A stretch of 53,565 nt of DNA from a virus (lineage: Duplodnaviria > Caudoviricetes), in IMG/VR virus record IMGVR_UViG_3300027728_001630, positions 1-53,565 of that record. One strand, given 5' to 3'. Both the position numbers and the translations under genes were made by a program. Shown one piece after another: positions 1 through 53,565 of this stretch (within the stretch, counting starts at the first letter, position 1; every line of letters begins with the position of its first letter). The notes beneath the pieces were generated by a model that was given only the letters and a program-made list of their open reading frames with translations, was not told where the DNA came from and ran no database searches.

Positions 1-372
1 ATGGATTTGCAGCAGCACCTAATCCGCCAGATGGCGTTCTCTCACGCCACGTTCGGCCCCGGCGAGCGCACCAAGGGCGTTGTTGATCACATCCGCAAGG
101 AGCTGGTCGAGGTGCTGGATGCCAACGGCGAGAGCGAGGAGTGGGTTGACGTTGTGATCCTGGCGCTCGATGGGCTGACTCGTCGTCTGGCATACTGCAA
201 CGGCGTGAGGCGCGATCCTAACGAAGTCGCGGCCATGGCGTGCCGAATGATCGAGGGCAAGCAATCGCGGAACGAGGCGCGCGACTGGCCGGATTGGCGG
301 ACGATGAGCAAGGATCGGGCGATTGAGCATGTCCGCCCGACATTGGACGCCCAAGATCGTGGCAATTTTTGA
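1..372 (+). CDS. DUF550-family dATP/dGTP pyrophosphohydrolase (MazG-like all-alpha NTPase)
   Basis: Motifs TFGPG..GVVDHIRKELVEV, EEWVDVVILALDG, K..RNEAR.WPDWR, IEHVR typical of phage DUF550 proteins. Confidence 0.8.
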   Translation: MDLQQHLIRQMAFSHATFGPGERTKGVVDHIRKELVEVLDANGESEEWVDVVILALDGLTRRLAYCNGVRRDPNEVAAMACRMIEGKQSRNEARDWPDWRTMSKDRAIEHVRPTLDAQDRGNF

Positions 373-392
373 AACGTGGAGAAATCTCAGCC

Positions 393-548
393 ATGAAGAC
401 GCAGATCATCATCGAGCATGAAACTGTCGAGGCTCTGAAATCGTCGGAGCTTTGGGAGCAGATCGCTGCTCTGATGTTTGCCAAGGGGCCGCTGTCAGTC
501 ATCATGGTTGGCATCACGGACGACGATGAAACCGAAGACACGGAGTAA
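393..548 (+). CDS. small hypothetical protein (51 aa, MKTQIIIEHE...DDDETEDTE)
   Basis: Translated by hand; GGAG upstream; tandem operon arrangement. Confidence 0.6.
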   Translation: MKTQIIIEHETVEALKSSELWEQIAALMFAKGPLSVIMVGITDDDETEDTE

Positions 549-578
549 CCTCGGATTATCAACAAGGGAGAGCGCCCC

Positions 579-749
579 GTGATTGCCGAAACCACAATCA
601 GCCCAGGCGAGATTAGCCGTGCCAAGCGCGCTGTCGTCGTGTTGATGGAAGTGTTCAAGGCCGCAAACGGGGGCAAGCAGGCTTCGCTTGAATTGCGCAA
701 AGACGTTCAGGCCCTGATCGGGCTGATCCGAAAGATCGAAAACCTCTAG
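579..749 (+). CDS. small hypothetical protein (56 aa, MIAETTISPG...IRKIENL)
   Basis: GTG start with AAGGGAG upstream; helical-looking peptide. Confidence 0.6.
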   Translation: MIAETTISPGEISRAKRAVVVLMEVFKAANGGKQASLELRKDVQALIGLIRKIENL

Positions 750-761
750 GAGATAGGTCCG

Positions 762-914
762 ATGACGGTTGTCAGCGCCAACGGCGATCACAGGCTCTCT
801 CAGAGCGAAATGGCGGACTACGAATATCAGCAACGTCTGATCGGCCGCGAGAAGTTGGCCCGTCATTTCCAGAACGCCGACGAGTTATCGAACGCTGTGG
901 TACGGTTGCGATAG
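762..914 (+). CDS. small hypothetical protein (50 aa, MTVVSANGDH...AVVRLR)
   Basis: AGGAG RBS overlapping the previous stop. Confidence 0.55.
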   Translation: MTVVSANGDHRLSQSEMADYEYQQRLIGREKLARHFQNADELSNAVVRLR

Positions 915-947
915 GTTCGTGTCGGTTTTTTCACCTGTAATCGGACA

Positions 948-986
948 ACAAAAAACCCCGCTCGAGATTTCTCCCGGCGGGGCTTG
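948..986 (-). terminator. intrinsic terminator between convergent genes
   Basis: CCCCGC...GCGGGG stem preceded by an A-run on + (U-tract on -). Confidence 0.6.
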
Positions 987-998
987 TGAGTTTGTCAT

Positions 999-1838
999 CT
1001 ACGCGCGTCTGACGTGAGTAAGAGCGCGCTGAGCCGTTCCGTGTCCAACACCGTAAATGCGCGCGACCTCGCGCACAGACGGCAAGTCGATGCCCGCCTC
1101 CCTTATCCGGCGGAGTTCTTCGACAACCCGGTCTTGTGCCGTCAAGGGAACGACCTCGATGACGCCGGGCCTGGGATCTGCGCGCCTGCGATGGAACGCA
1201 AATCCGATGAGTGCGAGCCCTCCCATCTCGACCGCAAGCGGCAAAGTCAGGGGATGCACCGTGTCGATCAGATCAGCGGCCCACCCGAACCGCTTATGCA
1301 TGCCGGACTGATCGACAGGGGCGCCAGCCATCTCGAGGGCAGACCGTGCCGTTGCGAGAGCCGTCCTCGCCTCAGCGGTATTCCCCCGAGCCGCCACGCA
1401 ATCACGCGGCGGGGTTCCATTCCTGCGAACCGTCTCGCAGGGCTGGGATTCCAAGTCTTCGAGCTGACCAACACGGGCGATCGCGCGGTCGTATTCGCTC
1501 TGGGCCAGAGACTGGCGGTGGTTGGATCGGGCGGCGGCTTGCTGCTCACGCGCGTGGACCCCTCGCTCGATGGCCACGATTACCGTATGAGAGATGCCGC
1601 CGAGGAGCGTGATGCTGGCACACAGGAGCACGCTCCATAGGCCAGACCTCCAACTATGCTCCGCTACAGGAACCGCAATTGCCATCGCGACAGGCAGGGC
1701 AACTGCGGCGAGGCCGATCCCCGTGTAGAGGTTGGCCCATCCCAGGAAGTCGATATTCTGCAGGACCTGGGAGCCGATCAGGACGACCCCAGCCAGCATT
1801 GCCAGGACCCTGAGGCTTAGTGTAAGAAGGCACGTCAT
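999..1838 (-). CDS. membrane protein with several TM helices, coiled coil and C-terminal HTH
   Basis: Start moved to ATG 1838 (GAGGT RBS); hydrophobic N-terminal segments; C-terminal PSVREVARIYGVGHGTAQRAL HTH-like motif. Confidence 0.7.
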   Translation of the reverse strand: MTCLLTLSLRVLAMLAGVVLIGSQVLQNIDFLGWANLYTGIGLAAVALPVAMAIAVPVAEHSWRSGLWSVLLCASITLLGGISHTVIVAIERGVHAREQQAAARSNHRQSLAQSEYDRAIARVGQLEDLESQPCETVRRNGTPPRDCVAARGNTAEARTALATARSALEMAGAPVDQSGMHKRFGWAADLIDTVHPLTLPLAVEMGGLALIGFAFHRRRADPRPGVIEVVPLTAQDRVVEELRRIREAGIDLPSVREVARIYGVGHGTAQRALTHVRRA

Positions 1839-2430
1839 CGGTGACCTCGCAGTTCCGATGTGTACGCTGGGGTCGGGGTACCATCCCCTGTCCAGCGCCC
1901 TGCCGCAGGCAGGTGTCAGTCTCCGGGCACTGTCACCAGGGGCTGGCATCCGCCTGCGGCGCGTCTTGCCAATGGCTTTACGGTCGTCGACGGGCGAGGT
2001 CCAAGGCCATCACGGGGATGGCGATAAGCCCGACGGCGGCAACCAGGAAGCGCAGGTCGATCTGGCTGATGCCAGCCTCGCGAACGGCGTTCCCGCAGAC
2101 CATGACTCCGACGAGAAGGCCGGCCATTGCCAGCCACTCCGGAGGAAACCTCCGGGAGGGCGATCACCGTCGATCCGTACTGGGGCGGACCTTGTGTCGA
2201 CGGCCTCGAGCTTGCAATCTGGGTCAAGCCTAAGCCTCAATCCGATCGGAACGGGGAGGACGCCGCCGATCGTCATATTGGCCGTAGTGTTACCCTTGCG
2301 TCGAGCTCGCCCCTTGATGGATCGCCCACCGGGAGGTTCTCTCCCCCGCCAGGGCGGGATGCCCTTGAAGACGGTGAGTAGTGTGATCACAGGAACTGGT
2401 TAGGTTCTCCCCACCCTATGCTCGGCTGGC
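1836..2430. ncRNA. candidate large structured RNA (strand unresolved)
   Basis: Nested helices read by eye, e.g. 2141-2165/2320-2344 (22 of 25 pairs) and hairpin 1902-1960 (23 of 25 pairs with G-U). Confidence 0.45.
1978..2127 (-). CDS. possible 49-aa membrane peptide (MAGLLVGVMV...LDLARRRP)
   Basis: GGAG 9 nt upstream; two hydrophobic stretches; lies within the structured region so may be spurious. Confidence 0.35.
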   Translation of the reverse strand: MAGLLVGVMVCGNAVREAGISQIDLRFLVAAVGLIAIPVMALDLARRRP

Positions 2431-2465
2431 TTCACTGCCGCTTCGGATGGTTCGCGTCTATGATC

Positions 2466-2560
2466 TTATTATAGCATATTTTTGGCCGACGAAAATAGGA
2501 AATAGATGTAATAATTATCACTTTAACGTGATTTGATGTCGGTTTTTGGCCGACATATCT
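2466..2560. promoter_or_regulatory. AT-rich divergent promoter/operator region
   Basis: Minus-strand extended -10 TGcTATAAT near 2467-2476; TTTTTGGCCGAC occurs twice (2479, 2543); inverted repeat ATGTCGG-N7-CCGACAT at 2536-2556. Confidence 0.55.
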
Positions 2561-2561
2561 A

Positions 2562-2771
2562 GTGATCATGACAGATGTTCCAGTCAAACGAGGACGTGGC
2601 CGACCCCGCACAGACGAGGCTGCGGCGCTCGTCCGCGTCAACGTCCGTCTTCCCGTCGCAGTGGAAGCAGCTATTAGGCGGGTTACCGCCGCGCGCAAAG
2701 ACGGCGGCGATATGGCCGACACCCATCGCGCGCTGCTTGTCGATGCCCTTGAGCGCATGGGTGAACTATGA
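2562..2771 (+). CDS. ribbon-helix-helix (Arc/CopG-like) DNA-binding protein with AT-hook-like motif
   Basis: KRGRGRPR followed by VRVNVRLP beta-ribbon and two helices; ATGA overlap with next gene. Confidence 0.65.
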   Translation: MIMTDVPVKRGRGRPRTDEAAALVRVNVRLPVAVEAAIRRVTAARKDGGDMADTHRALLVDALERMGEL

Positions 2772-3259
2772 AAACAAACGCCCACCTCTACGTGATGAAA
2801 TCGCCTAACGGCACGATAAAACTGGGTCATTCGAAGCAGCCGAATGTTAGGCGTCGCCAGATAGAGTTGCAGTTGAATACGACGTTGAAGGTCATTCATG
2901 TGACCGAGATCATCCTCAATGCCGAGCGGGTTGAGCGGCTGGCCCACCGGCTTCTGGCTGTCGCAAAGAAGCGCGTCGGCGAGCAAGGTGAATGGTTCTC
3001 GGCCTCGGTGGACGAAGCGATCGCGTCGATTGAGCAGGCAATTAGAATTGCTAACGGTGAGTTAGACGAGCCCGTTTGGCCGAAGCGCTTCACTGATCGT
3101 CCGACGCCGGGCAGCAATACATTCTCTATGCGTCTCGACCCCGATCTTAAGCAGCGCCTCCAAGCGCTCGCCGACGCTGATCGGCGGAGCCTTACGAACT
3201 ATATTGAGCTGGTTCTTGAGCGGCATGTTCGAGACTGGGTGCGACACCCTGCCACATAG
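2768..3259 (+). CDS. GIY-YIG (T5orf172-like) domain protein fused to C-terminal RHH domain
   Basis: HLYVM...IKLGHS..P..R...E..AH..L......GEWF; C-terminal FSMRLDPDLKQRLQALADADRRSLTNYIELVL. Confidence 0.75.
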   Translation: MKTNAHLYVMKSPNGTIKLGHSKQPNVRRRQIELQLNTTLKVIHVTEIILNAERVERLAHRLLAVAKKRVGEQGEWFSASVDEAIASIEQAIRIANGELDEPVWPKRFTDRPTPGSNTFSMRLDPDLKQRLQALADADRRSLTNYIELVLERHVRDWVRHPAT

Positions 3260-3297
3260 CAAAGCGTAGTTACTTGCGAAAAATGCAAGAAAACCGC

Positions 3298-3326
3298 TTG
3301 CGCAAATTCCACGGCGCGGGTATAGA
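3298..3326 (+). promoter_or_regulatory. sigma70-like promoter
   Basis: TTGCGC-N17-TATAGA. Confidence 0.5.
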
Positions 3327-3347
3327 AATCAGTATAGTCAGCAACTG

Positions 3348-3386
3348 CGCCCGGCACCCACCAAGGATGTCCGGGCGTTTTGCTTT
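3348..3386 (+). terminator. terminator-like hairpin just downstream of the promoter
   Basis: CGCCCGG/CCGGGCG stem followed by TTTTGCTTT. Confidence 0.5.
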
Positions 3387-3389
3387 CTG

Positions 3390-3835
3390 GTCAATCTGCC
3401 AACACCCACACAGCGCGGCACCTCACGCACCCGATGCACTCACGTGCCCCGGCGCTGTACCGGCGTGTGACGATGGACCGGTTCCGACTATCCGAAATCT
3501 CACCCCCCCTTAGTGCTGCGTTCCCCCTCAAGAGTAGACAGCAAGGGAGAGATCAGATGCGCAAGTTGATTCGGGCTGACGCGAATGTAGGCCGGTGCAT
3601 CGTGCTGCACGTCACCCAGCCCGGAGAGCCTAGTACATCCTGACGCGGACCAGTGCTGAGAACGCGGCGGGCTGGTGCGTAGACGATCCCGGCCCGCCGT
3701 CCCCTACTCTCGAATTCCAAGTTACCCGGCGGGAGATATCTCGATCGGGGGTCGGCCAGCGGCATTTCAATCAGGTGGCAGCAGACCCCTCTGTGCCTTT
3801 TTGATGCCGCTGGCCACACTTCATCAGCTTGCGAT
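3390..3835 (+). ncRNA. candidate structured leader RNA
   Basis: No convincing ORF; helices 3432-3439/3595-3602, 3664-3675/3689-3700, perfect 12-bp 3754-3765/3804-3815. Confidence 0.4.
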
Positions 3836-3847
3836 AGGCAACAGGAA

Positions 3848-4183
3848 ATGCTGGACAAAGTCAATGGCGAGTTGATCGAAGGGCTCGGCCGCAGTTTTGT
3901 GGTCGTTCCGCTCCGCAAGTGGGCCGACACAGAGATGTGGACCGAGGCGCGGGCCAAGGCCGCCGCCGCTTTCGGCAAGAAGGGCGCTCTCTATCCGGTG
4001 CAGATCAGCGAGGACGATGTCCTTGTCCAGGAGTATCCAGCGCAGCAACGGCTCGCTTTCCTGTTCCACCGTAAGGTGGCCGGCCGGTCCTACTACATGC
4101 CCGTCGTCATGATTTTCGACGAGCGCACCGTAGCCAGCCTGAAGATGGCAGGTCGGTGGAAGATGGACGGGAGCGTCCACTGA
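3848..4183 (+). CDS. hypothetical protein
   Basis: ACAGGA RBS, GC3-rich codons. Confidence 0.7.
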   Translation: MLDKVNGELIEGLGRSFVVVPLRKWADTEMWTEARAKAAAAFGKKGALYPVQISEDDVLVQEYPAQQRLAFLFHRKVAGRSYYMPVVMIFDERTVASLKMAGRWKMDGSVH

Positions 4184-4221
4184 TGGCCTACATTCGGAGC
4201 GTCCACTGATGGCCTACATTC
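4170..4221 (+). repeat. perfect 26-bp tandem duplication GGAGCGTCCACTGATGGCCTACATTC
   Basis: Copies at 4170-4195 and 4196-4221. Confidence 0.95.
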
Positions 4222-4850
4222 TTGGGAACATCCCTTTTTTCGAGTGTCTTGTCCGCCGCGAGTACACACGCAACCGGGTGGACCGACAAGGCGAATTCCT
4301 GCCAGCCGTTGCCCATGCCATTCGGTGCCAGCGCGGCGACAGCCTGCTGTTTCAGTGCGTCTTTACCGAGACATTCGGCGGTGCCAGCTTCTTGGTGCCG
4401 ATCGAAGCGATCTGCTGGAAGCCCTGCCCGCCATTGCCAGCGGTTGCCGTGCAGCCGTGGGATTGCTTCTCGCCCGACTTTGGCGTTTGCGAGTTCGATC
4501 TACTGCGTCGCGGCCGCGCCTTTCTGCTGCCGGACAAAACACCGGCAGAGTATCGGTTTACGGTGGACTGGACTGGCAACGATCTCGCGCTTCACTTCGA
4601 GCAGCACAAGCACCTGCACGTCGTTTTTTCCGGGACTGGCCACGTCTGCGCGGTTCCGAACAATCGCTTGATCTGGGACGATCCCGCCTTTTGGAAAGCC
4701 ACGGAAGAGCGCCCGGACTTCACGGCTCTCTCTGGCGATTTCCGCGCCGAAGGTATGCCGAGGACCGAGACATGCGCCAAGCCCGCAGGGTACGAGAAGT
4801 CACCGTCTCTTCGCGCCCACGCGCCGACCGTCGACGGAGATTGGCTATGA
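4209..4850 (+). CDS. conserved-looking phage hypothetical protein
   Basis: 213 aa, GGAG RBS, motifs QPWDCFS, EQHKHLH, PNNRLIWDDP. Confidence 0.75.
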   Translation: MAYILGNIPFFECLVRREYTRNRVDRQGEFLPAVAHAIRCQRGDSLLFQCVFTETFGGASFLVPIEAICWKPCPPLPAVAVQPWDCFSPDFGVCEFDLLRRGRAFLLPDKTPAEYRFTVDWTGNDLALHFEQHKHLHVVFSGTGHVCAVPNNRLIWDDPAFWKATEERPDFTALSGDFRAEGMPRTETCAKPAGYEKSPSLRAHAPTVDGDWL

Positions 4851-4972
4851 TCCTGGATCTGCTCGACTTCCTCGCTCGACCGCAGGACTACGCGTTCACC
4901 TACCGCAACCGCAACGGCGAGTTCTACCTTGTGCGCATCTCAGACCTTCCGCCAGAGGCCAAGATCCGATGA
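4847..4972 (+). CDS. small hypothetical protein (41 aa, MILDLLDFLA...EAKIR)
   Basis: GGAG RBS, ATGA overlap with upstream stop. Confidence 0.5.
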   Translation: MILDLLDFLARPQDYAFTYRNRNGEFYLVRISDLPPEAKIR

Positions 4973-5068
4973 CACCCAGGTTCGATTGAGTGGCGCCCGA
5001 CCAACGCGGAACAGACCGGCACCTACGCGATGTTGCCACAATAGCCACTGATTTGCGCTTACAGTTAA

Positions 5069-5272
5069 TCATTTTGGCCAATCGTCCGGCCTATAGCCGC
5101 GTAGGTAGGCTTCGACTAGTCGTCTCTGTGGCTCTCGGACAACACGACGTCCCGTCTCAAGGTCGTGCTGCATCTGGCGGCGTTGGATCCCTTGATAGCC
5201 GAGCATCGTCGCTAGCTGCTCAAGGGTAAGCCCGAGACGCTTTCGCGCTCGGGCCATGTCGTTAGGTGTCAT
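5069..5272 (-). CDS. XRE/Cro-type HTH transcriptional regulator
   Basis: MTPNDMARARKRLGLTLEQLATMLG...ETGRR pattern; start moved to ATG 5272. Confidence 0.75.
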   Translation of the reverse strand: MTPNDMARARKRLGLTLEQLATMLGYQGIQRRQMQHDLETGRRVVREPQRRLVEAYLRGYRPDDWPK

Positions 5273-5276
5273 TGCG

Positions 5277-5720
5277 TCAGGCTGCATTTTGCACGATCGT
5301 TGGCTTGACAACTTCAAACCCATGCATGGCGTTTTTAACAATGTCGGCCTTTGCTTCTTCAGTGATTGTCGTGGATATCTTTTCTTCTCTGCCAAGGCCT
5401 GTGTAACGCTGGACAATCTGAATCTTTTCAAACGCTGTGAGCAACCAGCCCACGGTCGAACGGGTTAAAACAAGGCGGTTTGCAATGCCGCTGCGTGCAG
5501 TCTCGCTTACGCATGTGACGGTTGTTCCTGGACGATTGGCCACTTTCACACCAGCGCGTTCGAGTCTTTCTTCCGCGCTTAGGACAAGTTCCTTAACCGC
5601 AAATGCCGTGTAGGTGTGTGTGGTGGCGCGGCCGTTGACCCCGTTAACCAGAGCTTCGAGTTCGGGTGGCATCGGTAAATTTGTTTGCTTGCGGTGTGCA
5701 ACAAGCGCGTCACCGGACAA
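5277..5720 (-). CDS. hypothetical protein (start uncertain)
   Basis: Protein-like ORF upstream of the HTH gene in a lower-GC leftward cassette. Confidence 0.55.
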   Translation of the reverse strand: MSGDALVAHRKQTNLPMPPELEALVNGVNGRATTHTYTAFAVKELVLSAEERLERAGVKVANRPGTTVTCVSETARSGIANRLVLTRSTVGWLLTAFEKIQIVQRYTGLGREEKISTTITEEAKADIVKNAMHGFEVVKPTIVQNAA

Positions 5721-5793
5721 GCGCTTGTCATGCTCGCGAGCTTCGCGGTAAGTTTCATCCTTTGGGTTGGCTTAATGCCGTGTTGACCATTTC

Positions 5794-5821
5794 AATCTAG
5801 CACATCTGCGGCGTATGTCAA
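5794..5821 (-). promoter_or_regulatory. sigma70-like promoter for the leftward cassette
   Basis: TTGACA-N16-TAGATT with TG extension. Confidence 0.55.
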
Positions 5822-5877
5822 CAGCCATACTTCACTTATTTTGCAGATAGCCAAAATGCCCGAGAGGGAGCAACCCG

Positions 5878-6759
5878 ATGGCCAAGACACCACCACGACG
5901 CACCAAATCTAAGACACCACCCCCCGCCAAGCGGGTGCCAAAGCGCAAGCTGACCCCGAAGGTCCAAGCCACACCACGCCAAGTCGACCTCGAAGAAGCA
6001 ATAGCCGCTAAGAAGGCAGTCAAGATCGACCGCCAACCTCTCCGCCCAGCATCCAAGCCGACACCACACCACGTCTCGTCCGCAGTAGAGCGCGCCATCG
6101 CTCGAGCCGAAGGCCGGGAACTCCCAGAGCCTGACCATCCGAGCACGGTTCCCTACTCCGAAAAGAGCCGGGAGACACTGCTCAAAGGTCCAGCACCAGG
6201 GGCGGCGTCGACACCACCGCCTCCCCCGCCAGTGACCGAGGCAGTGCCGACACTCCGAGGCCGGCCGTCCAAGTACGAACCGGAGTTCGCAGAGCGCGCT
6301 AAGGAGATGTGCGAGCGCGGTGCGACCGACTACGATCTGGCCGAAGAGTTCGAGGTGAACGTCACAACGATCTGGCGCTGGCAGACCAGATACGACGAAT
6401 TCTGCAATGCTCTCAAGGCGAAAGCCGGTTACGACGACCGGGTCGAGCGGTCATTGGCACAGCGTGCAGTGGGCTACACCTACGATACACAGAAGGTGTT
6501 CTGCTTCCAGGGCACCGTTGTCCGCGCTGACGTCGTCGAGCACGTGCCGCCTGATCCTGGCGCTTGCAAGCTCTGGCTGGCAGCGAGGAAGCCGAAGGAG
6601 TGGCGCGAGACACAGCGCCTTGAGCACACTGGCCGGGACGGCGGGCCGATCGAAACCGTCAACCGCTCCGACATGGTGGTCGCCCGCCGGCTGGCATTCG
6701 CCATGGCTCGAGCTCTGTCGCAGCCATCCATGGTGATCGATGTCGAACCGGCAGCTTAG
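5878..6759 (+). CDS. terS: terminase small subunit
   Basis: GRPSKYEPEF...GATDYDLAEEFEVNVTTIWRW HTH, VERSL..RAVGY, PPD..A...WL..R.P..WR, EHTGRDGGPI; directly upstream of terL. Confidence 0.85.
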   Translation: MAKTPPRRTKSKTPPPAKRVPKRKLTPKVQATPRQVDLEEAIAAKKAVKIDRQPLRPASKPTPHHVSSAVERAIARAEGRELPEPDHPSTVPYSEKSRETLLKGPAPGAASTPPPPPPVTEAVPTLRGRPSKYEPEFAERAKEMCERGATDYDLAEEFEVNVTTIWRWQTRYDEFCNALKAKAGYDDRVERSLAQRAVGYTYDTQKVFCFQGTVVRADVVEHVPPDPGACKLWLAARKPKEWRETQRLEHTGRDGGPIETVNRSDMVVARRLAFAMARALSQPSMVIDVEPAA

Positions 6760-8431
6760 TGGCGGAGCGTCGTTCAACGAGTTCCTGGCCGCGTTCAAAG
6801 CGCTCCCGCCCGAGGAAAAGCAGGCAGCCGAGCAGTTCGCCGATCAAGTGTGCAGCGACATGCTGTGGGTTCCAAACCCGGGACCGCAGACGCAGGCGTA
6901 CTACTGCGAGGCGGATGAGCTGTTCTACGGCGGCGCCGGCGGAGGCGGTAAATCGTCCCTGCTTTGCGGGTTAGCCGTCAACGAGCACTACGACATCCAC
7001 TTGTTCCGCCGTGAAAGCGTGCAGCTGCGCGGACTCGTAAAGGAGCTTACGACGATACTCGGCTCGTCCGACGGGCTCAACAACCAGACAGGGCTATGGC
7101 GCCTACCAACAGGTCAGACCATAGAGCTCGCGGGCTTGAAGGACGAAGACGACAAGGTCGATTGGCAGGGACGGGCTGCCGACATGAAAGGCTTCGACGA
7201 GATCACGCACTTCAGCCGGTCGCAGTATGAATTCGTAATCGGCTGGAACCGCTCGACCAGAGAAGGGCAGCGGTGTCGGGTGGTCTCAACTGGCAACCCG
7301 CCGCTCGACGAGAACGGTCTGTGGGTCATCGAGTATTGGGGGCCGTGGCTCGACGAGACACACGACGATCCGGCCGCTCCAGGGGAGCTGCGCTACCCGG
7401 TGCGCGTGTCCGAGGACAGCGACGAAACCCGCGAAGTTTTCTACCGCACGAAGGAAGAGGCGTTAGCGCACCTCGCGACATTCTCTCGACCGCCGCGCGA
7501 CCTCGACGGGAATATCCTACCGCCGCGGTCGCGGACATTCATTCCAGCACACCTCGAGGACAACCCGGATCTGATGCGGTCGGGGTATGCGGCGGTTCTG
7601 GACCGCATGCCCAAGGAACTCCGCGACGCACTCCGCGACGGTAAGTTCAAGTCGTCGTTCGTCGACGACGAATTCCAGGTGATCCCGACAGAGTGGATCG
7701 TCGCAGCCCAGGCAAGGTGGACGCCGAAGCGGCCAGCCAACATCGGCATGACGTCGATCGGGGTCGACATCGCGCAAGGCGGCGCAGATCGGACGGTCCT
7801 GGCGCCACGGTATGGCGACTACTTCGAGCCGCTCATCATCAAGCCAGGCCGCGAGACGCCGGACGGACCGACCGCCGCCGCGCTGGTAATCGTCCACATG
7901 AGGGACGGAGCGACAATCAACATCGACCTCGGCGGGGGCTGGGGCGGTAGCTGCTACGACTTCCTGAAGGGCAACGACCTCGTCGACATCACCGGCATCG
8001 TCCCAGGGGCGGGATCAACCGGCCGGTCGCTGGACGGCAAGCTGTCGTTCCGCAACATCCGAGCCGAGATGTGGTGGCGGTTTCGCGAATCGCTCGACCC
8101 CACAAGCCCGTTCAAGATCGCACTGCCGCCAGATCCTGAGCTTCGGCGCGAGCTGGCCGCCTGTAAATGGAAGCCGATCTCTGGCTTGATGATCCAGATC
8201 GAGGACAAGGAACTCATCAAGAAGCGCCTCGGGCGATCGCCGGACAAGGGCGACGCCGTGGTGATGGCGTGGTTCTCGGGCGACACAAAGAAGCGGCGGC
8301 GCGAGGATAGGCCCAAACGGGGACAAATGCAGGACAAGGCCGATATCGGGGGCCGCAAGCTTCACTCGGACTACCGCCGCAGTCGCAGCAGCCAGGACGA
8401 TGAAGGCTCAGACGGCGGCGAGCAAGGCTAA
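6740..8431 (+). CDS. terL: terminase large subunit
   Basis: PNPGPQ, Walker A GGAGGGGKS, Walker B FDEITHF, TGNP, nuclease GVDIAQGGAD and SPDKGDA. Confidence 0.92.
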   Translation: MSNRQLSGGASFNEFLAAFKALPPEEKQAAEQFADQVCSDMLWVPNPGPQTQAYYCEADELFYGGAGGGGKSSLLCGLAVNEHYDIHLFRRESVQLRGLVKELTTILGSSDGLNNQTGLWRLPTGQTIELAGLKDEDDKVDWQGRAADMKGFDEITHFSRSQYEFVIGWNRSTREGQRCRVVSTGNPPLDENGLWVIEYWGPWLDETHDDPAAPGELRYPVRVSEDSDETREVFYRTKEEALAHLATFSRPPRDLDGNILPPRSRTFIPAHLEDNPDLMRSGYAAVLDRMPKELRDALRDGKFKSSFVDDEFQVIPTEWIVAAQARWTPKRPANIGMTSIGVDIAQGGADRTVLAPRYGDYFEPLIIKPGRETPDGPTAAALVIVHMRDGATINIDLGGGWGGSCYDFLKGNDLVDITGIVPGAGSTGRSLDGKLSFRNIRAEMWWRFRESLDPTSPFKIALPPDPELRRELAACKWKPISGLMIQIEDKELIKKRLGRSPDKGDAVVMAWFSGDTKKRRREDRPKRGQMQDKADIGGRKLHSDYRRSRSSQDDEGSDGGEQG

Positions 8432-8543
8432 GTCGTTGAAATTCGGTCTCGTTCAGCGATCCGTTGCTGAAACAGCAGCAACAACAATGGCTTAGATCTA
8501 AGTTATTGAAATATAGTCTGTTCCAGACATAAAGGAGAGTCAA

Positions 8544-8873
8544 ATGGGTGGTGGTGGAGCTTCAAAGCCCCCTGCGCCGCAGCCGCCGTCGGCCATGCCG
8601 GTGGAGGACTCAATCGCATCAAAGCGAGAGGCCGCTGCGATCGCGACGCAGCGCGCCGGCGCAGCATCGCGCAACGCCAACGACCTCAACCAGGACCGGG
8701 ACGCTGGCGACAAAGAGCCAGCGATTACGCGCGCCCAACTCGGCGCGGTCCAGCAGTTCGGCCCCCAGCCGCGCCCGACCGGGCCACGCGGGGATAAGTC
8801 GCTTCGAGGTCCGCAGGCCGCCGCATCAATGAGCGCCAGCGGCATGGGCGCACCAGCCATCATCACTGGCTAA
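8544..8873 (+). CDS. small Pro/Ala-rich virion protein, paralog 1 (ends PAIITG)
   Basis: AAGGAG RBS; position upstream of portal. Confidence 0.75.
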   Translation: MGGGGASKPPAPQPPSAMPVEDSIASKREAAAIATQRAGAASRNANDLNQDRDAGDKEPAITRAQLGAVQQFGPQPRPTGPRGDKSLRGPQAAASMSASGMGAPAIITG

Positions 8874-8887
8874 AGGGAGACGTCAGC

Positions 8888-9172
8888 ATGTCAGGCAAAC
8901 AGGCACCACCGGCACCACCGCCACCGCCACCACCATCGCCGCCGCCAAAGGTTGACCCGAACGCTTTTGCCGACAAGCAGACCAAAGCTGTGGGTGTATC
9001 GGCATCGGCTGCTGAGCGGGAAGCGGCCGAAGAGACAAAGAGCAAGGGGCTTGGGGCTACTGGCGCAGCGCCACAGACCCGTAAGCGGACAGGTAGCGTC
9101 ACCAAGGACCCAGCCGCTGCGGTGTCAAACATGAACGGGGCGCTCGCCTCACCAGCCGTCCTTACCGGTTAA
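8888..9172 (+). CDS. small Pro/Ala-rich virion protein, paralog 2 (ends PAVLTG)
   Basis: AAGGGAG RBS; shared C-terminal motif. Confidence 0.75.
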   Translation: MSGKQAPPAPPPPPPPSPPPKVDPNAFADKQTKAVGVSASAAEREAAEETKSKGLGATGAAPQTRKRTGSVTKDPAAAVSNMNGALASPAVLTG

Positions 9173-9187
9173 CCAGGAGACCCTAGC

Positions 9188-9523
9188 ATGTCTGGAAAGA
9201 AATCTTCTGCCGCCGCCCCTGTTGCAGCCCCGGCGCAGGTGCAGACGCCCGACGTCGACGTGGCTCAGCTTGCCGCGAAGAAGGCGCTGGAGGCTCGGGG
9301 CGACGCCTCAGCCTCAACGTCGGCGACCAATGCAGACGACGAGTCCGACGGCCTGAAGTCGTCGACCATGCTGGCATCCACTGGCCAGCCACAGCGGGGG
9401 GCGGCACCACCCCCTGGCGGTCAGCCTGCCGCCCGCCGGAAGCCTAAGCCAGCCATGGACCCGGCCGCCGGCATGGTGTCCCCCATGGGCGGCATGGGTG
9501 GCCCAGCAGTTCTAACCGGTTGA
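9188..9523 (+). CDS. small Pro/Ala-rich virion protein, paralog 3 (ends PAVLTG)
   Basis: AGGAG RBS; shared C-terminal motif. Confidence 0.75.
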   Translation: MSGKKSSAAAPVAAPAQVQTPDVDVAQLAAKKALEARGDASASTSATNADDESDGLKSSTMLASTGQPQRGAAPPPGGQPAARRKPKPAMDPAAGMVSPMGGMGGPAVLTG

Positions 9524-9532
9524 GGTAAAACT

Positions 9533-9844
9533 ATGGGCGGAGCCAAGCAATCCACGCCGACGACGGCATCTCTCCCGCCGCCGCCGCCGCCGACAATCGA
9601 GTACGACCCGTCGACGTCGGCCGCAGAGGGCGCGCTCGCTGCACAAGCCAAGCAGTCCTACGCATCAAGCGTCGACGGCGAGGAAAAGAAGGCCAAGGAC
9701 GGCCAAGCCGGTCTGGCGTCCACCGCCGCATCACCAGCCAACACTCGCACGCAGACGCAGACCAAGAAGCGGCGCGATGCCGGGGCTGCACCGATGATGA
9801 CGCAACAGGCTGGCCTCGGCGGCACAGCAGTTCTGACAGGATAA
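9533..9844 (+). CDS. small Pro/Ala-rich virion protein, paralog 4 (ends TAVLTG)
   Basis: GAGGT RBS; shared C-terminal motif; abuts portal. Confidence 0.75.
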   Translation: MGGAKQSTPTTASLPPPPPPTIEYDPSTSAAEGALAAQAKQSYASSVDGEEKKAKDGQAGLASTAASPANTRTQTQTKKRRDAGAAPMMTQQAGLGGTAVLTG

Positions 9845-9845
9845 G

Positions 9846-11609
9846 ATGAGCCACCTCGGCCGGGAGATGCTGCAACTCGGGGATTCCCTTTTTGCGAAGA
9901 AGGCCAACCTCGACAGTCTCCACCAGACGATTGCCGAGTTGATCTACCCCGAGCGGGCTAACTTCACGCGCGAGCGCACCGACGGCGACGAGTACGCCGA
10001 CAATATGTACGAGTCGATCCCGGCCCAGGCTCGCCGCGATCTGGCTGGTGCGATCGGCGCTATCCTCCGCCCTCGAAGTAAAGAGTGGTTCCGGCCCGAG
10101 CCCGCCGACGATTGGCGCAAGACGCACGCCGCCAACGTTTTCAGCGACTACGCCCGCGATGTCATGCGGCGGCAACTTTATAGCGGACGGTCGCGGTTTC
10201 AGAAGACCATGGCCGACTGCGACGACGATTTCGTGTCGTTCGGCAACGCGGTCCCGATCCTGACGGAAGCCCCTGACCGATCCGGCTACCTCTTCGAGAT
10301 CAGCCACCCTCGAGACAACGCATGGTCGGTCAATCGCTCTGGCGATGTCGACGTCAACCACCGTAAGTTCAAGAAGACGCTCAGGGCCGCCGTCCAGCAG
10401 TACGGCCTCGACATGCTCACCCCGTCCCAGCAGGAGCGGCTTGAGAAGGCGCCATACGAAGAAATCACTCTCCGCCACGTCGTCATGCCAGCGGCCGACA
10501 TCGGGCGGTACGACCTACCCCGCGGCAAGCTCGGCGGCAAGCCGTTCGCATCCCTGACGATAAACCCCGACAGCGGCGTGCTCATGCGCGTCGGTGGGTA
10601 CTGGGAGTTCCCGATCCTCCATCGTCGCTGGCGTGTGAGCGATAGCGCCTATGGGTATTCCCCGGCTGCAACGCTGGCCCTTGTCGACGGGCGCGTTCTT
10701 CAGTCCCAGGCCCGCGTGATCATGGACGCCGGCGAACTGGCCGTGGCACCACCACTGCTCGCCAAGCGCGATGCTGTGCTCGGTAGCGTCAAGAACTACC
10801 CGGCCTCGGTCACGTGGCTCGACATGGACTACGACGAGCGGTTCGGTGACATCGTTCGTCCTCTCGAGACCGGCGGCAACGTCAAGATCGGCCTCGACAT
10901 GAAGGTCGACACCCGCCAGATCCTGCAGGCGGCGTTCTTCCTGAACAAGCTTTCGCTGCCGTCCGATCGCAGCATGACGGCCTATGAGGCGTCCGAGCGC
11001 GTTGCCGAGTACGTCCGGTCGGCGGGCCCGGTGTTCGAGCCGTTCGAGGCAGACAACGAGCGCGTGCTGTCGACGCTGTTCATGATGAACATGCGGCTCG
11101 GCTACTTCGGCCCGGTCGAGTCGATCCCAGCCGAGATCAAGGCCGGCGAAATCAACTGGGTATTCGATACCCCAGTCTCCCAAGCCTACAAGCGCATCAA
11201 GGTCCAGAAGGCTCGGGAGACGGTCGAGCTTCTCACCCCGCTTCTCCAGATCAAGCCCGAGGTCGTCGACAACGTCGACCTCGACAAGATGACTCGCGAC
11301 ACGATGGAGAACCTCGGCGGCGAGGCCTCGTGGCTCGTCCCGATTGAGAAGATCAAGGAAGAGCGCGATGCGCGCGCCGCCCAGATCGCCGAGATGGAAG
11401 AGATGAAGAAGGCCGATGCGATGGCCGGCCTCGCCGACAAGGCGGCCGGGGCCGGAGCCAAGGCCGCAGGCGCGGTGCCGATGCTGCCTCAGCTTCAAGC
11501 GATGTTCGGCCAGCAGCAGCAGGGGCAGCAAGAGCAGCCGATCGATCCGCTCGACGACTTCCCAGACGTCGAGGACCCGTTCGCTGACATGATGGCAGGT
11601 GTTCAATGA
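9846..11609 (+). CDS. portal / head-tail connector protein
   Basis: 587 aa; WF, FGNA, RW....YGYSP, MTAYE..ER motifs of T7/BPP-1-type connectors; synteny. Confidence 0.9.
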   Translation: MSHLGREMLQLGDSLFAKKANLDSLHQTIAELIYPERANFTRERTDGDEYADNMYESIPAQARRDLAGAIGAILRPRSKEWFRPEPADDWRKTHAANVFSDYARDVMRRQLYSGRSRFQKTMADCDDDFVSFGNAVPILTEAPDRSGYLFEISHPRDNAWSVNRSGDVDVNHRKFKKTLRAAVQQYGLDMLTPSQQERLEKAPYEEITLRHVVMPAADIGRYDLPRGKLGGKPFASLTINPDSGVLMRVGGYWEFPILHRRWRVSDSAYGYSPAATLALVDGRVLQSQARVIMDAGELAVAPPLLAKRDAVLGSVKNYPASVTWLDMDYDERFGDIVRPLETGGNVKIGLDMKVDTRQILQAAFFLNKLSLPSDRSMTAYEASERVAEYVRSAGPVFEPFEADNERVLSTLFMMNMRLGYFGPVESIPAEIKAGEINWVFDTPVSQAYKRIKVQKARETVELLTPLLQIKPEVVDNVDLDKMTRDTMENLGGEASWLVPIEKIKEERDARAAQIAEMEEMKKADAMAGLADKAAGAGAKAAGAVPMLPQLQAMFGQQQQGQQEQPIDPLDDFPDVEDPFADMMAGVQ

Positions 11610-11956
11610 GCCTCATGCCCAACACGCGCAAGCGCCCGCTGCACACCGGTTTCGTCAAAGAGCGTACCCTGCATTTGCCGCTTGAGCGCGACCCCTGGAT
11701 GCCGCCGCCCTACGACAACAGCGACGTCGTCGCGTTCCGGGCGCTGCGTGAAGGCCGAGCCGATGGCTACCAGCAGATGCGGGCCATGGAGTGGATCGTG
11801 TTCGCGTCTGGCACCTACGAAAACCCGTTCAGGCCAGGCGGCACGGACGCGGACAGAGCAACCAACTTTGCAATGGGCAAGCAGTTTGTCGGTCAGCAGA
11901 TCGTCAAGCTCATGAACACGCCCGTGCGCAACGACGAGCAAGGGGAACAAGACTAA
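11606..11956 (+). CDS. Bbp19-like protein
   Basis: Position after portal; F.PG....T.FA.GKQFVGQQI motif. Confidence 0.7.
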   Translation: MSLMPNTRKRPLHTGFVKERTLHLPLERDPWMPPPYDNSDVVAFRALREGRADGYQQMRAMEWIVFASGTYENPFRPGGTDADRATNFAMGKQFVGQQIVKLMNTPVRNDEQGEQD

Positions 11957-12936
11957 TGCCTCCGATGATGAACGACGACGCCGACGCGCTCGATGCCGAT
12001 GACACGGTCGATACCGGTGCTGATGAAGGTGGTGCGGGTACGCAAGAGACCACCAAGGTTGCTGCTGGCGCCGCCGACAAGGCGACCGACGGTCAGATGA
12101 CCGCCGCCAACTGGGACGAGAAGTGGCGCGACAAGATGATTGCCGGACTGCCCGAGACGCAGCGCGAGAAGGCCAAGCCGTATCTGGCCAAGCGTTCGTC
12201 CCCCTACGACGTTCTAAACGCTGCGCTGTCGGCCGACGCCAAGATCAGCGAAGTGACGCGCGATCGGGTCAAGATCCCAACCGGCAAGAACGACGACCCG
12301 AAAGAGGTCGAGCGGTTCCGCAAGGCGATGGGCATCCCCGAGAAGCCCGAGGACTACAAGTTCGAGATCCCCAAGGAATACGGCACCCCTTCGGAGCTTG
12401 ACACCGAGCTGATCGGCGAATTCCAGCAGGAAATGCACGCGGCCGGCGCGAACCAGAAGCAGGTCGAGGTCGCCAGCCGGATGTACTTCGCCGTCCAGCA
12501 GCGCGCCAATGCAGCCAAGGCGGCTGAAGCCATGGCACTTGATCGCAAGGGCGAGCAGGAAATCAAGGGCTTCCACGGCAAGGCGTTCCCCCAGGTCGTC
12601 GAGCTCACCAACCGGATGATGGCCGACGGTCTCGGCAAATACGGCTGGACAGAGCCCCAGCAGCGTACCGACTTCCTGTCGATGCGGCTTGAGAACGGCC
12701 AGAAGCTCGGTAGTTTCCCCCCGTTCGTCAACTTCATGGCGGACCTTGCCAAGGAACGGGCCGATGAAGGCGCGTTCGACATGGGCGACGGGGACGACGG
12801 CGAAGACACGAATGCCCAGATCGCCAAGATCATCGCCACGCGCGACACCGATCCGAAGGGTTACGCGCGAGCCGATACCCAGGCGACCCTCGACAAGCTG
12901 ATCGCCAAGCAGCAGCGGATGTCAAGGCGGAAGTGA
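11956..12936 (+). CDS. capsid scaffolding protein
   Basis: TAATG-coupled start at 11956; acidic N-terminus, G.PEKPEDYKF motif; between portal and capsid. Confidence 0.75.
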   Translation: MPPMMNDDADALDADDTVDTGADEGGAGTQETTKVAAGAADKATDGQMTAANWDEKWRDKMIAGLPETQREKAKPYLAKRSSPYDVLNAALSADAKISEVTRDRVKIPTGKNDDPKEVERFRKAMGIPEKPEDYKFEIPKEYGTPSELDTELIGEFQQEMHAAGANQKQVEVASRMYFAVQQRANAAKAAEAMALDRKGEQEIKGFHGKAFPQVVELTNRMMADGLGKYGWTEPQQRTDFLSMRLENGQKLGSFPPFVNFMADLAKERADEGAFDMGDGDDGEDTNAQIAKIIATRDTDPKGYARADTQATLDKLIAKQQRMSRRK

Positions 12937-12965
12937 CGCGGCGCGGGCTATGACCGGAGCACCCG

Positions 12966-13331
12966 ATGGACAGTCTTGACAAGTTTCTCGCGTGGTTCGA
13001 CGGCTTCAGCGAGAACATCCCCGACCAGCCCGACGCCAAGCAATGGGCGCGGGTATGTTCTCGGATCAAAGCGCTTGAGGCGGCGGCAGAGTCACGGCCG
13101 CCTGTTGCGGCCACCCCGGTTGCGCCCCGCGCGCCGGTCGTTGTCCAGCCGCCACCACCTCCGACCTTCGCCAAGACGACACCGGAATGGAGCGCGCGCT
13201 ACCAAGTCAAGCTGATCGAGATCGGCCTCGACGATGAAAGTGCCCGCGACATGGTCAACTCGACAGACGTCGACCTCGGCATCATGCCCGAGGATCGCGC
13301 CCGAGAAGATGCTGGTCCAATGATGAACTGA
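12966..13331 (+). CDS. hypothetical protein
   Basis: GGAG RBS; F.AWFDGFSENI...P..KQW motif. Confidence 0.7.
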   Translation: MDSLDKFLAWFDGFSENIPDQPDAKQWARVCSRIKALEAAAESRPPVAATPVAPRAPVVVQPPPPPTFAKTTPEWSARYQVKLIEIGLDDESARDMVNSTDVDLGIMPEDRAREDAGPMMN

Positions 13332-13341
13332 AGAGGTGGTG

Positions 13342-13518
13342 ATGGACGAGAGCACGACAAAACCAAGAGACGAGCCGGTGCTGGTCGAGGATCAAAAGGT
13401 TCTGAGCGTCACCACCCGCCACGCCCGTTGCGTCCTGCTGATGCGCGGGACGGACATCATCAAGGCTCGCCGCCAGCCGGTTTGGCTCAACGGCGGGCTG
13501 GTACGCGTTATCGACTGA
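13342..13518 (+). CDS. small hypothetical protein
   Basis: GAGGTGG RBS before ATG 13342. Confidence 0.55.
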   Translation: MDESTTKPRDEPVLVEDQKVLSVTTRHARCVLLMRGTDIIKARRQPVWLNGGLVRVID

Positions 13519-13523
13519 AGTTC

Positions 13524-13550
13524 GCACCTGTAAGGAATCCTTACAAGTGC
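13524..13550. promoter_or_regulatory. 27-bp near-perfect palindrome (operator-like)
   Basis: GCACCTGTAAGGA-A-TCCTTACAAGTGC, 12 of 13 pairs, 1-nt centre. Confidence 0.55.
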
Positions 13551-13829
13551 ACCATTCTCGGTTCCATCGACACGTCCATTCCGATGTGTCGATCCGATCA
13601 ACACAAACCCCATTTCCAGTTTGGTCCTTTACGCCCGGCACCCCAGAATACCCGGCCCGAGCAGCACGACCCTTAGACCCAGGACAGCACCGATCGACTC
13701 ACACGGCGGCATTCGTGTCGGCCCGTCGCACCTTCGCGTGCGCGGCACCCCGATCCAACGCCACCTGCGGGCACCCGACGCGCCGTTCTCCCGGACTGAT
13801 CCCAACCGGCTCAACTCAGGAGAGATACA

Positions 13830-14663
13830 ATGGCCGACATCACAATTATGCAGACGAAGTACAACATGGAGTTCACTCCAGTGTACGAGCAGAAGCAGTC
13901 CCACCTCCGTGGCACTGTAACGACCGAAGGCGACGTCAAGGGCGACAAGTTTATTTTCATCATCGAAGGTGTGGCCGACGAGGCCGTTACCCGCGGTGCG
14001 AACGGCAACATCCCTTACGCTTCGGACGACCAGTCGAGCCAGACGTGCGTGCTCGCCGAGTCGCACCACCTCGCCCGCAAGAACAACTTCCAGATCGTTT
14101 CATCGTCGGTGCCGCAGCGCACGTCGATGCAGCGCCGCGGTGTTGTCTCGATCAATCGCAAGACCGACAACCTCATCCTGACGCAGCTCGCAACCACCAC
14201 GTTCGCGACGAACGGTGGCGGGACCATCGCCGGCATGGGTCTCGGCTCGCTGCTCGAGTCGACGGCCATCCTTGCCGCCAACCAGGTCCCTGACGATGGC
14301 GAGCTCTACGGCTTGCTGACTCCAATGGCATGGGCGCACGCGATGAAGATCAACCAGTTCGCCAGCGGCGACTGGGTGCCAGACCGTCCCTTCATGAAGT
14401 ACACCATGTGGCGCGATTGGAACGGCGTGAAGTGGTGCCGTCACCCCAACCTGCCTGGCGTCGGCACCTCGGCTGCGTCGTGCTTCGTCTACCACAAGTC
14501 TTCGGTCGGTCACGGCCTGAACATGGGTGAGATGACGACCAAGGTCGGCCAGAACGAAGAGCACGACTACTCGTGGGCCCGCACGTCTGCCTACCAGGGC
14601 GCAAAGGCTCTGCAGGTCGGCGGCATCGTCAAGATGACCCACAACGACACCACCGCGCTCTAA
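13830..14663 (+). CDS. major capsid protein
   Basis: AGGAG RBS; EQKQSHLRGTV N-terminal motif, 277 aa, strong codon bias, synteny. Confidence 0.85.
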   Translation: MADITIMQTKYNMEFTPVYEQKQSHLRGTVTTEGDVKGDKFIFIIEGVADEAVTRGANGNIPYASDDQSSQTCVLAESHHLARKNNFQIVSSSVPQRTSMQRRGVVSINRKTDNLILTQLATTTFATNGGGTIAGMGLGSLLESTAILAANQVPDDGELYGLLTPMAWAHAMKINQFASGDWVPDRPFMKYTMWRDWNGVKWCRHPNLPGVGTSAASCFVYHKSSVGHGLNMGEMTTKVGQNEEHDYSWARTSAYQGAKALQVGGIVKMTHNDTTAL

Positions 14664-14734
14664 TCGCTGAGCGGGTGGTAACCGCCCGCTCGACGATCCT
14701 CGTTCCCCCCCAATCGTCATAAAGGACCAATCAC

Positions 14735-15295
14735 ATGGCATATGATTCCCTCGAGCTTCGGCTCATCACCCAGGCCGGCAGCGCCGGCCAGACGTGGCGC
14801 TACGAAGGAACGGACACCCCGTCCGTCGTGGCCGCCGCCAACTTCATCTCCGATGCCAAAGAGCGCGGAATGAACATTGGCGACAAGGTTGAGGTCCGTC
14901 AGTTCGCCACCACAGCCAAGGCCGCACTGACGGCGAGCAGCGAGTTCGTTGCGACCGCAGTCGCTGCGGCTGGTGCAACCCTTGGCGCTGGCAGCAGCGG
15001 CACGGCGACTGCCGTAGCTGGCGCGGCAACGCTCTCTGCACTTCGGGGTGTGGTGACGACGGAAGCCCTGACGACTGCTGCGGCTGCCGAATACACGCTA
15101 ACTTTGACCAACACCCAGATCGCGGCCGGCGATTTTGTGCTGGCTACGGCAGACGCCGGCGCATCGACCGGCACGCCCGGCATCGGCGGCTGCACGGTAA
15201 CGGCTGGTCAGGTGGTCATCACGGTCACCAACCACCACGCATCGGTAGCTTTCAACGCCGCCATCAAGATCGGATTCCTGGTCGTCAAGCCATAA
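14735..15295 (+). CDS. putative capsid decoration/cement protein
   Basis: Ala/Thr/Gly-rich beta protein directly after capsid gene. Confidence 0.55.
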   Translation: MAYDSLELRLITQAGSAGQTWRYEGTDTPSVVAAANFISDAKERGMNIGDKVEVRQFATTAKAALTASSEFVATAVAAAGATLGAGSSGTATAVAGAATLSALRGVVTTEALTTAAAAEYTLTLTNTQIAAGDFVLATADAGASTGTPGIGGCTVTAGQVVITVTNHHASVAFNAAIKIGFLVVKP

Positions 15296-15323
15296 GCCGA
15301 GCGCTGAGCATCTGAAGCACGCG

Positions 15324-15357
15324 AAGGGGCGGTCCAGTCAAACGGGCCGCCCTTTTT
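15324..15357 (+). terminator. intrinsic terminator after capsid genes
   Basis: GGGCGGTCC/GGGCCGCCC stem followed by TTTTT. Confidence 0.7.
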
Positions 15358-15378
15358 CCATTTGAAACAAGGAACATC

Positions 15379-15855
15379 ATGGCCAAGACACCAACCAAGG
15401 CAGCGGCCTCCGCCCGCAAGGTCGCGCTGCAGCTACCGAGCCAAGCCATTCAGCCGGCAGGAAACCTCTGGAACGGCTGGGCCGTGATCGCCCCGGCAGA
15501 CCACACCATCGAGGACTGTCTGCACCCCCGCTATCTGTGGACCAAAGCCGAGCAAATCCGCCCGCTCGACTACATTGAGATCAAGCACGTCCACGGCAAT
15601 TTCGTTCTGTGCCTCGACGTCATTCGCACCGACAACGCCGCCCGCGCGCTGATCTGCCGGCCGCGTCATGTGTTCGACTATGCCGAGTCCAGCCTGCCGG
15701 ATGCCGATCTGTCTGGCGCTCGCATCGAATTCCTCGGGCCAGATCGCCAGTGGGCTGTTGTCGATGATCACCATGTCGTCGTCGACAACCAGCCGACACG
15801 CGCTGACGCCGAATCATGGCTCGCCAAGCGCACGAAGAAGGCTGAGGCCGCCTAA
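15379..15855 (+). CDS. hypothetical protein
   Basis: AAGGA RBS; TAATG overlap with next gene. Confidence 0.75.
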   Translation: MAKTPTKAAASARKVALQLPSQAIQPAGNLWNGWAVIAPADHTIEDCLHPRYLWTKAEQIRPLDYIEIKHVHGNFVLCLDVIRTDNAARALICRPRHVFDYAESSLPDADLSGARIEFLGPDRQWAVVDDHHVVVDNQPTRADAESWLAKRTKKAEAA

Positions 15856-16469
15856 TGCCCACCAAGCTGACGGTATTCAACAGCGCGGTCGGCATCATGG
15901 GGCTTAACCTGCTCCAGAGCGACACGGCACAGAACGAGGTCGTGCGCACGCTCAACACCCACTGGCTGCCCGCCTGCGAATACTGTCACGAGAAGACGGC
16001 ATGGGACCACGCTAAGGCCCGGGCCAATCTCGGCCGGCTCGAGGCTGTTCCCGTATCGACCTACGACTACTACTACGCCCTACCGAACGATTGCCTGCGG
16101 GTTCTGCACGTCTCGGATACCGGCGATGACGGGGACGATCTTCTCGATTACTCCATCGAAGAGGGCAAGATCGCGACGTCAATGGGAGCGGTCTACATCG
16201 TCTATGTGTCCGACCGGCGGATCGACAAGCCGGGGGCGTGGTCTCAGACGTTTGCAGATTTCGTGGCGGCGGATCTAGCCCTGAGAGCCGCGCCCAAGCT
16301 CAACCCGTCAGCCAAAGACGATGCCATGAAGGCGGTCAAGCGGTTCGGCTCCGACGCGATCGGGCTGGACGCCACGCAGGGCCCGACCAAACTCCAGAAG
16401 CATGGTTCGTGGTCGCGCGCTGCTCGAGGATACCGCCGCGGCGGCAACATTGACCGCGAGCAACGCTGA
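15855..16469 (+). CDS. tail tubular protein A / adaptor (T7 gp11-like)
   Basis: N.A...G, W.HA, YYYALPNDCLRV motifs; synteny. Confidence 0.8.
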   Translation: MPTKLTVFNSAVGIMGLNLLQSDTAQNEVVRTLNTHWLPACEYCHEKTAWDHAKARANLGRLEAVPVSTYDYYYALPNDCLRVLHVSDTGDDGDDLLDYSIEEGKIATSMGAVYIVYVSDRRIDKPGAWSQTFADFVAADLALRAAPKLNPSAKDDAMKAVKRFGSDAIGLDATQGPTKLQKHGSWSRAARGYRRGGNIDREQR

Positions 16470-16474
16470 TGGCG

Positions 16475-17122
16475 CTAGGGTCTCGGCTTCCGGCGCTCTG
16501 TGTGGGCGAGGGTTGGCGTGTTGATTGCGTCTTCAATGGTCCATCTTGTGGAGCGCACAAGACGCGATCTAATCGTTTCCTTCGGCACGCCAGTCGCCAG
16601 CGCAAGCTGGATCATCGTGTAGGTCTGGCCTCGGTACTCGAACAATTGGTTCGTCGACCTGTTGTTGGCCTGCTGTTTCTTGTCGCCCCACCGGCAGTTG
16701 CCTGGTTCATAGTGCCCGTCGTTATCAAGTCGATCAAGCGTCGTTCCTGGCGGCCGCTCCCCCATGTCGGCGAGAAAGTTGTCAAAGACGAGCCACCTCT
16801 TGCACAGCTTGATGCCCCGTTTTCTGTAATGTTCGTAGCTTGTGGAATTGGGTCTGGTGCATCGCGAAACCATGTTTCGCCACGACGTGTAGGTTGGCGA
16901 TGGTGGCGCGGTGCGGCTCGTGTGCTTGTGGCGTCCCCTCAAGCATCCGCAGGACTTGGTGTGGCCAGATCTAAGCTTTTCGCTGGTCACCACAACCTCA
17001 TCTCCGCACTCGCACCTGCAACGCCACCTCAGGTGTCGTCCAGGACTTGTTGCGGGCAAGCACTCAATGGCTATGAGCCTGCCGAAAGTCTTGCCAACAA
17101 GATTTTTAGCCGCCGACATCAT
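16475..17122 (-). CDS. HNH homing endonuclease (free-standing, antisense insertion)
   Basis: KTFGRL, WRCRCECG, TKSCGC, W..M..RC, GIKLC.RW..F..F..DMG, TLDRLDNDGHYEPGNCRW...QANN; GAGGG RBS before ATG 17122. Confidence 0.88.
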   Translation of the reverse strand: MMSAAKNLVGKTFGRLIAIECLPATSPGRHLRWRCRCECGDEVVVTSEKLRSGHTKSCGCLRGRHKHTSRTAPPSPTYTSWRNMVSRCTRPNSTSYEHYRKRGIKLCKRWLVFDNFLADMGERPPGTTLDRLDNDGHYEPGNCRWGDKKQQANNRSTNQLFEYRGQTYTMIQLALATGVPKETIRSRLVRSTRWTIEDAINTPTLAHTERRKPRP

Positions 17123-17145
17123 CGCGTCGCCCTCTGTCTTACGAC

Positions 17146-17174
17146 ACTGTACCATCTATCAACAACGCGTTCAA
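17146..17174 (-). promoter_or_regulatory. promoter of HNH gene
   Basis: TTGAAC-N17-TACAGT with TG extension. Confidence 0.5.
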
Positions 17175-17190
17175 CCGTTGGAGCGTTTTG

Positions 17191-19911
17191 ATGTCTAGGT
17201 CCAGTCTTACGGCACCTTTCGTCGTGTTTAATGGCGGCGAAATCGGCAGCGAGACGCTGTCGCGCGTCACCCTTGAGAACTACGCGGCGTGCTCCGAGAC
17301 GTGCCTGAACATCTGGCTTGACGCCAACGGACCGATGGGGCTTCGCCCTGGGTTTGGGTTCCGGGCCGACCTCGGGACCGAGAAATTCAGGCTTCACCAC
17401 TTCGTGCGCTCCGTGCGCGAGAAGTTCATTCTGTGCCTCGGCGACCAAACCTTGCGCATCGCGACTGGCGACGCAGACGCCGACATCATCGCGCGTCCAA
17501 CGGCAGGTGCGACGATCACTAACGGGACGTTCGCCTCATCGTTGAGCGGATGGACGGACATATCCACGTCCGGGGCATCGGCAACGGTAGGCAGCGGGCG
17601 CCTGCTCCTCAACTCGAACGGCTCTGCGATCGCTGGTATCCGCCAGCAGGTCTCGACATCGACTCCGGACGTGCTGCACGCGCTGAACATTCACGTCCAC
17701 CACGGCCCGGTGATCCTGAAAGTCGGGTCGTCGGCCGGCGGCACGCAGTATATCGAAGAGCGCAAGCTGCGGACGGGGCATCATTCGCTGGCGTTCAGGC
17801 CAGTCGGATCGTTCTGGGTCGAGATAACATCGTCAGCCTATCGCCAGATTGAGGTCGAGACGATCGCGATCGCCAGCGCTGGCGATTTGATACTGGCCAC
17901 GCCGTGGGAGTCAGACGACCACCAGTCGCTGCGCTTCCACCAGACGCTCAACGTCATGTACGTTGCGATCAGCACCACGCGCCAAAGGCGCATAGAGCGC
18001 TGGGACAACAATTCGTGGAGCGTCACCGAGACCGAAGAGGTCGACGGTCCGTTCATGGACCCGAACACCGACAATTCACTGAGGCTCACCCCGTCCGTGC
18101 GTGTTGGCAACGGCACACTTGACGCATCGCGGGACTTCTTCAAAACGGGCCACGTCGGCGCACTATTCCGCCTCACTCACCCAGGGCAGTTCGAGTCTCG
18201 CGTCGTGTCGGGAGATGACCAATGGACCGACCCGGTTGAAGTGCAGGGCGTAGGCGGGTCCCGCGCACTGACGTTCACGGTCGGGACAGGCCTAACCGGG
18301 ACAGTTCGGATCCAGCGGTCGATCGGCAACACGACGTCGTGGGCCAACGCAACGACCTCGTCGTCGACCAGCGGTAGCGTCTCGGTTGCAACCGCCGGCA
18401 CAAGCTTCGCCCTGGCGTTCAACGACGGTCTCGACAACAACCGAGTGTTTTATCGGGTTGGCGTCGAGACCGGGGAATACACGTCAGGTAGCGCGACGGT
18501 CACGATCTTCCACGCTGGTTCGTCGACGGAAGGCATCGTTCGCGTGACGAACTACGTCAGCGCCACGCAAGTCTTGATGGAAGTCCTCGACAACTTGGCC
18601 CAAGCGACGTCGACCGAGAACTGGGAGGAGGGCGCGTGGAGCGACTATCGCGGCTGGCCGCGCGCCGTCACCGAGTTCGACGGCCGGCTGTGGACGCTGC
18701 GCTCGGACCGGTTCTGGGGGTCCTACTCGGGTGCCTATGAAAGCCATGAGCGAGACGATGGCAACTCGTCTGCAATTGCTCGAGATGTAGCAGTCGGAGC
18801 GGCCAACGAAGGCCAGTGGATGATCGGCCTCGGGCGATTGATCATCGGCACCGAGGGCGCCGAGGTTGTGGTGCGGTCGAACGCATTCGACGAGCCACTG
18901 TCGACGACCAACATGACGGTCCGCGAGATGTCGACCTATGGTGTCGGCGACATCCAGCCGATCAAGATCGACACGCGGTGTCTCTACATCGACAACTCCG
19001 GCTTTCACCTGATGGAGATCGTCTACAACGTCCAGCTCCAGGACTACGTGGCGCGGCCGTTGACGACGCTTCACCGTGACATCGGTCGGCCAAGTGTCAG
19101 CCAGCTTGCTGTCATGCGCCGGCCAGACAGCCGAGTGTGCGCCATCCGCGGCGATGGCCAGATGCTGCTCAAGCTGTTCGACCCGTCAGAGAACGTGCTC
19201 GGCTGGGGCCGGTGGTCGTCGCCAGGGGCTGGCGGCATCATCGAGTCGGTCACCACACTGCCGGGGGTTGGCGACAACCAGGACGAACTGTTCATCTCGG
19301 TCAAGCGCGTGGTAAACGGCCAGACGCGGCGGTATCTTGAGCGCCTTGGACCTCTTTACTACGAGACGAAGAACGTTGCTTGTCGGCTCGACAGCTACGT
19401 GGCGTATTCGGGTTCGCCTCGCACGACATTCGACGGGCTGGATCACCTGGAAGGGCAAACCGTCCAGGTCTGGGCCGATGGCTATTTTGCTGGTACGTTC
19501 GCGGTCTCGTCGGGCGACGTAATATTGCCGGCTGCAGCAAGCACTGCTGTCATCGGGCTCGGGTATCAAGGTTTCTACAAGGGCCCCAAGCTCGCGCTCG
19601 GCGCCAAGCAGGGCACTGCCCTCGCCCAACAGGGGCGCCCCGTCGACATCTGCTTCATCCTGCGCAAGACCATCCGCGGCGGCATCGAATATGGCTGCAG
19701 CTTCGATGTGATGGACCGCCTTGATGACCGGATGGAGAGCGATGATTATGGCTCGGGCCCGGCCTTGGTGACCGAAACGACCGATCCCTACACGGTTCCC
19801 GACAGCGAACTGCAGACCGACCCGCGCATGTGCATCCGGCTCAACTCCCCCGGTCCAGCCTGGATCGACGGGTTCGTTGTTGGCCACGAACTGAGCGAGC
19901 GCGTCCCATGA
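17191..19911 (+). CDS. tail tubular protein B / nozzle (T7 gp12-like)
   Basis: FNGGEI, N.....GP...RPG, GWPRAV..F.GRL motifs; about 906 aa; GGAG RBS before ATG 17191. Confidence 0.88.
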   Translation: MSRSSLTAPFVVFNGGEIGSETLSRVTLENYAACSETCLNIWLDANGPMGLRPGFGFRADLGTEKFRLHHFVRSVREKFILCLGDQTLRIATGDADADIIARPTAGATITNGTFASSLSGWTDISTSGASATVGSGRLLLNSNGSAIAGIRQQVSTSTPDVLHALNIHVHHGPVILKVGSSAGGTQYIEERKLRTGHHSLAFRPVGSFWVEITSSAYRQIEVETIAIASAGDLILATPWESDDHQSLRFHQTLNVMYVAISTTRQRRIERWDNNSWSVTETEEVDGPFMDPNTDNSLRLTPSVRVGNGTLDASRDFFKTGHVGALFRLTHPGQFESRVVSGDDQWTDPVEVQGVGGSRALTFTVGTGLTGTVRIQRSIGNTTSWANATTSSSTSGSVSVATAGTSFALAFNDGLDNNRVFYRVGVETGEYTSGSATVTIFHAGSSTEGIVRVTNYVSATQVLMEVLDNLAQATSTENWEEGAWSDYRGWPRAVTEFDGRLWTLRSDRFWGSYSGAYESHERDDGNSSAIARDVAVGAANEGQWMIGLGRLIIGTEGAEVVVRSNAFDEPLSTTNMTVREMSTYGVGDIQPIKIDTRCLYIDNSGFHLMEIVYNVQLQDYVARPLTTLHRDIGRPSVSQLAVMRRPDSRVCAIRGDGQMLLKLFDPSENVLGWGRWSSPGAGGIIESVTTLPGVGDNQDELFISVKRVVNGQTRRYLERLGPLYYETKNVACRLDSYVAYSGSPRTTFDGLDHLEGQTVQVWADGYFAGTFAVSSGDVILPAAASTAVIGLGYQGFYKGPKLALGAKQGTALAQQGRPVDICFILRKTIRGGIEYGCSFDVMDRLDDRMESDDYGSGPALVTETTDPYTVPDSELQTDPRMCIRLNSPGPAWIDGFVVGHELSERVP

Positions 19912-20357
19912 CGAACTGGTTAGACAAGTTCAACACGCCGCCAGAGGGCTACGAGTTCCGCCAGTATCACCCGTCAGACGGCGTTGAGATCGAAGAGGTG
20001 CTGTTTGATGTGTTCGGCGGCACGATGACGAAGGACGGCAAGCCGGTCGCCTACGCCGGGTTCAGCACGATCCAGGATCGGGTGTGGGCGTCGTTCTTCA
20101 TCCACGACCAGAACATACGTAATCACGGGCTGTGGCTGATCCGGCTGATCCGCGAGAGCATCGCCATGATCCGCGATAGCGGCGCGCGCGAGGTCTACGT
20201 CCTGTGTGACACCCGCATGCCGAACGCCGAAGCGTTCCTCAGGGTTCTCGGGTTCAAACCACTGAAGGCCATGGAGAAGCCTGCCGACATCATCCTGTAC
20301 GAGGGGTTGATGGGCGGGTTCAAGGCGTGGCGCATCCGCTTCGAGGAGAACAACTAA
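19908..20357 (+). CDS. GNAT-fold protein (T7 gp13-like position)
   Basis: ATGA overlap; A..FLRVLGF motif. Confidence 0.65.
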   Translation: MTNWLDKFNTPPEGYEFRQYHPSDGVEIEEVLFDVFGGTMTKDGKPVAYAGFSTIQDRVWASFFIHDQNIRNHGLWLIRLIRESIAMIRDSGAREVYVLCDTRMPNAEAFLRVLGFKPLKAMEKPADIILYEGLMGGFKAWRIRFEENN

Positions 20358-20900
20358 ATGGCAGGACTAGCTCTCATAGCCCCGCTGATCAGCGGAATCG
20401 CCAGCGCCGCCGGCGCGGTTATGTCCGCTCAAGGGCAAGCGGACGCGCAAGAGGCACAGGCAAACATCAAAGACGCTGAAGCCCAGGCTCAACTTCGCCA
20501 GGGGCTCGAAGACTCGGCGATCAAGCAGCGCGAAGCGCAGCAACAAGAGCGCAAGACGAAGAAGATCCTTTCCGACCAGCGGGCAGGCTTCGCCAACAGC
20601 GGCGGCGGCATCGATTCCGGCTCTGCCCTTCAGGTTGCCACGGACACGGCCGAGCGCGGTATTCTGAACCGCGACGCGACGATCTGGGAGGGTGAGGAAG
20701 CCCGGGCCGGTCGGCAGAGCCAAGCCAACATCCTCGTGTATGAAGCCGAGCAGTATCGCAAGGCCGCCCAGACGACGCGCACGGCCGGTGTGATTTCGGG
20801 TGTGTCGGGCGTGTTCGGCAGTGGCGGTGGCGCTTTCAAGGGCAGCGGCGGTAGCAGTTCGGGCGGTAGTTATTACTACGATCCCATCAAGACTGGTTGA
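20358..20900 (+). CDS. internal virion/ejection protein (gp14-like)
   Basis: Hydrophobic Gly/Ala N-terminus, coiled coil, QRA.FA.SG...SGSA motif. Confidence 0.75.
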   Translation: MAGLALIAPLISGIASAAGAVMSAQGQADAQEAQANIKDAEAQAQLRQGLEDSAIKQREAQQQERKTKKILSDQRAGFANSGGGIDSGSALQVATDTAERGILNRDATIWEGEEARAGRQSQANILVYEAEQYRKAAQTTRTAGVISGVSGVFGSGGGAFKGSGGSSSGGSYYYDPIKTG

Positions 20901-20905
20901 GGTCC

Positions 20906-23900
20906 ATGGCGCGAATTCCAGATCAGAACGCGATCGCCGACCACCGTTGGCAAGACACGCGCAAGATGGAGACCTACGATGCGTCCGCAGCGCAGGCTCC
21001 CGGCAAGGCGCAGGCTGCCCTGGGCTTGAGCATCGCGAACCTCGGCAAGTCGCTCGGCGGTCTTCTGGCTGCTGCTGGGAAAGAGGACGAGAAGCGCCAG
21101 GAATACGAGACGACGGTCAAGTTCCTGGACTTTGACCTGAAACAGAAAGAACGGTTGGCCGACGCTGAGCGCAACATCCACCCCGAAGGGGATGGATTCC
21201 GCGAGAGTTACGTCAAGGCATTTGATGCCGACGCGCGGGAGTGGTTCAAGGGCGTGCCCGAGGCCAAGAAGGGCGAATACGACGTCAAGCTCCGCAGGAT
21301 GGCGACGGAGCGCGAGTGGCAAGCGCGCAACATCGAGACGAAGCAGCGGGACAACTACCACATCGCCGACGTGCAGGGCGGTCTTGATGGCGAGCTGAAG
21401 ATCCTGGACAAAGACCCCGACAGACTGCGGGACTCGATCGGTCGCGGTATGGTCCGTATTGAGTCCTCGCGCCTACCGGTAAACCGCAAGGAAGAGATCA
21501 AGAAAGAATTCGCCACCTCGGCCGAGAAGCGCCACATCGAATCCAGGCTGCAGCGCGGTGACGATCCCGACGAAGTGCTCCGAGACATCCGCACATACCC
21601 GACGCGGCCGCCCGATGGCGTTCGGTACGATGATGGGCCGCAGGGTGGCGGCGGTCCGGTCGAGAAAGATCCGAAAGCCTATCTGCAATCGCGCCTTGCG
21701 CCGGGCTACGAGAAGCGCACGTCGGACATCGACAACCTTCATCCCGTGATGACAGACCGGCTCGCTGCGCTGACAGCAGCCGCGCAAGAGGCTGGCCACG
21801 ACGTTCGTATCATCTCTGGTCATCGCGATGCTGGCCGCCAAGCGGTGCTCTGGGATAACGCACTCAAGAAGTACGGCTCGGCATCGGAAGCGCGCAAGCA
21901 CGTTGCACCCCCAGGCGGCTCAAGCCATCAAAGTGGCGAGGCAGTGGACCTACAGTACGGCGATCGTGGCGCTGGCCTTGGCGGCAAGCGAACAGCAGCG
22001 GTTGAATGGGTTCACTCCAATGCCAAGAAGTTCGGCCTGAATTTCCCGCTTGACCATGAAGACTGGCACATTGAGCCGGTCGAAGCCCGGCAGGGTGGCA
22101 AGCGGTACGGCGGCAACTACGATACCAGCAAGACGTACTGGCAGGGTGGCTCGCGGCCGTCTCCGGCTGGTGGCGGAAACGAAATCACACCAAAACTCTC
22201 GGCGTACTCGCCCCAGAAACCGGGCTCCGACATCGCCAAAATGGAGGGTGGATACGCCGCTGCTCGGAAAGGGCCAGACGGCAAGGCCGAGGTTCGCACA
22301 CTCGACGATGTTGCCAGTGGCCGATCTCAATACATCACGCTTGCTGGCAATCCAAACCAGTACGGCAAGAAGTACACGATACCCGAGATCACGTTCATCG
22401 GGCCAGACGGCAAAGAGCAGACGCTCAAGAATGTCCAGGGCGTGGTCCACGATACGGGCGGCCGCTTCAAGACGGCTGCAGCCGATCGGTTCGACGTCCC
22501 GGTTGCGCGTGACATTGGCGACAAGGAGATGGCGTCGCAGCCGTTCCTCAAGTCGGGCGTCAAGTTCATCCCGGATGATGGCAAGGCCGTCGCTCAGTCG
22601 CCACCGCTAGAGCAGCGCGGGATGACGGCAGGCATGCGGCCGCCGGCGCAAGCGAACGCCCAGGTCGCCGACGCATCCGGCAAGATGTCAGATGGCGTGG
22701 TGTCTGAGATAAACTCTCGCGGCCAAGTCTCGACGATCCTCGACGGTATAGACGGCGATCAACCGCTATCTACCGTTCCAGCCGACACCCGCGCCAAGCT
22801 CATGGCCATCCTTCCAAAGGATGCCGAGAAGCAATTCACCATGCCGGACGGCACCAAGGCGTCCGCGATGGACGTCGTCACCGTCGGCCAGATCAAGAAA
22901 GCGTTCGCAGCGCCCGCCGAGCAAGCGCGCGATGCTGCTGCCGTCGCGGGCTCGGTTCAGCGCGACGACCACGGGGATGGAAGACCAGACTCAGGACCAA
23001 GGTACTCAGACAACGCCCCGTACCGGTGGTTGTCCAACAAAGACCGCGAGCTCATGGCTGGCAAGGCGGTCATCGCCCAACGCGAGATTACCATCAAGGC
23101 AGGCGAGGACGAAGCCCAGCGCATTGCCCAGTCGGGACAGGGCAAGGTCTACGAAGACGGCTCGACCTACCTCGAAAAGGCGCAGCGTGTCCTGACGCGC
23201 AACCAGTTCGAGAAGCAAAAGGCCAAGATCGAAAAGGCCCAGTGGCAGTTCAACGTCCTGAGCCCGTTGCCGAATATGTCCGAGGCGGAGCGCGCGCGCC
23301 ATCTTGAGTCGGTCGGCGAGCAGATCGAAGCGACCAAGTTTGATCCAGGCTATGCGGATCGGTCGAAGGTTTATGAAGCTGCGGTTAAGACTGCGGAAAA
23401 GATGAACGAATTGCTTGGCAAGGATGCCGCAGCCGCGATGGCAGGCAGCGAAGAAGTCAAGAGCGTAATTGCGCAGATCAAAGGAGCCAAGGGTAAGACC
23501 ATGGCGGTCGGCACCGGTTCTGATGGGCAGCCCTCAGTCACGCAAGAAACGATCAAGATGAGCGCAAACGAGGCTCGTGTCGCTTTAGTCGAGGCCAGAC
23601 TTGCCGCTCAAGAGCGGATATTTGGGGATGCGCGCGACCCACGCACCAGGATCATCACCAAGGCGGAAGCCCTGCAGTTGCTGCCGATCGGCCGCCTTAG
23701 CGATATGGACGAAAAAGAGCTTCTGGATGTCCTGAAAGAGGGTGCCGCCAGAGCCGATCGCGCCTACGGCAAATACTCCAGAGAAGCATTCGACGACGCC
23801 GTCAAACTGCTGATCACAACCAAGACGGGGAAAGACGAAGCTGCTGGCGTGCTCCAGAAGATGGTTCGCAACGAACCTCTGTCGGCAATGGACATGCAGC

Positions 23901-24394
23901 GCCAAGCGATGGTCCAGCAGATGGATCCGATCAAATCGTTCCTCAACCCATCTCCGCCAAGTAGCATGAATGGGTTCGGGTTCAATGGTGCTAACCCGCC
24001 AGCAAAGCCAGCGGCCGCCGCGCCAGCAAAGCCAGCGGCCGCCGCTCCGGCGAAAGAGCCGACGACCTGGATGGGCAGCATGAGCGGGTTCGGGTTCAAT
24101 GGTGACAACCCGCCAGCAAAGCAGGCGAAGGCGCCAGCAGGACCAGCCCAACCCGTGCAAGGCATCGGGAGCGCGCCTGCTGTTGTGCCAAGCGACGGCC
24201 GCCGTCCGGCGATCGCCAATCAGCCAATGGCAGGCGCAACGCCAACGATCAAGGATGTGGAGTGGCTGTTGCAGAACCCGGCCGCGCGTGCTGCTGGCTT
24301 TGATAAGGGGTTCGGCCCTGGATCGTCAAAGGCGCTGATGGAGTTCCTGCAGAAGAACGGCCCAGCCATGGGGCTAGGACAGCAGGGGCGGTGA
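20906..24394 (+). CDS. internal virion protein with M15 peptidase and 3D-type lytic domains
   Basis: SGHR...Q..LW, PPGGSSHQSGEAVD, EDWH (M15); SAYSP...DTGG...RFDV (3D); GAGGT RBS before ATG 20906. Confidence 0.8.
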   Translation: MARIPDQNAIADHRWQDTRKMETYDASAAQAPGKAQAALGLSIANLGKSLGGLLAAAGKEDEKRQEYETTVKFLDFDLKQKERLADAERNIHPEGDGFRESYVKAFDADAREWFKGVPEAKKGEYDVKLRRMATEREWQARNIETKQRDNYHIADVQGGLDGELKILDKDPDRLRDSIGRGMVRIESSRLPVNRKEEIKKEFATSAEKRHIESRLQRGDDPDEVLRDIRTYPTRPPDGVRYDDGPQGGGGPVEKDPKAYLQSRLAPGYEKRTSDIDNLHPVMTDRLAALTAAAQEAGHDVRIISGHRDAGRQAVLWDNALKKYGSASEARKHVAPPGGSSHQSGEAVDLQYGDRGAGLGGKRTAAVEWVHSNAKKFGLNFPLDHEDWHIEPVEARQGGKRYGGNYDTSKTYWQGGSRPSPAGGGNEITPKLSAYSPQKPGSDIAKMEGGYAAARKGPDGKAEVRTLDDVASGRSQYITLAGNPNQYGKKYTIPEITFIGPDGKEQTLKNVQGVVHDTGGRFKTAAADRFDVPVARDIGDKEMASQPFLKSGVKFIPDDGKAVAQSPPLEQRGMTAGMRPPAQANAQVADASGKMSDGVVSEINSRGQVSTILDGIDGDQPLSTVPADTRAKLMAILPKDAEKQFTMPDGTKASAMDVVTVGQIKKAFAAPAEQARDAAAVAGSVQRDDHGDGRPDSGPRYSDNAPYRWLSNKDRELMAGKAVIAQREITIKAGEDEAQRIAQSGQGKVYEDGSTYLEKAQRVLTRNQFEKQKAKIEKAQWQFNVLSPLPNMSEAERARHLESVGEQIEATKFDPGYADRSKVYEAAVKTAEKMNELLGKDAAAAMAGSEEVKSVIAQIKGAKGKTMAVGTGSDGQPSVTQETIKMSANEARVALVEARLAAQERIFGDARDPRTRIITKAEALQLLPIGRLSDMDEKELLDVLKEGAARADRAYGKYSREAFDDAVKLLITTKTGKDEAAGVLQKMVRNEPLSAMDMQRQAMVQQMDPIKSFLNPSPPSSMNGFGFNGANPPAKPAAAAPAKPAAAAPAKEPTTWMGSMSGFGFNGDNPPAKQAKAPAGPAQPVQGIGSAPAVVPSDGRRPAIANQPMAGATPTIKDVEWLLQNPAARAAGFDKGFGPGSSKALMEFLQKNGPAMGLGQQGR
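23963..24122 (+). repeat. intragenic duplication (SMxGFGFNGxNPPAK x2; PAKPAAAA x2)
   Basis: Repeated at both DNA and protein level. Confidence 0.8.
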
Positions 24395-24544
24395 TCTAGC
24401 TGCGGCGCGAGCGCCGCGGCCAATAGCTGCCTCGCCACATGGGCGCATGGTCAAGGCGCGGTGCGAAGCCGCCGCACCACACACTGTAAAGCGTGAAAGT
24501 TCGCGTCGAGTAGTCGCCGAGTGGTAGCTCGACAGGATAACGTC

Positions 24545-24622
24545 TCAAGTTCGCCGATAGACGATCGTGAGACCCCATAAGTAAAGCGCCAGAGCGAAGC
24601 TACGCAGTGCGATTTCCATCAT
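24545..24622 (-). CDS. 25-aa hydrophobic peptide MMEIALRSFALALYLWGLTIVYRRT
   Basis: Strong GGGAGG RBS; single TM-like segment with basic tail. Confidence 0.5.
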   Translation of the reverse strand: MMEIALRSFALALYLWGLTIVYRRT

Positions 24623-24699
24623 CGGCCTCCCGTCAGGTTGGTTGATAGGCACTCGATAGACGCTTGATAGACATCTAGTACGCTATCCGACCTACCCGC

Positions 24700-24735
24700 A
24701 AGCCCCGCCCTCACCGGTGGGGCTTTTGTTGTTTT
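24700..24735 (+). terminator. intrinsic terminator immediately upstream of the giant gene
   Basis: AAGCCCCGCC/GGTGGGGCTT stem followed by TTGTTGTTTT. Confidence 0.65.
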
Positions 24736-24750
24736 CGACAGGACTATCAA

Positions 24751-27700
24751 ATGACGTCAACGACCGACAGCATGGACGAAATGCCCCCGTCGTTCCGCGA
24801 TGCGGAGCCTGCTGCCGATCAAGGACAATTCTCGACGCCGTCAGTGGTCTCGACGACGGGCGACGACGGCACGCCGCCGTCGCTTGCTGGTGCTGCACCC
24901 GGTCCAAGCGGAGCAAGCGCACCGAATTTCTTTTCCCCGACGGTCGAGTCCGCCGCACCGAATTTCTTTTCCCCGACGTTCGAGTCCGCAAAGGCGGACG
25001 GGTCGCTGGACGACGTCATCTACTCCAAGCTGATCCAGGCCGATACGGACCGGGTTACCAAAGGCGAGCGCCTAATTGACGGGCTGTTTGGTTACTTTGG
25101 TGTTGCCGACCCCAGTCGGCAGGCTGAGATCATCGCAGGCAAGGAGGCCGAGCTAAAGGCGATGTCCACTATGGACATGCTAGGTCTCATCCCAAGTCCA
25201 GCGCGCTTGCTGTACGGCATCGCCACGTCCGGCAGCACCAAGCCGATCCCGGAAGCCCTGGCCGAGGTGCTCGCTAGCCAGATGGGCGGGACGCTGGCGG
25301 CCTCCCGCAAGAAAACGTCCGACATCATCACGGCGGCGCGGAAGAACCCCGAGCGTGGCATCACAGACGACACGGTCTTCGGTGTTGCCCGTGCGGCGGC
25401 CGATGCCGGCATCCAGTCCGTTGTCGACATTCCCGTGTCGGTCGTCGAGGGCATTGGCATCGGTGCGTCGGTTGCTGGCTGGTCATTCGGCGCTGCCGAC
25501 CGGGTTGAAGACAATTCGGTCCAGGCCGTCGCCCGATGGGCGCGCGCTCAGGCCAAGGCGGCATTCCCCGGCGATCCGCTTCGCCAGGAAGACTTTGCCG
25601 TCATGCTGGCGCAAGGCGTCGGCTCCACGGCCGGGTTCTATGGTGTCCACGCCGGCGCTATGGCAGCCGGACTGAAGACACTGCCGGCGATGCTGGTAAC
25701 GGGCACGATCGGCGGCTTGGCAACGTCACCGCAGACCTACAACGATGCACTGAAGTCGCGCAAAGAGGGGCGCGAGGTGTCGGAACTGGCTCTTGCCTTA
25801 GCCTACGGAGGTGGCCTTGCTCTCGGCGGGGCCGAGGCATTGCCGATAGCGTTCAACATTCCACTCCCTGCTGTTGCCAAAAGCCGGGTGATGGCCTTGC
25901 TCCAAACCGTCGGCCGTGAAGCGGCCGAGGAAGGCGCGCAAGAGTTGGTCCAGTCTGTCGGGCAGGACCTGCTGGCCTATTATCTTCACGACCCAACGCG
26001 GCGCGTCGGCGACGATGCAAGCATGAGCATGCTGGTCGGCGCCCTATCGGGCGGCGGCATCAAGGCGGCAACCTTTGCATCAAAGGCAGCGCGCGACCGC
26101 GCCGTTGAGGAAGCCCGTCAGGCTGGCGGTATGCCACCGGTTGCCACCCAAGCCACACCCCAGGCATCACCCAAGACGCCGGGCAAGGGTGTCATCGACC
26201 TTGAAGCCTTAGGCAATGGCTTCCCCGCACCTCAAACGCCAGCCCCGGCGGCCAGCACGCTCGCCCCCGAAGACCGACTCCAGTTCTCAGACATTCGAGA
26301 CAGCCTGCCGAAGAACGAGCGCGGCGACGGTGACACGGCCTACCTCTACCAACTGACGGAACACCTGACCGGCAAGCGGTACTGGAACACGCTCGACGAC
26401 GCGGAGCGCGAGATTGTGTTTGGCGCATTGCGCCAGCCGGACTTTGGCCGGTCGCTTTTGGCGGTCGATCCCGCTCAGGTCCAGGCCGCAGCAGCCGGTG
26501 CCGTTCCAACCGCCACGAGCGCGGCAACGTCGCAGTCCGCACCGCCCGGCCGTGCCGCATCGCCCGCGCAGACCCCAGCAGCACCGGCCGCCGCAGGCCG
26601 CTCCCCGGCTACCGCGCCAGCGCAAGACCTGTTGCCAGCAGGCAAGGTCCCAGACGCGGCGATGGTCAAGCAAGTTCAGCGGGAAACCGCAGAGGCCGAT
26701 GAAGTCGCTGTTCTCGAGCGTGCGCGCGAAACGTCTGTCCCGCCGCCGCCCGGCGAAGACGGCCAGGTCTACACGCTCGGTTCATCGCAGGAATTCGACC
26801 GGGCGCTGAACGCCGCCAACCGCGAGCTCGCAACCGCTCAAGCAGCGCTTGAGGTTGCCGAAGCCAACATGAACGCGGCCAAACCCGCAAAGAAACGATC
26901 GGCTGGAAACGCGTTCGTTGCGGCCCGAACCGCAGTCGAAGATATAGAGCTTGAAATCGATGGGCTGACCAAGGGCCGCGAGCAAGCAGCCGCTGCCGAG
27001 GCAGCACAGGGCGATATGTTCGACCCTGCAGTTCAGGCTGCGCAAGCGCTCTATGACGCCAAGCGTCCTGCAGCGGATTGGTCGGTCGAGGCGATCGTTG
27101 CCGGCGCTGCAACCGGCCTTGTCCGGATCGATCCCGAGGGTGTGCCGCGGCGCGCGGCTGAGCCCGAAGGGCCAGAATTCGACCCTGTTGCAGCCGAGTT
27201 GGATGATGCTCGCCGCAAGATGAACCAGATCGCACGGGCAGCCGGTGGCAAATTGCGGCCGGCGCGGTTCGGCGAGATGCACGCCGACGGCGATCCGGTT
27301 GCTATTCGCATGCTGGTCGAGGGATTGCGCGCCATGCCCGAGGCTGCACTTACCGAACGGTTCGGCGACGTCGCCCGCCTTACGCGCGCGCGAAACCATG
27401 AAGTGAAGGTCGCCCGGGTTGCTCAAGGACTGATGGCAGCCGAGCTTGCCGCGCAAGACGAGGACTACAAGCTGTCGAGCCAGGCTCGAGACCTGATCGA
27501 GCAGACGGTCGAGGATGCGTTCAAGGCGGTTCCGGTCGAAGAGACGGTCGAGAAGGTGGCAGTCGACACGGGCATTGCGGCTGTGATCGACGAAGTCGAG
27601 AAGGTCACAAAGCACATTGACCCGGTCGATGTGGCCAGGACCGTCGGCGGTATGAAGGTTATCGTCAACTCCCTCAATCTGGACGACCTGCGAGCCCAGT

Positions 27701-30700
27701 ACGACGCAGAGGATGCGGAGAAGGCCCGAAGCCTCCCCGAGGCTGGGACACTGTCGGGCGAGGAAGTCGACAGCATTGTCGATACGTGGACCTACGTTCA
27801 AGAAATGCGCAAGGTTCCAAAACCGCAGAGGCTCAACTCATTCCTGCGCGATCTTGGTGGAATTGTTGACGAAGGTGGCGAGATTAGCGCCATTCTAGGA
27901 AAAAAGCGCAACTCAGGCGGTCTGATCAATGGTAGTGGTATTCCTCTTGATGAAGCGGCTCGCCGCGCATGGGATGCTGGTTTTATCACAACCGCACAGC
28001 GTCCGGGAATCGCGACGTTCCTTGATGTCTTGCGCGACGATTTGAACGACAGCCCTGTCGTCAGGCTGAGCGACATCTCGATCTTTGACGATATTGAAGT
28101 TGCCGTAGAAATGGGCAACGAACTGGCGGAGCTAGGGGTATATGATGCCAAAACCGAAAGCGAAGTCCGCGCGCGTCTCGCCAGCCCCCGAGCCCCTGTC
28201 GCTGCGAGCGAAAGCCGAAGTGGGGCGGTCGGTGGTGCGCAAGGTTCTGGCGAAGCGCTCGGGAACCTCGCCGAAACCTTCGCGGACGCCGCAAAAGTAG
28301 CCAGCCCCGCAACGCTAGTCGTCGAGGCACTATCCCAGCAGATCCCGGTCGAGAGTGTAACGTCGTCGCCCGGTATCACTACGATCGTGATGGGTTTCGA
28401 TCGGCTCAATGATAAGACCGGTGTTCGAGCACCAGACAAGACGGCAGATGAGATCGTATCGGAGGTGCAGCCAGCCACGGCGACAGCGCCAACCTCCAAC
28501 GCCGTCGTCACGCCTGCCGATGGCTGGCGGGACAATCTGGTCAAGACCAGAGCCTACGTGAAAGACCTCGGAATACCTTGGAGCGAAGCCCAGAAGGTAT
28601 GGGGCGACCAACAGGCGCTGTTCGACCTAATCGACCGCACGGCAAATCAGGGCACGTGGAAGGAGCAGTTCCGCGACGCAAACGCCATCATGAAACTCGA
28701 CGATGCAGGCGACGTGATCGGCTCGGTCATGTTCGACGGCAAGTCGTGGGCCGCTCTCGATGCCGAAGGCGGTGTCATTGGTAGGGCGTCAAGCCCAGCC
28801 GGAGCGAAGATACTGGTGAACCTTGCGGCATCGCCAGCGGCTGCCAGCGGCACAGGTCTTAAGCCTGGAACGCCTGAGTTCGACCAAGCCGCTCAGGCGG
28901 CTCGATCCGTTATGGATAGTGCCTCAGTCACGCCAGAAGCCGAGCGCGGCTTCAATCTCGCCATGCAGGCGGCCCGCGCGTTCGCGCTCCGCAACGGTAA
29001 GAAGACCGGCAACGAATACGGTGTGATGGGGTTCCCGAACGGAAAGACCAAAGCCAACAGCGTACCGGCTTCGGCGCGCAAGGCGAGCCAACTGCGGGTG
29101 GACGAAATCACCGCGCCCGAGATGTACCTCGGCGCGCCGAATTCGGTCGACTTCCACCACAACCACCCTGGATCGACATCGTTCAGCCGGGCAGACTACA
29201 CGCACGCAGCCCCGCGCCAGGCGCTCCGCCGCACATGGGTTCACGGCCACAACGGCTCCGAGTATTGGGCAGAGTTCGTTGTCCGAGATCCTGTTATCCT
29301 CGGCCAAGCCTGGGATATTGCCAACGAGGCGACCAAGGGCGCGCTCGGCAGCGACATCGACCTGCCTAAGTTCCGCACGCATCTTGTTGCGCAGATGATG
29401 CGCGAAGGTGGCGTAATCCGGTATGATGCCGTTGCGGGCTTCGAGTATGCGGCGGCAGTCCGCACCGAACAGCGCCTACGCCAAGCCATGGGCGACACAT
29501 GGACTGAAACCGTGGCTGCGATCGCAGCCCTCAAGGAGACCGCCGATGGCGTACTGGATCGACCCGCCCGACCCTCTGGACCCGTTGGAGATGTGGCAGG
29601 GACACCTGGAAGACCTGCTGACGATCCAGGACCCGGACCCGGACGTGCAACAAGCGATCCTCGAAGCGCAGAACCAGATCGCCGAGAAGTCGGGGCAATC
29701 CCAAGCAACGACATCACCGTTGCCAGGACCGACGAGTCCCTCGTCGACGGCCTCATTGCCACTTACGACAAGCCCGTCAGCGATGCCGCCCGAGCCCATG
29801 CCGTCGCCCTTGAACGAGTTGGAACCGACACCAAGTTATTCCACGACCTGAAGGCCAAGATCGGCAAGCTGGTCAAGGCCGACATTGATGCGGTATCGTG
29901 GCTCTACGGCAAGGCCGCGCCGAAGCGCACCAAGGCTCTGCAACTCGACACGATCGAAGCGGAGTTCCAGAAGCGGATCGGCACCGAGGCAGATGCGGCC
30001 ACACTGTCTGGCAACCGTGCGATCGTAACCAGGGACACCGAGGCCAATGCAACTGACCGACGCCGAGCAGAGAGAGATCGACGGGTACGCGCGAGCGAGA
30101 CGCCGGTTCTTGATGGAATCATCCCCCGAGACCTTCAAGGCGATGGAGAAGGCCAAGACGCTGGAGGGTCATCTCGAGGAGACGGCGATCGAGGCGAAGG
30201 AGATGTTCGACCTGACGCACGCTCGGCTGAAAGCGGAAGCGATGAAGGAACAGGAGTTCCAGGCGAGAGTGGAGCTTCTGCAGCAGGCTCCGATCGTGGC
30301 AAGCGAGATCGTGATGAGCGAAGTGATACTGGTGCTGCCATCCTCGCAGCCAAGCGCCAAGCCGATAAAGAGCGAAAAGACCGTCGACGCGAAAACTACC
30401 GGATCACCGAAAACGACCCCATCGGCGAAGGCGGTCCCAAAGAAAAAGTCCGCGCCAACATCGCCGCCATCAGGCTCGTAAAAGAGCTTGCCGAGTCCCC
30501 TGACCGTAAGCCGACGCTGGCCGAAAAGGGCGTGCTGGTCCGCTACGTCGGCTGGGGTGCATTCGCTCAGGACGTGTTCGCCACTCACAAATCAGAGTGG
30601 GCCAAGGAACGCCAGGAACTGATCGACCTCATGACGGCGGAGGAATACGCCAGCGCCAGTGCGTCGACGCTGAATGCCCACTACACATCGCGGAGCGTCA

Positions 30701-33700
30701 TCGATGCGATGTGGGCCGCCGTCGAGCATCTCGGCTTTACCGGTGGCAGGGCGCTGGAGCCATCGTCTGGCGTCGGCCATTTCATCGGCCTGACACCGTC
30801 CAACCTTGCCAAACAGATCGACTGGACCGCCGTCGAACTCGACACGATCACCGGCAAGATCGCGAAGTACCTCTACGAGGGGTCGGACGTTCGCATCTCA
30901 GGGTTCGAGAAAACCAACCTGCCGCCGAATTTCTTCGACCTTGCGATCTCGAACGTCCCGTTCGGCAACTTCACGCTGACCGATCGCAAGTATTCCAAGC
31001 TGCTGATCCACGACTACTTCTTCGCCAAGGGACTCGACCTTGTTCGACCGGGCGGCATCGTCGGGTTCATCACGTCGGCTGGCACGATGGACAAGCCGAG
31101 CACGACGGCCCGTCGTCTGATCGCAAGCAAAGCAGACCTTGTCGGCGCCATCCGACTGCCAGGCGGCCGCACGGGTGCGTTCGCTGGCAATGCCGGCACC
31201 GAAGTAACGACCGACATCATTTTCCTGCGCAAGCGCCTGGAAGGCCAGGAGCAGTCGCCGGAGACCAGGGAGTTCCTGGATAGCGTCACGGTCGAGACGC
31301 CCGACGGGCCGACCAAGATCAACGCCTACTTCGCCAAGCGCCCGGAGATGATGCTAGGCGAGATGCGCCTGACGGGCTCAATGTACCGCGACAAGAGTCC
31401 GGTTCTGGTCGGCTCGACCGACAACATCAAGCAGCGCATTATCGACGCCGCACAGAAAATGCCAGCGAACGTGTTCGTCGAGCGCGGCACCGAGACGGTC
31501 GACATTGGCGACACCAAGGAACTGTCCGATGCAGCGGTCAAGGAAGGCGCGTTCTTCCTCAAGGGCGGCAAGCTGTTCCAGAACGTGCTCGGCCAAGCTG
31601 TTGCGCAGAATGCAACAGGTGCGAAGCTCAAGCGCGCCCGCATGCTTCTCGACATGCGCGACATCGTCAACGACATCATGGCGATCCAGTCGGGCCGGGG
31701 CAAAGGCAAGGCCGAATCCCTGCCGGCGCTGCGCAAGAAATTGAACACGGCCTATGATGCTTTCGTGAAGGCGTTCGGGCCGATCAATAAGAAAACGATC
31801 TCGATCCAGAAGCGCAAGATCAAAGGCGAAGAGCGCGAGATCACGATCGTCAAGTTCCCGAACCTTGCCGATTTCCGCGACGATCCGGACAGCTACAAGG
31901 TCTCGGCGATCGAGAACTATGACGCTGAAAATGACACGGCCACTAAGGCCGCCATCTTCAGCGCCGACATACTGCAGCAATACGTCCGCCCCGACATCAC
32001 CGGGCCCGACGACGCGCTCGCTGTTTCTCTGAACGAGACCGGCAAGGTCGATATCAAGCGCATCGCTGAGATGATGCAGACGTCTGAGGATGAGGCAGCC
32101 GCCAACCTCGGCGAGCGCGTGTTCCTCAATCCCGACGGCGAGAAGCACGAGATCAGCGCGGTCTATCTGTCGGGCGACGTCGTCGGCAAGCTTGAGCAAG
32201 CGACGGCAGCGGCCGAGATCAACCCGGCGTTCCGGCGCAACGTCACGGCACTTGAAGCGGTGCAGCCGACAAAGCTGTCGCGTGTCGACATCCGAACGAC
32301 GTTCGGCGCCCCCTGGATACCAGCCGAAGTGCTGAACGCCTACATCGCGAACGTGCTCAACATCCGCGGCGAAGTGAGGTTTGAGCCGATCACGTCGAGT
32401 TGGATCTGGACGTCCGCCAACGTTTACACGACGCCGTCCGGCCAAGCCGCGTGGGGCACCACAAGGGCCGAAGCGGACGATATCGTCATTGCGGCGCTGA
32501 ACAGCAAGAAAATCACGGTCTACGACAAGGATGAGAAGGGCAACCCGGTTGCTAACCGGACCGCCACCGAAGATGTTGCGGCCAAGGTCCGAGCTGTTTC
32601 CGAGGCATTCACAGGCGACCCAACACTCGGCATGCCCGGCTGGGTCTGGGAAGACGAAGCCCGCGCGCAGATGCTTGAGGACTTATACAACGATAAGTTC
32701 AACCGGCTCGTCACCACGGTCTTTGACGGGTCGCACTTGACGCTGCCAGGATTGGCAACGTCGATCGCACTGCCGAATGGCCAGACAGTGCCGTTCTCAC
32801 TGCGGAAGCACCAGAAAGACGTGATCTGGCGGGCGATCCTGACCGGAAACGTCCTGATGGATCACGCCGTTGGCGCGGGCAAAACCTATGCCATGATCGC
32901 GGCCGGCATGGAGATGAAGCGGCTCGGACTGATCCGCAGGCCTATGTATACCGTGCCGAACCATATGCTTGAGCAGTTCTCGCGCGAGTTCCTCCAGGCC
33001 TACCCCAACGCCAAGATTCTCGTCGCCGAGAAGAAGTATATGGAGGCGAAGAACCGCAAGGCCTTTGCGGCTCGGATTGCTGCCGACAATTGGGACGCGA
33101 TCATCATAACGCACTCAGCCTTCGGCAAACTGCCGATGTCGCCAGAAGCCTATAAGGAGTTCCTGGAGGAACAGAAGGCAGAAATCGTCGAGGCTTGGTT
33201 GACTGCCAAGGGGGAGGCTGAGGATAACGGCAAGCCGTCGCGCGACCCAACCGTCAAGCAGATTGAGCGCAAGAAAAAGGCGATCAAAGCCAAACTCGAT
33301 AAGCTGATGGCGACGGACAAAAAGGATGCCGGCGTCGAGTTTGAAGAGCTGGGTGTCGACTTCCTGATCGTGGACGAGGCCCACTGCTTCCCGAGTGAAA
33401 CGCTGGTCGACACCGACCGGGGCCAAGTCTCTATTGGAGAGATCGTCGAAAACAAACTGCCAGTGCGCGTTCGGAGCGTTGATCACGCTACTGGCGAGAC
33501 TGTTTGGAGGCCTGTCACACAGTTCTGGAAGTACCAGAAACAACAGAAGAAACTTGTTGTAATTCACACGTCGTCAGGGCAAAAGGTTACGTGCACAACG
33601 AACCACCACGTTTTTGTTGACGGACGGGGCTATGTCGAGGCCAAGACTATCGTTGCCGGGGATGCCGTGCGCATCTTGCGGAGTGGCGTTTCGTCCCGCG

Positions 33701-36700
33701 GACTCATGGGCGGCCAAGACCGCGAAGTATTGCAGCACCGCGTGCAAAGCCATGGGTATGCGGAAGCCGCGACCCGACAGAACTTGTCAGATGTGCGGTT
33801 TGACGTTCGCTCAGGAACAGGCAACTTCGCGGACCGTGCAGAAGTTCTGCAGCATAGGGTGTTACCACTCGCACCAAGAGATCAGCGCAGCGCCGATAGT
33901 GTTAGCCTGCGAGACGTGCAGTCGGGAATTCACGCCGGTCGCGCGAGGGCAAGGTGGTCGCGCTCAGAGATTTTGCTCGAAGCCGTGCAAGGGTCTCGCG
34001 CACCGCAAGCCAGTGGCGAAGACGTGCGAGGTTTGTTCCAAGCCGTTCATCTTCCGCAGCAGCGGATCGACCAACAACGCGAAGAGACGGTTCTGCTCAG
34101 GCTCCTGTTCGGCCCGATGGCGGATGGCACAGCCGGGTCGGACCGAGTTGTCGGCGGCTCCAATGCACGCCGCCATGAAGCAGAAATGGAAGACGGACAA
34201 GGAATTCGTACAGCGCGTATCGCAAGCATCATCGGATCGAATGAGGCTGCGGAATCCAATGCGATGCGAAGCCACTCGGTCCCGGATGGCGAAGTCGCTT
34301 TCTGGTCGGACGTTTCTGGCTCGGGGTGGCAACGGACAGACGACCAAGCCACAGATTATGTTGGCCGAGGCGTTGGGCGCGGCACCGATAGAGTTTGCGA
34401 TTTCAACCAAGCCGGTGCGTGGGCAGTTCCCATCGCTCCCGAGCAACTACAAGGTCGACGTGGCCTTGCCGAGCATCCGGCTGGCTATCGAAGTGGACGG
34501 GCTCTCTCATCGCACGAGGAAGTGGAAGTTCCTGGATCGACGGAAAACCGAGATACTGAATGCTCTCGGGTGGTCCGTGTTGAGGTTCTCGAACCAGGAA
34601 GTGCTGACGAACCTGCAAGCTGTTGTCGACCAGATCAATTCGTTTACGACATCGGCGTCGAGGGAGAGCACAACTACTTCGCCGACGGCGTCCTAGTCCA
34701 CAACAGCTATAAAAATCTTGACTACCAGTCGCGTCACTCAAATATCAAAGGAATCGGCGTTAAGGGGTCCGAGCGCGCGACCGACCTTTTCATGAAGATC
34801 CGCCACATCGAGAAGACCAAGCCGGGCCGCTCGACAATCTTTGCCACCGGCACACCCATGTCGCGGTCGATGGCCGAAGTCTACACGATGCAGCGGTATC
34901 TGCAGAGCGCGACGCTGCGCGAGTACGGCATCGAAAAATTCGACACCTGGGCCGCCACGTTCGGCATGGCCGTCACCAAGACAGAGCAGGGCGTAAGCCT
35001 GAAATTGAAGGACGTCACGTCGTTCTCGAAGTTCATCAACGTGCCGGAACTCAGCGCGCTCTACTCGCGCGTGACCAGCAGCGTGACCGCGAACGATCTC
35101 AATCTGGCTCGGCCAGAGCTCAAGGGCGGCCAGCCGCAGGTTGTCCTCGCCGAAATGGATACCGCGCAAAGCCAAGCCACAGACGAACTCATTGCAAAGA
35201 TGGAGGCGCTCAAAGGTCCGGCAGAGAAGGGCGAAGACAACCATCTGTCGCTCTTCACCAAGATGCTGCAGGTCGCGACCGACATCCGTCTCTACGATCC
35301 GAGCGCCGAGTTCAACCCTAACGGCAAGATCGCCAAGGTCGTCGACAACGTCTTCAAGATCTATAGCGAGGGCAAGGCGCCAGCGCTCGGCCAGTTGATC
35401 TTCTCCGACATGGGGCCGCCGAGTTCGCGAAGCAAAGCCGCACCGGCAAAGAAGCCGCGCGACGCTGGCGACGAAAGCGCGATCGACAAGATCCGCGACA
35501 GTCTCATGGTCGATTCCGATGACGATGCCGATGGCGATCCAGACGCCGAAGGCAACGCCGAGATCGAGTCGATGCTTGAAGGCAAGTTCAACCTCTACCA
35601 GGACATCAAGGATCGTCTGGTTGCACGAGGTGTCCCGGCGAAAGAAATCGCCTTCATCCACGACGCCAAGAACGACCAGCAAAAGGCTGAGATGTTCAAG
35701 GCCATGCGGGCTGGCAAGATCCGCATCCTGCTCGGCTCGACAGCCAAGATGGGCGTTGGCACCAACGTCCAGCGACTTCTGACCGCGTTGCACCACATAG
35801 ACGCGCCGTGGAACCCGGCCGACGACGAACAGCGCAACGGTCGTATCCTGCGCCAGGGCAACGAGAACAAGGAAATCTCGATATTCCGCTACGTCACGGA
35901 GGGCTCAGCCGACGCTTACCGGTGGCAGATCCTCGCACGTAAGGCAGAGTTCATCGCGCAGTTCCGAGCCGGCGCGCGCGGATTGCGGGACGCCGAAGAC
36001 ATCGACAGCCCGATCCCGGAAGCCTCTACGCTCAAGGCGCTCGCGACTGGCGATACGCGGATTGTGGAGTTTGCAGAGCTCACCCGCGAATTGCGGGTGA
36101 TGGAAGCCGCCAAGCGCGGCCACGAGCGGACCTACATTTCTGCGGCTCTCTTGCTGGCCGAAACGAGGGCCGAACTCGCTTATCGCGAGAAAGCGCTTGC
36201 CCGGTACGTCCAGGATGCTCCGCTGGTCACCGACCTACGCGGCGATGCGTTCAAGGTCCGGCTCGACACGGGCACTCTCAATGGCGAAGTCACCGAACGC
36301 AAAGCGGCCGGCGAGGCTATCCGTAGCCAAATCCTGGCGGAAATGAAAAACCACAGGGGCCGTGACGCGAACGAAATCGAACTCGGCGCCATGAGCGGCT
36401 TCAAGATGGTCGCCAGCGCTCGCAAGTCGGACAACGGCATTGTCGTCCGGTTCTCTCTGGAAGGGGCGGCAAGCTACCAGCCGGCCGACGGCAACAAGGT
36501 GATCACGGGCGAATCCGATGCCGTCGGCATCGTGAGGCAGTTCGAGAACATCCTGATCGGCATCCCAGGCGTTCGCAAGAACACCGAGAACTTCATTGCA
36601 CGACAGACGGCGGAGCTTCCTCGTCTTGAGAAGCAGTCCGTGGCGACGCCGTTCCCGCGCGCCCTTCAGTTCGCCACGATGAAGGCACGCTACGAGGAAC

Positions 36701-39700
36701 TCGAGGCCGCCCTAAAGCCCAAGCCGCCAGAGGCACCACGTCCGTCTGCTGTATCTGCCATTACGGCTGATGACGATGACGGGTCGATGGCGTCGTTCGT
36801 TGGCGCGACGGATCGCGGCGATGACGTGTTCGCCCGCGCGAGGGCCATGGAAGAGGCCGGGAAGGACCGCTACGCGATCTGGGCCGACACCATGGCGTTC
36901 CGTGGCGCCGACGGCCAATGGCTCCGTGAAGTCGACGACAGCCAGCAACGTGCAGATGCGGCTCCGTCTAAGGGTATTCTGGGGCTTCTGCAGTCTGCCA
37001 TCAATATGGTGGCTGGCACCGGCAGAAACGAGCCAGCGGCCAACCTGGGCGGCGCGGATGGCGTTGGCGGCATTGCCGACGAAGCATCCGACGATCCAGA
37101 GATGCGCGACACCTCGCCAGTCTTCGGCGACGTGCTCGCCCGGCTGACCGAGAAGCGCTTGCGGATGTCCGTCGAAGAGCGCCGCGCGCGGCCGCCGTGG
37201 GAGGACTACGACGTTCCCGAAGCCGACCAAGTCGTGGTCGACGCCACGGAGCGAGCGCAATTCTCTGCGGCAAGCATTCTATTCGAGACCGAAGGGTTCC
37301 AGCGGGTCAGCCCATTGAAGCCCGGCACGGCGCTTGATCCGATCGCGACCGACAAGCCCGGTCCGCTGCTGCGGGAGTTGCAGCAATTCGGGTTCGCCGA
37401 AGTGCAGATGGCGAAATCTGACAGCGCCCGCCGCGCCGCCGCCGACGCCATCAAGGCGCTGCGGCTGATTTCAGAAGTGACAGGGCTTGCCCCGGCGTCT
37501 CTCGGCCGGTCGGCGCCGACCGTCCTAGTGTTTGATACGGCTGCAGACGCCAACGCATCATTCACTTCCGGCCGGCTGTTCGGCATGCAAGTTGCCCCGT
37601 TTGAGATGACAGTTGACGACGGAGTTGGCGGTCGGGCGGTGGTCCATGAGTTCGGGCACATGGTCGACTCGCTCGCGAGTGGCACGCCACAGCGGGAGAT
37701 GACCAGCCGGGCACCCAACTGGCGCAGCCGCGTCAACCTGCTTGCGTCCTACGGCTTGCCGATGCTGGCGACCGGCGGCGTGCCGATCCCTGGCGCCCAT
37801 CTTGCGCTGAAGGCGCTGGATCGCACCGCGTTCAACGGCACCTTGCTTGCTGATCGCGTCCGCACATCCACACCATGGATGTCACCCGGTGTCCGTGCCG
37901 GCTTCGAGAGAGTGCTTGCCGTCCTGGCCGATGGACAGGGGGTGGCGACAGGTGTGCCGGAGGCTGTCACCCGGTGGCGCGAGTCCTATGCCGCTTACAA
38001 GTCGGCGCTTCAGGAGCAGGCTTACGAAACCTCGAGCGCAGAAACGATCATTGAAGATGCCGTCGCGGCCGGCGATCTGTTGCGTGCGCTGGATAACGAC
38101 GTCGAAACGCTCCGTTTTGCTGCGCTCGACGGCGACACGACCACGATCCAGGCCAACAGCCAACGGCTTCAGGATCAATTGCAGGCGGTAGGTGACCGGC
38201 TTGAAGCGGTTACGGCCTCGACGGACGCCGCTCGAGACCTGCTGGTTGAAACCAGCGCGCTGATGACGGTTCTCGAGAAGTCGACGGCAGGCGAAGCGGG
38301 TTCACCCCCGATCGTCGGGACCTACCTTTCCCGTCCCGAGGAACTCTTTGCGCGAGCGTTTGAACATTACGTGGCGCAAAAGGCCATAGAGCGTGGCTAT
38401 CCAAAGGATCAGATAGACGAGATATTCGCCGGTCATGACATTGGTCCTTTTGCGACGCCGGGAACCGACGCTTCAAGGGAGATAATTGGGGGCTTCGAGC
38501 AGATCTTCAAGGCGGTCGTCACCGACGGGCGTGGTCACCTGTACTTTACCGAGCCGCCGGCCGCCGCCGCTGGGCCTGACGCTCAGATGGCAGAGCTACG
38601 CCGCACACTGAAAAGGGAACTGAGAAATGTCCAAGGCCGAGCCAATGGCGCTGCTGTCGGGGTTGATCGCCAGAGCGGAGAAGTTGCCGAAGGGGCGGTC
38701 GGACCGGAAGGCGCTGTTGAGGGACGCGCAGAAGGCGCTCGAGATCGCGCTGTCACCGCCATCGTCAGCGACAAGCAACTTGCCGATGCCTTCCTCTCGG
38801 CCGAACTCAGGCCGGACGCCGTCAAGGTTCGCGCCGTCCAGCAAGGGTTCACGACCCGGGCAACCGGCGACGTCAGCAGCCTCGAAGCCTTCCCCAGCGA
38901 CGGCACCTTCGGACTCCATGCCGCCCTCGCTCCGCCAGCCCCCCGTCAAAGCATAGGCGAGCGGATGCTGGCCTGGGCCGGCCTTGCCCCGGCAAAGGTC
39001 GAGTCCGAGCCCGCACTGCGCATTCGGCAGATGCGGTCGATCCGTATGCCAGACATTGTCGACTGGCACGATCCTGCCGCGTGGGCGACTGCCATGGCGA
39101 CCGGCGTCTACGACGGTCCAGAGCTACTGACGCGGTTCGTCACCGAGTGGCAGGCAGTAAATCAGCCGGTAATGCCACGAGACGTGACAGACCACCGGTT
39201 CTCGATGGCTATGGCCGACGAACTCTCGCGCCTGGGCTACGAGGCTGTCGTCTACCGCGGCGCCGATCGGGCCGAGCGGGTCATGGTGTGGGAGCCGGAG
39301 CGCATTCGATCGGCCGACGATGCGTTCCACCCGGACGCGGTGGGTGAGATCGGGCTCAATGCGTCCGAGCCGTTCGTCGAGCAGGATCTGCGCGATCGGC
39401 TGAACCGGATGCTTCGCGAAGAGGGGATGTCCGAAGAGGAAACGACGACGTTCGACGATGACGGCAGCATGGCGTCGCTCGTGCCGCGCCGGACGAACGC
39501 CGACGGCTACGTTCTGATGCTGCCATACGAGGCAGAGTGGGGCGACAACCGGTTCAATCCGGACGATGCGGCTCGAGCCAAGGCTCGAATGCGCGAGGTG
39601 CTTGATCTCGACCCGGCCACCGCGTCGTGGGACGATCTCGTGTCTGGCTGGCGCGATGCCAACCAGATCATCGCAAACATGATGTATTTCGCGCCGGATA

Positions 39701-42700
39701 ATACGGTCGACACGATCCGGGAACGTGCTGCGACAGTCTCGCCATCGGCCAATATCCCCTATAGCCTTTTGTCTAACTATGCCTACCTAAAACGCCTTGA
39801 AGAACGCCGTAGCATGGCCGAATGGCAAGAAGCGTACGATCGCAACGTATTCTTCAGCGACACCCCACACGCCGAGTGGCAGGACTACATCACGCTGGGC
39901 CGTGCGATAGCCAACAAGTGGATGTCGGTCGGCAACAGGCCACGCCTGAGCGACCTCGTCTTGATGGGCGATGGGCTTGAGCCGAAGGCGCCGAAGAAGC
40001 GCAAGCGCGGCGCGCGCCCGGGCGAAGTCGGCGAGACCATGAAGTCCGGCTTCTACTGGCAGTCGGGCCGCCTGTTGAAAGAAATCCCCGACCCGATCTT
40101 TGAAATGGGCTGGATTGCCGTCAACAACTGGATGCGCCAAGCGGGTGTCTCCGTTGCAGAGACGACGTTCCTTGAGTTTCCCATGGTCGACACGCCGACC
40201 ACACGCGACGAGGTTGCCCGTCTGATCGCAAAGGGCATCTTTGACTTTAAGGTGCGGGTCAACCGGTGGAATCCGGAGCGACCGCGCACGGGTCGTGGGC
40301 ACGAGGACGGCTACGATTACGGCGGCACACGTGCGGCTGACGGGCCGCGCATTCCGGGCCGCGGCATCTATCTCGAAGACCGATTGCTGTTCCCGAAGCG
40401 GTTGCGCGGCGGCGCCGAGTTCTTCTTGGGCCAGTTCGACAGCTACCACTGGAACGAGGAAGGCACTTGGTCATCGCTCCGAGGATCGATCCGCGAAGTT
40501 CCTGGCTTCGGGCAGATGCTCGTGGACGAGAAAAGCCAGACCTTCTTTGAGCAAAGCGCCGCCGCCGAATTCAGCCCTGACCGTGCAAGTAAGTTCACGC
40601 CCGAAACGCCGATCGACGAAACCTACGTGCGCGTCATGGCGCGGCAGATCCTGCTGCGCGCGGTAAAGGAAAACGTCGACAGCATAGGCATCTCTACGAT
40701 CGAAACGACGGCGCGCATCCAGGCCAACGCCAGCGCATTGTTCTTCTACGGGCAGATCGTGCCGAGCTTGCAGAAAGAACTGCGCCGGATCTCTGGTGAT
40801 GGGTCGCTGACGCTACAGCAGATCGAATTGCCGAAGGCCATGGGTGCTCCAAAGCGCGAGAAGCCCTACACGGTCTGGGCGGTTCGTATCCCCGACAACG
40901 TCCGCCGCCAGATCAAGGCGAACGGCCTGCCAATGATGAATCTGGCGCCAACCCCGGCCGGCAATCAAAGGCTGACCGCACAAGCGCAGGCCAAATACCC
41001 AGCGATCGCGGCCGATCTTGAGCAGCGCTTGCGGCGGATGCTTCCCGCCGACGTTGCAGTCGAGTTCGCGCATCGCCTATTTGATAAGCGCGGTCGCGAG
41101 CGGTATGGCCAGTTCCGCCCTGACATCAAGCTGATCGAGGTCGCGCTATCTCGCGGTGCCGACCAAGCCATGATGTCGGGCGCGCACGAGGTGGTTCACG
41201 CCCTTCGTGAGGCTGACGCATTCACCGATGCCGAGTGGGCGTTGCTCGTCGAGCGGGCCCGCAAGGTTGGTGTCGAAACGGCCATGGACCGTGACGGCGT
41301 CACCGAAGCCTACCGTGATATGTTCAAGGCGCGCGCCCGCAAGATGGGCCTTGCCAAGCCAGATGCGGATGCCTTTGTCCAGCGAATGATGGACGAAGAG
41401 CTTGTTGCGCGGCTCGCCGAGCAATACTTCGGGCCGCAGAAGGCTCGCTTCGGCGCGACGATCGATGCGCTGCTGCAGCGGATCGGAGACATCCTCGACG
41501 CTATCGCAGCGGCATTCAACGGCCAAGGCTTCATGTCGGCGGATGCCGTATTCCGGCGGATGGAGCGCGGAGCGCTGGCGAAGCGTGTTCAGCCGACACG
41601 GCCGGGCCCGGCACGCTCGACGCTCAAGACGACCAATGCGGACGACGTGCGCGCTGTCAGCGATCTATGGAGCCAAGCGGCACTGGCTGATGGCGACAAC
41701 CTTTCCAGCATGGAGAAGGCCGAAAACATCGTCGAGGTGCAGGCGTTCCTGCGGTCGTTCAAGCCCGTGCGCCGACCGATCACGGCCAAGCTTGATGTTG
41801 TCGCCGCGAGCGGCGGATCGAACGTCACCTACTTTGTCGTGCCCAAGGGTCGAGACGCATACGACCGGGGTGGTTCCCGGCAAAGCGTTGCTGAGTTCAT
41901 CGTGAAGCCGGCCCGTCGCAAGGCGGTGCGTGGCGTCGAGGTCACGAATGCCAGCGTCACGGCCGACTATCAGCGTCAAGGCATCGCCACCGCCGTCTAC
42001 GACATGATCGCCGAGGATATGGCCTCCGTCGGCGGGCTGTCCCCTACCACGAGCGACAGTCTTGAGCCGGGCGGCAGGGCGTTCTGGTCTGCTCGCGATC
42101 CGAACCTTGAGCTCGACAGCGACGAAGACCGCCGGTTTGCGGCCATGATGTTCGACGCCATGCGTGGCGAGACATCGGCATCGCTCACGGCCCGTCCGAT
42201 CGTGATGTCGCAGAGCGTGGCCGAGGCTGCCGTCGATCTAGGTGCCGGTCGCCGCGTTGCATCCGACCCGCAGCAGATCAATCGTGTTCTGCGTCTTGCC
42301 GCGACGGAAATGAAGGTGGTGCCGGACAACGTCCAGATCGGGGCCGTCCAGCTTCTGACGCCGGTATTCTCGGACGGCAAATTCACCGGTCTGGTCGACG
42401 TGCGCGTCGCCGGGCCCGGCGGCAGATCAGCCGGGACGTTCCGTATTGCTTGGAACGTCATCAGAAATTCCAGCGCTGTCTACCACCGGCAGAGCCGGAC
42501 GATCCTGTTCAACACGATCCCGGGCGTGGTTGAGAACCAAGCTAAGGCCGTCCCCGGTGAGGTTTGGCATGAGTCCGTCCACAGCTTGTGGGACACCGCT
42601 ATTGTCGGCGAGGTCCGCGATCGGTTGCTTGGGCATGCGAAGCTCCTGAAGGTTTTGGACATCGATATCAGCACGTATTCGCAGGCGAAGGGTAGCACAA

Positions 42701-45700
42701 AGCGGCATGCGGCGGGTTCCGTCCTCGAAGCCTACGACGCGCACTATGCGGGCTTGTCGGACAAGGCCGACCGGATAGACCAGGAATATGTGGCGTTCAT
42801 GATGGAGCTCTACAAGGTCGGGTTCTTCACCCGCGCCGAGCTTGAGCCAGTCATTGATCTGGTCGACGCGTTTGAGCAAGGGCTTCTAACGGCACAAGGC
42901 GAGGCGGTGGAGCGCGACCAAGTCATGGCCGCGATCGTCGACGCTGACACCGGCCGTTCCATGCGCCGTGATCTGGATGCGCTCGGGTATTATTCTGGTG
43001 CGCTTGAAGCAGCCAAGGGCCTAAAGCAAGCCAAGGGCACGCCAGAGCAAATGCTGGCCCAGCTTAAAGCAGGCGGTGCCAAACAAAACGAGATTGAGGC
43101 GACAAACCTTGCGCAATTCCTCGACGGCAAGAAGTCCGTCACCCGTGACGAGATCGTCAATCACCTGACTCAGAATAGGGTCGGGGTGAAGGAGGTTGTT
43201 AACAAGCGCGGAGAAACGCCGTCCGGTGCCCGTGGCTTTCGCGACGATACCGGAAACACATTCGACAAGGATCAAACCGGCTTCACGCTGTTTCCATTGA
43301 CCGAGAAGGTCAAGGCGTCGGTGCGTGACGATGGCCTGCCCATGTTCGCGCTCGCGGGCAATGGCGACCAGAACGCCGAACAGCCCGACATGACGCCGAC
43401 AACCCGTCCATTCGCAATGGAAGGATACGAGGGCAGCGTCACCACGACACCCAAGCAGGACGGGCTTCGCACGCGCGTCTACACCGTGTCGACTGATGGT
43501 CAGATGCAGGCACGCATCGCGCTATCCGAGCGCGAGCCGAACCTGTGGGAGATCATCGGCGTTCGTCTCGACAAGGCCCAGCACGGCAAGGGGCTCGCTC
43601 TGCGGGCTATCGAAGCCATTGAGCGCGACGCCGGCGCGCAGGTGTCGGCTGACGGTATCATCACGCCAGAGACATACCAGCAGATCGCGGCTGTGGCGCC
43701 GGATTCGGTGCGGTTCCATGTCCGGACCGGTGCCGCGTTCGACGGTCTCTACATGCCCCATCGTGCAATCGAGATGATGCGAAATGCGGCGGCAGATGCT
43801 GCCGTGGCATCACCAACCGATGACGCTGCTCGAGATCGTGAAGCGCTTCGTGGATCGGAAGCCACCGTTCCGGATGACGCCTACCGGGTTGATCGGATCA
43901 TCGCCGGTATGGAACGCCAAGGCCTCGACATGAGTCCAGGAGCTCGCAAGGCGCGGGCCGAAGAGATGGGGTTTGATACTGCTACAACTTGGTATCATGG
44001 TACGGCTGCAAAGTTCGATGCCTTTGACCCTGCTATCGGATCGACGCCCGGCATTTGGATGACCTTAAACAAAAAGGCCGCAAGCGGCTTTGGTGATGTA
44101 GGGTCGTATTTTATCAAGGCCCAAAAGTTTGGCTCTATGCAAGACTTCATGGCTGCGCGCGTGGGAGTTGCCAAGACCGGACTTGAGCCGGGGTCGCGCG
44201 AATTTTCGCAAGCAGTGGTTGACCGGCTTGTCTCCCAAGGTTTTGACGGCATCCGCGATGCGAAGTTTAAAGGCGCTGGCGGGGTTGGCGAAGACGTCGT
44301 TATGATGTTGCGGCCTGAAAACATCCGCTCCGTCAACGCTGACTTCGACCCGAACGAGACCGACAGCGACAACATCCTGGCGGCGCTCGCCCCGATCCAG
44401 CAGCCGCCCGTCCCTCGCCCCCGGCCGCCACAACTCCCACAACTCGGCGACACCACAAAGTCAGACACCCAAGCACCAGAGCAAGGGCTGTCCGACCTGA
44501 TCGCCATGCTCAAGGAAGCCATCGGCATCGAAGAGCGCCGCGGCCGCCTCAACCCAGGCCTCAAGGCCGCCATGGGCCGGCTCGGGGCCAAGCTATACGG
44601 CCAGTTCTCGCGCCGCACCGGTATCGTTCGCACGGCCATACCGAACGACATCCAGACGCTTGCCCATCAAGGCGGTCACGCGCTCGAGACCAACGCCGAA
44701 CTCGCGCCCTACATCGAAGCGTTGAAGCAGGTTCACTTCGCCGAACTTGTCCCGCTCGCAACCCCTGGCAACGATCAACTCTCCGAGGGCTGGGCAGAGT
44801 TCTTCCGGCTCTATGTGATCGACCCGACGACAGCGCGGACCATGGCACCCGGCATCACGCGGGAATTCCGTAACATGCTGGAGAAGAACCGCCCAGAAAT
44901 GCTGACCGCGCTCGATGCCGTGCAGGTCGGATACGCTGCGCTCCAGGCGGCGTCACCCGCTGGCGTGGTCAAATCTCGCGTGCAATCGACCGTTCGCCCG
45001 ACGACCAAGATCGGCAAGGCGGCGGAAGAGATCAGAGAAAAGGGCTTCCGGGGTGCAACCAGCGACTGGCTGTACCAGGCGACGACCGGGCTGCTCGACG
45101 ATAAAAACCCGCTCAAGGTGGCGGTTAAGTTCCTCATTGAGGAGGCAACTCGCAACCTCGGCAGCCAGATCAAGGCCGGCGAGCAGGTCGTTATCAAGGC
45201 GCTGAACGACCCCTACAAGCTCGCTCGGATGATGGAGCACGCCCGTGTGCATGCGACCGCGATCCTGCGGCGTGGTGTGGTCGGCAAGGGTCGGACGCTG
45301 CCGAGAGGACCATCCATGCAGGATGTCCTCACCGAAGCTTTCGGCGGCGCGGGCAACGCCCAATGGAACGAGGATATGGCCCAGACGTTCGGGGCGTTCC
45401 TCGTCTCCCGCCGTATGAACGCCGAGTGGGACCGCTTCGACAACGGCTTCTTGGACGCTCCGCCCGACCACCTCATCAGCCGGCAGGCATGGGCAAATGC
45501 GCAGAATGACCTTGAGAAAGCCTACCCGCAGTTCCGCAAGGCGGCGCGGATGCTCGACCAGTTCAATGCCAACCTGCTCGAGCTGAAGTTCCAGAACGGG
45601 TTCCTGACGCAGGACCAATACGACGACTTCCGGTTCCGCGACGGGTACGTGCCGCTGCAGCGCATCATGGATCAAGACGGACCGTCGTCGCTGAACGCCA

Positions 45701-48354
45701 AGGGCGACAACCGCCGCAAGATGATCTTCCGTTTCAAGGGCTCGACCAGAGATTTCGTCAACCCGATCGAGTCGATCGTGGCCGACGTGTACCGGACGAA
45801 AGCTCGGATCGAGCTCAACGATGTGATCGGTTCGCTTGATCGGCTTGCCCAAGCGGCAGGTCCCAACGGTGGGCGGATCGCAGAGCGCATTCCGCGCACC
45901 GACATGCGCGCTCGGGATCTGGCCATCGACGGCGTCGTCGAAAAGATGAAGAGCGAAGCGCAGAAGATCATCGCTAAAACAGGCCTTAACCCGTGGGACG
46001 CCCAACTGCTGCTTGACGATCTCGACCAGATGATGGACGCGGAAGCCTCAAAGACTCTGTTCCAGGCCGTTGAAACCTCCAGCAGACTCGGCGAGCGGAT
46101 CGTCTACCTTTGGGAGGACGGCAAGCGCGTCCCGATCTTGCTTGGTGCAGATCAACTCGGCGAGGACATCTTCAATATCTTCACGTCAGTCGGTAAGCCC
46201 GGGGAGCTTGACTACGGCCTGGAATCGGTGGTCTTCTTCACGCAAGCATTCCGCGCGGGCGTCACCAAGTCGCCGGCCTACGTCGTCGTCAACTGGTTCC
46301 GCGATCAGATGGCTACGTGGGTGTTGTCTCGCGACTTCACGCCGTTCTGGACGGGCTTGAAGGGTCTCGACATCATGAGCCGGGGCGGTGCGGTCGGTGC
46401 TGCCGCTGGATTTGCGGCGGGCGCTGCCGCTGGAATCGCAACCGGTGGCGTGGCGATCGCTGCTCTACCGCTGCTCGGCGCAGCCGGTGGCGCTATCGCA
46501 GGATCAAAGTCGAATGTCGTCGCCACGCCACAGACCAGCAAGGACGCTCAAGCGCGGTACGACTACTTCGCCGGCATGATGGGCGGAATCGACGCCAACC
46601 TGATCGACACGGTGGGCCAAGGTCGAGACGTGATGCAGCTTCGCAAGAGCGGGTTCACAGCGGCGCCGACCACGTGGCAATCCATGCTTCGCACCATGGA
46701 GATCACCGAAGCGGCCAGCCGTATAGGCCACATGGAGCAGGCCTACCAGCGCATGCTGCGAGATGGCATGACCGAGGAAGAGGCCGCATTCGAGGCCGCG
46801 TTCAACTCGCACGACGTGATGGACTTCTCGCGCCGCGGCTCCCGGATGATGACCGTGTCGCGCTTGGTGGCGTTCCTGAACGCCCAGATGCAAGGTCTGT
46901 CGGCTGCGCTGCGCACCATGCGCGGGGAGCGCGACACCTACGTCAACATGCGAGACGCGATCACGCCCTACATCAAGGCGACGCAGGGCATGCCGCTGTC
47001 GATCGGCGAGAAGGAAGCGTTGCCGAACTCGCAGCGCATTTACCTCAAGATGGCGTCGATCGGCCTGATCGGCTTGGCGTTGATATTGCTCTACCAGGAC
47101 GACCCGGAGCATGAAGAACTGCGCAAGGGCGACATGGCGATCACCCACTGGTTCTTCAAAGCAAACGGCGTGTGGTGGCGCTTGCCGAAGCCGTTCGAGC
47201 TGGCCGTATTCTCCAACCTGTTTGAGGCGATGTTCGACGGGTTGGTCAAGCAAGACCCGATGGCTAAACAGCGGTTCGCTAAGTCGCTCCGCGAGATGCT
47301 TCTGGTCGCACCAGAGATCCCAACGTTCCGAACCATCGAAACGATCTACAACACGTTGATCACGACGCCACTTGATAGCATTACCGGCAAGAGCCAATAC
47401 GACCGAAACAAGAGCGATTTACCGCTGCGCCTGCAGGGTCTGCCGCCTGAAATGCAGTACGATGCCTACTCGTCAGAGTTTTCCAAGCTGTTGGCTCGGA
47501 ACTTCGGGATGTCGCCATACAAAACGGACAACTTAATCAAGGCGATGTTTGCCAGTGTCGGTCGCGACATGCTGACTGCCACCGATGCGATCATCCCAGC
47601 GCTCGGCTTCTCTAAGGGCCGGACGTCGGACAAGTCGTTCGAGGACTATGTGTTCATCTCGCGGATCGCCCGGCGGTCTTCGCGCGGCGCTTACTCGACG
47701 TCAAACTTCTGGGCGGAGATGACCGCGGATGGCGGGCGGTATGTGATGGCAGCCAAGGGCTACGAGCGGTTCATCAAGGAGATCAAGTCACCACGCGAAG
47801 CGCAGGAATTCCTGCAGCGCCTCGACCCGGACCGCAAGGCCTATGCCCTGCTACAGCACCACTACGAAGAAAAAGATCAGGACATGCACCCGCTCAACCG
47901 GGCACGGCAGGTGATCTCGGCGATCACGGGGCTTCGCCGACAGATGGCCGACGATACGCTCTATGTCGAGAAGTCGAACAAGAAAGGCCGCGACGCCGAG
48001 AAGATTGTGAACCCGGCCTCGACGCAACGGGTGGTCAACGAGATCCTCGAAGAAATGTCTATGCGGGAGGCGCGCAACGCCCAGATCGTGCTCGGCAAGC
48101 CAGGCTGGGCCAATAGCAACGAAATGCGGACAGAGGGTCTGTGGAGCGAGCTGCAAGCCGCTGCGCCGGCCGTTGCCGAAGAATTGTGGTATCGCCTCAC
48201 CAACGGGCGCAACAAGGTCTACAGCTACGATGCCGTCAAAGCCGTATGGCCAGATGTCAAGAAACACTTGTTGACTGAAGAGCCCGATTCTTCGATGGCG
48301 CGCTATCGGATAGACGCTAGGTCGCAGACGCCAAGATCTATGCCACAGCAATAG
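24751..48354 (+). CDS. giant DarB-like polyvalent internal virion protein (N6-MTase, intein-containing SNF2 helicase, JAB-like, LPD23/LPD1-like, HExxH peptidases, 2 GNAT, ART-like, LPD38-like)
   Basis: 7867-aa uninterrupted ORF in the gp16 ejection-protein position; EPSSGVGHF/NVPFG/HDYF; AVGAGKT, DEAH, ATGTP, QRNGRILRQGN; HNHP..S..D; HEFGH...EELFARAFE; YHGT; RQGIAT; PKPFELA. Confidence 0.9.
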   Translation: MTSTTDSMDEMPPSFRDAEPAADQGQFSTPSVVSTTGDDGTPPSLAGAAPGPSGASAPNFFSPTVESAAPNFFSPTFESAKADGSLDDVIYSKLIQADTDRVTKGERLIDGLFGYFGVADPSRQAEIIAGKEAELKAMSTMDMLGLIPSPARLLYGIATSGSTKPIPEALAEVLASQMGGTLAASRKKTSDIITAARKNPERGITDDTVFGVARAAADAGIQSVVDIPVSVVEGIGIGASVAGWSFGAADRVEDNSVQAVARWARAQAKAAFPGDPLRQEDFAVMLAQGVGSTAGFYGVHAGAMAAGLKTLPAMLVTGTIGGLATSPQTYNDALKSRKEGREVSELALALAYGGGLALGGAEALPIAFNIPLPAVAKSRVMALLQTVGREAAEEGAQELVQSVGQDLLAYYLHDPTRRVGDDASMSMLVGALSGGGIKAATFASKAARDRAVEEARQAGGMPPVATQATPQASPKTPGKGVIDLEALGNGFPAPQTPAPAASTLAPEDRLQFSDIRDSLPKNERGDGDTAYLYQLTEHLTGKRYWNTLDDAEREIVFGALRQPDFGRSLLAVDPAQVQAAAAGAVPTATSAATSQSAPPGRAASPAQTPAAPAAAGRSPATAPAQDLLPAGKVPDAAMVKQVQRETAEADEVAVLERARETSVPPPPGEDGQVYTLGSSQEFDRALNAANRELATAQAALEVAEANMNAAKPAKKRSAGNAFVAARTAVEDIELEIDGLTKGREQAAAAEAAQGDMFDPAVQAAQALYDAKRPAADWSVEAIVAGAATGLVRIDPEGVPRRAAEPEGPEFDPVAAELDDARRKMNQIARAAGGKLRPARFGEMHADGDPVAIRMLVEGLRAMPEAALTERFGDVARLTRARNHEVKVARVAQGLMAAELAAQDEDYKLSSQARDLIEQTVEDAFKAVPVEETVEKVAVDTGIAAVIDEVEKVTKHIDPVDVARTVGGMKVIVNSLNLDDLRAQYDAEDAEKARSLPEAGTLSGEEVDSIVDTWTYVQEMRKVPKPQRLNSFLRDLGGIVDEGGEISAILGKKRNSGGLINGSGIPLDEAARRAWDAGFITTAQRPGIATFLDVLRDDLNDSPVVRLSDISIFDDIEVAVEMGNELAELGVYDAKTESEVRARLASPRAPVAASESRSGAVGGAQGSGEALGNLAETFADAAKVASPATLVVEALSQQIPVESVTSSPGITTIVMGFDRLNDKTGVRAPDKTADEIVSEVQPATATAPTSNAVVTPADGWRDNLVKTRAYVKDLGIPWSEAQKVWGDQQALFDLIDRTANQGTWKEQFRDANAIMKLDDAGDVIGSVMFDGKSWAALDAEGGVIGRASSPAGAKILVNLAASPAAASGTGLKPGTPEFDQAAQAARSVMDSASVTPEAERGFNLAMQAARAFALRNGKKTGNEYGVMGFPNGKTKANSVPASARKASQLRVDEITAPEMYLGAPNSVDFHHNHPGSTSFSRADYTHAAPRQALRRTWVHGHNGSEYWAEFVVRDPVILGQAWDIANEATKGALGSDIDLPKFRTHLVAQMMREGGVIRYDAVAGFEYAAAVRTEQRLRQAMGDTWTETVAAIAALKETADGVLDRPARPSGPVGDVAGTPGRPADDPGPGPGRATSDPRSAEPDRREVGAIPSNDITVARTDESLVDGLIATYDKPVSDAARAHAVALERVGTDTKLFHDLKAKIGKLVKADIDAVSWLYGKAAPKRTKALQLDTIEAEFQKRIGTEADAATLSGNRAIVTRDTEANATDRRRAERDRRVRASETPVLDGIIPRDLQGDGEGQDAGGSSRGDGDRGEGDVRPDARSAESGSDEGTGVPGESGASAAGSDRGKRDRDERSDTGAAILAAKRQADKERKDRRRENYRITENDPIGEGGPKEKVRANIAAIRLVKELAESPDRKPTLAEKGVLVRYVGWGAFAQDVFATHKSEWAKERQELIDLMTAEEYASASASTLNAHYTSRSVIDAMWAAVEHLGFTGGRALEPSSGVGHFIGLTPSNLAKQIDWTAVELDTITGKIAKYLYEGSDVRISGFEKTNLPPNFFDLAISNVPFGNFTLTDRKYSKLLIHDYFFAKGLDLVRPGGIVGFITSAGTMDKPSTTARRLIASKADLVGAIRLPGGRTGAFAGNAGTEVTTDIIFLRKRLEGQEQSPETREFLDSVTVETPDGPTKINAYFAKRPEMMLGEMRLTGSMYRDKSPVLVGSTDNIKQRIIDAAQKMPANVFVERGTETVDIGDTKELSDAAVKEGAFFLKGGKLFQNVLGQAVAQNATGAKLKRARMLLDMRDIVNDIMAIQSGRGKGKAESLPALRKKLNTAYDAFVKAFGPINKKTISIQKRKIKGEEREITIVKFPNLADFRDDPDSYKVSAIENYDAENDTATKAAIFSADILQQYVRPDITGPDDALAVSLNETGKVDIKRIAEMMQTSEDEAAANLGERVFLNPDGEKHEISAVYLSGDVVGKLEQATAAAEINPAFRRNVTALEAVQPTKLSRVDIRTTFGAPWIPAEVLNAYIANVLNIRGEVRFEPITSSWIWTSANVYTTPSGQAAWGTTRAEADDIVIAALNSKKITVYDKDEKGNPVANRTATEDVAAKVRAVSEAFTGDPTLGMPGWVWEDEARAQMLEDLYNDKFNRLVTTVFDGSHLTLPGLATSIALPNGQTVPFSLRKHQKDVIWRAILTGNVLMDHAVGAGKTYAMIAAGMEMKRLGLIRRPMYTVPNHMLEQFSREFLQAYPNAKILVAEKKYMEAKNRKAFAARIAADNWDAIIITHSAFGKLPMSPEAYKEFLEEQKAEIVEAWLTAKGEAEDNGKPSRDPTVKQIERKKKAIKAKLDKLMATDKKDAGVEFEELGVDFLIVDEAHCFPSETLVDTDRGQVSIGEIVENKLPVRVRSVDHATGETVWRPVTQFWKYQKQQKKLVVIHTSSGQKVTCTTNHHVFVDGRGYVEAKTIVAGDAVRILRSGVSSRGLMGGQDREVLQHRVQSHGYAEAATRQNLSDVRFDVRSGTGNFADRAEVLQHRVLPLAPRDQRSADSVSLRDVQSGIHAGRARARWSRSEILLEAVQGSRAPQASGEDVRGLFQAVHLPQQRIDQQREETVLLRLLFGPMADGTAGSDRVVGGSNARRHEAEMEDGQGIRTARIASIIGSNEAAESNAMRSHSVPDGEVAFWSDVSGSGWQRTDDQATDYVGRGVGRGTDRVCDFNQAGAWAVPIAPEQLQGRRGLAEHPAGYRSGRALSSHEEVEVPGSTENRDTECSRVVRVEVLEPGSADEPASCCRPDQFVYDIGVEGEHNYFADGVLVHNSYKNLDYQSRHSNIKGIGVKGSERATDLFMKIRHIEKTKPGRSTIFATGTPMSRSMAEVYTMQRYLQSATLREYGIEKFDTWAATFGMAVTKTEQGVSLKLKDVTSFSKFINVPELSALYSRVTSSVTANDLNLARPELKGGQPQVVLAEMDTAQSQATDELIAKMEALKGPAEKGEDNHLSLFTKMLQVATDIRLYDPSAEFNPNGKIAKVVDNVFKIYSEGKAPALGQLIFSDMGPPSSRSKAAPAKKPRDAGDESAIDKIRDSLMVDSDDDADGDPDAEGNAEIESMLEGKFNLYQDIKDRLVARGVPAKEIAFIHDAKNDQQKAEMFKAMRAGKIRILLGSTAKMGVGTNVQRLLTALHHIDAPWNPADDEQRNGRILRQGNENKEISIFRYVTEGSADAYRWQILARKAEFIAQFRAGARGLRDAEDIDSPIPEASTLKALATGDTRIVEFAELTRELRVMEAAKRGHERTYISAALLLAETRAELAYREKALARYVQDAPLVTDLRGDAFKVRLDTGTLNGEVTERKAAGEAIRSQILAEMKNHRGRDANEIELGAMSGFKMVASARKSDNGIVVRFSLEGAASYQPADGNKVITGESDAVGIVRQFENILIGIPGVRKNTENFIARQTAELPRLEKQSVATPFPRALQFATMKARYEELEAALKPKPPEAPRPSAVSAITADDDDGSMASFVGATDRGDDVFARARAMEEAGKDRYAIWADTMAFRGADGQWLREVDDSQQRADAAPSKGILGLLQSAINMVAGTGRNEPAANLGGADGVGGIADEASDDPEMRDTSPVFGDVLARLTEKRLRMSVEERRARPPWEDYDVPEADQVVVDATERAQFSAASILFETEGFQRVSPLKPGTALDPIATDKPGPLLRELQQFGFAEVQMAKSDSARRAAADAIKALRLISEVTGLAPASLGRSAPTVLVFDTAADANASFTSGRLFGMQVAPFEMTVDDGVGGRAVVHEFGHMVDSLASGTPQREMTSRAPNWRSRVNLLASYGLPMLATGGVPIPGAHLALKALDRTAFNGTLLADRVRTSTPWMSPGVRAGFERVLAVLADGQGVATGVPEAVTRWRESYAAYKSALQEQAYETSSAETIIEDAVAAGDLLRALDNDVETLRFAALDGDTTTIQANSQRLQDQLQAVGDRLEAVTASTDAARDLLVETSALMTVLEKSTAGEAGSPPIVGTYLSRPEELFARAFEHYVAQKAIERGYPKDQIDEIFAGHDIGPFATPGTDASREIIGGFEQIFKAVVTDGRGHLYFTEPPAAAAGPDAQMAELRRTLKRELRNVQGRANGAAVGVDRQSGEVAEGAVGPEGAVEGRAEGARDRAVTAIVSDKQLADAFLSAELRPDAVKVRAVQQGFTTRATGDVSSLEAFPSDGTFGLHAALAPPAPRQSIGERMLAWAGLAPAKVESEPALRIRQMRSIRMPDIVDWHDPAAWATAMATGVYDGPELLTRFVTEWQAVNQPVMPRDVTDHRFSMAMADELSRLGYEAVVYRGADRAERVMVWEPERIRSADDAFHPDAVGEIGLNASEPFVEQDLRDRLNRMLREEGMSEEETTTFDDDGSMASLVPRRTNADGYVLMLPYEAEWGDNRFNPDDAARAKARMREVLDLDPATASWDDLVSGWRDANQIIANMMYFAPDNTVDTIRERAATVSPSANIPYSLLSNYAYLKRLEERRSMAEWQEAYDRNVFFSDTPHAEWQDYITLGRAIANKWMSVGNRPRLSDLVLMGDGLEPKAPKKRKRGARPGEVGETMKSGFYWQSGRLLKEIPDPIFEMGWIAVNNWMRQAGVSVAETTFLEFPMVDTPTTRDEVARLIAKGIFDFKVRVNRWNPERPRTGRGHEDGYDYGGTRAADGPRIPGRGIYLEDRLLFPKRLRGGAEFFLGQFDSYHWNEEGTWSSLRGSIREVPGFGQMLVDEKSQTFFEQSAAAEFSPDRASKFTPETPIDETYVRVMARQILLRAVKENVDSIGISTIETTARIQANASALFFYGQIVPSLQKELRRISGDGSLTLQQIELPKAMGAPKREKPYTVWAVRIPDNVRRQIKANGLPMMNLAPTPAGNQRLTAQAQAKYPAIAADLEQRLRRMLPADVAVEFAHRLFDKRGRERYGQFRPDIKLIEVALSRGADQAMMSGAHEVVHALREADAFTDAEWALLVERARKVGVETAMDRDGVTEAYRDMFKARARKMGLAKPDADAFVQRMMDEELVARLAEQYFGPQKARFGATIDALLQRIGDILDAIAAAFNGQGFMSADAVFRRMERGALAKRVQPTRPGPARSTLKTTNADDVRAVSDLWSQAALADGDNLSSMEKAENIVEVQAFLRSFKPVRRPITAKLDVVAASGGSNVTYFVVPKGRDAYDRGGSRQSVAEFIVKPARRKAVRGVEVTNASVTADYQRQGIATAVYDMIAEDMASVGGLSPTTSDSLEPGGRAFWSARDPNLELDSDEDRRFAAMMFDAMRGETSASLTARPIVMSQSVAEAAVDLGAGRRVASDPQQINRVLRLAATEMKVVPDNVQIGAVQLLTPVFSDGKFTGLVDVRVAGPGGRSAGTFRIAWNVIRNSSAVYHRQSRTILFNTIPGVVENQAKAVPGEVWHESVHSLWDTAIVGEVRDRLLGHAKLLKVLDIDISTYSQAKGSTKRHAAGSVLEAYDAHYAGLSDKADRIDQEYVAFMMELYKVGFFTRAELEPVIDLVDAFEQGLLTAQGEAVERDQVMAAIVDADTGRSMRRDLDALGYYSGALEAAKGLKQAKGTPEQMLAQLKAGGAKQNEIEATNLAQFLDGKKSVTRDEIVNHLTQNRVGVKEVVNKRGETPSGARGFRDDTGNTFDKDQTGFTLFPLTEKVKASVRDDGLPMFALAGNGDQNAEQPDMTPTTRPFAMEGYEGSVTTTPKQDGLRTRVYTVSTDGQMQARIALSEREPNLWEIIGVRLDKAQHGKGLALRAIEAIERDAGAQVSADGIITPETYQQIAAVAPDSVRFHVRTGAAFDGLYMPHRAIEMMRNAAADAAVASPTDDAARDREALRGSEATVPDDAYRVDRIIAGMERQGLDMSPGARKARAEEMGFDTATTWYHGTAAKFDAFDPAIGSTPGIWMTLNKKAASGFGDVGSYFIKAQKFGSMQDFMAARVGVAKTGLEPGSREFSQAVVDRLVSQGFDGIRDAKFKGAGGVGEDVVMMLRPENIRSVNADFDPNETDSDNILAALAPIQQPPVPRPRPPQLPQLGDTTKSDTQAPEQGLSDLIAMLKEAIGIEERRGRLNPGLKAAMGRLGAKLYGQFSRRTGIVRTAIPNDIQTLAHQGGHALETNAELAPYIEALKQVHFAELVPLATPGNDQLSEGWAEFFRLYVIDPTTARTMAPGITREFRNMLEKNRPEMLTALDAVQVGYAALQAASPAGVVKSRVQSTVRPTTKIGKAAEEIREKGFRGATSDWLYQATTGLLDDKNPLKVAVKFLIEEATRNLGSQIKAGEQVVIKALNDPYKLARMMEHARVHATAILRRGVVGKGRTLPRGPSMQDVLTEAFGGAGNAQWNEDMAQTFGAFLVSRRMNAEWDRFDNGFLDAPPDHLISRQAWANAQNDLEKAYPQFRKAARMLDQFNANLLELKFQNGFLTQDQYDDFRFRDGYVPLQRIMDQDGPSSLNAKGDNRRKMIFRFKGSTRDFVNPIESIVADVYRTKARIELNDVIGSLDRLAQAAGPNGGRIAERIPRTDMRARDLAIDGVVEKMKSEAQKIIAKTGLNPWDAQLLLDDLDQMMDAEASKTLFQAVETSSRLGERIVYLWEDGKRVPILLGADQLGEDIFNIFTSVGKPGELDYGLESVVFFTQAFRAGVTKSPAYVVVNWFRDQMATWVLSRDFTPFWTGLKGLDIMSRGGAVGAAAGFAAGAAAGIATGGVAIAALPLLGAAGGAIAGSKSNVVATPQTSKDAQARYDYFAGMMGGIDANLIDTVGQGRDVMQLRKSGFTAAPTTWQSMLRTMEITEAASRIGHMEQAYQRMLRDGMTEEEAAFEAAFNSHDVMDFSRRGSRMMTVSRLVAFLNAQMQGLSAALRTMRGERDTYVNMRDAITPYIKATQGMPLSIGEKEALPNSQRIYLKMASIGLIGLALILLYQDDPEHEELRKGDMAITHWFFKANGVWWRLPKPFELAVFSNLFEAMFDGLVKQDPMAKQRFAKSLREMLLVAPEIPTFRTIETIYNTLITTPLDSITGKSQYDRNKSDLPLRLQGLPPEMQYDAYSSEFSKLLARNFGMSPYKTDNLIKAMFASVGRDMLTATDAIIPALGFSKGRTSDKSFEDYVFISRIARRSSRGAYSTSNFWAEMTADGGRYVMAAKGYERFIKEIKSPREAQEFLQRLDPDRKAYALLQHHYEEKDQDMHPLNRARQVISAITGLRRQMADDTLYVEKSNKKGRDAEKIVNPASTQRVVNEILEEMSMREARNAQIVLGKPGWANSNEMRTEGLWSELQAAAPAVAEELWYRLTNGRNKVYSYDAVKAVWPDVKKHLLTEEPDSSMARYRIDARSQTPRSMPQQ
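28145..28300 (+). CDS. nested +1-frame basic small protein (MPKPKAKSAR...RTPQK, 51 aa)
   Basis: AGGGGT RBS-like motif upstream; mostly G/C-ending codons in +1 frame; host frame is a linker here. Confidence 0.45.
   Translation: MPKPKAKSARVSPAPEPLSLRAKAEVGRSVVRKVLAKRSGTSPKPSRTPQK
29546..29851 (+). CDS. nested +1-frame small acidic protein (MAYWIDPPDPLDPLEMWQGHLEDLL...)
   Basis: AAGGAG 7 nt upstream of ATG; GC3 shifts to +1 frame over about 29546-29700. Confidence 0.65.
   Translation: MAYWIDPPDPLDPLEMWQGHLEDLLTIQDPDPDVQQAILEAQNQIAEKSGQSQATTSPLPGPTSPSSTASLPLTTSPSAMPPEPMPSPLNELEPTPSYSTT
30047..30481 (+). CDS. nested +1-frame TnpV-like protein
   Basis: Y.R.RRRFL.E..P..F..M.....L..HL.E....A.EM.D......AS EIV..EVI matches the TnpV pattern as recalled; GC3 shift; AGGGA/GAGG upstream. 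Confidence 0.7.
   Translation: MQLTDAEQREIDGYARARRRFLMESSPETFKAMEKAKTLEGHLEETAIEAKEMFDLTHARLKAEAMKEQEFQARVELLQQAPIVASEIVMSEVILVLPSSQPSAKPIKSEKTVDAKTTGSPKTTPSAKAVPKKKSAPTSPPSGS
33385..34704 (+). mobile_element. intein (440 aa, residues 2879-3318) in the helicase DEAH motif
   Basis: VDEAH|CFPSETLVDTDRG (block A), TTNH (block B), VYDIGVEGEHNYFADG (block F), VLVHN|S (block G); splicing restores DEAHSYKNL. Confidence 0.92.
33632..34696 (+). CDS. Zn-finger repeat plus DUF559/Vsr-like endonuclease encoded in the +1 frame inside the intein
   Basis: Four CxxC...(Y/F)CSxxC repeats; YKVDVALP..RLAIEVDGLSH...D..K...L...GWSVLRFSN.EV; GGACGGGG upstream of ATG 33632. Confidence 0.85.
   Translation: MSRPRLSLPGMPCASCGVAFRPADSWAAKTAKYCSTACKAMGMRKPRPDRTCQMCGLTFAQEQATSRTVQKFCSIGCYHSHQEISAAPIVLACETCSREFTPVARGQGGRAQRFCSKPCKGLAHRKPVAKTCEVCSKPFIFRSSGSTNNAKRRFCSGSCSARWRMAQPGRTELSAAPMHAAMKQKWKTDKEFVQRVSQASSDRMRLRNPMRCEATRSRMAKSLSGRTFLARGGNGQTTKPQIMLAEALGAAPIEFAISTKPVRGQFPSLPSNYKVDVALPSIRLAIEVDGLSHRTRKWKFLDRRKTEILNALGWSVLRFSNQEVLTNLQAVVDQINSFTTSASRESTTTSPTAS
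38627..38956 (+). CDS. nested +1-frame small helical protein (MSKAEPMALLSGLIARAEKLPKG...)
   Basis: AAGGGA RBS; GC3 shift over about 38627-38750; amphipathic helix-turn-helix-like core. Confidence 0.55.
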   Translation: MSKAEPMALLSGLIARAEKLPKGRSDRKALLRDAQKALEIALSPPSSATSNLPMPSSRPNSGRTPSRFAPSSKGSRPGQPATSAASKPSPATAPSDSMPPSLRQPPVKA

Positions 48355-48439
48355 GGGCTTGCGCCCGTCCGGCAAATCACTTAGCCGGATCAAGCGCAGA
48401 GGGGTCTGACGCCACACAATGCCACCGGAGGCATGTGTA

Positions 48440-50665
48440 ATGGCGCTCAGTGCTGCGATCCCCCGTGTCGTCTACACCGGAACCGGCTCGGTCGCGGCGT
48501 TCGCCGTTCAGGACGCCAACAGTGTTGGCATTTACTTTGCCGCAAATTCCGAGATCAAAGTCTCGCGCCGTGTCGTCGCGACTGACGTTGAAACCGCGCT
48601 CGTCGAGGGCGTCGACTATACGCTCACGGGTGCAGGCACCGCATCGGGCACGCTCACACTATCGGGCGGAAACCTCGCAACCGGCACCAAGCTGATCATC
48701 CGGCGCGAGACGACGCTGGACCAACCCGACGACTTCGCCACAAATGGTAACTTCTCGGCGGCAACGCACAACTCGGTCGCGGCCCGCCATAGGCGCGTCG
48801 ACCAGGAAGTGTCTGACGGGCTGACCCGCGCGCTCAAGCTGGACAATTCTGGCACCAGCTATGACGCCACGAGCAAGCCGATCAAGGCCGTGGCAAGCCT
48901 CCAATTGGTCGAGGGGAGTGCGCCTGCTACGCCACCATCTGGCAGGGGTATCGTCTACACCAAGACGGATGGCAGGCTCTACCACAAGGACGACGGCGGC
49001 ACGGAGACGGACATCTTCGGGCAGGCCGTAGTGGCTGCCGCATCGGCAACAGCAGCGGCTGCGTCGGCGACTGCGGCGGCTGGCTCAGCATCCAGCGCTT
49101 CAACGAGTGCATCGGGCGCGTCCACAAGCGCCACGAATGCTGCCACGTCGGCATCTGACGCCGCGACGAGCGCCTCGGATGCGGCGACGTCAGCATCTGC
49201 GGCGGCAACGAGCGCAACACAATCTGCGGCCAATGCGACCGCTGCCGGGTTTACGTGGGCCTATGCCTCAGCCACGACGATGGACGATCCTGGCACGGCG
49301 GGCATCCGGTTCAACCATGCGACATGGGCCAGCGTCACTGCCATAGCCATATCCGACCTGTCGGCCGACCCAGGCAACCCAGACGTGTCGGCGTTCGTGC
49401 TGGTCTGGGACGACTCGACTAATCCAGTTCGTGGCACGCTCACAATCCGCAAGAAGACGGCGCCTCAACAGTACGTGGTGTTCGACATCATCGCCGCGTC
49501 GACTGACAATACCGGATGGACGCAACTAGCCGTAGCTCATGTCGCGGGAACCCCGACGTTCACTGCTGCAGACGGGCTGTTCGTTGTCCACGCGCGCGCT
49601 GGTGACCCCGGCGCCAACGGTGTTGGCAGCCTTTCAAGCATTTCTCCCGGCGCAGGACTTGCGAGCACGGTCGCCACTGCCGCGCCCGGAAGTGCAATTA
49701 CCAGCACAGGCACGCTCAGCGCGGCGCAGCTGGTCAACGCACAGACCGGAACGACCTATACGGTCCTTGACACGGACCGCGCGAAACTTGTCACGTTCTC
49801 GAACGCATCTTCGATTGCCGTTGCCCTGCCTCAAGCGGGTGCCGCCAGTGCTTTTGCAAGCGGGTGGTTTTGCGACGTCTTCAACGCGGGCTCAACCGTC
49901 GTAACGATCACGCCGACCACAAGCACGATCAACGGCGCGGCCAGCATCACTCTGAATCCGGGACAGTCCGGCCGCATTGTCTCGAACGGCACGAACTACC
50001 GGTACACTGAGGGCGGCGGGTTACGCGGCAACGTGGTGTCTGTGGCCAGTGCTGCCACGTGTGACATCGGGTCTGCGGCGTCGCACCGCGTCTCCGTCAC
50101 CGGCACGACCACCATCACCTCGCTCGGGGCAGCGCCCAATGTCGTGCGTTTTGTGACGTTTACGGGCGCGCTCACGCTCACTCACAACGCGACAACGCTG
50201 ATCCTGCCGGGCGGCACGAGCAGCACAACGGCGGCAGGCGACTCAGCGATCTTTGCCAGCGACGCGTCGGGCAATTGGCGCTGTCTGTCCTACCAGCCTG
50301 CTGTGGGGTACGAGCGGGTCGACACCAACATCGTTCGCGCCAACGCGACAAAAGCGCTGAGCGCTGGCTACTCGGCGACGGCGTTTAACGCCGGCACCAA
50401 ATCATCCGGCACATTCACGCCGGACGAAGCGAGCGGCAACTTCCAGTATGCCGTGAACGGTGGCGCCCACACTCTAGCTCCGCCGACAAACAACTGCACC
50501 ATCATTGTCCAGTATACCAACAACGGCAGTGCGGGTGCCATCACAACAAGTGGATTTACGCGGGTCACGGGCGCAGCGTTCTCGACCGTCAATGGCGACG
50601 ATTTCCTGGCCTACATCACGAAGCACAATGGTTTCTCACTGCTCAACGTGGTGGCCCTGCAATGA
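48440..50665 (+). CDS. tail fibre protein
   Basis: T7 gp17-like N-terminus (YTGTGS...F, L.EGVDYTLTG, IIRRET...Q), Ala/Ser-rich coiled segment, beta-rich C-terminus; GGAGG RBS. Confidence 0.85.
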   Translation: MALSAAIPRVVYTGTGSVAAFAVQDANSVGIYFAANSEIKVSRRVVATDVETALVEGVDYTLTGAGTASGTLTLSGGNLATGTKLIIRRETTLDQPDDFATNGNFSAATHNSVAARHRRVDQEVSDGLTRALKLDNSGTSYDATSKPIKAVASLQLVEGSAPATPPSGRGIVYTKTDGRLYHKDDGGTETDIFGQAVVAAASATAAAASATAAAGSASSASTSASGASTSATNAATSASDAATSASDAATSASAAATSATQSAANATAAGFTWAYASATTMDDPGTAGIRFNHATWASVTAIAISDLSADPGNPDVSAFVLVWDDSTNPVRGTLTIRKKTAPQQYVVFDIIAASTDNTGWTQLAVAHVAGTPTFTAADGLFVVHARAGDPGANGVGSLSSISPGAGLASTVATAAPGSAITSTGTLSAAQLVNAQTGTTYTVLDTDRAKLVTFSNASSIAVALPQAGAASAFASGWFCDVFNAGSTVVTITPTTSTINGAASITLNPGQSGRIVSNGTNYRYTEGGGLRGNVVSVASAATCDIGSAASHRVSVTGTTTITSLGAAPNVVRFVTFTGALTLTHNATTLILPGGTSSTTAAGDSAIFASDASGNWRCLSYQPAVGYERVDTNIVRANATKALSAGYSATAFNAGTKSSGTFTPDEASGNFQYAVNGGAHTLAPPTNNCTIIVQYTNNGSAGAITTSGFTRVTGAAFSTVNGDDFLAYITKHNGFSLLNVVALQ

Positions 50666-51312
50666 CCTTCATGCCAACATTTGATGGCGGTGTCGGTGCT
50701 GCGTCCCTCGTCCACACCGGTCGCAATGACGCTGGGAGCGGATCGACACAGACGTTCACAGCGGAGGCGATCGGAACGGCCGCCCCCAACCGTTATGTTA
50801 TTGTTGCGGTCATGCAAAACTCAGGCACTCGGCCCGCAACGCCGACTGTTACGATTGGCGGCATTACTGCGACCCCTGCTGTCGAGATGCGGACTGACTA
50901 CAGTGGCGCAGCGTCTACGACGCAGGCTCTGTTTATTGCTGCCGTGCCGACCGGTGCCACCGCCGATATTGTTGTGACGTGGAGCACAACGGTCGATATT
51001 ACGGCAATTGCCAAGTGGGCGGCTTACGGCATTAACCCAACCGTAATTGGGACGGCAACAAGTGGGGCCAATCCAGCCAGTTTTACGGTCAATGTGCCGT
51101 CAGGTGGGATCGTCATAGCGGCGGTCAACAACCCGCAATACACGACGTCCACTTGGACGGGCGCGACCGAGGATTACGATCACAATTTTCGGACGTTTTA
51201 CAATATAACCGGCGCTAGTGGGACGGTCAATTCCGGTGGCTCTGCGAACATTCAGTGCGACATCGCCACGCCGAACGTCCAGGCGGGCGTAGCCGCATCA
51301 TGGGGGATATAA
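50662..51312 (+). CDS. tail-fibre-associated / receptor-binding protein
   Basis: Thr/Ala/Gly-rich beta protein, ATGA overlap, visibly more T/A-ending codons. Confidence 0.65.
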   Translation: MTFMPTFDGGVGAASLVHTGRNDAGSGSTQTFTAEAIGTAAPNRYVIVAVMQNSGTRPATPTVTIGGITATPAVEMRTDYSGAASTTQALFIAAVPTGATADIVVTWSTTVDITAIAKWAAYGINPTVIGTATSGANPASFTVNVPSGGIVIAAVNNPQYTTSTWTGATEDYDHNFRTFYNITGASGTVNSGGSANIQCDIATPNVQAGVAASWGI

Positions 51313-51821
51313 TGGCGACTTATGCAGTCATGGACGGAGGGGCAATAGTCGGTTGGCGCGAGATTGCCGACTGGGACGGCTACCCTATCCACAAGCGCGT
51401 ATCCCTCGACGAGAAAGGGGACGGCGGTCCTGTTCTTCGACCGGTCGTCACGGAAGGTGCCGGGCCGAGCGAGCAGGTCGTCATCGAGCCTACACAGGTC
51501 CGCATCGTCCGCTCAACGCCTGCCGTGGTAATAACCGCCGCTCACATAAAAGCCGAAGCGCAGCTGCGCATCTTGGCGATTACCGGCGCGCCAGACCTGA
51601 CCAGCGGGATCATCAAGCAGCTCAACGCCAATATGAGGGCGAACGAACTCAACGACTATCGACACACCCGCCCGCTCACGACGGAAGAGCAAGCCGAAGC
51701 CGCCGCACTTCGCGGGCTGGCAACGGCGATTAAAGCTGTTCGGACAAGAAGCAACGAGATTGAGGCCATGACCCCAATCCCGACCGACTACACGGCCGAC
51801 AGCCTCTGGAACGGAGCTTGA
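51312..51821 (+). CDS. putative tail fibre assembly/chaperone protein
   Basis: TAATG-coupled start; IKAEA..RI...IKAVRTRSNEIE..P.DY..D.LW pattern typical after fibre genes. Confidence 0.6.
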   Translation: MATYAVMDGGAIVGWREIADWDGYPIHKRVSLDEKGDGGPVLRPVVTEGAGPSEQVVIEPTQVRIVRSTPAVVITAAHIKAEAQLRILAITGAPDLTSGIIKQLNANMRANELNDYRHTRPLTTEEQAEAAALRGLATAIKAVRTRSNEIEAMTPIPTDYTADSLWNGA

Positions 51822-51825
51822 TCAC

Positions 51826-52944
51826 ATGGCGCTCGTTTTTTCCGCATCGGACATGGCCCGCTTCTGGCCCAACGGGGACCCGGCCTGGGTCGACAGCTTT
51901 GTGCAGAATCACATCGCTTGGGGCAACAAGTATGGCCTCAAAACGCCCGGTCGCTGGCATCACTTCCTCGCCCAGGTCTCGGCCGAGACGGACGGGCTGC
52001 GCACCAATGGTCGCGGCGGCGCGCCGGTCAAGGGCATGCGCGAGAACTTGAACCACTTGCCGGCAAGCCTGCTCAAGGCGAACTCGTTTCGGGTCAAAAA
52101 GGCGGCGCGTGAGATCGAGCGCTTCAGGTCGCTTTCGCTCCAGGCCGTGGCCGCAGAACTCTGTCGCGATCACACGCTGCTGGCCGAGAGCCTATATGGC
52201 GGGCGAGTGCGTGACCTCGGCAACAGCGAGCCAGGCGACGGGGCGAAGTTCATCGGGCGCGGTCCGCTGCAATGCACCGGCCGCTACATCTACACCAAAG
52301 TCAGCACCGCGCTTGGCATTGACTGTGTGGCTGACCCCGACCTGCTTTCGACGCCCCGCTATGGCTGGGAGGCGGCGTTCATCGAGTGGCAAACCAGCGG
52401 CTGCAACGCGCTCGCCGATACCGGAGACGTCGAGAAGGTCTCTCGGCGCGTCAACGGCGGCACCAATGGGCTTGCCGCGCGTCATCGCTGGTTCGCCAAG
52501 GCGACCGCGATGTTCGACGGTGATGATGAGGTGGCCGACGACACCGACGCCCGGGAGCAGGCAAGTCTAGCGGACCTGAGCAAGGCCGGGTCGCGCACCG
52601 CAACAACCCTCAAGATCGCGCGCGATGTGTCGGTGGCAACAGCCGGTGTCTCGGTCGCCATCGAGACAGCGGATGCAGTCGGCACGCAAATGCAGACTGC
52701 GACCGGCGCGATGCAGAAGATCAAGGATTCAGTGGGTGGCGTTATCACCGAAATCGGGACAACGGCGGAGGCTGCACATGCACTGGCAAAGGTCGCTCGC
52801 GGGTACGTGGGCGTCAACACTCTCGTTCCTGCGCTACTGGTGGCGGTCATCGCTGTCGTGGCTGGCCACTATTTCCTTCAAGCCTACCGGTCGGGTCGCT
52901 ACCGGCCTCGGCCTCGTGGGCGGGCTGGCAACACAAGCGGTTAG
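51826..52944 (+). CDS. glycoside hydrolase family 19 endolysin with C-terminal hydrophobic extension
   Basis: HFLAQ..AET, ENL, LGN...GDG.KFIGRG..Q.TGR..Y, VNGGTNGL..R. Confidence 0.88.
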   Translation: MALVFSASDMARFWPNGDPAWVDSFVQNHIAWGNKYGLKTPGRWHHFLAQVSAETDGLRTNGRGGAPVKGMRENLNHLPASLLKANSFRVKKAAREIERFRSLSLQAVAAELCRDHTLLAESLYGGRVRDLGNSEPGDGAKFIGRGPLQCTGRYIYTKVSTALGIDCVADPDLLSTPRYGWEAAFIEWQTSGCNALADTGDVEKVSRRVNGGTNGLAARHRWFAKATAMFDGDDEVADDTDAREQASLADLSKAGSRTATTLKIARDVSVATAGVSVAIETADAVGTQMQTATGAMQKIKDSVGGVITEIGTTAEAAHALAKVARGYVGVNTLVPALLVAVIAVVAGHYFLQAYRSGRYRPRPRGRAGNTSG

Positions 52945-53299
52945 CGCCTGGGCGCTGCCGGCATGGTTGACCACCAAGGCGGTGCTTTGGGGGCTGCTTG
53001 CGTCTGTCATCCTCGGGACCGGAACGTGGCTCTACCTGCACGTCAAGTCGATCGGCGCGCAAGAGAACGAGAACAAGTGGGTCTCCGTAATCGAAGAGCG
53101 GAACACCCAGCTTGAGAAGGTGGCCAAGGCTGCAACCACGGCGTTTGACGAGGCCGATGAGGCGCGCCGCAACGTAAGGGTCGAGATCGTGAAGGAGGTC
53201 GAGCAGATCTTCGTCCCGGTTCCCGTTGCAGGCCAACCCACGCCACCGCCGCCGGCCATCCCGAAGTCTACAATCGACAAGCTCAACAGGATCAAGTGA
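52916..53299 (+). CDS. i-spanin (Rz-like); start uncertain (GTG 52916 or TTG 52967)
   Basis: N-terminal TM followed by coiled coil and Pro-rich tail; after endolysin. Confidence 0.65.
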   Translation: MGGLATQAVSAWALPAWLTTKAVLWGLLASVILGTGTWLYLHVKSIGAQENENKWVSVIEERNTQLEKVAKAATTAFDEADEARRNVRVEIVKEVEQIFVPVPVAGQPTPPPPAIPKSTIDKLNRIK

Positions 53300-53565
53300 C
53301 CATGCCCATTCTCGTCATCATGCTCGTGATCGCGGCGATGCTGGCAGGCTGCGCCGGAGACAAGCCCGTTGCCCCGGTCGGACTGCGCGAGGCACCCGGT
53401 TGGGCCAAAGAACGCTGCCCGGAGGCGCCGCCGATCCCTGGCGACGAATCCCGCAACCCCAAGTCTCGAGCCTACTACTACGAATCTAGTCGGGGGCTTT
53501 ACGCCAGGTGCCGCCAGAAGCAGTCGGCTTTGGCCGACCATGTCGAAACAATCGAGAAAAAATGA
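53296..53565 (+). CDS. o-spanin lipoprotein (Rz1-like)
   Basis: Signal peptide with lipobox MLAG-C; Pro-rich mature region with Cys. Confidence 0.75.
   Translation: MTMPILVIMLVIAAMLAGCAGDKPVAPVGLREAPGWAKERCPEAPPIPGDESRNPKSRAYYYESSRGLYARCRQKQSALADHVETIEKK

What the first reader, a model, noticed from the sequence alone, without database searches (positions are those of the whole stretch)
28145..38956. A second gene layer: RBS-equipped +1-frame genes overprinted on the linkers of a 7867-aa polyvalent virion protein
Seen: five ORFs lie wholly inside 24751-48354, all in the +1 frame (28145-28300, 29546-29851, 30047-30481, 33632-34696, 38627-38956), most with a Shine-Dalgarno-like motif. Over the cores of the four small ones, G/C-ending codons move to the +1 frame while the host frame fills with CGA/GGA/GAT codons and reads as R/D/G-rich filler, yet never hits a stop. 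The four small ones sit at domain boundaries: after an unnamed domain, after the JAB-like HNHP domain, before the methyltransferase, and after the LPD1-like zincin. Inference: two-gene cassettes (enzyme plus small partner) were captured into the giant ORF and the partners were kept as nested genes. They could be cognate inhibitors or chaperones that protect the producing cell until the enzymes are packaged and injected without them.
Basis: partly seen in the sequence, partly recalled or inferred. Interest (0 to 1): 0.92.

Follow-up and report, generated by a model that had tools for sequence, protein, structure and literature searches.

The report
Hidden genes inside a giant phage gene
A 7867-residue phage protein gene carries at least two, probably three, real smaller genes written in a shifted reading frame: a selfish DNA-cutting enzyme hidden in a self-splicing protein insert, and small helper-like proteins kept across many related phages.

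Summary
The ORF 24751-48354 (7867 aa) is real, and all five nested ORFs are in its +1 frame. They are the only five places in 23.6 kb where codon usage favours +1. They are not one kind of thing.

- D (33632-34696) is a Vsr/DUF559-type homing endonuclease gene inside an intein (33385-34704) that splits the helicase. The host frame is kept open by selection: 0 of 20000 synonymous shuffles stay open. In 79 of 80 related viral loci the endonuclease sits the same way.
- C (30047-30481) is a TnpV-family gene. It lies in +1 just upstream of the DarB-like methylase in 34 of 56 related loci, including cultured phages where it is unannotated. It is under purifying selection in +1, folds confidently, and is predicted to bind the host protein (0.75; best control 0.01).
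- B (29546-29851) is probably real. It has the strongest codon signal, an AGGAG-ATG start, and one syntenic +1 homologue.
- E is open.
- A looks like an ordinary linker.

The conserved nested partner genes were in none of the papers my searches returned. No translation is shown.

The parts
24751..48354 (+). Host gene: 7867-aa polyvalent protein. It lies after the portal, terminase and VanY-type genes of a podovirus-like provirus.
   Evidence: Pfam finds ResIII/Helicase_C/SNF2, an intein, LPD1, LPD23, GNAT, ART-PolyVal and LPD38.
28145..28300 (+). A: +1 ORF of 51 aa. Probably not a gene; it looks like the +1 reading of an ordinary Ala/Ser/Gly linker.
   Evidence: Weak +1 codon margin of 8.6. 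Host GC3 is 0.59-0.60, inside the range of five ordinary linkers at 0.55-0.70. No family or homologue.
29546..29851 (+). B: +1 ORF of 101 aa. The core is about 55 aa (29546-29710); the tail is read-through over real host sequence. Probably a real nested mini-gene.
   Evidence: Largest +1 margin, 36 nats. Host GC3 of 0.33 is lower than in all 6796 control windows. AGGAG lies upstream of the ATG. A syntenic +1 homologue sits after the same host domain in L141: SW score 54, with 0 of 5000 shuffles reaching it. AF2 gives pLDDT 81.6 from a 2-row alignment. No other homologue was found.
30047..30481 (+). C: +1 ORF of 144 aa. It is a TnpV-family (PF14198) four-helix protein with its core at aa 1-98. 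It is a conserved nested gene directly upstream of the methylase N-terminus.
30391..33384 (+). Host frame: DarB-like N-terminal domain, adenine methylase and the first half of the SF2 helicase, up to motif II (DEAH). This is the N-extein.
31786..31974 (+). Host residues 2346-2408: the predicted docking surface for the product of C.
   Evidence: interface residues 471-533 of the segment that starts at nt 30376.
33385..34704 (+). Intein of 440 aa in the host frame. It starts with Cys1 right after DEAH and ends with HN followed by Ser. Its central ~315 aa read as unstructured filler.
   Evidence: Pfam Intein_splicing 50.4 bits (cut-off 35.8), plus Hint. Junctions read. The site is empty in 48 of 48 related loci that cover both flanks.
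33632..34696 (+). D: +1 gene of 354 aa. It has FCS-type zinc fingers plus a DUF559/Vsr-like nuclease and is a homing endonuclease gene. Its last 18 codons overlap the intein C-terminal splicing block.
34705..36690 (+). Host frame: second half of the helicase. This is the C-extein.
38627..38956 (+). E: +1 ORF of 109 aa with an amphipathic core of about 45 aa. Status open.
   Evidence: +1 margin of 10.0. Host GC3 of 0.45-0.53 is below the five ordinary linkers. AAGG lies upstream. No homologue or family.

Best explanation
The five +1 ORFs are a mixed set.

(1) D is a mobile Vsr/DUF559-type homing endonuclease gene. It lies inside a contiguous intein that interrupts helicase motif II of the DarB-like module. 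The host ribosome reads straight through it in frame 0, producing filler that is removed with the intein by protein splicing. The endonuclease is made separately from the +1 frame.

Frame 0 is kept free of stops by codon choice. A frame-0 stop needs an NNT codon of the endonuclease followed by a codon that starts AA, AG or GA. NNT and NNC are always synonymous, so any gene can be made open in its -1 frame at no protein cost. I infer that this is why the nested genes are always +1 relative to the host.

(2) C is a conserved nested gene for a ~95-aa four-helix TnpV-family protein. It starts at its own ATG and SD in the linker in front of the methylase. Its product most likely binds the helical region between methylase and helicase of the same giant protein, as a subunit, assembly factor or regulator.

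(3) B is probably a second nested mini-protein (helix-loop-helix) that follows the HxH metalloprotease-like domain.

(4) E is undecided, and A is most likely a chance ORF in a linker.

Shown: coding signal, homology, selection, synteny. Inferred: independent translation, binding, function.
For: D:
- Pfam DUF559 at 51.5 bits and zf-FCS.
- 259 homologues, the best at 59% identity and E 6e-93.
- The nuclease residues are invariant in the 28-row alignment.
- The family profile hits PDB 3hrl (9e-11) and 3r3p, I-Bth0305I (0.003).
- Synonymous shuffles of D give a mean of 9.7 host-frame stops, and 0 of 20000 are open. None of the 71 codons that start AA/AG/GA is preceded by NNT, against 47 of 282 other codons.
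- In 79 of 80 viral loci with a relative of D, the frame in which the endonuclease is +1 stays open across the whole match.
- In 62 distinct intact copies there are 0 host-frame stops, against 702 expected and 1260 in the third frame, at GC 0.30-0.62.
- An intein C-junction motif lies next to the endonuclease stop in 68 of 73 distinct loci.
- Pfam finds an intein or Hint domain in 8 of 10 host segments scanned.
- The site is empty in 48 of 48 related loci that cover it.

C:
- TnpV at 40.6 bits, cut-off 27.
- 40 library hits, 36 of them 69-160 aa long.
- An HMM built only from those small proteins plus C hits 29 of 56 related loci. All 29 hits are in +1 and inside the host ORF, and 28 of them end 15-249 nt upstream of the methylase match. 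After iteration the count is 34 of 56.
- In 16 pairs of intermediate divergence, mean differences by +1 codon position are 0.27/0.25/0.37. Amino-acid identity is higher in +1 than in the host frame in 15 of 16 pairs.
- The nested ORF is present and unannotated in Erwinia phage PEp14 and Klebsiella phage LASTA.
- AF2 gives pLDDT 94.6 and pTM 0.83.
- An SD-like motif precedes the start in 19 of 29 distinct loci, against 18.9% of all +1 ATGs.
- +1 stops lie 2-7 codons upstream of the ATG in many loci.
- The complex model scores 0.75 in each of three runs against a best control of 0.01. Runs agree in at least 71% of contacts and partner pLDDT is at least 80. That mark was reached by 58 of 80 solved complexes and 2 of 110 mismatched pairs. 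My own alignments were used, so these counts hold only roughly.

B.
Against: - No translation, RNA or proteomic evidence was obtained for any nested ORF.
- D has no SD-like motif.
- For C, 21 of 56 related loci show no TnpV-like ORF. P1 DarB has none either.
- Pairs used in the substitution test are not phylogenetically independent, and the very divergent set is saturated.
- The iterated HMM includes its own hits.
- C has no structural neighbour in PDB, so its function is unknown.
- A complex-model pass is not a measurement.
- B rests on one distant homologue at 27% identity over 51 aa. phmmer did not find it. Short helices often get high pLDDT.
- Hydrophilic linkers are open in +1 anyway, so ORF length adds nothing for A, B and E.
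- G-rich first codon positions of linkers can mimic +1 codon usage.
Confidence: 0.8

Rival explanations
1. Relics, not genes. The +1 segments are remnants of domains that once lay in frame and were thrown out of frame by compensated indels, or are insertions that are no longer expressed. On this view only the host frame matters today.
For: The host frame is the one that must stay open. 11 of 73 distinct relatives of D have stops in the endonuclease frame while the host frame is intact, so decay does happen. No expression data exist.
Against: C is kept in +1 in 34 of 56 loci across 34-57% host identity and is never in frame 0 or +2. Its substitutions pile up at +1 third positions. It has conserved ATG and SD starts. 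For D, 62 intact copies keep invariant catalytic residues.
Confidence: 0.07
2. Programmed +1 ribosomal frameshifting. Ribosomes translating the giant ORF slip into +1 and produce truncated fusion proteins that end in the TnpV-like or B peptide. There would be no independent initiation.
For: All nested ORFs are in one frame, +1. No direct evidence for the start sites exists.
Against: +1 stops lie only 2-7 codons upstream of the nested ATG in the window (C, E) and in many C-family loci, which leaves almost no room for a slip site. SD-like motifs are enriched, 19 of 29 against 18.9%. Database homologues of C start at the same Met.
Confidence: 0.05
3. Chance ORFs in GC-rich hydrophilic linkers. 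Linkers poor in hydrophobic residues lack T at codon position 2, so they are open in +1. G-rich first positions mimic high GC3 in +1.
For: All 9 hydrophobic-poor host stretches have 0-1 stops in +1. A has a host GC3 like ordinary linkers and a low-complexity basic product. A and E have no homologues.
Against: Five other linkers show no +1 codon signal. Homology rules it out for C and D. For B, the host GC3 of 0.33 is below all 6796 control windows, and there is a syntenic homologue.
Confidence: 0.6
4. One reading: the nested proteins are cognate inhibitors, immunity proteins or chaperones. They would silence the adjacent enzyme domain in the producing cell and be left behind at packaging.
For: C is predicted to bind the host protein next to the methylase: 0.75 against a best control of 0.01; the mark was reached by 58 of 80 solved complexes and 2 of 110 mismatched pairs. 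B and C sit at domain boundaries.
Against: The predicted site is a helical region after the methylase core, not an active site. Inhibition and packaging were not tested. D is a homing endonuclease and does not fit. PADLOC was not searched.
Confidence: 0.25
5. Assembly or sequencing indels created false frame changes. On this view the true protein switches frame and there is no overlap.
For: The record is a metagenomic provirus.
Against: Frame 0 is open through 354 codons of D, where 9.7 stops are expected (0 of 20000 shuffles open). The same holds in 79 of 80 independent loci and in complete genomes of cultured phages.
Confidence: 0.01

Closest known systems
Inteins with out-of-frame or antisense homing endonuclease genes. 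Sources: cyanobacterial dnaX intein with a +2 LAGLIDADG, bioRxiv 10.64898/2026.09.14.751524 (abstract and sections 11 and 17 read); actinobacteriophage inteins with antisense LAGLIDADG, antisense VSR-like and frame-3 EndoVII-like genes, bioRxiv 10.1101/2025.01.02.630785 (passages read).
   Same: A contiguous intein whose in-frame centre is unstructured filler, with the endonuclease in another frame. The host frame is kept open. The proposed origin is invasion of a mini-intein by a free-standing endonuclease gene.
   Different: Here the endonuclease is Vsr/DUF559-type, on the sense strand and in +1. The passages I read report VSR-like genes only in antisense or with split inteins. Here the arrangement is the rule for a large family (79 of 80 viral loci), and the host is a helicase inside a giant polyvalent protein.
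Fractured genes: split inteins with a free-standing Vsr-like endonuclease gene between the halves (Dassa et al. 2009, PMC2677866; abstract and passages read).
   Same: The same endonuclease type. The 3' end of the endonuclease gene overlaps the C-intein coding region: 6-69 bp there, 8-68 nt here. Found mostly in phages.
   Different: There the host gene is broken by a stop and re-joined by trans-splicing. Here the host frame has no stop, so the intein is contiguous and cis-splicing.
I-Bth0305I / EDxHD homing endonucleases (PDB 3r3p; PMC3239194, seen in the search listing only) and the DUF559 structure 3hrl.
   Same: The nuclease core of the D family matches both by profile.
   Different: I-Bth0305I lies in a group I intron. 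D has extra N-terminal FCS-type zinc fingers and lies in an intein.
ShiLan insertion: a hidden out-of-frame HNH endonuclease in a phage methylase gene (PMC11855218; abstract read).
   Same: A gene read in another frame inside an insertion that the host gene reads through without stops.
   Different: ShiLan has no splicing domain, so the filler stays in the protein. It resembles C and B in layout, but those are not nucleases and are vertically conserved at one site.
Lambda Rz/Rz1 embedded spanin genes (recalled from general knowledge; no call).
   Same: A small gene wholly embedded in the +1 frame of a larger gene, with its own start. The two products bind each other.
   Different: Different proteins and function. 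Here the host is a multi-domain virion or anti-restriction protein, and binding is only predicted.
P1 DarB and the methylase-helicase dyad of polyvalent proteins (Iyer et al. 2017, PMC5512222; passages read).
   Same: The host module has the same dyad with the N-terminal LPD36-type domain. Relatives are annotated 'DarB-like antirestriction'.
   Different: P1 darB has no nested TnpV-like ORF, and Ulx gives no match. The paper's main text has no occurrence of TnpV, overlapping, intein or frameshift.

Membership tests
Intein (Hint superfamily) | N-terminal Cys/Ser/Thr as first residue | tested here: met
   Cys at host aa 2879, directly after DEAH.
Intein (Hint superfamily) | C-terminal His-Asn followed by Cys/Ser/Thr of the C-extein | tested here: met
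   The intein ends in HN followed by Ser, at host aa 3317-3319.
Intein (Hint superfamily) | Profile match to the splicing domain above the curated cut-off | tested here: met
   PF14890 at 50.4 bits against a cut-off of 35.8, matching profile positions 6-155 with a large internal insert. PF01079 Hint at 31.1 against 29.7.
Intein (Hint superfamily) | Protein splicing activity | not testable with these tools
   Needs expression of the extein-intein-extein construct.
Split intein / fractured gene (Dassa 2009) | Host reading frame interrupted by a stop between the N- and C-intein parts | tested here: not met
   There are 0 stops in the host frame across D and across 62 intact relatives.
Vsr-like / DUF559 (EDxHD-type) homing endonuclease | Profile match to the nuclease domain above the cut-off | tested here: met
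   PF04480 at 51.5 bits against a cut-off of 20.6. The family profile hits 3hrl at 9e-11 and 3r3p at 0.003.
Vsr-like / DUF559 (EDxHD-type) homing endonuclease | Conserved acidic/His catalytic residues | tested here: met
   E287, D289, H293, D302 and K305 are invariant in 28 sequences. Their catalytic role is inferred from the family, not tested.
Vsr-like / DUF559 (EDxHD-type) homing endonuclease | Sporadic presence at a conserved host site, with empty alleles | tested here: met
   48 of 48 related loci that cover both flanks lack the insert. Among the 56 methylase loci, only L005 carries it.
Vsr-like / DUF559 (EDxHD-type) homing endonuclease | Site-specific cleavage of the empty allele | not testable with these tools
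   Needs an in vitro assay.
TnpV (PF14198) | Profile match above the gathering score | tested here: met
   C scores 40.6 bits against a cut-off of 27 over aa 2-94. All 7 short homologues scanned (92-235 aa) also reach the cut-off, at 27.4-58.1 bits.
TnpV (PF14198) | Encoded on a transposon as a separate gene, as the founding Tn4451 member (recalled) | tested here: not met
   Here it is nested in a phage gene. The homologue P0146 is also nested in +1 in L142.
Functional overlapping (nested) gene | Purifying selection in the alternative frame | tested here: met
   For C: 15 of 16 pairs. For D: homology and intact catalytic residues. For B: one homologue only.
Functional overlapping (nested) gene | Evidence of translation | not testable with these tools
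   No ribosome profiling or proteomics was available.
DarB-like methylase-helicase dyad | N-terminal LPD36-type domain, adenine methylase and SF2 helicase in one chain | tested here: inconclusive
   Helicase Pfam hits. Matches of 42-50% identity to genes annotated 'DarB-like antirestriction'. The methylase domain itself gave no Pfam hit at E<=0.01.

The most novel reading that the evidence does not exclude
Giant polyvalent virion proteins of Bcep22/PEp14-like phages carry a conserved second layer of +1-frame genes in their linkers. Each would be translated from its own start, and its product would dock onto the neighbouring domain of the very protein whose gene it is written in, so that enzyme and partner are inherited as one indivisible stretch of DNA. 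The +1 register would be universal because it is the only one in which the host frame can be kept open by NNT-to-NNC synonymous changes alone. The same rule would explain why a whole family of Vsr-type homing endonucleases lives in +1 inside contiguous inteins.
Probability: 0.4. Interest if true: 0.85.

Novelty: new variant of a known kind. Interest (0 to 1): 0.78.

Why it matters
1. Gene callers forbid nested same-strand genes. A conserved protein family is therefore missing from the annotation of cultured phages: PEp14 and LASTA were checked here, and Ralstonia, Pseudomonas, Agrobacterium and Sinorhizobium relatives are listed.
2. If the C product binds the DarB-like module, it is an unrecognised component of a widespread phage anti-restriction machine.
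3. The endonuclease result turns a rarity into a rule. A large family of Vsr-type homing endonucleases sits in +1 inside contiguous inteins, with hundreds of expected stops removed by codon choice. That provides the contiguous form next to the 'fractured gene' form.
4. The NNT/NNC argument gives a simple, testable reason for the frame bias of nested genes.

Tried and rejected
- No close relatives of the giant gene exist in the phage collection (megablast).
- tblastn of C, of P0146 and of the host domains next to B and E against phages or plasmids gave no match.
- The search for related loci gave nothing with D alone, with the B-flank and E-flank domains in viral contigs, with the B core, or with the B-flank in genome contigs.
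- B gave only itself and E gave nothing in the word-indexed protein search.
- PHROGs found nothing for A, B or E.
- The ESM Atlas gave nothing usable for B. For E the best score of 0.78 is at noise level.
- phmmer of A, B and E against 24920 six-frame segments gave no hit.
- An all-frames BLAST of alternative-frame segments is not discriminating, because conserved host domains give hitch-hiking hits in every frame.
- The codon-position test over all C-family pairs is saturated.
- Foldseek of the C model against PDB gave no hit at E<=0.001.
- The idea that C corresponds to P1 Ulx is rejected. ulx lies downstream of darB and does not match the HMM.
- Low host GC3 at 27772-28062 and 43711-44142 does not mark nested genes. 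The host frame reads as real protein and the other frames are full of stops.
- Rfam and tRNA scans found nothing.
- None returned a paper on nested genes in polyvalent or DarB-like proteins, or on sense-strand +1 Vsr-type endonucleases in contiguous inteins. Supplements were closed, so supplementary tables of the two preprints may list cases I could not see.
- PADLOC and NCBIfam were not searched.
- No sequencing-run or read-laying run was made.

Full report
**What the window is.** The window is an IMG/VR provirus record of 53.5 kb at 62% GC. It has a T7-type portal, a terminase and a VanY-domain protein upstream of one 7867-aa ORF at 24751-48354.

In the host frame Pfam finds an SF2 helicase (ResIII, SNF2, Helicase_C) interrupted by an intein. 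It also finds LPD1, LPD23, GNAT, ART-PolyVal and LPD38.

The methylase-helicase part has 56 relatives in viral contigs at 34-57% identity and 117 in cultured-phage records. In those records the gene is annotated 'DarB-like antirestriction', for example in Erwinia phage PEp14 and Klebsiella phage LASTA. Only this core (host aa ~1830-3980) is shared with those loci.

**Checking the observation.**
- All five ORFs exist and are in the +1 frame.
- Length alone means little. The +1 frame has 192 stops in 7867 codons and seven open runs of 143-171 codons. All 9 hydrophobic-poor host stretches have 0-1 stops in +1.
- Composition is what counts. A codon-usage scan of the whole ORF finds +1 favoured in only five places, and they coincide with the five ORFs. 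+2 is never favoured.
- Host third-position GC is 0.75 on average. It falls to 0.33 (B core), 0.35 (C core) and 0.57 (D), lower than in any same-length control window.
- A (0.60) and the E core (0.53) lie at the 6.5% and 2.5% tails.
- Five other hydrophilic linkers keep GC3 at 0.55-0.70 and show no +1 signal. A (0.59) falls inside that range. B (0.48), C (0.50) and E (0.45) fall below it.

**D is a homing endonuclease gene inside an intein.** The +1 product has FCS-type zinc fingers and a DUF559 (Vsr-like) nuclease domain. It has 259 homologues in the word-indexed protein search, the best at 59% identity.

The host frame has an intein from Cys2879, directly after helicase motif II (DEAH), to HN followed by Ser at 3317-3319. 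That is nt 33385-34704. D begins in the last ~17 codons of the N-terminal splicing domain and stops 8 nt before the intein ends. Its last 18 residues are the +1 reading of the C-terminal splicing block. Between the two, the host frame reads as filler.

Selection on that filler frame is clear:
- Synonymous shuffles of D create 9.7 host-frame stops on average, and none of 20000 shuffles is open.
- None of the 71 codons that start AA, AG or GA follows an NNT codon, while 47 of 282 other codons do.

Several homologues in the alignment carry the same odd Thr/Ser-rich tail, which suggested that the arrangement is general. I searched viral contigs with the family alignment. That gave 272 confirmed loci, of which the best 80 were kept.
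- In 79 of the 80, the frame in which the endonuclease is +1 stays open across the whole match, inside ORFs of 489-2255 aa.
- In 62 distinct intact copies there are 0 host-frame stops, against 702 expected from shuffles and 1260 in the third frame, at GC 0.30-0.62.
- Eleven of the 73 distinct copies have stops in the endonuclease frame while the host frame is still open.
- An intein C-junction motif lies next to the endonuclease stop in 68 of 73.
- Pfam finds intein or Hint domains in 8 of the 10 host segments scanned. The exteins are SNF2/ResIII-type helicases in 7 of the 10, Helicase_C alone in one (L108), a terminase in one (L098), and no hit in one (L113).

At the window's site, 48 of 48 related loci that cover both flanks are empty. 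Among the 56 methylase loci, only L005 carries the intein and the endonuclease. That is the distribution expected of a mobile element.

The family profile matches PDB 3hrl and, weakly, I-Bth0305I (3r3p).

**C is a conserved nested gene.** C matches Pfam TnpV above the cut-off. It has 40 hits in the 1.84-billion-protein library, and 36 of them are 69-160 aa long. Two long hits that I scanned have no TnpV match and look spurious.

In 12 of 12 related loci inspected by eye, a helical ORF lies in +1 just upstream of the methylase N-terminus, where the host frame is Arg/Gly/Glu/Pro filler.
- An HMM built only from the small database proteins plus C hits 29 of 56 loci. All 29 hits are in +1 and inside the host ORF, and 28 of them end 15-249 nt before the methylase match.
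- After iteration the count is 34 of 56, with one minus-strand hit elsewhere and 21 loci without a hit. No hit is in frame 0 or +2.
- Five loci without a hit have other +1 ORFs at the same spot.
- Over all pairs the substitutions are saturated.
- In 16 pairs with nucleotide difference 0.03-0.42, differences by +1 codon position are 0.27/0.25/0.37. The +1 protein is more conserved than the host reading in 15 of 16 pairs. These pairs are not independent.
- SD-like motifs precede the chosen start in 19 of 29 distinct loci, against 1267 of 6702 (18.9%) of all +1 ATGs.
- +1 stops lie a few codons upstream of the ATG, which argues for initiation rather than frameshifting.
- The ORF is present and unannotated in PEp14 and LASTA.
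- One database homologue that looked stand-alone (P0146) is itself nested in +1, upstream of the same motif, in a MAG contig. So I cannot say that free-standing forms exist.
- AF2 with a 30-row alignment gives a four-helix model at pLDDT 94.6. It has no PDB neighbour at E<=0.001.

A complex model of C with host residues 1876-2475 scored 0.75 in each of three runs, against a best control of 0.01. Runs agree in at least 71% of contacts and partner pLDDT is at least 80. That mark was reached by 58 of 80 solved complexes and 2 of 110 mismatched pairs. My own alignments were used, so the counts hold only roughly. The interface falls on host residues 2346-2408. This supports binding but does not show it.

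**B, E and A.**
- B has the strongest codon signal, AGGAG upstream of its ATG, and a host GC3 of 0.33.
- The protein libraries hold no relative of B. Nested ORFs are rarely called as genes, so this says little.
- The one metagenome locus with a relative of the preceding HxH domain (L141, 32% identity) has a 53-aa +1 ORF with an SD at the same place, over host filler.
- That ORF aligns with the B core without gaps: SW score 54 against a shuffle mean of 22.1 (sd 4.3), with 0 of 5000 shuffles reaching it. The other 19 window-by-L141 nested pairs score z<1.
- AF2 from the two rows gives a helix-loop-helix at pLDDT 81.6, which is weak evidence.
- E has an amphipathic core and a low host GC3, but no relative anywhere I could look.
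- A reads as a basic low-complexity peptide over an ordinary linker.

**A wider pattern.** The same frame scan on 53 distinct related giant ORFs (202,256 aa) finds 73 +1-signature segments against 5 in +2. Beyond the TnpV-like cluster of 30 there are many singletons.

Part of this asymmetry could come from G-rich first codon positions in linkers, so I do not count the singletons as genes.

My explanation for the frame rule is an inference. With the nested gene in +1, a host-frame stop needs NNT followed by AA, AG or GA. NNT to NNC is always synonymous, so the host frame can be cleared of stops at no cost to the nested protein.

**Comparison with what is known.**
- Out-of-frame and antisense endonuclease genes in contiguous inteins are in print or preprint. 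These are the dnaX +2 LAGLIDADG, and antisense LAGLIDADG, antisense VSR-like and frame-3 EndoVII-like genes in actinophages.
- Vsr-like endonuclease genes with split inteins, overlapping the C-intein by 6-69 bp, were described in 2009.
- An out-of-frame HNH gene in a non-splicing insertion of a phage methylase is also known.
- D is therefore a new variant: sense-strand +1, Vsr-type, contiguous, and family-wide.
- For C and B, my searches and the text of the polyvalent-protein paper showed no report of nested genes in these proteins.
- The nearest analogue I can name is lambda Rz/Rz1, which I recall rather than looked up.

**Verdict.** D and C are real genes at the sequence level, B is probably real, E is open and A is probably chance. 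No translation was shown for any of them.

Noticed in passing
L138 5624-5944 (Erwinia phage PEp14, NC_016767) and L139 5630-5959 (Klebsiella phage LASTA, NC_054965): The TnpV-like +1 ORF is present inside the annotated 'DarB-like antirestriction' CDS of two cultured phages. It is not annotated in either record.
   Followed up: partly
L142 6001-6375 within the ORF 2808-8363: The database protein P0146, a 124-aa TnpV-family member that looks stand-alone, is nested in +1 in a 1851-aa ORF of a Labrys MAG contig, directly upstream of the methylase N-terminal motif. Some members of Pfam TnpV may therefore be nested ORFs. The host ORF there also changes frame near 8159-8363, through a frameshift or an assembly error.
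   Followed up: partly
L141 5661-6050 and 2847-3383: The metagenome giant ORF that holds the B homologue has further +1 segments with a coding signature over host filler. The 5661-6050 product looks like a real ~100-aa protein.
   Followed up: no
L026, L027, L031, L038 (9552-9968 or the equivalent) and L042 9579-9992: Loci without a TnpV HMM hit carry a different +1 ORF at the same position, just upstream of the methylase. These could be very divergent TnpV-like genes or replacements.
   Followed up: no
L059, L062, L064, L097, L105, L106, L109, L112, L125, L126, L131: In 11 of 73 distinct relatives of D, the endonuclease frame has stops while the host (intein) frame stays open. The endonucleases are decaying inside inteins that are still read through.
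   Followed up: partly
L073 1986-4589: The host segment with a +1 Vsr-type endonuclease intein also has an in-frame LAGLIDADG_3 match at its start. This suggests a second, classical intein close by in the same helicase gene.
   Followed up: no
window 27772-28062 and 43711-44142: Host third-position GC drops to 0.36-0.46, yet the host frame reads as ordinary protein and the other frames are full of stops. These may be recently acquired modules with a different codon usage.
   Followed up: partly
window 26782-27801, 31378-32445, 34738-35796, 44953-46005 (minus strand): Four antisense ORFs of 339-355 aa lie inside the giant gene. The antisense frame -0 has only 80 stops in 7868 codons, and antisense frames give strong hitch-hiking BLAST hits over conserved host domains. 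I took them as by-products of GC-rich coding sequence.
   Followed up: partly
L043-L057 (the group at 34% identity): A whole branch of the methylase-helicase giant genes shows no +1 signature at all and no TnpV-like ORF. The nested gene is therefore clade-specific.
   Followed up: no

What the first reader, a model, noticed from the sequence alone, without database searches (positions are those of the whole stretch)
28960..29851. JAB/MPN-like domain followed immediately by a nested acidic protein: candidate effector-immunity pair
Seen: the host frame carries E...HHNHP..SFS..D (JAB-like metal motif). As the domain ends, AAGGAG-N7-ATG (29546) opens an acidic, roughly 50-residue core in +1 (WIDPPDPLDPLEMWQGHLEDLL...). 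Established: toxin domains are typically followed directly by small immunity genes. Inference: the same logic operates here inside a single ORF.
Basis: partly seen in the sequence, partly recalled or inferred. Interest (0 to 1): 0.7.

Follow-up and report, generated by a model that had tools for sequence, protein, structure and literature searches.

The report
Partner gene nested inside giant phage gene
Inside a 7,867-codon phage gene, right after a JAB-type metalloenzyme domain, a second small gene is written in another reading frame; in related phages the same small gene stands free just behind the same domain, so it is most likely that domain's own inhibitor or immunity partner.

Summary
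The window is a podovirus-like phage of 53,565 bases. Its giant ORF, 24751-48354, is a "large polyvalent protein". Residues 1400-1598 fold as a JAB/MPN-like domain that keeps E, HxH, S and D, but they match no Pfam, PHROG or NCBIfam model.

At 29546, after AAGGAG-N7, a +1-frame ORF begins. Its first 54 codons carry the coding signature (GC by codon position 0.72/0.33/0.83), while host-frame GC3 falls to 0.34.

A profile built only from other loci finds this ORF at E = 3.1e-14. The same small gene follows the JAB-like domain in 19 of 26 viral contigs. It is mostly a separate, start/stop-coupled gene behind MuF-JAB proteins, and it is nested in +1 wherever the domain sits inside a giant ORF.

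One locus carries "orphan" domain-remnant plus small-gene cassettes beside an Imm33-like gene.

A complex prediction passes its controls (0.75 against 0.33). It places the conserved N-terminal motif in the catalytic cleft.

Best reading: a mobile effector-plus-inhibitor cassette that the giant ORF swallowed, with the host frame reading through the small gene as a linker. Expression, toxicity and inhibition are untested. Two more +1 nested genes lie in the same ORF.

The parts
24751..48354 (+). Giant ORF (7867 aa): a large polyvalent protein of the virion module, the host frame of the nested gene
   Evidence: Searches give the ORF. Pfam finds LPD38, ART-PolyVal, LPD1, LPD23, GNAT, and ResIII/Helicase_C split by an intein. 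It lies between a lysozyme-bearing internal protein and tail proteins.
28948..29545 (+). JAB/MPN-like domain (residues 1400-1598 of the giant protein)
   Evidence: The AlphaFold2 model has pLDDT 89.7. In the VIA-align wide search ranks 1-16 and 18-20 are JAB/MPN entries or JAMM homologues (rank 6 an untitled structural-genomics protein), rank 17 the Prp8 Jab1/MPN region, Z 5.1-7.4. The best Foldseek hits are BubCD, AMSH/Sst2 and Rpn11, at E >= 0.035. No Pfam, PHROG or NCBIfam match.
29014..29016 (+). Conserved Glu (E23 of the domain)
   Evidence: Invariant in 48 sequences. Lies in the predicted interface.
29155..29196 (+). HHNHP-x5-S-x2-D metal-site motif (H70, H71, N72, H73, S80, D83)
   Evidence: Read from the sequence. 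H71, H73 and D83 are invariant and S80 is at least 90% conserved.
29242..29250 (+). Second conserved His pair (H99-G-H101) of the family
   Evidence: At least 90% conserved in 48 sequences. Its role is unknown.
29533..29538 (+). Shine-Dalgarno-like AAGGAG, 7 bases before the nested ATG
   Evidence: Purine-rich runs stand before the start in L001, L002 and L004 too.
29546..29707 (+). Conserved core of the nested +1-frame gene (54 codons): extended N-terminal I-D-P-P-x-P motif followed by a helical hairpin
   Evidence: GC by codon position is 0.72/0.33/0.83 in this frame. The HMM built without the window gives E = 3.1e-14. Alignment of 24 family members. Model pLDDT 84.5 with helices at 14-25 and 32-54.
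29708..29851 (+). Read-on tail of the nested ORF (47 codons plus stop); the family's usual stop is missing here
   Evidence: Relatives stop after 47-60 codons. From 29708 the coding signature returns to the host frame, 0.68/0.43/0.74.
29546..29730 (+). Host-frame read-through of the nested gene: a P/G/R/A/D-rich linker with host GC3 of 0.28-0.34
   Evidence: The host-frame 'V-x-D-R' conserved in relatives is the shadow of the nested 'M-Y-x-I-D'.

Best explanation
The JAB/MPN-like metallo-domain and the small acidic protein form a two-gene cassette that travels together.

Where the cassette is found:
- In its simple forms the domain is a stand-alone protein of about 200 aa, or the C-terminal cargo of a MuF head protein. 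The small gene follows it, translationally coupled.
- Where the domain has been built into a giant polyvalent virion protein, the upstream stop is gone. The long ORF reads through the small gene in the -1-shifted frame, giving a disordered P/G/R/A-rich linker.
- The small gene keeps its own ribosome-binding site and ATG and, in relatives, its own stop. It is made by internal initiation on the same mRNA.

How it most likely works: the small protein is an extended N-terminal I-D-P-P-x-P-F motif plus a helical hairpin. It binds the domain and lays that motif into the catalytic cleft. This keeps the enzyme silent in the cell that makes the virion, or in cells that carry the prophage, much as an immunity protein does for a polymorphic toxin.

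Status of each step:
- Shown: the nested gene, its family, its linkage to the domain, and the JAB-like fold and motif.
- Predicted: binding at the active site.
- Inferred: expression, inhibition, and a harmful or counter-defence activity of the domain.
For: 1. Coding signature. Over 29546-29707 the +1 frame has GC 0.72/0.33/0.83 by codon position and host GC3 is 0.34. After 29708 the host signature returns. The same dip is present in L001, L002 and L004.

2. Homology. Five giant-ORF loci carry a +1 ORF of 47-54 codons at the same place, each with its own start and stop: L001, L002, its near-duplicate L003, L004 and L011. Over the same bases the mean BLOSUM62 pair score is 82 in the nested frame against 39 in the host frame, across 10 pairs. 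An HMM built without the window hits the window ORF at E = 3.1e-14.

3. Free-standing versions.
- L005 and L006: MuF-JAB followed by a small gene of 57 or 55 aa with an ATGA overlap.
- L014 and L015: a stand-alone JAB followed by the small gene.
- 19 of 26 viral loci have it at E <= 5.4e-7, starting within -37 to +4 bases of the carrier's stop or nested in it.
- 8 of 8 carriers tested have Phage_Mu_F.

4. Intermediate form and immunity-like array. In L017 a PBECR3+JAB protein reads through small ORF no. 1. Downstream lie two remnants of the JAB gene's 3' end (one only its read-through tail), each with an intact small ORF, and an Imm33-like gene between them (PF24719, E = 5e-37).

5. Complex prediction. 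The median score is 0.75 and the best of 3 controls is 0.33; the verdict is 'supports binding'. That mark was reached by 58 of 80 solved complexes and 2 of 110 mismatched pairs. The runs agree in at least 93% of contacts and the partner pLDDT is at least 81. The interface is partner residues 1-12 on E23, H71, H73, S80-D83. Neither chain has a sequence relative in the PDB.

6. Fold. In the VIA-align wide search ranks 1-16 and 18-20 are JAB/MPN entries or JAMM homologues (rank 6 an untitled structural-genomics protein), rank 17 the Prp8 Jab1/MPN region: PfJAMM1 Z 7.4, Rpn11 7.1, a bacterial Ubl-deubiquitinase 7.0, Cap3 5.9, RadC 5.1.

7. The sequence is reproducible: 0 gaps in contigs from runs of four studies, two of which may be the source of this DNA.
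Against: - No expression evidence. No RNA holder is listed and no proteomics is available, so internal initiation is inferred from the SD, the ATG and conservation.
- Neither toxicity of the domain nor inhibition by the small protein has been tested. The substrate is unknown.
- In the window the nested ORF lacks the family's usual stop and carries a 47-residue out-of-frame tail. This copy could be decaying.
- L016 has lost both metal-binding His residues, yet still has a marginal small ORF (E = 1.6e-3). An active-site plug would not be needed there.
- The HMM gives no significant small ORF in 7 of 26 viral loci: 4 are weak (E 0.06-0.37) and 3 have no hit, one of them at a contig end. It also gives none in L013, L018 and L019.
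- The fold scores are middling by the tool's own note (Z <= 7.4; best Foldseek E = 0.035).
- The complex used my own unpaired alignments, so its calibration holds only roughly. One control reached 0.33. Any peptide may be drawn into a JAB cleft that normally holds a ubiquitin tail.
Confidence: 0.55

Rival explanations
1. The nested gene is real and its product binds the JAB-like domain, but it is not an inhibitor. It could be a cofactor or specificity subunit, a chaperone or packaging adaptor for the virion cargo, or the substrate itself, for example a propeptide whose variable N-terminal leader is trimmed before the I-D-P-P motif.
For: The linkage and the predicted binding fit any obligate partner equally well. 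The residues before the I-D motif vary in number from 0 to about 19, as a leader would. L016 keeps a marginal small ORF although its catalytic His residues are gone. MuF proteins are head-assembly and ejection proteins, so an assembly role is conceivable.
Against: Spare intact small genes sit beside truncated domain remnants and an Imm33-like gene in L017. That is the pattern of immunity genes, not of cofactors or substrates. The predicted contacts cover the catalytic residues themselves.
Confidence: 0.27
2. The +1 ORF in the window is a relic. It descends from a once separate gene that the giant ORF swallowed, and it is no longer translated or needed. Its conservation is inherited, or imposed by the host-frame linker.
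For: The window copy has lost the usual stop and runs 47 codons into out-of-frame sequence. There is no expression evidence.
Against: Start, SD-like run and stop are kept in at least six independent giant ORFs whose domains are only 24-46% identical: L001, L002, L004, L011, L022 and L042. The nested frame keeps the coding GC signature and scores twice as high as the host frame over the same bases. A host-frame linker under no constraint would not hold GC3 at 0.28-0.45 in genomes with GC3 of about 0.73-0.8.
Confidence: 0.1
3. Recoding or error. The +1 stretch is really part of the giant protein, reached by two frameshifts (programmed, or compensating indels, or assembly errors), and the host-frame reading is an artefact.
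For: The host-frame reading of 29546-29707 looks like out-of-frame sequence, with rare codons and low complexity.
Against: Contigs from runs of four studies show no indel, though two of them may be the source of this DNA. In relatives the +1 ORF is closed by stops just before its ATG and after about 54 codons, while the host frame stays open. No giant homologue has the peptide in frame; the best BLASTP E-value is 0.5. The peptide exists as a separate gene elsewhere.
Confidence: 0.03

Closest known systems
MuF polymorphic toxins with downstream immunity genes (Jamet et al. 2017, PMC5576092; passages read)
   Same: A variable C-terminal enzymatic domain sits on a phage MuF head protein, followed at once by a small ORF. 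In that paper 89.4% of 191 muf toxin genes have such an ORF. Here 8 of 8 tested carriers are MuF proteins, and the small gene is start/stop-coupled to them.
   Different: The word 'JAB' does not occur in that paper. The paper defines an uncharacterised proteobacterial 'Ct_MAD' extension whose profile is in supplements I could not see, so I cannot say whether it is this domain. In the window the pair is not at a C-terminus. It is buried in the middle of a 7867-aa ORF, with the small gene nested out of frame.
Large polyvalent proteins of phages and conjugative elements (Iyer, Burroughs, Anand, de Souza, Aravind 2017, PMC5512222; passages read)
   Same: A giant multidomain, virion-delivered protein with LPD, ART-PolyVal, methylase/helicase-type and JAB-clade (RadC) domains.
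   Different: That paper's text has no occurrence of 'overlapping', 'frameshift', 'TnpV' or 'intein', and none of the passages shown for 'immunity' concerns partner genes inside polyvalent ORFs. The domain here is not the Pfam RadC family: there is no hit for the window, and E = 0.059 for L015.
Nested out-of-frame gene pairs: lambda Rz/Rz1 spanins and comS inside srfA of Bacillus subtilis
   Same: A small gene with its own start lies wholly inside a larger gene in another frame. In Rz/Rz1 the two products also bind each other.
   Different: Here the nested gene descends from a formerly separate downstream gene, which still exists as such in relatives. The host reading of it is only a linker. 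The pair looks like enzyme plus inhibitor.
JAB/MPN (JAMM) isopeptidases, including bacterial Cap3 of CBASS and the Bil/Bub deubiquitinases
   Same: The fold and the E...HxH...S..D constellation. The best structural neighbours include a bacterial Ubl-deubiquitinase (8tyy), BubCD and Cap3.
   Different: No sequence-profile membership. There is an extra conserved H-G-H-(N/D)-G motif. The spacing between the second His and the Ser is 6 residues; I recall 7 as canonical. No ubiquitin-like partner gene is seen. The partner is a helical hairpin whose N-terminus, not a C-terminal tail, is predicted in the cleft.

Membership tests
JAB/MPN (JAMM) metalloenzyme superfamily | JAB/MPN (deaminase-like) fold | tested here: met
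   Model pLDDT 89.7. In the VIA-align wide search ranks 1-16 and 18-20 of 48,161 chains are JAB/MPN entries or JAMM homologues (rank 6 an untitled structural-genomics protein), rank 17 the Prp8 Jab1/MPN region, Z 5.1-7.4, rmsd 2.9-4.7 over 88-122 residues. Z is middling by the tool's own note, and the best Foldseek E is 0.035.
JAB/MPN (JAMM) metalloenzyme superfamily | Catalytic constellation Glu ... His-x-His ... Ser-x-x-Asp | tested here: met
   E23, H71, H73 and D83 are invariant and S80 is at least 90% conserved in 48 sequences. The His-to-Ser spacing is 6 residues; the canonical value of 7 is recalled, not checked.
JAB/MPN (JAMM) metalloenzyme superfamily | Match to a curated sequence model (Pfam JAB, Prok-JAB, RadC) | tested here: not met
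   No Pfam hit at E <= 10 for 28660-29559. RadC scores E = 0.059, below cut-off, for L015 only. Nothing in PHROGs or NCBIfam. So it has the superfamily's fold, but the family is undescribed.
JAB/MPN (JAMM) metalloenzyme superfamily | Metal-dependent hydrolase activity | not testable with these tools
   Needs purified protein.
Polymorphic toxin / immunity cassette (MuF type) | Variable enzymatic domain at the C-terminus of a delivery module | tested here: met
   Met in relatives: 8 of 8 carriers tested have Phage_Mu_F N-terminal to the JAB-like domain, as do P0016, P0017 and P0020. Not met in the window itself, where the domain is internal to a polyvalent protein.
Polymorphic toxin / immunity cassette (MuF type) | Small cognate gene immediately downstream, co-inherited with the domain | tested here: met
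   19 of 26 viral loci at E <= 5.4e-7. L005, L006, L014, L015 and L017. Nested in the giant ORFs.
Polymorphic toxin / immunity cassette (MuF type) | Arrays of orphan toxin-end plus immunity cassettes | tested here: met
   Seen in L017 only: two remnants of the JAB gene's 3' end (one only its read-through tail), each with an intact small ORF, plus an Imm33-like gene at E = 5e-37.
Polymorphic toxin / immunity cassette (MuF type) | Domain is toxic and the small protein neutralises it | not testable with these tools
   Only a complex prediction is available: 0.75 against a best control of 0.33, with the interface on the catalytic residues.
Functional overlapping (nested) gene | Own start signal, conserved ORF borders, coding signature in its own frame, and homologues that are independent genes | tested here: met
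Functional overlapping (nested) gene | The product is made | not testable with these tools
   No RNA holder is listed among 22 runs, and contigs cannot show translation.
Large polyvalent protein (Iyer et al. 2017) | Many unrelated conflict-type domains in one polypeptide of a phage or conjugative element, with LPD domains | tested here: met
   LPD38 (E = 2e-20), ART-PolyVal, LPD1, LPD23, GNAT and ResIII/Helicase_C. Phage structural neighbours.

The most novel reading that the evidence does not exclude
The inter-domain 'linkers' of giant phage polyvalent proteins are not spacers. They are whole small genes read out of frame. The giant ORF grows by losing stop codons and reading through the small partner genes that lay between its parts. 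Those genes (an enzyme inhibitor, a TnpV-like protein, an intein's homing endonuclease) stay alive in the +1 frame and are translated from inside the giant message. In this reading the JAB-like domain is an injected isopeptidase aimed at ubiquitin-like host defences (Bil/Bub, CBASS Cap2), held in check by its nested inhibitor until ejection.
Probability: 0.3. Interest if true: 0.85.

Novelty: new variant of a known kind. Interest (0 to 1): 0.72.

Why it matters
Gene callers report the giant ORF and miss what is inside it. Here at least three real protein families are written in the +1 frame of one 23.6-kb gene.

If the small protein is the inhibitor of the JAB-like domain, three things follow:
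- It defines two undescribed, linked families: an enzyme carried into cells by phage virions, and its antidote.
- It shows that effector-immunity logic persists inside polyvalent proteins.
- It gives a concrete route by which such giants are assembled: stop loss plus out-of-frame read-through of small intervening genes.

It also offers a simple scan for hidden genes in other giant ORFs: a local fall of host GC3 together with a rise in another frame.

The pair can be tested in a cultured strain, because the prophage locus L006 lies in Kaistia soli DSM 19436.

Tried and rejected
- DNA similarity of 28660-30060 to phage and plasmid records: no match.
- Viral contigs with the single window sequence, and with the alignment of giant relatives only: no confirmed locus. 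The wider alignment A1 worked.
- Word-based protein search with the nested peptide among longer proteins: only the window's own 101-aa ORF.
- Compensating-frameshift idea. I looked for the nested peptides in frame in 8 giant homologues. Nothing was better than E = 0.5 for the first peptide or 0.096 for the second. Idea rejected.
- Pfam, PHROGs and NCBIfam for the domain and the small protein: nothing significant.
- PDB sequence profiles: nothing. The best E-values were 2.9 and 0.016, both to unrelated proteins.
- ESM Atlas: only unnamed clusters for the domain, with far leads to MuF2, Prok-JAB and RadC below 0.9. No usable hit for the small protein.
- Earlier notes of this scan: nothing by place, sequence or words.
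- Expression: no RNA holder is listed among 22 runs.
- SD-ATG pattern as a statistic: 2 found against 1.27 expected, not significant alone.
- Phylum-wide genome sample: the domain was found only in the centre genome, 1 of 401. Class sample: 8 of 401. Order sample for the small gene: 3 of 301. These are samples, not proof of absence.
- Literature. I found no description of partner genes nested in polyvalent proteins in the searches (listings and abstract openings only), or in passages of PMC5512222 and PMC5576092. The supplements of PMC5576092, which hold the Ct_MAD profile, were not available.
Full report
**What the window is**

The window is a whole virus record of 53,565 bases at 61.7% G+C. 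Its large ORFs match several phage structural families:
- terminase small and large subunits
- a head-tail adaptor/portal-type protein
- a tail protein
- an internal protein with a lysozyme-like part
- tail fibre-like proteins
- an endolysin

Between the lysozyme-bearing protein and the tail fibre-like protein lies one ORF of 7867 codons, 24751-48354. Pfam finds LPD38, ART-PolyVal, LPD1, LPD23, a GNAT domain, and a ResIII/Helicase_C helicase split by an intein. It is therefore a "large polyvalent protein" in the sense of Iyer et al. 2017 (PMC5512222, passages read), sitting in the virion module.

**Checking the observation**

The host frame reads D-F-H-H-N-H-P-G-S-T-S-F-S-R-A-D-Y. HHNH lies at 29155-29166, Ser at 29185 and Asp at 29194, with a Glu upstream at 29014.

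AAGGAG lies at 29533. Seven bases later comes ATG at 29546, and a +1 ORF runs to the stop at 29849-29851. Its 55-residue core has a net charge of -10.

Two features are not significant alone:
- The SD-ATG pattern occurs twice in the window against 1.27 expected.
- A 101-codon open run in the +1 frame has a chance of about 0.08, given 2.44 stops per 100 codons (my arithmetic).

**The frame signature**

Across the giant ORF the GC content by codon position is 0.66/0.47/0.73.
- Over 29546-29707 the host frame shows 0.85/0.74/0.34, and the +1 frame shows the coding pattern 0.72/0.33/0.83.
- From 29708 the host pattern (0.68/0.43/0.74) is back.

So about 54 codons are written for the +1 frame. The rest of the 101-codon ORF is a read-on.

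Contigs of runs X1, X11 and X14 cover the place with no difference and no gap; X17 covers it only in patches. X1 and X11 may be the source of this DNA. This excludes an assembly frameshift.

**Relatives of the domain**

An exhaustive profile-free search with residues 1304-1770 found 64 proteins at E <= 1e-3.
- Eight are giants of 5093-6641 aa.
- The rest are mostly proteins of 200-950 aa in which the domain is C-terminal.
- Three that I scanned are MuF proteins and one is a portal fusion.

The host-frame linker of the giants seemed conserved ('V-x-D-R...'). None of them holds the nested peptide in frame.

**DNA of relatives settles it**

Four metagenome loci (three distinct) carry giant ORFs with the domain. 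In each of them:
- Host GC3 dips just after the domain.
- The +1 frame holds a 53-54-codon ORF with its own ATG, a purine-rich run before it, and its own stop.
- The peptide is homologous to the window's.

The host-frame 'V-x-D-R' is the shadow of the nested 'M-Y-x-I-D'. Over the same bases the nested frame scores 82 on average and the host frame 39 (BLOSUM62, 10 pairs).

A further giant ORF in a bacterial genome (L011) has the same nested gene.

**Free-standing versions**

In two Kaistia genomes a MuF-JAB gene of 634 or 539 aa ends in an ATGA overlap with a 57- or 55-codon gene of the same family.

I built an HMM from six small ORFs, leaving the window out. Among 3058 six-frame ORFs it gives:

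| Locus | Result |
|---|---|
| Window ORF | E = 3.1e-14 (next window hit 2.2) |
| L017 | three copies, about 1e-17 to 1e-19 |
| L015 | 1.3e-10 |
| L014 | 3.5e-9 |
| L016 | 1.6e-3 |
| L013 | not significant |
| L018 | no hit (domain broken) |
| L019 | no hit (distant relative) |

L014 and L015 are stand-alone JAB proteins of 214 and 202 aa followed by the small gene.

A scan of viral contigs gave 26 loci with the domain.
- The HMM hits right behind the domain in 19 of them at E <= 5.4e-7.
- Four are weak (E 0.06-0.37).
- Three have no hit, and one of those ends at the contig end.
- Some loci are duplicates: L026 = L027 = L028, L038 = L039, L044 and L045 share a peptide, and L036 shares the peptide of L006, which was in the model.
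- L037 and L043, which have no HMM hit, do have an ORF of similar size and pattern at the place (by eye).

Where the carrier is a MuF protein (8 of 8 tested), the small gene is separate and starts within -37 to +4 bases of the carrier's stop. Where the carrier is a giant ORF (L022, L042, and weakly L038/L039), it is nested in +1.

The family alignment of 24 members shows an extended N-terminus, Phi-I-D-P-P-x-P-F, and then E-E-W-x-x-F-L. The model has helices at 14-25 and 32-54, with pLDDT 84.5. Of the 24 members, 22 have a net negative charge.

**An intermediate form and an immunity-like array**

In L017 a 651-aa protein (PBECR3 plus the JAB-like domain) has lost its stop. It reads through small ORF no. 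1 in the other frame and ends just after it.

Downstream lie two further cassettes. One keeps a remnant of the JAB domain's C-terminal end, the other only a copy of the read-through tail; each carries an intact small ORF. Between them is a gene of the Imm33-like family (E = 5e-37).

Spare intact partner genes beside truncated enzyme ends are what polymorphic toxin loci look like. MuF toxins are known to be followed by small presumed immunity genes (PMC5576092, passages read).

**The domain**

The AlphaFold2 model has pLDDT 89.7.
- Foldseek finds only weak matches (best E = 0.035), but they are BubCD, AMSH/Sst2, Rpn11 and CSN5.
- In the Foldseek-independent search, ranks 1-16 and 18-20 of 48,161 chains are JAB/MPN entries or JAMM homologues (rank 6 an untitled structural-genomics protein), and rank 17 is the Prp8 Jab1/MPN region.
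- They include PfJAMM1 at Z 7.4, Rpn11 at 7.1, a bacterial Ubl-deubiquitinase at 7.0, Cap3 at 5.9 and RadC at 5.1. These Z values are middling by the tool's own note.

Taken with the invariant E, HxH and D, the fold assignment is sound. No curated family model matches.

The family also has a conserved H-G-H-(N/D)-G motif of unknown role.

**Binding**

The complex job was run with the domain alignment and the small-protein alignment.
- The three runs scored 0.63, 0.83 and 0.75; the controls scored 0.00, 0.33 and 0.00.
- The verdict was 'supports binding; does not show it'.
- The mark was reached by 58 of 80 solved complexes and 2 of 110 mismatched pairs.
- The runs agree in at least 93% of contacts, and the partner pLDDT is at least 81.
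- The counts hold only roughly, because my own alignments were used.

Residues 1-12 of the small protein touch E23, H71, H73 and S80-D83, which are the catalytic site. Its invariant Asp and prolines lie in that segment. No solved structure resembles either chain by sequence.

**Mechanism, with its weak points**

Shown:
- a conserved, independently bounded gene in the +1 frame
- its obligate neighbourhood with the JAB-like domain in three architectures
- the fold and the motif

Predicted: binding at the active site.

Inferred:
- The small protein is made by internal initiation.
- It silences the enzyme in the producing or lysogenic cell.
- The enzyme acts in the infected cell after ejection. 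MuF and polyvalent proteins are virion cargo.

Points against:
- There is no expression evidence.
- The window copy has lost the usual stop.
- One locus (L016) has a dead active site and still a marginal small ORF.
- Several loci have no detectable partner.

I put 0.55 on the inhibitor/immunity reading and 0.27 on another kind of partnership. I put 0.10 on a relic and 0.03 on recoding or error.

**Known or new**

All of these are known:
- effector-immunity adjacency
- nested genes such as Rz/Rz1 and comS (recalled)
- JAB domains in polyvalent proteins (the RadC clade)

I did not find any of these described in the searches and passages read:
- this domain family
- this small-protein family
- their linkage
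- the retention of the partner as a nested gene inside a giant polyvalent ORF

I could not see the supplements that define 'Ct_MAD' in PMC5576092, which might be this domain. I rate the finding a new variant of a known kind.

**Beyond the finding**

The same giant ORF holds two more +1 genes with family support:
- a TnpV-like ORF at 30047-30481
- a DUF559/zf-FCS endonuclease ORF at 33614-34696, inside the intein

They are listed under things noticed. Together they suggest that the 'linkers' of this protein are overprinted genes.

Noticed in passing
window 30047-30481 (+), +1 frame of the giant ORF: A second nested ORF of 144 codons. Its first ~94 residues match Pfam TnpV (PF14198, E = 2.8e-10, 40.6 bits against a cut-off of 27) and phrog_24764. 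Over 30047-30330 the +1 frame has GC 0.63/0.35/0.81 by codon position while host GC3 is 0.35. The host frame there is an R/D/G/E-rich 'linker' just before the methylase-like part. L011 has a nested +1 ORF at the equivalent place (TnpV E = 0.0023, phrog_938 E = 7e-19), and L004 has a 100-codon one with no family.
   Followed up: partly
window 33614-34696 (+), +1 frame, inside the intein (host residues ~2876-3318): A 360-codon ORF in the +1 frame of the intein's middle part. It has Zn-ribbon repeats (zf-FCS E = 4.7e-7) and a DUF559/Vsr-like endonuclease end (PF04480, E = 1.1e-13). It is the longest open run of the +1 frame (377 codons). Host GC3 falls to 0.32-0.52 there. It looks like a homing endonuclease encoded out of frame within the intein it serves, with the intein's own reading of that stretch as filler.
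   Followed up: partly
window ~33376-34700 (+): The SNF2/ResIII-type helicase of the giant protein is split by an intein inserted right after the D-E-A-H motif (Intein_splicing E = 7e-13; Hint E = 4e-7).
   Followed up: no
L017 2333-3452: Two 'orphan' cassettes (one a remnant of the JAB domain's C-terminal end, the other only a copy of the read-through tail, each with an intact small ORF), and an Imm33-like gene at 2771-3103 between them. The main gene combines PBECR3 with the JAB-like domain.
   Followed up: yes
L016 (minus strand as fetched), JAB-like ORF 444-1241 in the turned locus: A copy of the domain in which the H-H-N-H motif reads H-I-N-R, so both metal-binding His residues are lost. 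It is still followed by an overlapping small ORF with the V-D-x-P-x-P-F motif (HMM E = 1.6e-3).
   Followed up: partly
proteins P0061 and P0017: The JAB-like domain also occurs at the end of a portal protein (Phage_portal_3, P0061), and of a MuF protein that itself carries an intein (P0017).
   Followed up: no
window 27796-28050 and 43741-44100 (+): Two more stretches of the giant ORF have low host GC3 (minima 0.38 and 0.40). Here the host reading looks like ordinary protein, and no convincing ORF in another frame was seen. The +1 ORF at 43784-43933 has no family and an unconvincing sequence. Unexplained; possibly recently acquired segments.
   Followed up: no
window 29708-29851 (+), +1 frame: The window's nested gene lacks the stop that ends it after 47-60 codons in relatives. 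It therefore carries a 47-residue P/S/T-rich tail read out of frame from the next host domain.
   Followed up: partly
window 28900-30500: The stretch is held by 22 lake-water or freshwater metagenome runs from 18 studies, 16 of them with at least half of its sampled words. None is on record as RNA.
   Followed up: partly

Follow-up and report, generated by a model that had tools for sequence, protein, structure and literature searches.

Host gene and insertion site

The window, which is the whole 53,565-nt stretch of viral DNA analyzed here, contains a 23.6-kb host ORF (24751–48354, + strand) encoding a 7867-aa phage polyvalent protein. The protein comprises an SF2/SNF2-like helicase and LPD38, ART-PolyVal, LPD1, LPD23, and GNAT domains, with Pfam matches to ResIII (5.6e-5), Helicase_C (2.7e-7), LPD38 (2.4e-20), ART-PolyVal (7e-8), LPD1, LPD23, and Acetyltransf_1. 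Genes near the host ORF match Terminase_6N, Head-tail_con (9e-64), and VanY.

An intein interrupts motif II (Walker B) of the helicase. On the N-extein side, GAC GAG GCC CAC (33373–33384, + strand) encodes DEAH; on the C-extein side, AGC TAT AAA AAT CTT (34705–34719, + strand) encodes SYKNL, the serine of which is the +1 nucleophile. Intein-free alleles, a search for which had been proposed, are present in related phage proteins, which read VDEAD-LFKNL (L002, L003) or DEGHNYRNSYK (L004) at the site.

The intein in the host frame

The intein (33385–34704, + strand) is of class 1 and spans 440 residues, from Cys1 to a terminal His-Asn that is followed by Ser (34705) as the +1 extein residue. The host-frame translation reads ...LIVDEAH/CFPSETLV...TTNHHVFV...VYDIGVEGEHNYFADGVLVHN/SYKNL, with slashes at the intein boundaries. 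The N-lobe (residues 1–100; 33385–33684, + strand) includes block A (CFPSETLV, 33385–33408) and block B (TTNHHVFV, 33595–33618), matches TIGR01445 (intein N-terminal, 6e-12), and is conserved in an alignment of 65 inteins. The C-lobe (residues 391–440; 34555–34704, + strand) is composed of the strand SRVVRVEVLEPGS, block F (VYDIGVEGEHNYFA, 34642–34683), and block G (GVLVHN, 34687–34704), and matches TIGR01443 (intein C-terminal, 9.1e-8). The host frame also matches the Pfam families Intein_splicing (E = 6.9e-15) and Hint (E = 3.2e-8). In the AlphaFold model of the host-frame intein, residues 1–100 have pLDDT values of 94–98, and the C-lobe forms strands at 391–402 and 419–439 with a pLDDT of 97 in blocks 391–400 and 421–440. 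The translation and the family matches bear out the preliminary description of a 440-aa intein with intact splicing blocks placed between DEAH and Ser.

The two lobes are separated by a linker (residues 101–390; 33685–34554, + strand) that is a passenger translation of the nuclease gene described below. The linker has a high content of R, G, A, and S, is poorly conserved among the 65 aligned inteins, and is predicted to be disordered, with residues 104–385 mostly at pLDDT below 50 and a single predicted helix at 224–242. Its third-position GC is 0.72 in the nuclease frame versus 0.54 in the host frame, the former showing the same bias as the phage coding sequence. The center of the intein had been regarded as filler. 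This holds for the mostly disordered linker, but residues 394–406 form the conserved intein strand SRVVRVEVLEPGS.

A nuclease gene in the +1 frame

The nuclease ORF (33632–34696, + strand) lies in the +1 frame and encodes 354 residues from ATG 33632 to TAG 34694–34696, with an alternative TTG start at 33614. It begins just past block B and ends within block G. Four zinc ribbons of the form CxxC...CxxxC occupy 33668–34108 (33668–33745, 33785–33862, 33908–33988, and 34025–34108, + strand) and are presumed to be DNA-binding modules. They match zf-FCS in three stretches (4.7e-7) and DUF2256 (8.7e-4). The first ribbon overlaps the segment GDAVRIL (33658–33678) of the intein N-lobe.

A Vsr-like/DUF559 catalytic core of the EDxHD type is located at 34442–34642 (+ strand) and contains IEVDGLSH (34487–34510) and KFLDRRK (34526–34546). 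The DUF559 match (E = 1.1e-13) covers residues 277–343 of a 360-aa form of the +1 protein. The catalytic residues E287, D289, H293, and D302 are invariant among 24 sequences, as are the zinc ligands C132, C135, C155, and C159. The nuclease profile matches PDB entries 3hrl (1.7e-10) and 3r3p (0.004). The AlphaFold model of the nuclease has a mean pLDDT of 82.1, with 189 of 354 residues at 90 or above, and the top Foldseek match is 3r3p, I-Bth0305I (E = 2.5e-3, probability 1.00, TM-score 0.64 normalized on the target). The ORF coordinates and the zf-FCS and DUF559 matches agree with the earlier claim of a 354-aa +1 protein with four Cys-rich zinc-finger repeats and a DUF559/Vsr-like nuclease, and the suggested HMM search of both frames places the intein families in the host frame and DUF559 and zf-FCS in the +1 frame.

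One segment (34564–34603, + strand) is doubly constrained. In the host frame it encodes the intein strand at residues 394–406 (34564–34602), for which the A3 consensus is RVESVEILExGS. In the +1 frame it encodes the nuclease motif LGWSVLRFSNQEV (34565–34603), in which L312, G313, W314, V316, R318, and N321 are invariant among the 24 sequences.

Dual coding and selection

No off-frame open stretch in the 23.6-kb ORF is longer than that at 33560–34694 (+1, 1134 nt); the runner-up in the +1 frame is 516 nt. Across the 355 nuclease codons, the host frame contains no stop. The expected number is 9.70 by synonymous shuffling, 9.39 by codon-order shuffling, and 9.05 by host-codon-usage resampling, and 0 of 20,000 replicates under each null model lack a host-frame stop. 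Both frames had been noted to stay open for more than 1 kb; they do, and beyond chance by all three models.

An open host frame is cheap because, at this offset, every host-frame stop takes the form of NNT followed by AA, AG, or GA, and a change of NNT to NNC, which is always synonymous for the nuclease, removes it. In 107 distinct loci with the nuclease at +1 of both intein halves (+1/+1), NNY codons ahead of AA, AG, or GA end in C in 1,876 cases and in T in 43, each of these T occurring in one of the three loci with stops. In other contexts T exceeds C (4,578 versus 2,746).

Differences between 13 independent pairs number 456, 397, and 1065 at nuclease codon positions 1, 2, and 3, with amino-acid identities of 0.79 (nuclease frame) and 0.59 (host frame). 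This pattern shows purifying selection on the nuclease frame, and selection acts in both frames, with the host frame kept open.

Survey of relatives

The survey consists of 160 fetched loci and the window, 161 in total. The fetched loci comprise 80 of 288 viral matches and 80 of 245 genome matches, in each case the best ones, so rarer layouts may be under-sampled. In 117 of the 161 loci from these best matches and the window, the nuclease lies at +1 of both intein halves and the host frame is open. The others are three +1/+1 loci with stops, one with a shifted C-half (L046, in another frame with three stops), two truncated loci, and 38 without an intein match. No in-frame nuclease is present among those of the 161 loci that have an intein match beside the nuclease. 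The 116 further fetched loci with the layout, among the matches listed, belong to phages, numerous bacterial phyla, and a single archaeal bin.

The host frame is free of stops in 104 of the 107 distinct +1/+1 loci (GC 0.28–0.65). Shuffling predicts about 1,140 stops in total over these 104 loci and a median of 11.4 per locus over all 107, and the third frame of the 107 has a median of 20. Five free-standing relatives contain 48, 24, 17, 2, and 39 stops in the corresponding frame. Two loci (L121 and L129) are fractured genes with split inteins, in which the nuclease is a stand-alone ORF. The gene call of P0026 joins the intein N-blocks and the nuclease in one frame, and P0123 is one distant in-frame DUF559 intein. 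No long in-frame fusion occurs among the best 150 of 4,490 representative matches, because all of these are 98–434 aa. In the loci surveyed, the out-of-frame arrangement is the norm of the family and not an accident of the window's phage.

The window's copy is an outlier in having four zinc ribbons, most relatives having fewer. Its closest nuclease relative among the matches listed is only 59% identical (L005, P0003).

A model of two overlapping genes

We propose, with a probability of about 85%, that the mobile intein is composed of two overlapping genes, a Hint splicing domain in the host frame and a zinc-ribbon and Vsr-like homing endonuclease gene in the +1 frame. The open host frame and the purifying selection in the nuclease frame support the architecture of the preliminary description, an intein with intact blocks and a separate +1 endonuclease ORF. 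The class-1 Hint fold is split into an N-lobe (residues 1–100) and a C-lobe (residues 391–440), with about 290 disordered passenger residues between them. The intein would be translated within the 7867-aa polyvalent protein and then excise itself, so that DEAH and SYKN would be rejoined in helicase motif II. Translation of the nuclease most likely starts internally, at ATG 33632, and would not depend on synthesis of the huge host protein, so that homing would be uncoupled from it. Against this, the SD-like GGGG ahead of that ATG is weak, a scan of 33000–35000 yields no sigma-70-like promoter, and the predicted RNA fold at the nuclease start region is not unusual (z = 0.66). The nuclease may cut intein-less alleles at the DExH-coding site, and repair would copy the whole unit in. 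The nuclease frame experiences ordinary purifying selection; the host frame needs only freedom from stops. The anatomy, stop statistics, conservation, selection pattern, and predicted folds are shown by the analysis above; splicing, internal initiation, cleavage, and homing are inferred.

A reading in which the layout is real but the nuclease in the window's phage has ceased to be an active homing enzyme is unlikely. The nuclease might then be fixed, in decay, or co-opted, and the difficulty of precise loss would be the sole reason that the intein persists. The homing cycle predicts decay after fixation. Such decay is taken up in section 15 of a preprint on actinophage inteins (bioRxiv 10.1101/2025.01.02.630785). 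The outlying number of ribbons would also fit, as would the lack of relatives above 59% identity among the matches listed. However, the ORF is intact across 354 codons, every invariant catalytic and zinc-binding residue is kept, the third-position GC fits the phage coding bias, and purifying selection acts on the family overall.

Programmed ribosomal frameshifting, in which a +1 slip after block B would fuse the nuclease to the N-extein and the intein N-lobe, is very doubtful. It would accommodate the weak start signals, as only a Shine-Dalgarno-like GGGG precedes ATG 33632 and a crude scan finds an SD-like motif before the first ATG in 38 of 104 relatives and none in 66. A search for a sigma-70-like promoter in 33000–35000 found 0 versus 0.7 expected, and the open stretch of the nuclease starts upstream of ATG 33632, at 33563. 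However, nearly all relatives have an ATG a few codons ahead of the first CxxC, and several, including L064, L084, L101, L111, and L116, carry a strong AGGAGG or GGAGG at the right spacing. The nuclease also stands alone in the fractured-gene relatives L121 and L129, free-standing relatives exist, and a nuclease fused to a 2,900-aa N-extein is implausible.

The idea that two compensating frameshift errors or mutations displaced a once in-frame endonuclease domain, which the preliminary description had named as a refuting scenario and for which the real shift in L046 and the P0026 gene call might speak, can be dismissed: assembly error is excluded because it would turn the host frame into a random off-frame carrying about nine stops where none is observed, the layout recurs in 104 of 107 distinct related loci, and no single switch point fits because the first zinc knuckle (33668 onward) overlaps GDAVRIL and conserved motifs coincide at 34564–34603. 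Contigs of four runs, which are assemblies and not raw reads, likewise show no differences or gaps in long pieces over 33300–34800; X1 and X11 span the whole interval but may be its source, and X14 and X16 cover parts.

Comparison with known systems

The preliminary description rightly cautioned that alternate-frame intein endonucleases may be known. The general idea is already in print for other endonuclease types, in two Gogarten-lab preprints (2025, 2026) on out-of-frame or antisense intein endonucleases that both cite Gorbalenya 1998. Non-canonical actinophage inteins carry antisense LAGLIDADG, antisense VSR-like, or 'frame 3' endonuclease VII-like HENs (Gosselin, Arsenault, Gogarten, bioRxiv 10.1101/2025.01.02.630785). 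As in the window, the endonuclease is outside the frame of the splicing domain and the host-frame middle lacks recognizable structure. The origin proposed there, an intein invaded by a free-standing HEG, would be shared by the window. In the available text of that preprint, the VSR-like HENs are antisense and the sole sense-strand out-of-frame type is endonuclease VII-like, whereas the window has a sense-strand +1 VSR-like nuclease. Its authors call non-canonical architectures rare (63 of 784 inteins, all types together) and expect under-annotation; in contrast, the window's layout recurs in the 116 further fetched loci among the matches listed.

A cyanobacterial dnaX intein contains a LAGLIDADG endonuclease in a +2 ORF (Phillips, DeSimone, Gogarten, bioRxiv 10.64898/2026.09.14.751524). 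The two systems share a sense-strand overlapping endonuclease ORF, an AlphaFold-disordered host-frame linker, purifying selection in the endonuclease frame and not the host frame, and insertion in a P-loop ATPase gene. They differ in endonuclease family and offset, and that study concerns one host gene in one phylum. The sense-strand +1 Vsr-like form and its breadth are not described in the available text of either preprint.

The prototype of EDxHD homing endonucleases is I-Bth0305I (Taylor et al. 2011, PMC3239194). Like the window's nuclease, it has a Vsr-like catalytic fold with conserved E, D, H, and D, and a two-part organization of N-terminal DNA-binding modules and a C-terminal nuclease. 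However, I-Bth0305I belongs to a group I intron and employs NUMOD/HTH modules, whereas the window's family has one to four zinc ribbons of the zf-FCS kind and the window's nuclease is encoded within an intein coding sequence, in a different frame.

In fractured genes, split inteins flank a free-standing Vsr-like homing endonuclease gene (Dassa et al. 2009, PMC2677866). As in the window, the nuclease gene lies between the N and C splicing halves, its 3' end runs into the beginning of the C-half coding sequence (an overlap of 6–69 bp in that paper), and the settings are phage-rich, with host genes of DNA metabolism. L121 and L129 have exactly this form, with the same intein and nuclease families as the window. 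The contiguous dual-coded form is not described in the available text of that paper, whose model covers in-frame integration only. By contrast, no stop follows the N-half in the window or in 104 of 107 distinct related loci. The host frame is unbroken and the C-half needs no new start, so the intein is contiguous and the nuclease gene is dual-coded over its entire length.

An intein and a nuclease share one stretch of DNA

Textbook inteins carry their homing endonuclease (HEN) as an in-frame domain. In the window, a 440-residue intein (33385-34704) interrupts a giant host ORF, and a nuclease is encoded within it in the +1 frame. Read in the host frame, the region gives ...LIVDEAH/CFPSETLV...TTNHHVFV...VYDIGVEGEHNYFADGVLVHN/SYKNL, where slashes mark the intein boundaries. 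It matches the Pfam families Intein_splicing (6.9e-15; 55.6 bits against a cutoff of 35.8) and Hint (3.2e-8), as well as TIGR01445 (6e-12) and TIGR01443 (9.1e-8), which cover the N- and C-terminal splicing regions and are each matched above their cutoffs. Class-1 inteins have Cys or Ser at position 1, TxxH in block B, a terminal His-Asn and Cys, Ser or Thr at position +1. The class-1 splicing residues are all present here, namely C1, TTNHH and ...VHN/S.

In an AlphaFold model of the host-frame intein based on 65 aligned relatives, residues 1-100 form a β-rich lobe with pLDDT values of 94-98, and strands at residues 391-402 and 419-439 reach 97. The two lobes are predicted to form a Hint fold. 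Residues 104-385 are mostly below a pLDDT of 50. The preliminary description regarded the intein centre as filler, which holds for ~290 residues (pLDDT mostly < 50), but not for residues 394-406 (SRVVRVEVLEPGS), which form a conserved intein strand. The bases of this strand (34564-34603) also code for a conserved nuclease motif, LGWSVLRFSNQEV. At the 5' side of the overlap, the end of the intein N-lobe shares DNA with the first Zn knuckle of the nuclease. Such doubly constrained stretches would tie both genes to one frame relation.

The +1 frame runs from ATG 33632 to TAG 34696 and encodes 354 residues, with a DUF559 core (Pfam, E 1.1e-13). Four CxxC...CxxxC units lie at 33668-34108 (zf-FCS, 4.7e-7). 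Pfam finds no NUMOD module in the nuclease at E up to 1; the four Zn ribbons are there instead. The odd Thr/Ser-rich tail arises where blocks F and G of the intein are read in the +1 frame, and is seen in several homologues too.

The AlphaFold model of the nuclease, built on an alignment of 24 family sequences, has a mean pLDDT of 82.1, with 189 of the 354 residues at 90 or higher. Its best PDB match by Foldseek is the catalytic domain of I-Bth0305I (3r3p; E 2.5e-3, probability 1.00, TM 0.64-0.65 on the target), followed by the DUF559 protein 3hrl (TM 0.68) and then Vsr (1vsr, E 0.05). Compared with the PDB by sequence, the profile of the alignment matches 3hrl at 1.7e-10 and 3r3p at 0.004. 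The model thus points to a Vsr-like catalytic fold. E287, D289, H293 and D302 are invariant across the 24 sequences and, as judged by profile alignment, correspond to the EDxHD residues of I-Bth0305I.

The intein and the 354-residue ORF stand as the preliminary description had placed them, and the profile search that it proposed returns the expected family in each frame, Hint in one and DUF559 in the other. The overlapping arrangement of intein and nuclease is real and well supported.

Dual coding is not explained by chance or sequencing error

Across the 355 nuclease codons the host frame contains no stop. Mean stop counts under three null models are 9.70 (synonymous shuffling), 9.39 (shuffling of codon order) and 9.05 (resampling from host codon usage), and none of 20,000 replicates is free of stops in any of them. 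Of all off-frame openings in the 23.6-kb ORF, the +1 stretch is the longest at 1134 nt; the next in the +1 frame measures 516 nt. High third-position GC, a mark of coding sequence in this phage (0.71-0.75 in the exteins), falls in the nuclease frame within the linker (0.72, versus 0.54 in the host frame).

Two compensating sequencing frameshifts, raised earlier as a possible source of the layout, would have displaced an in-frame nuclease domain. The host-frame middle would then be a random off-frame reading with many stops; it has none, and this explanation is therefore rejected. Logan contigs from four sequencing runs also match 33300-34800 in long pieces without differences or gaps, as assembled contigs. 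Two of them (X1 and X11) span the whole interval, but may come from the source sample; coverage by X14 and X16 is partial. X14 includes one short, low-depth record of 264 nt that differs in three letters and has loose ends at 34568-34603.

The +1 nuclease is the common form among related loci

Distant blastn of the intein DNA against the 'phages' collection gave no match, and viral contigs queried with the single nuclease protein gave no confirmed relative. Relatives were found once the 24-sequence alignment was used. In the window's own record, a search returned only the nuclease itself. Of the confirmed stretches found by the alignment-based DNA search, the best 80 of 288 from viruses and the best 80 of 245 from genomes were retained. 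The three forward frames of these loci were searched by jackhmmer with the N-part (100 aa) and C-part (31 aa) of the window intein and with the nuclease.

Among the resulting 161 sequences (these 160 best-matching loci and the window), 117 have the nuclease at +1 to both intein halves and a host frame free of stops from Cys1 to the terminal Asn. Three share the +1/+1 relation with stops (1 in L024, 23 in L121 and 19 in L129), one (L046) has its C-half in a different frame, and two are cut by a contig end. The other 38 lack an intein match and are mostly weak DUF559-only matches; of six that were inspected, five are complete free-standing genes and one is a truncated fragment. A nuclease in frame with its intein occurs in 0 of the 161. 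According to record titles, the genome loci (best 80 of 245) come from Chloroflexota, Proteobacteria, Cyanobacteria, Bacteroidota, Acidobacteriota, Bacillota and others, including one Thermococci bin.

In-frame forms were also sought among proteins. A search for longer proteins, as expected of in-frame fusions, gave five weak matches only, which is weak evidence of absence. The word-indexed protein collection holds 259 homologues of the nuclease at E up to 1e-3, of 194-620 aa. The library of 50%-identity representatives holds 4,490 matches at E up to 1e-3, 1,126 at 1e-10 and 100 at 1e-30; the best 150 of the 4,490 are all 98-434 aa long. One distant protein, P0123, is an in-frame DUF559 intein in a UvrD-like helicase, with DUF559 at residues 420-483 within Intein_splicing at 241-532, the latter scoring 32.2 bits, under the Pfam cutoff of 35.8. 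The gene call of another homologue, P0026 (344 aa, NCBI source), begins in the extein (ADE/CFPYGTKV) and has blocks A and B in frame, followed by the nuclease. Its nuclease lacks the first Zn ribbons, and the protein stops after the nuclease. P0026 may represent an indel variant, a copy in decay or a misassembly.

Many of the homologues in the protein collection come from contigs of ~1 kb. Gene callers probably report the nuclease chiefly when the overlapping host ORF is truncated, which would leave it under-annotated on long contigs and fits the ~1 kb contigs.

A second intein N-domain match lies ~1.3-1.6 kb from the +1-nuclease intein in the same helicase gene of several loci, upstream in L018, L025, L026, L033, L034, L046, L079 and L101 and downstream in L022 and L037. 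LAGLIDADG_3 is matched in 8 of 102 N-extein pieces of the relatives. Canonical inteins and inteins with an out-of-frame nuclease can therefore share one gene.

Selection acts on the nuclease and keeps the host frame open

After identical copies are dropped, the best 80 of 288 viral and best 80 of 245 genome stretches leave 107 distinct +1/+1 loci, with GC contents of 0.28 to 0.65. Throughout the nuclease gene, 104 of the 107 are free of host-frame stops; synonymous shuffling predicts 1,140 in total over these 104 loci, and a median of 11.4 per locus over all 107. The third frame of the 107 loci has a median of 20 stops. Five complete free-standing relatives serve as a natural control and contain 48, 24, 17, 2 and 39 stops in the equivalent frame.

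At the +1 offset, a host-frame stop requires a nuclease codon ending in T that is followed by AA, AG or GA. NNY codons at these stop-prone sites in the 107 loci end in C 1,876 times versus T 43 times, and every T lies in the three stop-bearing loci. At all other sites, NNY codons end in T more often than in C (4,578 versus 2,746). NNT and NNC are always synonymous, so an open host frame costs the nuclease nothing, which is probably the reason for the stability of the layout. With so clean a signature, these more than 100 natural replicates of a dual-coding region of ~0.7-1 kb offer a test bed for models of overlapping genes.

Thirteen independent pairs of loci (70-98% nucleotide identity) differ at nuclease codon positions 1, 2 and 3 in 456, 397 and 1065 cases, respectively. 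Amino-acid identity over these pairs is 0.79 in the nuclease frame versus 0.59 in the host frame. The position bias and the identities indicate ordinary purifying selection on the nuclease, with the host-frame middle merely kept open. A reading of that middle as a domain of its own is ruled out by its lower conservation than the nuclease frame, by substitutions that fall mostly at host-frame first positions, and by pLDDT values below 50.

Insertion sites cluster at the DExH motif

Insertion sites were compared in 103 distinct contiguous relatives (L005-L131, from the best 80 of 288 and best 80 of 245 stretches). The intein lies between DE and xH of DExH in 73 of them, after DExH as in the window in 11, after DE with another continuation in 9, and a residue or so off in 10. 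N-exteins match ResIII in 56, SNF2-rel_dom in 44 and DEAD in 30 of 102 cases, and about 11 of the 102 match AAA, RuvB_N or DNA_pol3_delta2-type models. Intein lengths range from 284 to 500 aa, with a median of 362.

Cys1 is present in all 103 relatives. Position +1 is occupied by Cys in 96 and by Ser in 7; the +1 nucleophile of the window intein is Ser. The last two intein residues are SN in 54, HN in 48 and GN in one, the usual pair being His-Asn.

Intein-free alleles, which the preliminary description had suggested looking for, occur in related phage polyvalent proteins, as VDEAD-LFKNL (L002 and L003; 44% N-extein identity) and DEGHNYRNSYK (L004). The window intein is thus inserted precisely in a conserved host motif (DEAH/intein/SYKNL) that has intein-free homologues.

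Comparison with known systems

The available text of Dassa et al. 2009 (PMC2677866) describes 'fractured genes', in which split-intein halves flank a free-standing Vsr-like or GIY-YIG gene and the 3' end of the nuclease overlaps the C-half ORF by 6-69 bp. A fractured gene has a broken host frame and a separate C-half ORF, whereas the window has no host-frame stop across 33385-34704. Two loci of the survey, L121 (2841-3818) and L129 (2194-3141), are of the fractured-gene type. Both are labelled Flavobacteriaceae, have a GC content of 0.30, and show two stops directly after the N-half and a C-half that starts with Met. Their host frames carry about as many stops as expected at random (23 versus 25.4 expected in L121; 19 versus 21.4 in L129). 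Their intein and nuclease come from the same families as those of the contiguous forms.

Cleavage by I-Bth0305I drives homing of its intron, according to the available text of Taylor et al. 2011 (PMC3239194). I-Bth0305I and other EDxHD enzymes carry N-terminal NUMOD/HTH modules, whereas the window nuclease carries four Zn ribbons. As modelled, they have in common the Vsr-like catalytic fold and the E, D, H and D residues.

Out-of-frame endonucleases have been described in other inteins. According to the available text of Gosselin, Arsenault and Gogarten (bioRxiv 10.1101/2025.01.02.630785), some actinophage inteins carry LAGLIDADG or VSR-like HENs on the antisense strand, and others an endonuclease VII-like HEN in the sense 'frame 3'; such inteins are termed rare there, and under-annotation is predicted. 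Phillips, DeSimone and Gogarten (bioRxiv 10.64898/2026.09.14.751524) describe, in the text available, a LAGLIDADG enzyme in a +2 ORF of a cyanobacterial dnaX intein, with the same pattern of disorder and selection as the window. Non-canonical inteins of the type in these preprints are marked by a HEN ORF that overlaps, in another frame, the part between the splicing blocks, by an unstructured host-frame middle and by purifying selection in the HEN frame, and the window intein has all three. An out-of-frame HNH in a phage methylase insert appears in the available text of PMC11855218 and PMC12613952.

The principle of an out-of-frame intein endonuclease is therefore already in print, and the earlier caution on novelty was justified. 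Both preprints cite work by Gorbalenya from 1998. The available main text of Dassa et al. 2009 and of the 2025 and 2026 preprints does not mention the sense-strand +1 Vsr-like Zn-ribbon form or its breadth, nor the strict frame relation, the Walker B focus or the NNC signature. A tie of the out-of-frame form to fractured genes is likewise absent from that text, in a survey of largely open-access literature. Supplemental Table 1 of the 2025 preprint may give orientations of VSR-like HENs that bear on novelty.

A proposed lineage of dual-coded inteins

We give somewhat better than even odds (about 0.55) to the following reading. The window would belong to a large, old and undescribed intein clade that targets the Walker B/DExH motif of SF2 helicases and AAA+ clamp-loader-type ATPases, and whose Zn-ribbon and Vsr-like (EDxHD) HEN is always at +1 in the contiguous intein. 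The overlap would be a stable end state and not a transient accident, locked where both frames code for conserved motifs, and cheap owing to the genetic code itself, in which each host-frame stop is removable by a nuclease-synonymous NNT-to-NNC change. Fractured genes would be a rare derivative, and an active nuclease gene would lie concealed in many inteins whose middle is annotated as unknown or decayed.

The sequence comparisons show two overlapping genes, each under selection. Ribosomes would read the host protein straight through, and the two Hint lobes would dock across the disordered linker, splice and restore helicase motif II. The nuclease would be translated from its own start, for which ATG 33632 is the candidate, and may cut empty DExH alleles and so drive homing, on the model of I-Bth0305I and its intron. 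Upstream of ATG 33632 there is only a weak GGGG. In the relatives, the first ATG is typically 180-310 nt past Cys1; a simple scan finds a Shine-Dalgarno-like motif in 38 of 104, with AGGAGG at proper spacing in several. No promoter-like site was found in 33000-35000 (0.7 expected), terminator-like sites there number 2 (1.9 expected), and the start region (33560-33680) has no special RNA fold (z 0.66).

The case is valuable chiefly as an entry to a large conserved family of dual-coded inteins. The survey suggests that a separate overlapping nuclease gene is the norm across an entire, widespread lineage of inteins, and not a curiosity. Such nucleases will escape gene callers that disallow long overlaps on the same strand whenever they lie in a long host ORF. 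Contiguous inteins, fractured genes and free-standing homing endonuclease genes occur in one nuclease family, and the first two share an intein family, which bears on the origins of split and nuclease-bearing inteins. Inteins that are predicted to tolerate a disordered linker of ~290 residues, and modular Zn-ribbon and Vsr-like nucleases with presumably predictable targets around DExH codons, may be useful as tools.

Host gene and phage surroundings

The record is classed as a provirus in IMG/VR and is 86% complete. The host ORF (24751..48354, + strand) encodes 7867 aa. Its exteins match LPD38 (2.4e-20), ART-PolyVal (7e-8), ResIII, Helicase_C and a GNAT domain, as well as LPD1 and LPD23 at E below 1e-4 with scores under their Pfam cutoffs. 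The product combines LPD-type domains and enzymatic modules in a giant multi-domain protein. These matches identify it, at the level of domain prediction, as a phage 'polyvalent protein' with an SF2 helicase module.

The gene contains a further long alternative-frame ORF of 265 aa in the +2 frame (46317-47111; open stretch 903 nt). No Pfam family matches it at E up to 0.1, and a rough estimate makes its length only marginally unusual; it is taken as a chance opening.

Virion and lysis genes (6740-24394 and 48419-52944) surround the giant gene. They include a Terminase_6N protein (6740-8431), a Head-tail_con portal (9846-11609, E 9e-64), a 1165-aa protein with a VanY peptidase domain (20897-24394) and a Glyco_hydro_19-like protein (51826-52944). 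The two exteins together (24751-33384 and 34705-48351; 7,427 aa) contain no cysteine, and all six Cys of the 7867-aa ORF fall within the intein (aa 2879-3292). A giant Cys-free protein encoded near virion genes may hint at packaging and ejection.
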